Source of the DNA: an uncultured virus (IMG/VR IMGVR_UViG_3300047323_000263)
Taxonomy: Duplodnaviria; Heunggongvirae; Uroviricota; Caudoviricetes; Schitoviridae
Length of the DNA: 20,000 nucleotides
IMG/VR virus record: IMGVR_UViG_3300047323_000263
Reading direction: 5' to 3' (one strand)
Part shown: one piece after another, positions 1-20,000 of the stretch
Numbering within the stretch: position 1 is the stretch's first letter
Layout of the letters: each line of letters begins with the position of its first letter
Program-made: the position numbers and the translations under genes
Notes under the pieces: generated by a model
Told to the model about the DNA's origin: nothing
Seen by the model: the letters and a program-made list of their open reading frames with translations, nothing else
Databases searched by the model: none

Positions 1-664
1 GGGTGATCAGGAAGCTGTGCTTCATGGTGGAGAACGGGATCGTCTCGACCTTGTGGCCGTTGAGCAGCACGTTCATCTCGCCGTTGCGGGCGATGCGCTC
101 GACCAGCTCCTTGAAGGTGCGCTGGTCCGACTGCGACTTGAGCTCGAGCGTCACCTTGATGCCGGTATCGGTCGAGGGGAACGTGGCGATCGGGATGATG
201 CCGGGCTTGCCCATCACCTGAGCGGCAGACTTGCTCATGTTGTAGATGGTCTTCTCGCCGCCATGCCCCGACTGCACTTCGAAGTGATCGGTGTAGGCGA
301 AAGGCGCCTTGCAGCCAAGCCCGAAGCCACCGGTCTGCGCACCGTCATGCTTCTTGGTACTGGCTCCATACGTGCCGTAGATCGGCCCGATCTTGTCGCG
401 GGGAATGCCGAGGCCGAAGTCCTCGACGCTGAATTTCTCGGTGGTGAGGCTGACGATGACCGGGCGGTCAGTGCAGCCGGCCTCCACATGGGCGTCCCAG
501 GCGTTGCACAGCACTTCACGGACAACCGCGAGCTTCTGGTCCTTGTAGAGCGTGGACGAGAGAATGTTGAAGAACTCGGCGCTCGAGCTGATGCCGAAGT
601 CGATGGTTTCCGCTCCGCCAATGACAGCGTGCGTGACGTGATCTGCAACGTGAGTGACTTGCAT
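1..664 (-). CDS. rIIA: rIIA-like protein with N-terminal GHKL ATPase domain (5' part only, runs off the window)
   Basis: Not in the ORF track because no stop lies in the window. Manual translation from ATG 664 gives MQVTHVADHVTHAVIGG...ILSSTLYKDQKLAVVREVLCNAWDAH...DFGLGIP...TGGFGLGCK, which are GHKL motifs typical of N4/T4 rIIA. Confidence 0.88.
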   Translation of the reverse strand, partial: MQVTHVADHVTHAVIGGAETIDFGISSSAEFFNILSSTLYKDQKLAVVREVLCNAWDAHVEAGCTDRPVIVSLTTEKFSVEDFGLGIPRDKIGPIYGTYGASTKKHDGAQTGGFGLGCKAPFAYTDHFEVQSGHGGEKTIYNMSKSAAQVMGKPGIIPIATFPSTDTGIKVTLELKSQSDQRTFKELVERIARNGEMNVLLNGHKVETIPFSTMKHSFLIT

Positions 665-666
665 GG

Positions 667-972
667 TCAGTTCTTTTTGAGTGGTGTGAATGTGAATTTG
701 GCCGCCTCTTGTTTGAGGTGGTCCTTGTAATCGCCGTCGACGATCCAGCTGTCACCCCAGGCCACGGTGCCGCCCTTTTCTTGGGCTTGGCGTGGGGCCT
801 GGATGTAATGCGGGAACGGCAACGCATTGCCTTCGATGGGCAAGAGACACAGGCCGTGAATGGCCAGCGACAGGATGAAGTCGTTGTTCCACGCGGCTGC
901 GTTGTCAGACACCCAGGAGGTCTTGTTGAGCACATCGCCAACAACCTCCCGGTACTTCTGTTCGGAAAGCAT
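667..972 (-). CDS. hypothetical phage protein
   Basis: 101 aa ORF with AAGGAG SD, ending 2 nt before the rIIA start. Confidence 0.75.
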   Translation of the reverse strand: MLSEQKYREVVGDVLNKTSWVSDNAAAWNNDFILSLAIHGLCLLPIEGNALPFPHYIQAPRQAQEKGGTVAWGDSWIVDGDYKDHLKQEAAKFTFTPLKKN

Positions 973-998
973 GGGTTTCTCCTTTATTAGAAGTCTCT

Positions 999-1016
999 CC
1001 TCAAAGAAATCTCTAA
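999..1016. promoter_or_regulatory. conserved 18-bp motif copy A (CCTCAAA-GAAATC-TCTAA)
   Basis: Exact match to CCTCAAA-N6-TCTAA; intergenic, just downstream of a terminator. Confidence 0.7.
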
Positions 1017-1024
1017 TAAGGGGG

Positions 1025-1054
1025 AAAAAAGAGGGGTGATCCGTAGATCACCCC
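1025..1054 (-). terminator. Rho-independent terminator after thyX
   Basis: Minus strand reads GGGGTGATC-TACG-GATCACCCC-TC-TTTTTT: 9-bp stem, cUACGg tetraloop, U tract. Confidence 0.9.
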
Positions 1055-1108
1055 AGAAGAAAGCACGTCTTTATGGAGGAGCTACCCCCAAACAAACCTG
1101 CTCACATC

Positions 1109-1126
1109 CCACAAACTTAATTCTAA
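1109..1126. promoter_or_regulatory. conserved 18-bp motif copy B (CCACAAA-CTTAAT-TCTAA, 1 mismatch)
   Basis: 11 of 12 fixed positions match; overlaps the thyX stop codon. Confidence 0.5.
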
Positions 1127-2034
1127 CCGGCGACGAATTCGCGCGGCAACATCTTTCGGTACTGGCACCAGCCAGTGAGGTTTCCGTGCAACTCCGGCGA
1201 CGTGTAGCCAAGGCTCGGCTCGGCCGCCGAAATGAGCATGTCAGGACACGCCTGGTGCTCGGCGGGCGAAGCGTGCAGCGGCTCGGCCACCACCAGCTTG
1301 TTGTGCAGGTCCACGTCCTCGCCGGCGACAGTCTTGCGGCCGTCGTGGGTGAGGTACGAGGTGCGGGCACAGCGAGCGGTGCTGACCTTGCGCAGGACGT
1401 TGTTGATCTCGTCCCGGCTCGGCATGTCTCGGGTGATCCGGCCTTCCTGGCAGTAGCGCTGCGCCTGCACGAAGGTTTCGGAGTCGTCGGCATACGGCAG
1501 GTGCCATTCGCCGGGGCCGAGCAGCTTCGGTGTGGAGAGCTGCATGGCGTGCTCCATGATCTGCGCCAGTTCCTGAATCTCGGGTTGAGCGTCCGGATGG
1601 CAGCGCAGAGCGAAGAAGTTCGCCCACTGAGTGGAGGTGACCACCACGTTGATGTGGGACCACGGCTCCAGCAGCCGATTGGCCACTTGTTTGTGAAGGC
1701 CGATCTCGATCAGCGCTTCGACTTCCGCGATCACCTTGTCCATTGCATCGAGCCAATGGCAGGAAGCAAGGAGTCGGGCTTCGGGGTTCAATTCTTCACG
1801 CGCCTGCATGCCGGGCTGGTTTGCGCCCCAGTGAACAGGAATCGCCGGATCCTTCTTGATGTCGTCGATGATCTTCGCTACCGGAATAGCGCGGCTCGAT
1901 GACGCATTGCGAGAAAAGACACGGTGAGTCATGAACTCAGCATGGATGAAACGCGGGTAACGGAGTTGCAGTGTAGTAAGCCGCTGGCCAGCGGAACTGA
2001 TACTGTCTGCAATCATTTTTACTGTTATGGTCAC
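1123..2034 (-). CDS. thyX: flavin-dependent thymidylate synthase ThyX (phage type)
   Basis: THRVFSRNASSSRAIP matches the RHRxxSxxxxSxR signature; also HKQVANRLLEP and HASPAEHQA motifs. Confidence 0.92.
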   Translation of the reverse strand: MTITVKMIADSISSAGQRLTTLQLRYPRFIHAEFMTHRVFSRNASSSRAIPVAKIIDDIKKDPAIPVHWGANQPGMQAREELNPEARLLASCHWLDAMDKVIAEVEALIEIGLHKQVANRLLEPWSHINVVVTSTQWANFFALRCHPDAQPEIQELAQIMEHAMQLSTPKLLGPGEWHLPYADDSETFVQAQRYCQEGRITRDMPSRDEINNVLRKVSTARCARTSYLTHDGRKTVAGEDVDLHNKLVVAEPLHASPAEHQACPDMLISAAEPSLGYTSPELHGNLTGWCQYRKMLPREFVAG

Positions 2035-2035
2035 T

Positions 2036-2518
2036 TTACTGCTCCTTCACTTTCTCGATCATTAGCCGGAGATTGGTCATCGTGAAGCTGAACCCGCCAA
2101 TGATTCCCTGCACCTGCTTGTACATCTCAAGGAGCTGCCGCCTCGTAGTTACGGCTTGTAGATCATCGGTCAGGTTCAACCCTTCTTTCAGGTTGGTCAG
2201 TTCGTCACCGTTGCAACCGAACTTGCCTAGCCTTTCATACCGCTCACCCACAGCAATGAGACTGTTGAGCGAAGCCAGAAACACCTCGTTGAGAGGCTTC
2301 TGATCTTCGTCATCAGCGAAGGCTGTGAGCGAGCAACCGACCGCAACTCGGAAAGCTACGGTCAGGAATTCGTCTTCCATGCCTCGACCATCCACTAACG
2401 CCTGAAGGTGAGCGTGTGGGACGATCATTAAGGTCACTTGATGCGCTTGCGGACGCCGAAAGAGCAACGGCGCTTTCACGACAGGTTTGCGTGAATGGAA
2501 AAACTGAGGACGGGCCAC
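2036..2518 (-). CDS. hypothetical phage protein
   Basis: 160 aa ORF (GTG start) tightly packed between neighbours. Confidence 0.75.
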   Translation of the reverse strand: MARPQFFHSRKPVVKAPLLFRRPQAHQVTLMIVPHAHLQALVDGRGMEDEFLTVAFRVAVGCSLTAFADDEDQKPLNEVFLASLNSLIAVGERYERLGKFGCNGDELTNLKEGLNLTDDLQAVTTRRQLLEMYKQVQGIIGGFSFTMTNLRLMIEKVKEQ

Positions 2519-2519
2519 T

Positions 2520-2831
2520 TCAATTACTCTTCAATTCGCTGATGAGGTTCTGGGCGAACTGGAGTGCCCAGTCCGGGGGTGATGCAGACAGAGCGCCACA
2601 GTCGCGCCATGCCTTTCCGATCTTGTGGGCTAGAGCGCCGTGGACCGGTAGTTGCGTTCTGAGGTTGCAGCGAATGCACTCGCGGCCGATCACGCTATCG
2701 CCATAGAAGATATCGACCCACTCATGCTCATGCGGTCCAAGCGCCTTTTCGAGCAGCTGCCAGTCCTCGAGCGAGATATTGCGGGCCGCGGCCTTGATGC
2801 GCTGGAGAGCGTCGAACAGCTCACGGGTCAT
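2520..2831 (-). CDS. hypothetical protein with HEHEW...CxxC motif
   Basis: 3' part of the 2520..3239 ORF; ATG at 2831 overlaps the upstream stop (ATGA). Confidence 0.7.
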   Translation of the reverse strand: MTRELFDALQRIKAAARNISLEDWQLLEKALGPHEHEWVDIFYGDSVIGRECIRCNLRTQLPVHGALAHKIGKAWRDCGALSASPPDWALQFAQNLISELKSN

Positions 2832-3037
2832 GGGCATGTCGGCTCCGGAACGCCGAAGTCGTGTTGTTCCCACGGCTGCTTGCACTTCAGGCAGCGGCCC
2901 TCGAGCTCGACCAGATCTTTCTCGCACTGCTGGTAGATCTGCTCGGCCTTCTGCTTGTCGCCGTCTTCCAGTGCCTGGTAGAGCTGCGATCCGGGAGCCA
3001 CTTTCACGTCCCGGTACGTCTTGCAGTTGCGGTGCAT
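2828..3037 (-). CDS. small hypothetical protein with a CxxC motif
   Basis: 69 aa, translationally coupled on both sides. Confidence 0.7.
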   Translation of the reverse strand: MHRNCKTYRDVKVAPGSQLYQALEDGDKQKAEQIYQQCEKDLVELEGRCLKCKQPWEQHDFGVPEPTCP

Positions 3038-3546
3038 CAGAACCTCCGGTTCTTGTGATAGAACGGCAGCTTGGCCTTGGCCTGCTCCGTCTTGCGGTTA
3101 GCCAGCTTCCCGTTCTTTGCCCTTGGCTCCTCGGGCTCGACCGCCAGCGGCGACTCGATGAAGCGGAACCGATCGATGTGGCCGATCTCCAGCTTCTCCA
3201 ACGGCGGGCCGTTGTAGAGATCGTCGATCCAGACCACATCGAAGATGTCGCCCCGCTTCACGCCGGCGACGATCGTGGTAAGTTCGCCGTAAGCGCCGAT
3301 GTCGATACCCATCAGCACGGCGGGGAGCTTGCCGCTCGGACGGACCATGCTGGCGAGGATCCGCTTCTCGAGCGCGGAAAAGTCCACGTCACCGAGCACA
3401 TCGAAGATGCTCTGCTCGAGCGGATCGTGGAAGATGTGCGGCGAGTAGAGCGCTGCCAGCTCCTTGAGCGACAGCTTCTTGGTCGCCGCCGGCGCGTTCA
3501 GCAGCTTCTTCATGAAGTCGTCGAACTTCGGGTCATGCGTCGTCAC
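3037..3546 (-). CDS. hypothetical phage protein
   Basis: 169 aa ORF coupled to neighbours, with basic C-terminus LPFYHKNRRF. Confidence 0.75.
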   Translation of the reverse strand: MTTHDPKFDDFMKKLLNAPAATKKLSLKELAALYSPHIFHDPLEQSIFDVLGDVDFSALEKRILASMVRPSGKLPAVLMGIDIGAYGELTTIVAGVKRGDIFDVVWIDDLYNGPPLEKLEIGHIDRFRFIESPLAVEPEEPRAKNGKLANRKTEQAKAKLPFYHKNRRF

Positions 3547-3928
3547 TTTCTGCCTCCCGTTCCAGCTGTTCGTTGACGTGTGCGGCTTCCGATTCCTTCA
3601 GCTCACGGATGTACGACCATTCGGTCACGACTTCGAGCTCGGCGCTCCAGTCATCCATCGACTGATAGCTCGTCACCTTGTAGGTGCCGGCCAGGAGAAC
3701 CAGAAGGTAGGAATCGACGAGCAGCTCCTTGAACCCTTCCCAGTCGCGCACGAGATCGAACATGGCGTTCTTGATCTCGTCGTTGTCGTCGTCCTCGAAG
3801 GACCAGTCAACGCGCTCGTTGTCGGCCCCATAAAACATGACTTCAAAGCCGCTTTCCTGCTCGCCCTCGCCTTCCCCCAACCAGTGGAGGCAGGCATGAG
3901 CGGTGAATTTGTCTGCGGAGTAGCCCAT
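3533..3928 (-). CDS. acidic hypothetical protein
   Basis: 131 aa, very D/E-rich, GAGGAAG SD. Confidence 0.75.
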   Translation of the reverse strand: MGYSADKFTAHACLHWLGEGEGEQESGFEVMFYGADNERVDWSFEDDDNDEIKNAMFDLVRDWEGFKELLVDSYLLVLLAGTYKVTSYQSMDDWSAELEVVTEWSYIRELKESEAAHVNEQLEREAESDDA

Positions 3929-3942
3929 CTCTTCCTCTTGGC

Positions 3943-4131
3943 TCAGTAGTGCCCGCGTGCGAGGCGCACTTCGGACACCGGGTAGGTGTTGCCCATCGCA
4001 AGCGGCTGCTCGGGATGGTGTTCGATGGTGATCACCAGCCCGTACTCATGGGCCACCCTGACCAGGCGCTTCATCTCTTGCTGAAGAGAGCGCATCACCA
4101 CTTCGCGTTCGGCTTGTGCGATGGTGCTCAT
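3943..4131 (-). CDS. small hypothetical phage protein
   Basis: 62 aa, ATGA overlap with the upstream gene. Confidence 0.7.
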   Translation of the reverse strand: MSTIAQAEREVVMRSLQQEMKRLVRVAHEYGLVITIEHHPEQPLAMGNTYPVSEVRLARGHY

Positions 4132-4271
4132 GCGTCCGCCTTGTGGGCGATGGCTTCACGGATGGCCTTCACGCGATGCAGGTAGGCCGCTTCGCTGTAG
4201 TGAACGCCCTGCACCATGCCGTGCGTGCGCAGCCACTCTTCGATCTCGTCCAACAGTTGTTCTTGGTCCAT
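4128..4271 (-). CDS. small hypothetical protein (MDQEQLLDEIEEW...)
   Basis: 47 aa from ATG 4271 with GAGGAG SD. The longer predicted start crosses a terminator. Confidence 0.65.
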   Translation of the reverse strand: MDQEQLLDEIEEWLRTHGMVQGVHYSEAAYLHRVKAIREAIAHKADA

Positions 4272-4295
4272 ATCAACTCCTCTCGTATACAAGTG

Positions 4296-4330
4296 AAAAA
4301 GGGCGAAGACCTTGCGATCTCCGCCCTTTA
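4296..4330 (-). terminator. Rho-independent terminator
   Basis: Minus strand reads GGGCGGAGATC-GCAA-GGTCTTCGCCC-TTTTT: 11-bp stem with GU pairs and a GNRA loop. Confidence 0.88.
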
Positions 4331-4334
4331 GGTA

Positions 4335-4382
4335 ATGAGCATCTGGCAGGACTCTGACGAGAAAGCCCTGCCAACTGCTCAT
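4335..4382 (-). other. long RNA hairpin in a 3' UTR
   Basis: ATGAGCA-GT-TGGCAGGGCTTT-CTCGTC-AGAGTCCTGCCA-GA-TGCTCAT: 19 bp (2 GU) with a 2x2 internal loop. Confidence 0.7.
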
Positions 4383-4406
4383 GTGCAATTAATGGTTCAG
4401 GTTTCC

Positions 4407-4553
4407 CTAGCCATACCCATCTTGTCGTTCAGCCGGCCTCTCCCGAGGTTGGGCTTGAGGATGAACAACTCGACGTAACCGACCCATTGCACGAGGCCAG
4501 TGTTCCTTTAGAAGGAAGTAGGCCAGGATGAGCATCAACAGAGTGATGTACAT
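4407..4553 (-). CDS. 48-aa single-TM membrane peptide (MYITLLMLILAYFLLKEHWPRAMGRLRR...)
   Basis: Manual ORF below the track cutoff; GAGG SD, hydrophobic N-terminus and charged tail, with its own promoter and terminator. Confidence 0.65.
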   Translation of the reverse strand: MYITLLMLILAYFLLKEHWPRAMGRLRRVVHPQAQPRERPAERQDGYG

Positions 4554-4562
4554 CTTGGTTTC

Positions 4563-4580
4563 CCTCAAAGTTATGTCTAA
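4563..4580. promoter_or_regulatory. conserved 18-bp motif copy C (CCTCAAA-GTTATG-TCTAA)
   Basis: Exact match; covers the predicted +1 of a sigma70 promoter and the SD of the small ORF. Confidence 0.72.
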
Positions 4581-4581
4581 C

Positions 4582-4610
4582 AATGTACGTTAGAACACAC
4601 TGGCTGTCAA
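4582..4610 (-). promoter_or_regulatory. sigma70-type promoter
   Basis: TTGACA-17 bp-TACATT; the -10 is flanked by the inverted repeat TCTAAC/GTTAGA (4576-4594). Confidence 0.75.
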
Positions 4611-4647
4611 TGGTCTGACTAGGGCATGACCCCCAAAAAACCACGAA

Positions 4648-4845
4648 TCACGGGGTGTTGAGATTGATGAACTGGCGCACGAGCACGTCCAGCTGATCCG
4701 TGTCGATCTGATTCCCACAGCTGGCTCGAAAGGCCAGCAGGGTGGACTCGAGCGCGTTGTAGCAGTCGCCGCACATGAACCTGTAGCGCTTCTCGTCGAC
4801 TAGCGCCCAGGCGTTTGGCTTGCCGCACTCTTTACACGGACGCAA
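4648..4845 (-). CDS. small Zn-finger-like protein (CKEC...CGDC)
   Basis: 3' part of ORF 4648..4965; probable TTG start overlapping the dcd end. Confidence 0.6.
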   Translation of the reverse strand: MRPCKECGKPNAWALVDEKRYRFMCGDCYNALESTLLAFRASCGNQIDTDQLDVLVRQFINLNTP

Positions 4846-5356
4846 TCGCTTCCACCGGTCGGTTGGCCTGATTCTGGTACTTGCCGGCGTAGTAGCGGCG
4901 CTCACTCGTCTGGTGGAAGACGACTTGCGCAATGGCAGCTCCGGCCGGGATGACCAGGCCGTCATTGCCGTGATAGACGAGCTCGAGCGTGAGGAAGCCC
5001 TTCCATCCCGGTTCGATCACCGTGTTGAAGACCGAGAGTCCTTGCCGCGCCCAGGTGCTCTTGTCGTGAACGATGCCGGTGAGGTTGCCCGGCATGTCGA
5101 ACTCCTCGATGGCCGAGGCAATCGTGAAGCGGCCCATCTTCTTGTGATAGGCCACGACCTTGCCGCCTGCATCGCGCTCGGTGGAGAGCACGTGATGACG
5201 GATGTGGTCGGTTGAGCAGAACTGGATCTCCTGCTTGATGCGAATGTCGTAGCCAGTTTCCCCGAGCCCGGAGGTGACGCCGTGCTCATGGACCTTGCCT
5301 TCCAACATGTTCTTGATCGGCGCTGCGATGAGCAGGTCCGTACCGTTGATGACCAT
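4832..5356 (-). CDS. dcd: dCTP deaminase (N4 gp26-like)
   Basis: GYDIR, DKSTWARQG and NTVIEPGWKGFLTLEL motifs, C-terminal YAGKYQNQ. Confidence 0.92.
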   Translation of the reverse strand: MVINGTDLLIAAPIKNMLEGKVHEHGVTSGLGETGYDIRIKQEIQFCSTDHIRHHVLSTERDAGGKVVAYHKKMGRFTIASAIEEFDMPGNLTGIVHDKSTWARQGLSVFNTVIEPGWKGFLTLELVYHGNDGLVIPAGAAIAQVVFHQTSERRYYAGKYQNQANRPVEAIASV

Positions 5357-5359
5357 CTT

Positions 5360-6508
5360 CTATTCCCTGATGTGAATCACTTCGCCGTAGGCCGGCACAT
5401 GGCCACCGTTGCCGGTAACAATCCAGATGATCGGAATGTCGATGCCGAGGGGTTCCATCGGCCGACACTGCATATCGGAGAAGATGATAGCAGCGGTCGG
5501 CTTCTCCTCCAATATATCTCTACGGACACAATCGAGGCGGGTGCCTCCGCGGCCCTTGATCTCGATCTTCTCGAACGGGTCGTCCTCTGTCCATACGTCT
5601 CGGCGCTGGATCATGGTGTCGAACTGCACCACCGTGATCTTGCCCGGATTGAACTGTTCTTTCACAAACTTGAGTTCAGATCCGAAGCGCAGAATGTCGT
5701 GGCTGGTGATCGAGCCCGACACGTCGAGGTAGTAGGCGAGGTTCTCCAGCCGGCCGCCTTCGAGGAAGCGGCTGGGCAGGTAGATGTCCTGGAAGCGGCG
5801 GTTCGGCCGTGCCCACGTGTAGTCCTCGTCGATGTGCTGGGTGAACCAGCGCTGCAACAGGATCTGCCACTTGATGACCGGCGCCAGGAACTTGTCGAGG
5901 ATCTCTTCGATGTTGCCCGGCACGTTGCCCGCTCCGCTCATCTTCGCCTGGTGAACGGCGGTGACGACGGTGTTGACCACCTGCGTCTTCTCTTCCGCTG
6001 TCATCGGCACGAGATCGCCGCCGCCTTCTCCGAACGAGTTGAACGGCATCTGCATCATCTTCGGCTGCGCCTGGATGGCCGCGTAGATCTCTTCCTCGGC
6101 CATGCTGCGGTACTGATCGTCCACGCACAGCTCGAAGCCCACGTCGAGGTTGTAGCCCTCGTCCTTGAGCAGCAGGTTGATGTTGTGGTCGCAGGCCTTG
6201 TTCCAGTCCTCCGGATCGAAGTTGGTGCCGCGCAGCATGTGCAGCTTGGCCACGTGCCAGAGCTCGTGCATCAGCACGAACTGGTTGGCGGTGCGGCTCA
6301 CGCGCAGGAAGAAGTGCGGATTCCAGTACAGACGGATGCCGTCGGTGCCGGCCGTGCCGATCTGCTCGCTCCAGATGAACTCGAGCGAACACATGATGGA
6401 GCCAAGGAAGGCAGCAGTCTTGCCGAGGAATACGGCCGACTTCACCTTGTCCAGCTCCCGGTTGAGCGCCGGGTAGTCCAGCGCCTCATTGGTGGTCGGC
6501 GCGAGCAT
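5360..6508 (-). CDS. metallopeptidase-like plus vWA domain protein (N4 gp25-like)
   Basis: TAGTDG, HELWH (HExxH), WNKACDHNIN, MIDAS-like DVSGS, GRGGT, FSD. Confidence 0.88.
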   Translation of the reverse strand: MLAPTTNEALDYPALNRELDKVKSAVFLGKTAAFLGSIMCSLEFIWSEQIGTAGTDGIRLYWNPHFFLRVSRTANQFVLMHELWHVAKLHMLRGTNFDPEDWNKACDHNINLLLKDEGYNLDVGFELCVDDQYRSMAEEEIYAAIQAQPKMMQMPFNSFGEGGGDLVPMTAEEKTQVVNTVVTAVHQAKMSGAGNVPGNIEEILDKFLAPVIKWQILLQRWFTQHIDEDYTWARPNRRFQDIYLPSRFLEGGRLENLAYYLDVSGSITSHDILRFGSELKFVKEQFNPGKITVVQFDTMIQRRDVWTEDDPFEKIEIKGRGGTRLDCVRRDILEEKPTAAIIFSDMQCRPMEPLGIDIPIIWIVTGNGGHVPAYGEVIHIRE

Positions 6509-6726
6509 TACGCCTCCTGCTCTTCGAGCACGACGGTGCGGCCTTCGCCCAGCTCGTGCAGGTTGACGGCGACCAGGCCCTGCTCCTTCTTCTTGGGCTT
6601 GAAGTGCTCGACGGCACGCTGCTTGGCTTCATACAGCGAGCGTGCATAGACGACCACACCGGCGCCCTTGAAGTGGGCGATGTAGGTGTGATCGATCGGA
6701 CCTTTCTTGTTGATGAACGTGGTCAT
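6508..6726 (-). CDS. small hypothetical phage protein
   Basis: 72 aa, TAATG coupling to the vWA gene. Confidence 0.7.
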   Translation of the reverse strand: MTTFINKKGPIDHTYIAHFKGAGVVVYARSLYEAKQRAVEHFKPKKKEQGLVAVNLHELGEGRTVVLEEQEA

Positions 6727-6815
6727 TTCTTCTCTTGGTTCGAAGATTGAGGAACAGGCGTGCAGATGCGGACCCAGACTCCAAAGAGGAGCTGGGCGTA
6801 AGTCAGGAAGAACAT
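6723..6815 (-). CDS. 30-aa hydrophobic peptide (MFFLTYAQLLFGVWVRIC...)
   Basis: Manual ORF that fills the gap, with ATGA overlap to the next gene. Confidence 0.45.
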   Translation of the reverse strand: MFFLTYAQLLFGVWVRICTPVPQSSNQEKK

Positions 6816-6819
6816 GGAT

Positions 6820-7893
6820 TTACTCGCGCAGGTATTGAGCGAGGCTCGACATCGAACGGGCAAAGCTCGGGTGTTGACGCAGATGCGGCTGGCGAGCCAT
6901 CACTGAGCGGAAGAACAGGATGCGGAACGACAGGTCGAAGCGGTTTGCGTAGGTGCAAAGCGCATCGAAGTTGAGGTCGTTGACGTTCTCCATCAGGTGA
7001 GCGATGGTTGCCCACTTGGTCGACGGGTCCGTCGGCACCGGCGTGTTCTCCGGGCTGCGGACAACCTGATCGATCTTCACCAGATTCTGGAAGACCTTCA
7101 CGTAGGTGACGAACTCGGTCGCAATGCCCGAGGTGATCGTGCCCGTGAAGATCGGCGTCTTCGACATGAGGTCGTGGCCAGCGTAGTTCGGCAGCTGGAG
7201 CAGACTGTTCATGAACTCCCAGGTGCGCGGCGAGCAGAACGTCTTCTCGTTGTGATCCGGGCGGAAGTCCATCAGCTTGCTCGGATACTGCGAGAGGAAC
7301 GAGACAATGCGGCTGTCCCAGTTTTGCTTGAGCGCCACGTCGTAGAGCCACTCTTCGAAGTTGACTTCGAGCTCGAGGTGGATCATGCGCGACTGCATCG
7401 CCGTCGACAGCTGGTTGACGATCGCCCGGTCGGTGGCCAGATTGCCGGCCGCCGAGATCACGCAGTTCTCGTGCAGCTTGTGCTGTCCGACCATTCGATC
7501 GAGCACGAGCTTGTAGGCGGCAGCTTGCGTGGCCTTCGCACCCGAGTTGAACTCGTCGAGGAACAACATCCAGCCCTGATGGGTCTGGTCGCCATTCTTG
7601 TCACGCGGCAGCGGCGTGTTCTCGAGCGGGAACAGGTCAGCGAACGGCGCGAAGCGGGCAAAGCCGTTCTCGTCGAAGCGGGGCAATCCGGAGAGATCCT
7701 CGGGGGCCGAGGTGGAGAGGCGGTGGTCGATGACCTTCAGATCGAGATCGTCAGCCACCAGCTTCATGATGCTGGACTTGCCGACGCCCGGTGAGGCGGT
7801 CACGAAGGGGACCAGGCCTGCGTACAGTGCGTCGGTGATGAAACCGCGGAGTTGGCGAGGGGAGCAGCGATATGCGTCGAGAATGTTGGACAT
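6820..7893 (-). CDS. MoxR-like AAA+ ATPase (N4 gp24-like)
   Basis: Walker A SPGVGKS, Walker B LFLDE, AAGN sensor, SPRTW motif. Confidence 0.9.
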   Translation of the reverse strand: MSNILDAYRCSPRQLRGFITDALYAGLVPFVTASPGVGKSSIMKLVADDLDLKVIDHRLSTSAPEDLSGLPRFDENGFARFAPFADLFPLENTPLPRDKNGDQTHQGWMLFLDEFNSGAKATQAAAYKLVLDRMVGQHKLHENCVISAAGNLATDRAIVNQLSTAMQSRMIHLELEVNFEEWLYDVALKQNWDSRIVSFLSQYPSKLMDFRPDHNEKTFCSPRTWEFMNSLLQLPNYAGHDLMSKTPIFTGTITSGIATEFVTYVKVFQNLVKIDQVVRSPENTPVPTDPSTKWATIAHLMENVNDLNFDALCTYANRFDLSFRILFFRSVMARQPHLRQHPSFARSMSSLAQYLRE

Positions 7894-7901
7894 TTATGGG
7901 T

Positions 7902-8552
7902 TCATTCTAGGTCGACCTCCTTGTCTACGCGCACTGCCTGATGTGTATCGAACATCTGGCACAGCTCGTCGTAGCAGCGCAGCAAGTCATCCTTGCTGAG
8001 TTGACGGAAGTCGGGAATTGTCTTCGAAGGTTTGTAATCGGAAAGACCAAACCGGCCTCGGGCCTTCAGCACCGCTGAATCCCCAAAAAACACCGGAATC
8101 ATGGGCGTGATCAGCGTCGTTTCACGGCGATCCATCACCGCTTCCAGCCACTGATCAGCGAACATGTGCTGCTCATTCGTCCAGCGCCACTCCGGATGCG
8201 CTTGCAAAGTCGGGCGATGAAAATAGGACGCCTGAACGTTGTCTATCCAGGTGGTTTCTCCATCGCCGTGTGTTGCCTGAATGAGGTACTGCTGCTCAAC
8301 ACCGGTGTTGCGAACGCGCTTTAACCACGCCATGCGCCACTTGCTCTGACGGTGCCCGGTCAGCAGCAGCAGATCACCCTCTTTCAGCCCTGGTTCACCG
8401 GAGAGTTCCAGCGCAACGAAGCCGGCGTGTCCGCCAAACGTGCGTGGGCTCTCCTGCGCTGCGTTGTCGCCGCCGTAGATGCGCGAGACGCAGAAGTGCA
8501 GCAGATAGTCGGTGAGTTTCTGGTGTGCGATGTCGAAGTGTTGCGGGTTCAT
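7902..8552 (-). CDS. hypothetical protein
   Basis: 216 aa from ATG 8552 with GGGAG SD. Confidence 0.75.
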   Translation of the reverse strand: MNPQHFDIAHQKLTDYLLHFCVSRIYGGDNAAQESPRTFGGHAGFVALELSGEPGLKEGDLLLLTGHRQSKWRMAWLKRVRNTGVEQQYLIQATHGDGETTWIDNVQASYFHRPTLQAHPEWRWTNEQHMFADQWLEAVMDRRETTLITPMIPVFFGDSAVLKARGRFGLSDYKPSKTIPDFRQLSKDDLLRCYDELCQMFDTHQAVRVDKEVDLE

Positions 8553-8591
8553 GGCTGCTCTCCCTTCCCTCAAATTTAACTTGGGGGAAGT

Positions 8592-8978
8592 TTACGCAGC
8601 CAATCTGTAGCTCTCCGTGGGTAAACCCACACTTCGTTTACGGGCAGCCCGCCTCTTCTGATTCTTGAGGTGAGTGACCAGCTCCAGGTGCGCCGGGTTG
8701 CAGCACAGCCGTTGGTTGCACAGATGGTCGATCTGTTTCTTGCCGGGGATGTAGCCGAAGTAATGCGTGTAGACCACCAGGTGGGTGGCTACAGTCTGAC
8801 CATTGAGGGACATGCGGCCGTAGCCACCGCCCTTGCCTTCGCCGGAAGTCGGACCCTGCCAGATGTGACAGGGGCTTGGCATGCCATCCACCGTGAAGCC
8901 CAGATCTTCGACCAGCACCCGCTCCATGATCCGGTCAAGGATCGAGGACCGGCGATCGAGGAGGAACGCGGGTTTCAT
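8592..8978 (-). CDS. HNH endonuclease-family protein
   Basis: CHIWQG...GYGRM...H...IDHLCNQRLCCNPAHLELVTHLKN, an HNH_3-type motif. Confidence 0.88.
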   Translation of the reverse strand: MKPAFLLDRRSSILDRIMERVLVEDLGFTVDGMPSPCHIWQGPTSGEGKGGGYGRMSLNGQTVATHLVVYTHYFGYIPGKKQIDHLCNQRLCCNPAHLELVTHLKNQKRRAARKRSVGLPTESYRLAA

Positions 8979-9301
8979 GCTGCCATCCCCATCATCGCCT
9001 TCCAGTCCATGATGCAGATCACGCGCTGGTTGTTCGAGCAGAGCTCGGGCTGACCCGGCACGATGCCGTACCAGCGCAGATACCAGTCGCCGTCATACGT
9101 CCGGGTGTGGACGTTGATGGGCTGCGCTTTCCACATCTTGCCGGGGTAGACACCTGATGGCATCGACGTGGAGTACTCACGCAAGTTATCGAAGGCCTCT
9201 TGGCTCATCGTCGCGTGCGTGTCCGTCAGCAGAATGTCTGCGACGGCCGGCTGCGCCCAATGGTTGCCGAGCGCGTCGGTGATCGGAGGGATCATGTTCA
9301 C
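8975..9301 (-). CDS. hypothetical phage protein
   Basis: 108 aa with IPPITDALGNHWAQP and YSTSMPSGVYPGKMWK; coupled to neighbours, strong SD. Confidence 0.78.
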   Translation of the reverse strand: MNMIPPITDALGNHWAQPAVADILLTDTHATMSQEAFDNLREYSTSMPSGVYPGKMWKAQPINVHTRTYDGDWYLRWYGIVPGQPELCSNNQRVICIMDWKAMMGMAA

Positions 9302-9411
9302 GTCCCCTCCTTCGTGAGCTCCGCGACAGCCAGCAGCATTTCACGGAAGCAGTGGACGGTGCCGAGGGCGCAGAGCACGAAAGCGCCGATTTCGATGGGG
9401 GTGATGCTCAC
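9298..9411 (-). CDS. 37-aa hydrophobic peptide
   Basis: Manual ORF, GTG start, GTGA overlaps on both ends, AGGA SD. Confidence 0.55.
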   Translation of the reverse strand: MSITPIEIGAFVLCALGTVHCFREMLLAVAELTKEGT

Positions 9412-9725
9412 TTCCTTTCTCCTTGGTTCCAGAGTTGTTCGAGATGATCCAACCAACGAAAGCGATACAGCTGCCCTTGCTCGTGGCTGATCTCTCCCAA
9501 CCGGACACCGGCTTCACAGCACAGCCAGCTCTCCAAGAACTTGTGTTCACCCAGGCGGATCTGGATCATGTCGACCGCCTGTTCATACTGACGCGGCTCG
9601 ATGTTGCCGCTATCACATGCAACCAGCAGAGCGTGGCAGAGAAAACGCTCATGCGTCTTCGTTGCTTTGTAGTCCTTGCCATCCCACACGTATTGGCGTG
9701 CCACGCTGAACGGATTCTTGCCCAT
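9408..9725 (-). CDS. hypothetical protein
   Basis: 105 aa from ATG 9725; the longer start overlaps a terminator. Confidence 0.7.
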   Translation of the reverse strand: MGKNPFSVARQYVWDGKDYKATKTHERFLCHALLVACDSGNIEPRQYEQAVDMIQIRLGEHKFLESWLCCEAGVRLGEISHEQGQLYRFRWLDHLEQLWNQGERK

Positions 9726-9758
9726 CTTTACTTCCCACTCCAAAGCGCAAAGCAATTT

Positions 9759-9780
9759 AAAAAGGCCCACATCGCAGGCC
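9759..9780 (-). terminator. probable Rho-independent terminator
   Basis: GGCCTGC-GAT-GTGGGCC-TTTTT on the minus strand (2 GU pairs). Confidence 0.6.
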
Positions 9781-10062
9781 CGGTAAGGCAGGGTAAATCC
9801 GTATGGACTGGAATTTTTACTGGCTGCATTCGGTAGACGGTATTTTGCGTTAACCGTTTGCGAATGTGAAGAGATTTTTCAAGATGTGTCGAATCGTAAA
9901 AATCCTTCCCCTTTTCAAAGCCCCGACGTTCTGATAACCCCGTGTTTTCTTAAGGCTCCCTTAATGTTTAAGTCTTTGATTTTGCACGAATCACCTACTT
10001 TGTAGTACCTGATACGTACACGAAGCAAACATTACAAACCTTCCAACCGGTCAGGAAATTTC

Positions 10063-10080
10063 CCTCAAACACATCTCTAA
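10063..10080. promoter_or_regulatory. conserved 18-bp motif copy D (CCTCAAA-CACATC-TCTAA)
   Basis: Exact match; overlaps the -10/+1 of a candidate sigma70 promoter. Confidence 0.72.
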
Positions 10081-10108
10081 TGTACCCGTCCGTAAGGCTT
10101 CGGATCAA
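10079..10108 (-). promoter_or_regulatory. candidate sigma70-type promoter
   Basis: TTGATC-18 bp-TACATT, with the same -10 hexamer as at 4582 and 12779. Confidence 0.5.
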
Positions 10109-10186
10109 TGACTCTTACACTGTTCATGCGTACAGTAATAATTTCCGTCACGTAAACGCCACAAATGTTTTGTCTATCCCAATCGG

Positions 10187-10215
10187 AAATAATGGGGCCA
10201 CCCGAAGATGGCCCC
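10187..10215 (-). terminator. terminator after RNAP2
   Basis: GGGGCCATC-TTCG-GGTGGCCCC-ATTATTT: cUUCGg loop, 9-bp stem. Confidence 0.8.
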
Positions 10216-10233
10216 GAATTTCATTACTGAGTC

Positions 10234-11445
10234 TTACGACAGCGCGTATTCAGCAGACATAATGTCCTGCCACATCGTCGGATCGAGCTTCGGGATTGCG
10301 ACGCTTTGACGCATGTGCTGGCCGATGACGAACGACAGCAGGTCCGACTTGGCGATCAGCATGAGCTGACGGTTGTACTGCTCGCGCAGGTCGTTGCCGT
10401 AGTTCGGCAGGCAGCGGAAGCAATCGTGAATAGCGATCACTTCGAAGGGCTTCGCCGGCAGCGAGTCGATCAGTTCCCGGATCTCCGCGTTGCCCACCAG
10501 GTCCACGTTGTCCGGATGCAGGTGATCGAGGATGCGGGCCGACAGGTAGCCCGAGTCCTTGTAGTGCTTCCACAGCTTCATCACCATCTCGTCGTCCTCG
10601 TCCGAGGCGAGCGACAGGCCTTCGCCCATGAGCGCCTTCTTGACGCGCTCGATGACAGCCGGGCTGTAGTTGCAGCGGCGGCCCATTTCCCGAACGATCA
10701 TGCCGTCGATCGAGTGGATGGTGTTCGCGCCGAGGCTGCGGCCGCTCTCCTTCGCCTGGTTGACTTCGCGGAAGGTGTCAATCGGCTCGTTGAGGAAGTG
10801 AACCGTCTCCTGCACCTTGGTCATCACCTTCACGTGAACGTGGAAGTTATCCGGCAGCACCCACGAGTTGACGAGCGCTTCGGCGTCCCAGAGCTTCAGG
10901 AAGAACTGGTTGAGCTCCCACGCGGCCGGTGCGGCACCTGCCATGACGTGGTAGAAGGCGGACAGCAGCGGGCCTTCTCCGAAGATCTCACGCGGCTCAC
11001 GCTCGGAACCATAGAGGGAAGTCATGATCGCCTGCTTGCAGTCATCACGCTTGATCTTGGCGCCCTCTCCGACCACATCCAGCATGTAGCCGTAGATGAT
11101 TGTGTAGGCGTCGGCCCGCTCCGCCACGCTCTGCACCCAGCGGTTGACCACGTTGCAGATCTCGGCAGCACGGCGGTCGCCCGTGAGTGCGGCGAGCAGT
11201 TGCAGGCCCGAGCTGGTCGCATCGAGCGAGATCGGGTAACCGCAGGGAATACCCTGCACTGCCTTCTCGTAGGCCTTCACGCCCGCGTAGTAGAGCGCCG
11301 GCGTCTCGGCAGTGGCCAACATCTCGTGCAGGTGGTCCTCGTGCTCGGCAAACCAGTCGAGGCGCTCTTCCCACTTGGCCTTGTCCAGCCCGTAGCTCGA
11401 GGCGATGTCCATTTTCAGGTATTGCATTCCGGTGAACTTTTGCAT
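10234..11445 (-). CDS. N4-like RNA polymerase II subunit 2 (RNAP2, gp16-like)
   Basis: 403 aa from ATG 11445; T7-family motif A LDATSSGLQ, motif B KQAIMTSLYG, motif C IHDCF. Confidence 0.95.
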   Translation of the reverse strand: MQKFTGMQYLKMDIASSYGLDKAKWEERLDWFAEHEDHLHEMLATAETPALYYAGVKAYEKAVQGIPCGYPISLDATSSGLQLLAALTGDRRAAEICNVVNRWVQSVAERADAYTIIYGYMLDVVGEGAKIKRDDCKQAIMTSLYGSEREPREIFGEGPLLSAFYHVMAGAAPAAWELNQFFLKLWDAEALVNSWVLPDNFHVHVKVMTKVQETVHFLNEPIDTFREVNQAKESGRSLGANTIHSIDGMIVREMGRRCNYSPAVIERVKKALMGEGLSLASDEDDEMVMKLWKHYKDSGYLSARILDHLHPDNVDLVGNAEIRELIDSLPAKPFEVIAIHDCFRCLPNYGNDLREQYNRQLMLIAKSDLLSFVIGQHMRQSVAIPKLDPTMWQDIMSAEYALS

Positions 11446-11476
11446 GATTGGCCTCTTAAAGTCCGATTGAACAACC

Positions 11477-11511
11477 AAAAAGAAAAAGGCCACCGGGTTA
11501 GGGTGGCCTTT
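11477..11511 (-). terminator. terminator closing the plasmid-like cassette
   Basis: AAAGGCCACC-CTAACCC-GGTGGCC-TTTTTCTTTTT on the minus strand. Confidence 0.85.
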
Positions 11512-11537
11512 CGATAACAGTGGTACTGCGGTGATTG

Positions 11538-11732
11538 CTACAGACGCTCGCGTGCGTATTTGACGAAGGCTGAAAGCCTCAGTCGAAGGCGTAGCTCGAA
11601 CTTTTCTGCGCGGGGGTGCGCCAGTGTTGCGGCGAATTGCTCTACCACGACCTTGGCTCGGTCCCCTTCCGCGCGCTGAAGCATCTCGAATGCTGCTTCT
11701 AGCTCTGTCTCCGTCATCGGTGAATCAGTCAC
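11538..11732 (-). CDS. small hypothetical protein
   Basis: 64 aa, GTGA overlap with the upstream gene. Confidence 0.6.
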   Translation of the reverse strand: MTDSPMTETELEAAFEMLQRAEGDRAKVVVEQFAATLAHPRAEKFELRLRLRLSAFVKYARERL

Positions 11733-11983
11733 GACACGATTTCCAGTCGCTTCTCGATGCGGTCCAGCCGTTTGCGCAAGCCGTCGAGCTCGCGGTTCTG
11801 GCGTGCGTCAGCGCCTACGATGTCGCCCAGGTGGTGCAGCATGCCGGCGTAGTGCTCCTCGAGCGTGTTGAGGCGCAGCTTCACGTCACCGAAGCCTTCC
11901 TGCATCTCTTGACGCATTGCCTTCACGTCGTTGCGCAGTGCAACAAGGGTTTCGTGCATCAGCTTCATGTCGGGTTCTGGCAT
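11729..11983 (-). CDS. small coiled-coil protein
   Basis: 84 aa with heptad pattern (...LRKRLDRIEKRLEIV), AGGAG SD. Confidence 0.75.
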   Translation of the reverse strand: MPEPDMKLMHETLVALRNDVKAMRQEMQEGFGDVKLRLNTLEEHYAGMLHHLGDIVGADARQNRELDGLRKRLDRIEKRLEIVS

Positions 11984-11995
11984 GTGGGCTCCTGG

Positions 11996-12751
11996 TCAGA
12001 ATAGAAGTTTGGTTTGAGGATCCGGTTCGAACTCGAAGCGCAGGGCAATGACCTTGCGTCCGGCGTTGACCGGTGACCATTTGACGATCAGTCCGTTCTT
12101 CTCGCGCAACTCCTTGACTGCTGGCTCGATGATTCTCTCGCGCAGTGCTTTGAAGTTCGCCCGGTAGGTCGGGCTGGCTTCCATCACGTCCTGAAACTCT
12201 TCGATGGTCGGGGAGTAGCGGCCGGCGCCCTGCCACGACTTGAGGCACTCGAACAGCCGCCACGAGTAGATCGAGCGGAACGCTGCCGCGTGCTTGAGCT
12301 TGTACGTGGTGAACTCGGTGCGCAGGCCGAATAGGAACGGCACCAGGTCGGGATGCCAGCGGACCTCTACGGTGCCCTCGCCCTTCGCGTACTTGCCTGT
12401 GATGACCCAGGCCCGCACTTCCCGGACGACGCCTCGTCTGCCGGGCATCTCCACGACGACCTTGGGCTTCTGGAGCTCCTCGGCACCGGATTGCAGCTGC
12501 TGGTAAGCGGCGTCGAGCGTAATGCCGAAAGTCTCGGCGTACTCCATTGCCGACAGCTTGACCGTCTGCATCTGCTCGCTGAACAGGCCGCGGGTGTCCG
12601 TGCTGTCGGTCTTGGCCAGCGCTGCTGCGATGAATCGCTTCTCAGGCAGGCTCAGTCCGTGAGCTGAACGGGTGACGGCATTGGCCATGTTCACCTTGCG
12701 GTCTGCAATGGCGGTCTGGCTGGTCGGTTTGGCAGTGAGAGTGTTGGGCAT
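11996..12751 (-). CDS. repB: plasmid replication initiator, Rep_3 / RepB (RepE/pi-like winged-helix) family
   Basis: NAVTRSAHGLSLPEKRFI, AYQQL, WV...Y..GEG.VEVRWHPDLVPFLFGLRTEFTTYKL, SIYSWRLFECL, FKALRERIIEPAVKEL and GRKVIALRFEF are typical Rep_3 motifs; adjacent to iterons. Confidence 0.93.
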   Translation of the reverse strand: MPNTLTAKPTSQTAIADRKVNMANAVTRSAHGLSLPEKRFIAAALAKTDSTDTRGLFSEQMQTVKLSAMEYAETFGITLDAAYQQLQSGAEELQKPKVVVEMPGRRGVVREVRAWVITGKYAKGEGTVEVRWHPDLVPFLFGLRTEFTTYKLKHAAAFRSIYSWRLFECLKSWQGAGRYSPTIEEFQDVMEASPTYRANFKALRERIIEPAVKELREKNGLIVKWSPVNAGRKVIALRFEFEPDPQTKLLF

Positions 12752-12769
12752 TGGAACAGTCGCTCGGTT
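12749..12769 (+). repeat. solitary iteron overlapping the rep start codon
   Basis: CATTGGAACAGTCGCTCGGTT closely matches the iteron consensus. Confidence 0.8.
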
Positions 12770-12778
12770 AATGGAACG

Positions 12779-12808
12779 AATGTATCACTGCGTGCCAATT
12801 GGTGGCAA
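12779..12808 (-). promoter_or_regulatory. candidate rep promoter
   Basis: TTGCCA-18 bp-TACATT with extended -10 TG (TGaTACATT); GTGCCAAT occurs twice nearby. Confidence 0.55.
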
Positions 12809-12837
12809 TGACGGAGCATGTGCCAATAGGTTTCCCC

Positions 12838-12873
12838 CGTTTTGTATACGTTTTACCGTTTTACTACGTTTTA
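12838..12873. repeat. AT-rich tract with 4 x CGTTTT (putative DNA unwinding element)
   Basis: CGTTTTGTATACGTTTTACCGTTTTACTACGTTTTA between the iterons and rep. Confidence 0.7.
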
Positions 12874-12913
12874 GGCACCCTTCGAGCCTTGCTGGGCATG
12901 GCTTTGCGGGGCG

Positions 12914-12997
12914 CTATTGGAACAGCCACTCGGTTCTATTGGAACAGCGGCTCGGTTCATTGGCACAGCCACTCGGTCTATGGAACAGCCACTCGGT
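12914..12997 (+). repeat. four tandem 20-22 bp iterons (plasmid origin)
   Basis: CTATTGGAACAGCCACTCGGTT / CTATTGGAACAGCGGCTCGGTT / CATTGGCACAGCCACTCGGT / CTATGGAACAGCCACTCGGT. Confidence 0.92.
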
Positions 12998-12998
12998 C

Positions 12999-13007
12999 GT
13001 ATCCACA
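12999..13007 (+). promoter_or_regulatory. DnaA box-like site
   Basis: GTATCCACA is an 8/9 match to TTATCCACA and abuts the iteron array. Confidence 0.65.
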
Positions 13008-13010
13008 GGC

Positions 13011-13244
13011 TTATTCGGCGTATCCCATTTTGATCAGACGAGTGAATGCGTCCTCCACCGCGCGCTCCGGGATGCCGAGCTGCTCGGTAATCTTCTCCAT
13101 TGAGACAGGCTCGTTGAAATACTGCTGGGTGCAGAGGTACGAGAACACCGTGAAGGCGTTGGCCTTCATCTTGGCCATGACTCCGCTAAGAATCAGATCA
13201 CGGAGTTCCTGATCGTTGGGAACGTGTTTGATGCGCGGGATCAT
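13011..13244 (-). CDS. small winged helix-turn-helix protein
   Basis: 77 aa; AFTVFSYL...SMEKITEQLGIPERAVEDAFTRLIKMGY is a wHTH pattern; GGAGG SD. Confidence 0.75.
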   Translation of the reverse strand: MIPRIKHVPNDQELRDLILSGVMAKMKANAFTVFSYLCTQQYFNEPVSMEKITEQLGIPERAVEDAFTRLIKMGYAE

Positions 13245-13245
13245 G

Positions 13246-13599
13246 TCAGTAGCCCTCCTTCTCGGCTTTGGCGATCTCGCGGTCGATCGCCTTCTCCAGT
13301 GTGTCGGTCACGAATGACTTCAGGTTCGGGATGCGATCCCACGTCTTCAGCATGTGGAGCTTGGTCTTGATGCGCTTGGGCACATCGAAGTTGGCCTGCA
13401 CGATCTCGTCCTGCCCGTCCCACGGCCGTCGGCGGCGCGGCTCCTCCCTATCTTCCTTGGTTCCTAGGTGGCTAGGTTCCTTGCTAGGTAGGTTGGTAGG
13501 TAGACTGATAGGTTCCAAGGTAGCTTCGTTGCTAGGCTCGGATGGAACGGCTGCGCTCCGGCGTGCCAGCACAAGGCCTTCGAGATGGTCTTTAGACAT
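13246..13599 (-). CDS. ribbon-helix-helix centromere-binding protein (type Ib ParB/ParG-like)
   Basis: ATG overlaps the parA 3' end; disordered N-terminus followed by a C-terminal RHH pattern QANFDVP-KRIKTKLHMLK-NLKSFVTDTLEKAI. Confidence 0.75.
   Translation of the reverse strand: MSKDHLEGLVLARRSAAVPSEPSNEATLEPISLPTNLPSKEPSHLGTKEDREEPRRRRPWDGQDEIVQANFDVPKRIKTKLHMLKTWDRIPNLKSFVTDTLEKAIDREIAKAEKEGY
13457..13536. repeat. 4-bp-periodic TAGG/WWSS array inside the RHH gene (putative centromere)
   Basis: ttgg ttcc tagg tggc tagg ttcc ttgc tagg tagg ttgg tagg taga ctga tagg ttcc aagg tagc ttcg ttgc tagg. Confidence 0.65.
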
Positions 13600-14230
13600 G
13601 AGCAGCCACCTTTCGCTCAAGGCGTTCGACGATGAACGCGGTCATATCCTTCACCAGAATCGACGGCGAGCCCTTGTAGAACTCGGTGATGCCCTGGCCC
13701 TTGGCCAGCGCCTGCCAGTAGCGATTGTTGGTCGGAATGTGGCCGGGGATGATCGGGCCGACGGCCGCCAGCTTGTTGCGAGCTGAACTCGCCACCGCAT
13801 TGCCGTGCGTCTCGTTGAGCAGGAAGATGAACTTCTTGCCTTCCTCATCGCACAGGTCGACCGTCGGCATGACTGCCTCGAGGTCGCCTACAGCATGCTT
13901 ACAGGGGATGATGACCAGATCCGCCACTTTAATGGCTTCCCGGTTGATCGGTGCCACCTGCGGCGGGGTGTCGATGATGCACCACTTGAAGAGCCCGGAC
14001 TTCTTGAGCTTGGCGTGCTCGTGGGCGAGTGCGGCCGCATCCTTGATGATGGCGAATGACGGCGTGTCGGTGGTCTTGCTGCGGCGATTCCACCAGCCGG
14101 CGTGAGTGCCTTGCCGGTCCAGGTCCATCGTGACGACTGGGCCGAATTCCTCGAGCGCCACACACAGATGGGCTGCGTGCAGGCTCTTGCCTACTCCGCC
14201 TTTCAGGCAGGAGAAGACGATTGTTTTCAT
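13592..14230 (-). CDS. parA: ParA partition ATPase (short, type Ib)
   Basis: 212 aa; deviant Walker A KGGVGKS, DLDRQG, IIDTPP, ADLVIIP; no N-terminal HTH. Confidence 0.93.
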   Translation of the reverse strand: MKTIVFSCLKGGVGKSLHAAHLCVALEEFGPVVTMDLDRQGTHAGWWNRRSKTTDTPSFAIIKDAAALAHEHAKLKKSGLFKWCIIDTPPQVAPINREAIKVADLVIIPCKHAVGDLEAVMPTVDLCDEEGKKFIFLLNETHGNAVASSARNKLAAVGPIIPGHIPTNNRYWQALAKGQGITEFYKGSPSILVKDMTAFIVERLERKVAAHV

Positions 14231-14276
14231 GCTGAACTCCTCGAAGGTTGGTTCAGCACGGAAGCGTATACGAATT

Positions 14277-14344
14277 TAGGTAGGAATCAAGGTAGACCGG
14301 TAGCTAACTAGCTCCCTATCTACCTAGCTCCCTAGCAACCTAGG
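14277..14344. repeat. 4-bp-periodic array upstream of parA (putative centromere/operator)
   Basis: tagg tagg aatc aagg taga ccgg tagc taac tagc tccc tatc tacc tagc tccc tagc aacc tagg; overlaps a weak TTGATT-16-TACGCT promoter candidate. Confidence 0.7.
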
Positions 14345-14345
14345 C

Positions 14346-14642
14346 CTACGCAGCCTTGTCCAGTGCGGGTTCGAAGTGAATCGACAGCATGTCGAGCGCA
14401 TAGACCAAGGCCTGCATTGCGTGTGCTCCGCGGCCCAGATTGATCGCTTGCTCGGTGCCACGGATGCGCACCTGAAGGTTGCCGTCGTCGAGCAGCTCGA
14501 GCACCGTGCTGTTGACCATCGTGATGCCGATGCTCGGCTGGGCGAGCGGGGCAGGGGAGTGGGCCTGCGCCGGTGCGGGGACCGGTTCACGAGCACGCTC
14601 GTTGATTGCGTCGTAGGCCGGATAGCGCCAGGTGGTTTTCAT
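14346..14642 (-). CDS. hypothetical protein with Pro/Ala linker
   Basis: 98 aa ORF packed downstream of the RNAP1 cluster. Confidence 0.65.
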   Translation of the reverse strand: MKTTWRYPAYDAINERAREPVPAPAQAHSPAPLAQPSIGITMVNSTVLELLDDGNLQVRIRGTEQAINLGRGAHAMQALVYALDMLSIHFEPALDKAA

Positions 14643-14645
14643 GCT

Positions 14646-14801
14646 TTAGCCTTTCGTTGATTTGAAAATGGTGCATGCTCCGCCCGCATGGCGGATACGA
14701 TTGGCCAGCTTCACGGCCTCGTACCAGTTCTCGGTCGAGAGCAGCACCTTGGAGTTAATGTCGGAGACGACGATGTATTCGATCGAGACTTGCGTTTTCA
14801 T
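14646..14801 (-). CDS. 51-aa hypothetical protein (MKTQVSIEYIVVSD...)
   Basis: Manual ORF, ATGA overlap with the RNAP1 stop, GAGGA SD. Confidence 0.65.
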   Translation of the reverse strand: MKTQVSIEYIVVSDINSKVLLSTENWYEAVKLANRIRHAGGACTIFKSTKG

Positions 14802-15619
14802 ACTGTGAGTTCCTCGTTCTTGAACTCGATCACTGCCTTATTCCAAGGTGTGCCTTGGTAATTAGCATGATGACCTTGGCAGTATGTGCGGCCGCGTTTG
14901 CAGTAGCGGTGGTCGAAGTGGAACTCATTGTCATGCTTGATGAGTGTGGTGATGACTTCCCTCGCGGTGCGGTCGTACTTCTCGAATGCGCGCTTGCGCT
15001 TCTCGAAGTCGCCCGGCTCATCGTCTTCCTTGGCTCGGTCAAGGCCCCTCCATTTGTTCTTGATCATCGTTGCAGTGTCGAGGTTGACGCTGAACTTGAT
15101 CTTGTTCATCCGGTTGATGTGGTCCAGACACACATCATCTTCGTGGTGGTTGTTGCGCAGGATCACGCTGTTATTGTTCAGGAGATACCCTGACTGGTCG
15201 TTGCGCGTGAGGTGCTTGGGCGGCACGACCATCGGCAGCGGATACTGGAAGCGGTCGAGCTCGGCCTGCACATCGTCCGCGATCTCCGCCTTGACGATGA
15301 ACTGCTTGACCGTGCCCCGTTCCATGTAATCCACCAGGTCGATGTCCACGGCCTTGAGGATCCAGTCGGCGCATTCCTGCGCGCTCTTGCAGTGGTGGCG
15401 CAGCGTGCCGATGAGGGTCGGCAGGTCGCAGCGCTTGTGCAGCGCCATCTGGACCAGCAGGTCGATCGTGAACTTCTCGGGCAGCCCGTGATGGCGGCCA
15501 TAGGCACGCAGGTCCGCGTCCTTGAAGTTCTCGAACTCCGCACGCATGCGCGGCATGAGCTGGTTCTTGCTGAACAGAGCTTCGAGCTCTTCCTGATGCT
15601 GCTTCTTCGCGTCTTGCAT
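14798..15619 (-). CDS. N4-like RNA polymerase II subunit 1 (RNAP1, gp15-like)
   Basis: 273 aa; LFSKNQLMPR, QYPLPMVVPP, DVCLDHIN and HRYCKRGRTYCQG (T7-type DxRGRxY, here with C for D). Confidence 0.93.
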   Translation of the reverse strand: MQDAKKQHQEELEALFSKNQLMPRMRAEFENFKDADLRAYGRHHGLPEKFTIDLLVQMALHKRCDLPTLIGTLRHHCKSAQECADWILKAVDIDLVDYMERGTVKQFIVKAEIADDVQAELDRFQYPLPMVVPPKHLTRNDQSGYLLNNNSVILRNNHHEDDVCLDHINRMNKIKFSVNLDTATMIKNKWRGLDRAKEDDEPGDFEKRKRAFEKYDRTAREVITTLIKHDNEFHFDHRYCKRGRTYCQGHHANYQGTPWNKAVIEFKNEELTV

Positions 15620-15630
15620 CGTGTGTCTCC

Positions 15631-15843
15631 TTAGACCGTGAGTTCTTCAAACGTGACCGTGCGCTTCATCATCCGGACGGTGGGATGCACGCCCGGTCGC
15701 TTGTTGCGGGCCTCGAGCCACTTCTTGGCCTCGGCCGGCGTGCTGAACGAGTGGATCAGGTGGTTTCCCTGACTCACGAGCACGACCTGCTCTTGCTTCA
15801 GAAACTGTTCGCCCATTGTTTTGGCGATGGTGCGCGTCAGCAT
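15631..15843 (-). CDS. small hypothetical protein
   Basis: 70 aa, GGAGG SD, TAATG coupling. Confidence 0.72.
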   Translation of the reverse strand: MLTRTIAKTMGEQFLKQEQVVLVSQGNHLIHSFSTPAEAKKWLEARNKRPGVHPTVRMMKRTVTFEELTV

Positions 15844-16019
15844 TACGCTTCCTCCTTGAATTCGAGCTTGCAGCTCCCTTCACAGTTTTGACAGAACGCT
15901 TCGTCGAACGTCTGGGACAGATCCCATTCCTGGTCTTCCATGTTCCAGATCGCCCATGCGTCGCGCATTACGTTGTCGCTGCCGCAGTCGGTACAGACGG
16001 GTCTGAGCAGAGCGGCCAT
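15843..16019 (-). CDS. 58-aa Zn-ribbon protein (CTDC...CQNC)
   Basis: Manual ORF: MAALLRPVCTDCGSDNVMRDAWAIWNMEDQEWDLSQTFDEAFCQNCEGSCKLEFKEEA. Confidence 0.72.
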   Translation of the reverse strand: MAALLRPVCTDCGSDNVMRDAWAIWNMEDQEWDLSQTFDEAFCQNCEGSCKLEFKEEA

Positions 16020-16020
16020 G

Positions 16021-16416
16021 TCAGAACGTTCCCCAGTACTTGGGCTTGTGGATGCCGTCTTGCATGTGCTTCACCCACGCTTCGTCGAAGTACAGGTTGG
16101 ACGGTCCCCACATGAACATGAACGAGATGTCCTCGTCCTTCAGGCCAGCCAGGCCGCAGCCGATGCGGGTCACGTGGAACTCCAGATCCGGATTGCCCTT
16201 CGCGTAGGCCATGAAGCCCTTCACGTAGTCCCGGATCGTGGCGAGTGGCAGCGTCTCGATGTTGCGGTCCTTGGTGGGGATGGCGAACGAGCTGCCGTAG
16301 TGGCCATAACCCATGCCCCAACGGGCACCGTGGTTCTTGTATGCGTCCTTGGCAGCGCCTGCGCCGTGAACGCCGGCTTCATTGGAGCCGAATACGAAGA
16401 TGGGCTTCGATTTCAT
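16021..16416 (-). CDS. phage protein with macro-domain-like motifs (IFVFGSN family)
   Basis: IFVFGSNEAGVHGAGAA...FAIPTK...FHVTRIGCGLAG; the Gly-rich loops resemble macrodomain ADP-ribose-binding loops. Confidence 0.75.
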   Translation of the reverse strand: MKSKPIFVFGSNEAGVHGAGAAKDAYKNHGARWGMGYGHYGSSFAIPTKDRNIETLPLATIRDYVKGFMAYAKGNPDLEFHVTRIGCGLAGLKDEDISFMFMWGPSNLYFDEAWVKHMQDGIHKPKYWGTF

Positions 16417-16529
16417 GATTTCCTGTGCGGTTTGAGTTCGACGGTGTAATCGTTTTGAACGCAGTGCAGGGCAGGGCAGAAGATCTGCACCAGCCAGCAA
16501 ACGAGTTTGTCCAGCAGGTGCGTCTTCAT
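16413..16529 (-). CDS. 38-aa hypothetical peptide
   Basis: Manual ORF filling the gap, ATGA overlap with the next gene. Confidence 0.45.
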   Translation of the reverse strand: MKTHLLDKLVCWLVQIFCPALHCVQNDYTVELKPHRKS

Positions 16530-16536
16530 GGCGTGC

Positions 16537-16935
16537 CTACCCCTGAGTCACGATCCACTCATTGAGAATGGTGGCGAGCGCTCTCGCCTGGTTGATGTCG
16601 GTATTGGCGAAGGTGTCGCGCAATGTGAGGTTGTGCTGCTTGGTCATCTCATAGAGCTCGAGCAGCGCAGTGCCGTTGTGCAGCGCCCAGATGCGCCAGA
16701 GGCTCAGGTACATCTGCCAGAGGTGGTCATCCGGATACGGGAAGATGGGAGGCTTGCCCTTGCCGAGCTTCCAGTTGTAGCCACCGATGTCATAGCCTTT
16801 CACGTCGCACTGATACCACTGCTCGATGGTGCGGCCATCAGGCATCTTGGCGAACAGCGCACTGAAGCGCTTGTCACCAAGCGTGCTGCATTCGAAACCG
16901 ATGGCACCCTTGCCACCTTCCCATTTGATCTTCAT
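16537..16935 (-). CDS. hypothetical protein, possibly NADAR-like
   Basis: FECSTLGDKRFSALFAKMPDGRTIEQWYQCDVKG resembles the ExSS...SA...xExxYQxxK pattern of NADAR proteins. The CDS is well supported; the family is tentative. Confidence 0.6.
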   Translation of the reverse strand: MKIKWEGGKGAIGFECSTLGDKRFSALFAKMPDGRTIEQWYQCDVKGYDIGGYNWKLGKGKPPIFPYPDDHLWQMYLSLWRIWALHNGTALLELYEMTKQHNLTLRDTFANTDINQARALATILNEWIVTQG

Positions 16936-16957
16936 GGAGTTCTTCTTCTCTTTGTTG

Positions 16958-17254
16958 TTAGGGTTGTTGAGTTACCTGTTTGATCAACTCGATCACAGCA
17001 TTCCCGCGGAAATCTTTGTTCCGATTGGGTACAACGATGCGAACCATCAACTGTCCTGCGCTGACAGCCTCGACAATCGCGGCAATCTCTTGCGCAACCT
17101 TGTCGTCTGTCTGTACAGCGTCATAGAGCCAGTCGATGTACTCCTCTTTGGGACAGTCCCGAAACAAAACACTGCCAGGCAACACATCAAAGTACTTTCT
17201 GTTGGGCCAACGGCCCTCAGTCACGGAGATCGTGAACGGATCGTTACTTTTCAT
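16958..17254 (-). CDS. hypothetical protein
   Basis: 98 aa from ATG 17254, just downstream of a hairpin promoter candidate. Confidence 0.65.
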   Translation of the reverse strand: MKSNDPFTISVTEGRWPNRKYFDVLPGSVLFRDCPKEEYIDWLYDAVQTDDKVAQEIAAIVEAVSAGQLMVRIVVPNRNKDFRGNAVIELIKQVTQQP

Positions 17255-17270
17255 AGGAGGTTGAGACTCA

Positions 17271-17288
17271 CAAACGCGGCGTAGCCGC
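17271..17288 (-). promoter_or_regulatory. candidate virion-RNAP hairpin promoter
   Basis: Template (+) strand reads C-AAAC-GCGGC-GTA-GCCGC, an identical hairpin to 19160-19172. Confidence 0.7.
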
Positions 17289-17295
17289 ACAAGAA

Positions 17296-17532
17296 TCAGC
17301 GGAGAGTGCATTCCGTCTGAGGCCATTCATCGCCGTCTTCATCGACCACGATGCGTGTCTCGGCGCCCAGCACGAGGAGCGTGCGCGTGGACTGGCTGTC
17401 CCAGTCGACATTGCTGCCGCCCTGGTAGATGGGATCGCCGCATTCGCTCCAGCCGGTGGTGTTGGCCACGGCTCTCACGGTTTCGGCGGTGCCGACGATC
17501 AGCTTGTCGTTGGGTGCGTAGAGTTGTTTCAT
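17296..17532 (-). CDS. hypothetical protein
   Basis: 78 aa from ATG 17532 (ATGA overlap). Confidence 0.7.
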   Translation of the reverse strand: MKQLYAPNDKLIVGTAETVRAVANTTGWSECGDPIYQGGSNVDWDSQSTRTLLVLGAETRIVVDEDGDEWPQTECTLR

Positions 17533-17891
17533 GGTTGTGTGCTCTTCGGTGCGAGTGGGTGTGGCCATTGCGCTTTGGGATCGGTCGGATCCCACGCTGG
17601 TGTCGTGTCAGTCATGCGATACACGTCGACGAGGTTGGTCGGGATGACCTTGTAGAGCGAATTCGAGGTTTCGAACTCGCCCTTGATGATGTCGACGCGG
17701 ACAATTCGAGAGCTGGTGTATCGATCGGCGGCCCTGAGATGGCCCTCGGAATCGACGACCGACTCGAAGTCCAGCACGAAGTAGTCGTCGGCATTCGAAT
17801 AGCCGAGGTTGGTGCGGTGGTGCGAGTCGGAGACGTGCTTGATCTCCACGTTCGTGATGAAACGAACGGGCTTTTTCTTTTCTTGGCTCAT
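17529..17891 (-). CDS. hypothetical protein
   Basis: 120 aa ORF in the early gene array. Confidence 0.7.
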   Translation of the reverse strand: MSQEKKKPVRFITNVEIKHVSDSHHRTNLGYSNADDYFVLDFESVVDSEGHLRAADRYTSSRIVRVDIIKGEFETSNSLYKVIPTNLVDVYRMTDTTPAWDPTDPKAQWPHPLAPKSTQP

Positions 17892-17949
17892 GTGAGGAGT
17901 CCTATGCAGGACGCGAGGAGAGGGACAGCGGCAGCTGTCGCTCTACGAG

Positions 17950-18495
17950 CTAGGCCGCTTTCCGGTTTAGCTCGAGTTGAGCATCCACAAAATCAGACAT
18001 CGCGGTCTGGTCTTCGACAAATCCGATGTTGAATGACGGAATGCCATAGAGCGAAGCGAGTCGCACGGCATTGCCTGTCCCGCCTTGCGGTTGCTTCTGC
18101 TGGGACCAGTAGGCGACGAACTGCACCGGATCACCGAGATCGTGGCCGAGGATGATGGCGACGTTGCGCATCATCAGCTTCTTGCCACCGTTGCTCAGTC
18201 CATCCCAGTACGGGTGTGACATCTTCGCAACAGCTTCGAGTTCGTCGGTGTAGGGACACACAGCGTAGCTGCGTCCATCCGGAGACTTTGCGTTGAATCC
18301 ATCCCAGGGCAGATAGATCTCACGGGCAGCCGGCACATGGCCTGCCTCCCATGCCTGGTCTGCGCCTTGGGCGTAACCGGAGCGCACCATCCAGCCGAGA
18401 TGATCGAGCTGTCGTGCGATGTCAACGATCCCCTCACACACTTCGAGAGGGGTTTGACGCGGGCCGATACCCGCATATTTGAGCGTCTTGGGCAT
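17950..18495 (-). CDS. SLOG-superfamily (DprA/Smf-like Rossmann fold) phage protein
   Basis: YAGIGPRQTP...VRSGYAQGADQAWE...IYLPW...RNVAIILG...GGTGNAVRLA...IPSFN. Confidence 0.8.
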   Translation of the reverse strand: MPKTLKYAGIGPRQTPLEVCEGIVDIARQLDHLGWMVRSGYAQGADQAWEAGHVPAAREIYLPWDGFNAKSPDGRSYAVCPYTDELEAVAKMSHPYWDGLSNGGKKLMMRNVAIILGHDLGDPVQFVAYWSQQKQPQGGTGNAVRLASLYGIPSFNIGFVEDQTAMSDFVDAQLELNRKAA

Positions 18496-18573
18496 ATTCG
18501 TGGCGTTTAGGTGCGATCAGTCCAAATGGGCCTATCCACGGCAACTTAGAGTTTGGGTGCCAGTGGGCTATCA

Positions 18574-18591
18574 TTAGAACTATGTTTGAGG
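18574..18591. promoter_or_regulatory. conserved 18-bp motif copy E, opposite orientation (TTAGA-ACTATG-TTTGAGG)
   Basis: Exact reverse-complement match; forms an inverted repeat with a half copy at 18612-18618. Confidence 0.7.
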
Positions 18592-18630
18592 AAGCCGGAT
18601 AGTACCAGCTTCCTCAAACTTATGTTGCGT

Positions 18631-19077
18631 TTACGACTGGTCAGCCGTTTCGTTGCTCGACGGCACCTTGGCAGTGCGGAAGTCGATGTTCACCGCGAAC
18701 TTGTTGCGGTTGTCGACCGGCACGTGCTCTTCAGCGCGCACACGGCGGAGCTGGATCTGGAAGTCGAATACCGCATCCTGACCCGGAGCCAACTGCTTGG
18801 CCTGCTCCAACATCTGCTCCCAGAGGCTGTTTCGCGCAGCCTGAAGCATGCGGAAATCCTCGTTGCTGGATTTCGTCGACAACGCGTCGATCGTGTCGAG
18901 CGGGATGCCGACCGGCAGCGAGACGAACAAGTCCTCGCCGTCCTTACCAGCACCCGGCGCGTTGTAACCAACGTTCAGCCAGAACTCCGCAGGCGGCTTC
19001 GGCTGTTTGCCGTTGCCGTATGCCGGCTGCTGGGTTTGTTGTGCGCCGAACGGGGAGTTGAATTTCAATTGAGCCAT
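18631..19077 (-). CDS. ssDNA-binding RNAP II transcription activator (N4 gp2 / Drc-like)
   Basis: 148 aa from ATG 19077; EFWLNVGY...FVSLPVGIPLD...ARNSL...LAPG...IQLRRV matches the N4 gp2 family pattern as I recall it. Confidence 0.82.
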   Translation of the reverse strand: MAQLKFNSPFGAQQTQQPAYGNGKQPKPPAEFWLNVGYNAPGAGKDGEDLFVSLPVGIPLDTIDALSTKSSNEDFRMLQAARNSLWEQMLEQAKQLAPGQDAVFDFQIQLRRVRAEEHVPVDNRNKFAVNIDFRTAKVPSSNETADQS

Positions 19078-19154
19078 GATGACCTCTGTCCTTTTCGAAG
19101 GGTTGTGAGAGAAAGTAGCGACGATCGGACTAGGAACTCCCCAGTCCAACCCGC

Positions 19155-19172
19155 CAAAAGCGGCGTAGCCGC
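19155..19172 (-). promoter_or_regulatory. candidate virion-RNAP hairpin promoter
   Basis: Template (+) strand reads C-AAAA-GCGGC-GTA-GCCGC: 5-bp stem, 3-nt loop, 4-nt A-rich spacer to C(+1), the N4 early promoter geometry. Confidence 0.75.
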
Positions 19173-19275
19173 CATGCTGCAAAGACCGCACACACTCCTT
19201 GTGAGAGAGTGGAAGTGCATGCGAAATGGTGCGAGGAGCCGGCGAAGCCGGCGACGAAGCGTTCGGATCTCGGAT

Positions 19276-19671
19276 CTATGCACCGAGCTCGAATCGAGCA
19301 ACCAGTGCCTGACGCCACTTGACCGAGCGGATCATGGCCTGGATGTGACCAAGCCGACACTCGTGCTCGATGTCCTCGAGTGCCTCGAGCTTGAGCACGG
19401 AGAACTCGCTGTTGTACCCGGAGACAATGCTGAAGTGCTCATTGAGTCCGCGGATCGCGGCGTCACGAACCCAGCGAATATCAGTCTCGTCCCGAGCCTC
19501 GAGCAGTGCTTCCTTGGTGCGCTCGATGAGCTTGGCGCACTTGGCCCGAAGCTCACGCAGAATGGTGAACTCCGGTGCCGGCTCCGGCAGGTTGATCACC
19601 AACGGCTGCGGTTGCATTGCCGGCAAGGATTTGCCGAGGGATTGCAGGTGCTCGAAGAGGCGATTGCCCAT
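19276..19671 (-). CDS. hypothetical early protein
   Basis: 131 aa, AAGGAG SD. Confidence 0.72.
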   Translation of the reverse strand: MGNRLFEHLQSLGKSLPAMQPQPLVINLPEPAPEFTILRELRAKCAKLIERTKEALLEARDETDIRWVRDAAIRGLNEHFSIVSGYNSEFSVLKLEALEDIEHECRLGHIQAMIRSVKWRQALVARFELGA

Positions 19672-19682
19672 GATGTAGCTCC

Positions 19683-19934
19683 TTATTTGCGGGTGAATTG
19701 GTTACGCACGAATGCCAGGCCAAGACGGAACTCACGTTCCTCACGCTCCACGTTCTCGACGTGTTGCAGATAGGCAGCGCCCCAACAAATGCAGGCGCAG
19801 AGGATGCCGAGTGCATCGCTCCATTGATTGAACGGACGTGCAATGCAGGCCAGGATGGCCAGCGCATACAGGAAGAATCCGAATCCCGTTGCGATCAGGA
19901 ATGCGATCGTGAAGCCGCCCATGAACTTGTTCAT
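19683..19934 (-). CDS. small membrane protein (2 TM segments)
   Basis: 83 aa from ATG 19934, two hydrophobic stretches, GAGG SD. Confidence 0.68.
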   Translation of the reverse strand: MNKFMGGFTIAFLIATGFGFFLYALAILACIARPFNQWSDALGILCACICWGAAYLQHVENVEREEREFRLGLAFVRNQFTRK

Positions 19935-19946
19935 GATGGTGTTTTT

Positions 19947-19964
19947 CCTCAAAGTTATTTCTAA
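19947..19964. promoter_or_regulatory. conserved 18-bp motif copy G (CCTCAAA-GTTATT-TCTAA)
   Basis: Exact match, 17/18 identical to copy C; overlaps the SD of the membrane protein gene. Confidence 0.72.
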
Positions 19965-20000
19965 TGATGAATGTGAAAAAGGACCGGAGAGATTTCCCTG

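What the first reader, a model, noticed from the sequence alone, without database searches (positions are those of the whole stretch)
11512..14345. N4-like phage carrying a complete plasmid replicon and partition cassette between its two RNAP II genes (candidate N4-type phage-plasmid)
Seen: parA, RHH partner, wHTH, iteron origin, Rep_3 initiator and two small ORFs, all co-oriented with intact frames, sit between RNAP1 and RNAP2 and end in their own terminator. Known: N4-like phages are classically lytic and replicate with their own DNA polymerase, and RNAP1/RNAP2 are normally adjacent or separated by a few small genes. Rep_3 plus iterons plus type Ib par is the standard low-copy theta plasmid kit. 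Inference: this phage can be maintained as an extrachromosomal plasmid prophage, a lifestyle known for P1-, N15- and SSU5-like groups but not one I know as established for Schitoviridae. I cannot verify novelty without a literature and database search.
Basis: partly seen in the sequence, partly recalled or inferred. Interest (0 to 1): 0.95.

Follow-up and report, generated by a model that had tools for sequence, protein, structure and literature searches.

The report
N4-like phage carrying plasmid replicon
A soil phage of the N4 group, a group regarded as purely lytic, carries an intact plasmid origin, initiator and partition system between two of its core genes, so it can probably persist in its host as a plasmid, although that has not been shown.

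Summary
Between the N4-type RNAP1 (14798-15619) and RNAP2 (10234-11493) genes, all on the minus strand, lie:
- a ParF-like ParA and a small partner protein, with two arrays of TAGG boxes spaced 8 bp apart;
- a 77-aa winged-helix ORF;
- a complete iteron origin and an intact Rep_3 initiator;
- two small ORFs and a terminator-like hairpin.

The cassette is composite.
- The par genes plus a winged-helix (HTH_36) protein with its own iterons are shared by 4 of 26 related viral contigs. Those four are complete 75-79 kb N4-like genomes.
- In this phage a 1.0-kb ori-rep unit typical of small Burkholderiaceae plasmids has replaced most of that protein and its iterons.
- It is not an assembly chimera. 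An independent run holds one 75,661-bp contig that spans the whole region.

By protein name and contig length, relatives also occur in two cultured Caballeronia assemblies. An Acinetobacter N4-like element is on record both as a phage and as a closed circular plasmid.

Plasmid-like persistence is the best reading (about 0.6) but is unproven, and I found no repressor. Ten literature searches found no paper describing an N4-like phage-plasmid. This scan has reported the same kind of element before on other DNA (e1-6046583, e1-6046597, e1-6086755).

The parts
14798..15619 (-). RNAP1, the small subunit of the N4-type RNAP II; upstream border of the slot
   Evidence: phrog_2166, E 5.3e-96. 44-64% identical to the RNAP1 of the 26 viral loci.
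14346..14801 (-). Two small ORFs of unknown function: orf51 (14646-14801) and orf98 (14346-14642). They belong to the phage backbone, not to the plasmid kit.
   Evidence: No Pfam or PHROG family. orf98 has homologues at the same place in L007 (46%) and L026 (52%).
14277..14344 (.). Centromere-like array upstream of parA: TAGG/CCTA boxes with an 8-bp period, direct and then inverted
   Evidence: TRF period 8, 5.4 copies, score 51-65. The pattern TAGG-N4-TAGG-N4-TAGG matches 5 times, only here and at 13447-13476, against 0.01 expected. Equivalent AACCAAGG-type arrays lie upstream of parA in L006, L007 and L009. Protein binding was not tested.
13592..14230 (-). ParA, a small ParF-like (type Ib) Walker ATPase of 212 aa with the deviant Walker A motif KGGVGKS
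   Evidence: Pfam and PHROG hits. The family profile matches solved ParF of TP228 over its full length (4dzz, E 6.3e-17) and ParA 5u1g (E 9.5e-18). There are 50 invariant columns in 22 relatives. dN/dS against L009 is about 0.17.
13246..13599 (-). Partner protein (117 aa): a conserved N-terminal MSK...RKG..PA motif, a low-complexity linker and a C-terminal two-helix domain. Its start overlaps the parA stop.
   Evidence: Homologues follow parA in L006, L007, L009 and L026. The family is small: 20 representatives in 1.84 billion proteins. In the AF2 model residues 60-117 have pLDDT 87-96. The ribbon-helix-helix fold is suggested but not confirmed.
13444..13530 (.). Second array of the same 8-bp-spaced boxes, inside the linker-coding part of the partner gene
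   Evidence: The same feature occurs in L006, L007, L009 and L026.
13011..13244 (-). wHTH77: probably the truncated N-terminal HTH_36 domain of the clade's former initiator
   Evidence: It aligns (26-30% identity) to the N-terminal part of the proteins at the same position in L006, L007, L009 and L026 (197-217 aa as aligned) and ends just after the recognition helix. HTH_36 scores E 2.9e-10 in L007 and 0.005 here. Homology to plasmid origins starts within a few bases of its stop codon.
12999..13007 (.). DnaA box (8 of 9 matches), abutting the outermost iteron
   Evidence: It is the only site in the 20-kb window within 1 mismatch of the consensus (the consensus is recalled). TGTGGA.A is invariant in all 8 aligned origins.
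12918..12997 (.). Four tandem iterons with a 20-22 bp period
   Evidence: Their positions are conserved in Caballeronia plasmid p4 and in six viral-contig replicons. The specificity bases co-vary within each replicon.
12837..12874 (.). A+T-rich segment with four TAAAACG repeats, a candidate unwinding element
   Evidence: 65% A+T at 12840-12879. TRF score 51. The repeats are invariant in the 8 aligned origins. The role is inferred.
12752..12808 (-). Sigma-70-like promoter (TTGCCA-18-TACATT, with TG) and a fifth iteron (12752-12768) abutting the rep start codon: a candidate autoregulatory site
   Evidence: Function is inferred by analogy with Rep_3 plasmids.
11996..12751 (-). Rep_3 initiator, 251 aa, with WH1 and WH2 domains
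   Evidence: Rep3_N 6e-32 and Rep3_C 1.3e-14. Matches solved pPS10 RepA (1hkq, 1e-14), F RepE (1rep, 4.8e-13, full length) and R6K pi (2nra). 82% identical to the sole Rep of Caballeronia plasmid p4. dN/dS is 0.04-0.06 against five homologues.
11729..11983 (-). orf84, a coiled-coil small protein of the clade backbone
   Evidence: Homologous to the ORF that follows the iterons in L009 (26% identity, E 2e-11). Similar ORFs are present in L006, L007 and L026.
11538..11732 (-). orf64, variable and apparently dispensable
   Evidence: No family hit. Positions 11464-11736 are replaced by 79 other letters in contigs of runs X3 and X4.
11484..11512 (-). Terminator-like hairpin ahead of RNAP2
   Evidence: 11 pairs and a T run. 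It is a consensus match only.
10234..11493 (-). RNAP2, the large subunit of the N4-type RNAP II; downstream border of the slot
   Evidence: phrog_2051, E 2.8e-157; Pfam RNA_pol. The conserved start MQKFTGMQ corresponds to 11445.

Best explanation
The window is the early and middle region of a roughly 75.8-kb N4-like (Schitoviridae-type) phage from a rhizosphere community. Its host is most likely one of the Burkholderiaceae.

The phage belongs to a small clade that carries a plasmid-maintenance cassette in the variable slot between RNAP1 and RNAP2. The cassette comprises centromere-like box arrays, a ParF-like ATPase, a small adaptor, and an initiator with iterons. In this lineage the clade's own winged-helix initiator and its iterons were replaced. 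The replacement is a 1.0-kb unit: DnaA box, four iterons, an A+T-rich element, a promoter with a fifth iteron, and a Rep_3 gene. Units of this kind serve small Burkholderiaceae plasmids and other phage-plasmids.

Inferred mechanism:
1. After injection the genome circularises.
2. Rep binds the iterons and, together with host DnaA, recruits the host replisome for theta replication.
3. The adaptor loads on the box arrays and ParA segregates the copies.
4. The phage DNA is then inherited as a low-copy plasmid, either as a plasmid prophage or as a stable carrier state, in addition to normal N4-type lytic growth.

Shown: gene content, intactness, conservation, the composite origin of the cassette, and the continuity of the assembly. 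Inferred: replication, partition, circularisation, and any switch between the two states.
For: - **N4-like backbone in the window.** RNAP1, RNAP2, the gp24-type ATPase, rIIA, ThyA and dCTP deaminase are present.
- **The replicon looks complete.** Both Rep_3 domains score above the cut-offs. Rep resembles solved RepE, RepA and pi. Five iterons are found against 0.01 expected. Every conserved origin element of Caballeronia plasmid p4 is present; p4 is an 8,158-bp circle whose only initiator is this Rep type. rep dN/dS is 0.04-0.06.
- **The closest phage Rep is experimentally tied to a plasmid state.** KS14 gp37 is 54.6% identical and also 251 aa long. KS14 was recovered as a plasmid from lysogens (PMC3091744, passages).
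- **The par genes are old and constrained in the phage.** 4 of 26 related viral contigs carry parA plus the partner at the same place, followed by an HTH_36 protein and its own iteron array. ParA dN/dS is about 0.17, against 0.25-0.38 for RNAP1 and RNAP2.
- **Those four relatives are full phage genomes.** They are 74.7-78.5 kb with intact vRNAP genes. None of the four has a tyrosine integrase.
- **The assembly is not a chimera.** One 75,661-bp contig from another sample spans the cassette with rep. The window's own ParA sits on a contig of 75,792 bp.
- **Relatives occur in cultures.** RNAP2 (67% identity) and ParA (52%) of Caballeronia sp. LZ034LL are both on record with a longest contig of 77,218 bp, with accessions 8 apart. 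ParA (60%) of Caballeronia sp. TF1N1 is on a 79,569-bp contig.
- **Precedent in the same phage family.** A. baumannii pRBH2-3, a closed circular 75,126-bp 'plasmid' with an intact vRNAP, RNAP2 and ParB, is 99.6% identical over 91% of a 16-kb query to the Schitoviridae record vB_IME_Ab2712.
Against: - No experiment or read-depth data show a plasmid state for this phage.
- The rest of its genome (vRNAP, capsid, terminase) could not be read, because no whole genome is held.
- I recognised no CI/Cro-like repressor or other lysogeny control among the window's ORFs. N4-type infection starts from an injected RNA polymerase (recalled), so how the lytic programme would be held off is unexplained.
- The cassette lies in the early region. 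It could therefore be expressed at every infection and serve lytic growth.
- I could not check circularity or coverage of the Caballeronia contigs. A phage contig in an isolate assembly can also come from a carrier culture or from contamination.
- The 127-bp terminal repeats of the related viral contigs are what an assembler gives for either a circle or a terminally redundant linear genome.
- The adaptor's fold and its DNA binding are unconfirmed.
- Only 4 of 26 relatives carry the cassette, so it is dispensable for N4-like growth.
Confidence: 0.6

Rival explanations
1. The cassette serves lytic growth only. It is expressed with the early genes. Rep and the iterons recruit the host replisome for a first round of theta replication before the phage polymerase is made, and ParA with its adaptor positions the replicating genomes. 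No stable plasmid state exists.
For: - The cassette sits between two early genes on the same strand, with no strong terminator before it.
- I found no repressor.
- The phage keeps a full N4-type replication set in relatives: DNA polymerase, primase, helicase and SSB.
Against: - Partition systems with centromere arrays are, as far as I know (recalled), tied to inheritance through cell division, which a lytic infection does not need.
- The closest phage Rep belongs to a proven plasmid prophage.
- Relatives turn up in assemblies of cultured bacteria, and one N4-like element is on record as a closed plasmid.
- 22 of 26 relatives grow without the cassette.
Confidence: 0.2
2. The ori-rep unit is a recent, functionless passenger. 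It is a fragment of a resident plasmid captured by illegitimate recombination that happened to destroy the winged-helix gene, and it will be lost.
For: - The unit is only about 1 kb.
- It has sharp homology borders.
- It truncates a gene.
Against: - rep is intact in at least two diverged phage strains: the window, and the 89%-identical Rep on a 75,769-bp contig.
- All origin elements are retained.
- rep dN/dS is 0.04-0.06.
- The unit replaces a functionally analogous initiator-plus-iteron unit at exactly the same place, which is what selection for replication would give.
- The iteron copy number varies between strains, as in live replicons.
Confidence: 0.08
3. The unit is a weapon, not a replicon. 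Phage-borne iterons and Rep interfere, through incompatibility, with resident plasmids or rival phage-plasmids that use the same Rep type.
For: - The same Rep type (77-88% identity) serves other phage-like 30-50 kb contigs and small Caballeronia and Burkholderia plasmids.
- Between two otherwise 98-99% identical phage strains, the rep and iteron region is about 18% diverged. Incompatibility pressure would produce such a pattern.
Against: - Nothing tested here points to interference rather than replication.
- A weapon would not need the DnaA box, the A+T-rich element or a partition system.
- The divergence pattern fits allele exchange of a working replicon just as well.
Confidence: 0.05
4. Assembly chimera: a plasmid fragment was joined to a phage contig by the assembler.
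For: None beyond the unusual content. Contigs of run X1 break at 12251-12272, 12862-12877, 12929-12958 and 14171-14192.
Against: - The X1 pieces overlap each other with 0 differences.
- Run X2, from another sample and study, has one 75,661-bp contig across 9000-17000.
- Runs X3 and X4 also cover the junctions.
- The par part is shared with four complete viral contigs.
Confidence: 0.02

Closest known systems
Burkholderia phage KS14 (P2-like myovirus kept as a plasmid prophage)
   Same: The Rep_3 initiator has the same length (251 aa) and is 54.6% identical. KS14 also carries a ParA. It was recovered as a plasmid from lysogens (PMC3091744, passages). The host family is the same.
   Different: KS14 is a 32-kb P2-like temperate phage with a serine recombinase. 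Its virion type and transcription strategy are unrelated to N4. Its ParA did not appear among the hits to the window's ParA.
Iteron plasmids of the Rep_3 family: Caballeronia zhejiangensis p4 (NZ_CP084289.1), and the classical pPS10 RepA, F RepE and R6K pi
   Same: Rep is 82% identical to p4's sole initiator. The origin layout is identical: DnaA box, 4 iterons, TAAAACG repeats, and a fifth iteron at the start codon. Both WH domains are present and match solved structures.
   Different: Those are plasmids without phage genes. Here the unit is embedded in a phage early operon, and its upstream border truncates a phage gene.
Type Ib partition system ParF-ParG-parH of plasmid TP228
   Same: The ParA profile matches ParF over its full length (4dzz, E 6.3e-17). 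The partner is small, with a disordered N-terminal tail and a compact C-terminal domain. The candidate centromere consists of tetramer boxes with an 8-bp period upstream of parA. The parH description is recalled, not checked.
   Different: The partner shows no sequence match to ParG or to any solved protein. Its ribbon-helix-helix fold is not confirmed. A second box array lies inside the partner's own coding sequence.
Uncultured N4-like relatives (viral contigs behind L006, L007, L009, L026) and the contigs of Caballeronia sp. LZ034LL and TF1N1
   Same: The phage backbone is the same (RNAP2 60-69% identical). parA and the partner sit in the same slot (ParA 51-75% identical). The box arrays are the same.
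   Different: They use an HTH_36 protein of about 200-240 aa with its own iterons. None of the four complete relatives has Rep_3. The Caballeronia contigs could not be read.
Acinetobacter baumannii pRBH2-3 (NZ_CP110465.1) and Acinetobacter phage vB_IME_Ab2712 (OK149216.1)
   Same: An N4-type element (RNAP1, RNAP2, intact 3,649-aa vRNAP) with partition genes, on record both as a closed circular plasmid and as a Schitoviridae phage.
   Different: It is a distant relative (RNAP2 33% identical, ParA 31%). It has a large ParB and no Rep_3, and its par genes lie elsewhere in the genome. The phage record is marked UNVERIFIED. I found no paper on it.
Classical phage-plasmids P1, N15 and SSU5
   Same: A phage genome with its own plasmid replicon and partition system and no need for integration (recalled; Pfeifer et al. 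2021, PMC7969092, passages).
   Different: Those have known immunity repressors and are myo- or siphoviruses. The main text of that survey says few phage-plasmids are podoviruses and contains no occurrence of 'N4-like' (supplements not read).
Coliphage N4 and cultured Schitoviridae
   Same: The core early and middle genes and their order.
   Different: No cultured N4-like record in the 50,697-record phage collection matched this Rep. Only the Acinetobacter record matched this ParA, at 31% identity.

Membership tests
N4-like phages (Schitoviridae) | Two-subunit T7-like RNAP II (RNAP1 plus RNAP2) | tested here: met
   phrog_2166, E 5.3e-96, and phrog_2051, E 2.8e-157.
N4-like phages (Schitoviridae) | Giant virion-packaged RNA polymerase gene | not testable with these tools
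   It lies outside the 20-kb window and no whole genome is held. It is present and uninterrupted in all four cassette-bearing relatives.
N4-like phages (Schitoviridae) | Other core genes in N4 order (gp24-type ATPase with its partner, rIIA, nucleotide metabolism) | tested here: met
   phrog_1297, phrog_1314, phrog_2979, phrog_85 and phrog_1663.
Rep_3 iteron replicons | Initiator with WH1 and WH2 domains | tested here: met
   Rep3_N 111 bits (cut-off 22.4) and Rep3_C 54.6 bits (cut-off 21.1). Full-length match to RepE, 1rep.
Rep_3 iteron replicons | Tandem iterons next to rep, plus a copy at the rep promoter or start | tested here: met
   4 tandem copies plus 1; 5 matches against 0.01 expected. 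The positions are conserved in 8 replicons.
Rep_3 iteron replicons | DnaA box and A+T-rich element in the origin | tested here: met
   The only near-consensus DnaA box of the window is at 12999-13007, and 12840-12879 is 65% A+T. Both are invariant across the family alignment.
Rep_3 iteron replicons | Autonomous replication of the unit | not testable with these tools
   Only indirect: the same unit is the sole replicon of plasmid p4.
Type Ib (ParF/ParG-like) partition systems | Small ParA without an N-terminal HTH, with a deviant Walker A | tested here: met
   212 aa, with KGGVGKS at residues 10-16. Best solved matches are ParA 5u1g and ParF 4dzz.
Type Ib (ParF/ParG-like) partition systems | Ribbon-helix-helix centromere-binding partner encoded downstream | tested here: inconclusive
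   - The gene is present and conserved.
- The AF2 model has a confident two-helix C-terminal domain but no strand in the monomer.
- Foldseek gave no hit at E <= 0.001. Its weak top hits are RHH proteins: NikR, ParD, pCXC100 ParB 3no7.
- The PDB profile search gave nothing relevant.
Type Ib (ParF/ParG-like) partition systems | ParA binds the partner | tested here: inconclusive
   The complex prediction gave weak support: score 0.42, best of 3 controls 0.00.
- The mark was reached by 116 of 157 solved complexes and by 2 of 215 mismatched pairs.
- At 0.60 or under it was reached by only 18 of those 157, and by both mismatches that passed.
- The runs agree in at least 0% of their contacts. The partner's pLDDT is at least 58.
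- My own alignments were used, so these counts hold only roughly.
- A ParF-ParG-type complex has, as I recall, been solved, so the pass may come from memory.
Type Ib (ParF/ParG-like) partition systems | Repeated centromere boxes near parA | tested here: met
   Two arrays of 8-bp-spaced boxes, conserved in relatives. Binding was not tested.
Phage-plasmids | Complete virion, lysis and packaging genes on the same molecule | not testable with these tools
   Not readable for the window's own contig. Relative G004 has vRNAP, portal, major head protein, tail proteins and endolysin among the 62 ORFs scanned. No ORF there was labelled terminase, and I did not resolve this.
Phage-plasmids | Plasmid replication and partition genes | tested here: met
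Phage-plasmids | No integrase; kept extrachromosomally | tested here: inconclusive
   No integrase family hit among the window's ORFs. PF00589 matched 0 of 5 related records. Serine recombinases were not searched. Maintenance itself was not tested.

The most novel reading that the evidence does not exclude
A clade of N4-like phages of Burkholderiaceae are true phage-plasmids. They persist for generations as low-copy circles and can still produce virions. The initiator slot between RNAP1 and RNAP2 is exchanged among unrelated, mutually compatible replicons (HTH_36 with iterons, or Rep_3 with iterons) under incompatibility pressure.

A bolder corollary concerns dormancy. N4 early promoters are read only by the polymerase that the virion injects (recalled). 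A copy inherited by a daughter cell would therefore be silent by default, so dormancy might need no classical repressor.
Probability: 0.3. Interest if true: 0.88.

Novelty: new variant of a known kind. Interest (0 to 1): 0.72.

Why it matters
N4-like phages are treated as strictly lytic and are used or proposed as therapeutic and biocontrol agents partly for that reason.

A lineage that can be inherited as a plasmid would:
- change how their ecology in soil and the rhizosphere is read (persistence, carrier states, gene transfer);
- add a podovirus family with a virion-borne RNA polymerase to the known phage-plasmids;
- raise a clear mechanistic question: how is a programme that is launched by an injected enzyme kept silent?

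The replacement of one initiator-iteron unit by an unrelated one at the same site is a clean natural example of replicon swapping in a phage. It also gives a 1-kb unit that can be tested directly.

Tried and rejected
- **Whole genome of the window.** None is held, so vRNAP, capsid and terminase of this phage could not be checked.
- **Metagenome scan with a ParA alignment.** None of the 80 loci had N4-like genes.
- **Search for isolate genomes.** RNAP2 was found in 1 of 401 sampled genomes of the order, and that one was the MAG already known. Rep was found in 1 of 401, at 47% identity. I could not reach the Caballeronia assemblies. The genome-contig scan gave only 3 MAG loci.
- **Other long RNAP1-RNAP2 gaps.** L020 (3.1 kb) and L022 (4.2 kb) hold HNH endonucleases, DUF3768 and a Band_7 protein, not plasmid modules.
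- **Close Rep homologues in viral contigs (L128-L136).** None is flanked by N4 genes.
- **RNA genes.** No Rfam family and no tRNA in the window.
- **Invalid ParA figure.** The ungapped ParA comparison printed was out of register. It is replaced by the codon-aligned figure. Synonymous sites are near saturation there, so the ratios are rough.
- **Repressor.** None recognised by Pfam or PHROGs.
- **Literature.** Ten full-text searches found no paper describing an N4-like or Schitoviridae phage-plasmid. The hits I opened (PMC13366799, PMC3564109, PMC4533152, PMC10783043; passages only) were irrelevant to this point.

Full report
**What is there**

The 20-kb window is about 58-60% G+C. Its plausible genes all lie on the minus strand. 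PHROG and Pfam scans identify an N4-type early and middle region:
- rIIA, 2-664
- thymidylate synthase, 1123-2034
- dCTP deaminase, 4832-5356
- the gp24/gp25-type ATPase pair, 6820-7893 and 5360-6508
- RNAP2, 10234-11493
- RNAP1, 14798-15619
- a DprA-like protein, 17950-18495

Between RNAP1 and RNAP2, in the direction of transcription, lie:
- two small ORFs (14646-14801 and 14346-14642);
- an array of TAGG/CCTA boxes with an 8-bp period (14277-14344);
- ParA (13592-14230);
- a 117-aa partner whose start overlaps the parA stop (13246-13599) and which holds a second box array (13444-13530);
- a 77-aa winged-helix ORF (13011-13244);
- a DnaA box (12999-13007);
- four iterons (12918-12997);
- an A+T-rich stretch with four TAAAACG repeats (12837-12874);
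- a sigma-70-like promoter (12808-12779);
- a fifth iteron touching the rep start codon (12752-12768);
- Rep_3 (11996-12751);
- orf84 and orf64;
- a terminator-like hairpin (11484-11512).

The repeats are far beyond chance. The iteron core gives 5 matches against 0.01 expected, and the triple-box pattern gives 5 matches, confined to the two arrays, against 0.01 expected.

**Is it an artefact?**

No. The stretch is held by rhizosphere metagenome runs.
- Contigs of run X1, which may be the source, tile 9000-17000 without a single difference.
- Run X2, from another sample and study, has one 75,661-bp contig running through the whole region.
- Runs X3 and X4 cover the junctions too.
- The window's ParA is on record on a contig of 75,792 bp. 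A Rep 89% identical to the window's is on one of 75,769 bp. Both are N4-like genome sizes.

**The cassette is composite**

I collected 26 related viral contigs by RNAP2.
- The four closest (L006, L007, L009, L026; RNAP2 60-69% identical) carry parA and the partner in the same slot.
- The other 22 do not, and none of the 26 has a Rep homologue.
- In 20 of those 22 the two polymerase genes lie 211-1485 bp apart. The two long gaps, in L020 and L022, hold HNH endonucleases, DUF3768 and a Band_7 protein.

In the four cassette-bearing relatives the partner gene is followed by a protein of about 200-240 aa with an HTH_36 winged helix. That protein is followed by an array of 4-7 iterons whose sequence differs in each phage. 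This is the signature of an initiator with its origin.

The window's 77-aa ORF aligns to the N-terminal winged helix of those proteins and stops just after the recognition helix. DNA homology to plasmid and other replicons covers only window positions 12014 to about 13011-13020 in every comparison. In the origin alignment, similarity begins within a few bases of that ORF's stop codon.

The simplest history is this. A clade-wide par-initiator-iteron cassette had the distal two thirds of its initiator gene and its iterons replaced by a 1.0-kb Rep_3 ori-rep unit. orf84, downstream, again belongs to the clade backbone.

**The imported unit is a working type of replicon**

- Rep has both Rep_3 domains.
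- It matches solved RepA of pPS10, RepE of F and pi of R6K.
- Its nearest named relatives (74-82% identical) are from Caballeronia, Burkholderia and Paraburkholderia.
- In C. zhejiangensis plasmid p4, a closed 8,158-bp circle, it is the only initiator.
- It also sits at the start of an 80.8-kb F-type conjugative plasmid of Pandoraea.

I aligned the origins of the window, p4 and six viral-contig replicons. The DnaA box, the four iterons, a GCAAA motif, the four TAAAACG repeats and the fifth iteron at the ATG are all in register. Invariant iteron cores alternate with specificity positions that change together within each replicon.

rep is under strong purifying selection, with dN/dS of 0.04-0.06 against five homologues, although dS is saturated.

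The closest Rep in the phage collection is gp37 of Burkholderia phage KS14 (54.6% identical, same length). Its authors recovered KS14 as a plasmid from lysogens (PMC3091744, passages).

Other close Rep homologues (77-88% identical) sit next to an unrelated ParA on 30-50 kb phage-like contigs that carry endolysin, spanin, SSB and polymerase-exonuclease genes. This replicon type therefore serves several phage backbones.

**The partition part**

ParA is a 212-aa deviant-Walker-A ATPase. Its family profile matches ParF of TP228 and ParA 5u1g over their full length.

The partner belongs to a very small family: 20 representatives in 1.84 billion proteins. It has a conserved N-terminal motif, a variable low-complexity linker and a C-terminal domain that AlphaFold models confidently as two helices preceded by an extended segment.
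- The predicted ParA-partner complex received only weak support. The score was 0.42, with the best of 3 controls at 0.00.
- The mark was reached by 116 of 157 solved complexes and 2 of 215 mismatches. At 0.60 or under it was reached by only 18 of the 157, and by both mismatches that passed.
- The runs agree in at least 0% of contacts, and the partner's pLDDT is at least 58. My own alignments were used. A similar complex has, as I recall, been solved.

Within the clade ParA is at least as constrained as the core polymerase genes. Its dN/dS is about 0.17, against 0.25-0.38, with the caveat of near-saturated synonymous sites.

**Are the carriers real phages, and do they persist in cells?**

Relative G004 (77,934 bp) encodes the following among the 62 ORFs I scanned:
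- a 3,834-aa virion RNA polymerase
- portal, major head and tail proteins
- endolysin
- DNA polymerase, primase, helicase and SSB
- rIIA and rIIB

No ORF there was labelled terminase, and I did not resolve this. All four cassette-bearing relatives have uninterrupted vRNAP frames. None has a tyrosine integrase or a Rep_3 gene. Their 127-bp end repeats do not distinguish a circle from a terminally redundant linear genome.

In the large protein collection, RNAP2 (67% identical) and ParA (52%) of the cultured Caballeronia sp. LZ034LL are both on record with a longest contig of 77,218 bp, and their accessions are eight apart. ParA (60%) of Caballeronia sp. TF1N1 is on a 79,569-bp contig. I could not fetch these contigs, so circularity and depth are unknown.

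There is an independent precedent in the same phage family. A. baumannii pRBH2-3 is a closed circular 75,126-bp 'plasmid' with RNAP1, RNAP2, an intact 3,649-aa vRNAP and a ParB. It is 99.6% identical, over 91% of a 16-kb query, to the record 'Acinetobacter phage vB_IME_Ab2712'. That record is classified in Schitoviridae, marked UNVERIFIED and lists sewage as its source.

**How it most likely works, and what is missing**

The best reading (0.6) is that the phage genome can replicate from the iterons with host DnaA and the host replisome. ParA and the adaptor, acting on the box arrays, then segregate it, giving plasmid-like inheritance (a plasmid prophage or a stable carrier state) beside lytic growth. 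All of these steps are inferred.

The main gap is control. I recognised no repressor in the window. In N4 itself, early genes are read by the injected virion polymerase (recalled). That makes lysis after infection hard to avoid. It would, however, make an inherited copy silent by default.

The chief rival (0.2) is a purely lytic role for the cassette, which is co-oriented with the early genes.

Between the window and the X2 strain the flanks differ by 0.8-2.4%, but the rep and iteron segment differs by about 18%. X2 and X3 also carry an extra iteron. This fits allele exchange or incompatibility-driven divergence of a live replicon. It is the only hint for the 'interference' rival (0.05).

**Novelty**

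Phage-plasmids are a known kind. An N4-like one is not described in anything I could find. Ten full-text searches found nothing. The main text of the 2021 phage-plasmid survey has no occurrence of 'N4-like' and states that few phage-plasmids are podoviruses (PMC7969092, passages; supplements not read).

This scan has noted the same kind of element three times on other DNA. Two of those notes concern the same ParA family and claim closed 77-80 kb circles in cultured Burkholderiaceae. I could confirm the isolates only by protein name and contig length.

New here is the replicon replacement by a Rep_3 unit, with the truncated former initiator still in place. I rate the finding as a new variant of a known kind, with interest 0.72.

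Noticed in passing
window 13444-13530: The linker-coding part of the partner gene doubles as an array of the same 8-bp-spaced boxes found upstream of parA. The same is true in L006, L007, L009 and L026. Either the coding sequence serves as a second centromere, or the DNA repeats simply reflect a repetitive peptide (PSKE-like).
   Followed up: partly
window 12133-12836 and 13010-13014: Between the window and the 75,661-bp contig of run X2, the rep and iteron segment is about 18% diverged while the flanks differ by 0.8-2.4%. X2 and X3 carry one more iteron copy. This suggests allele exchange or incompatibility-driven divergence.
   Followed up: partly
window 11464-11736: In contigs of runs X3 and X4 this stretch, which holds orf64 and the terminator-like hairpin, is replaced by 79 other letters. 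orf64 is therefore dispensable.
   Followed up: no
L129, L130, L134, L136 (viral contigs of 30-50 kb): Phage-like contigs with endolysin, spanin, SSB and polymerase-exonuclease genes carry an unrelated ParA next to a Rep 77-87% identical to the window's. They are further candidate phage-plasmids of Burkholderiaceae that use the same replicon type.
   Followed up: partly
L001 (NZ_CP110465.1) and L002 (OK149216.1): The closed circular A. baumannii 'plasmid' pRBH2-3 is an N4-like genome with an intact vRNAP. It is nearly identical to a Schitoviridae phage record. I found no paper naming it.
   Followed up: partly
proteins P0147 and P0182: A ParA 51% identical to the window's and a Rep 80% identical both list 6 contigs and a longest contig of 43,090 bp. 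This may be a second, more distant N4-like lineage with a Rep_3 unit. It rests on a coincidence of contig length only.
   Followed up: no
L020:6936-10001 and L022:5812-10001: The RNAP1-RNAP2 slot is a general hot spot for accessory genes: HNH endonucleases, DUF3768 and a Band_7/SPFH protein.
   Followed up: partly
window 9770-10234: A low-G+C (49-52%) intergenic region downstream of RNAP2 holds a strong two-way hairpin (10193-10216) and promoter-like sites on both strands. It may be a transcription unit boundary.
   Followed up: no
One copy lies in the box array inside the partner gene and another lies just upstream of parA.
   Followed up: partly
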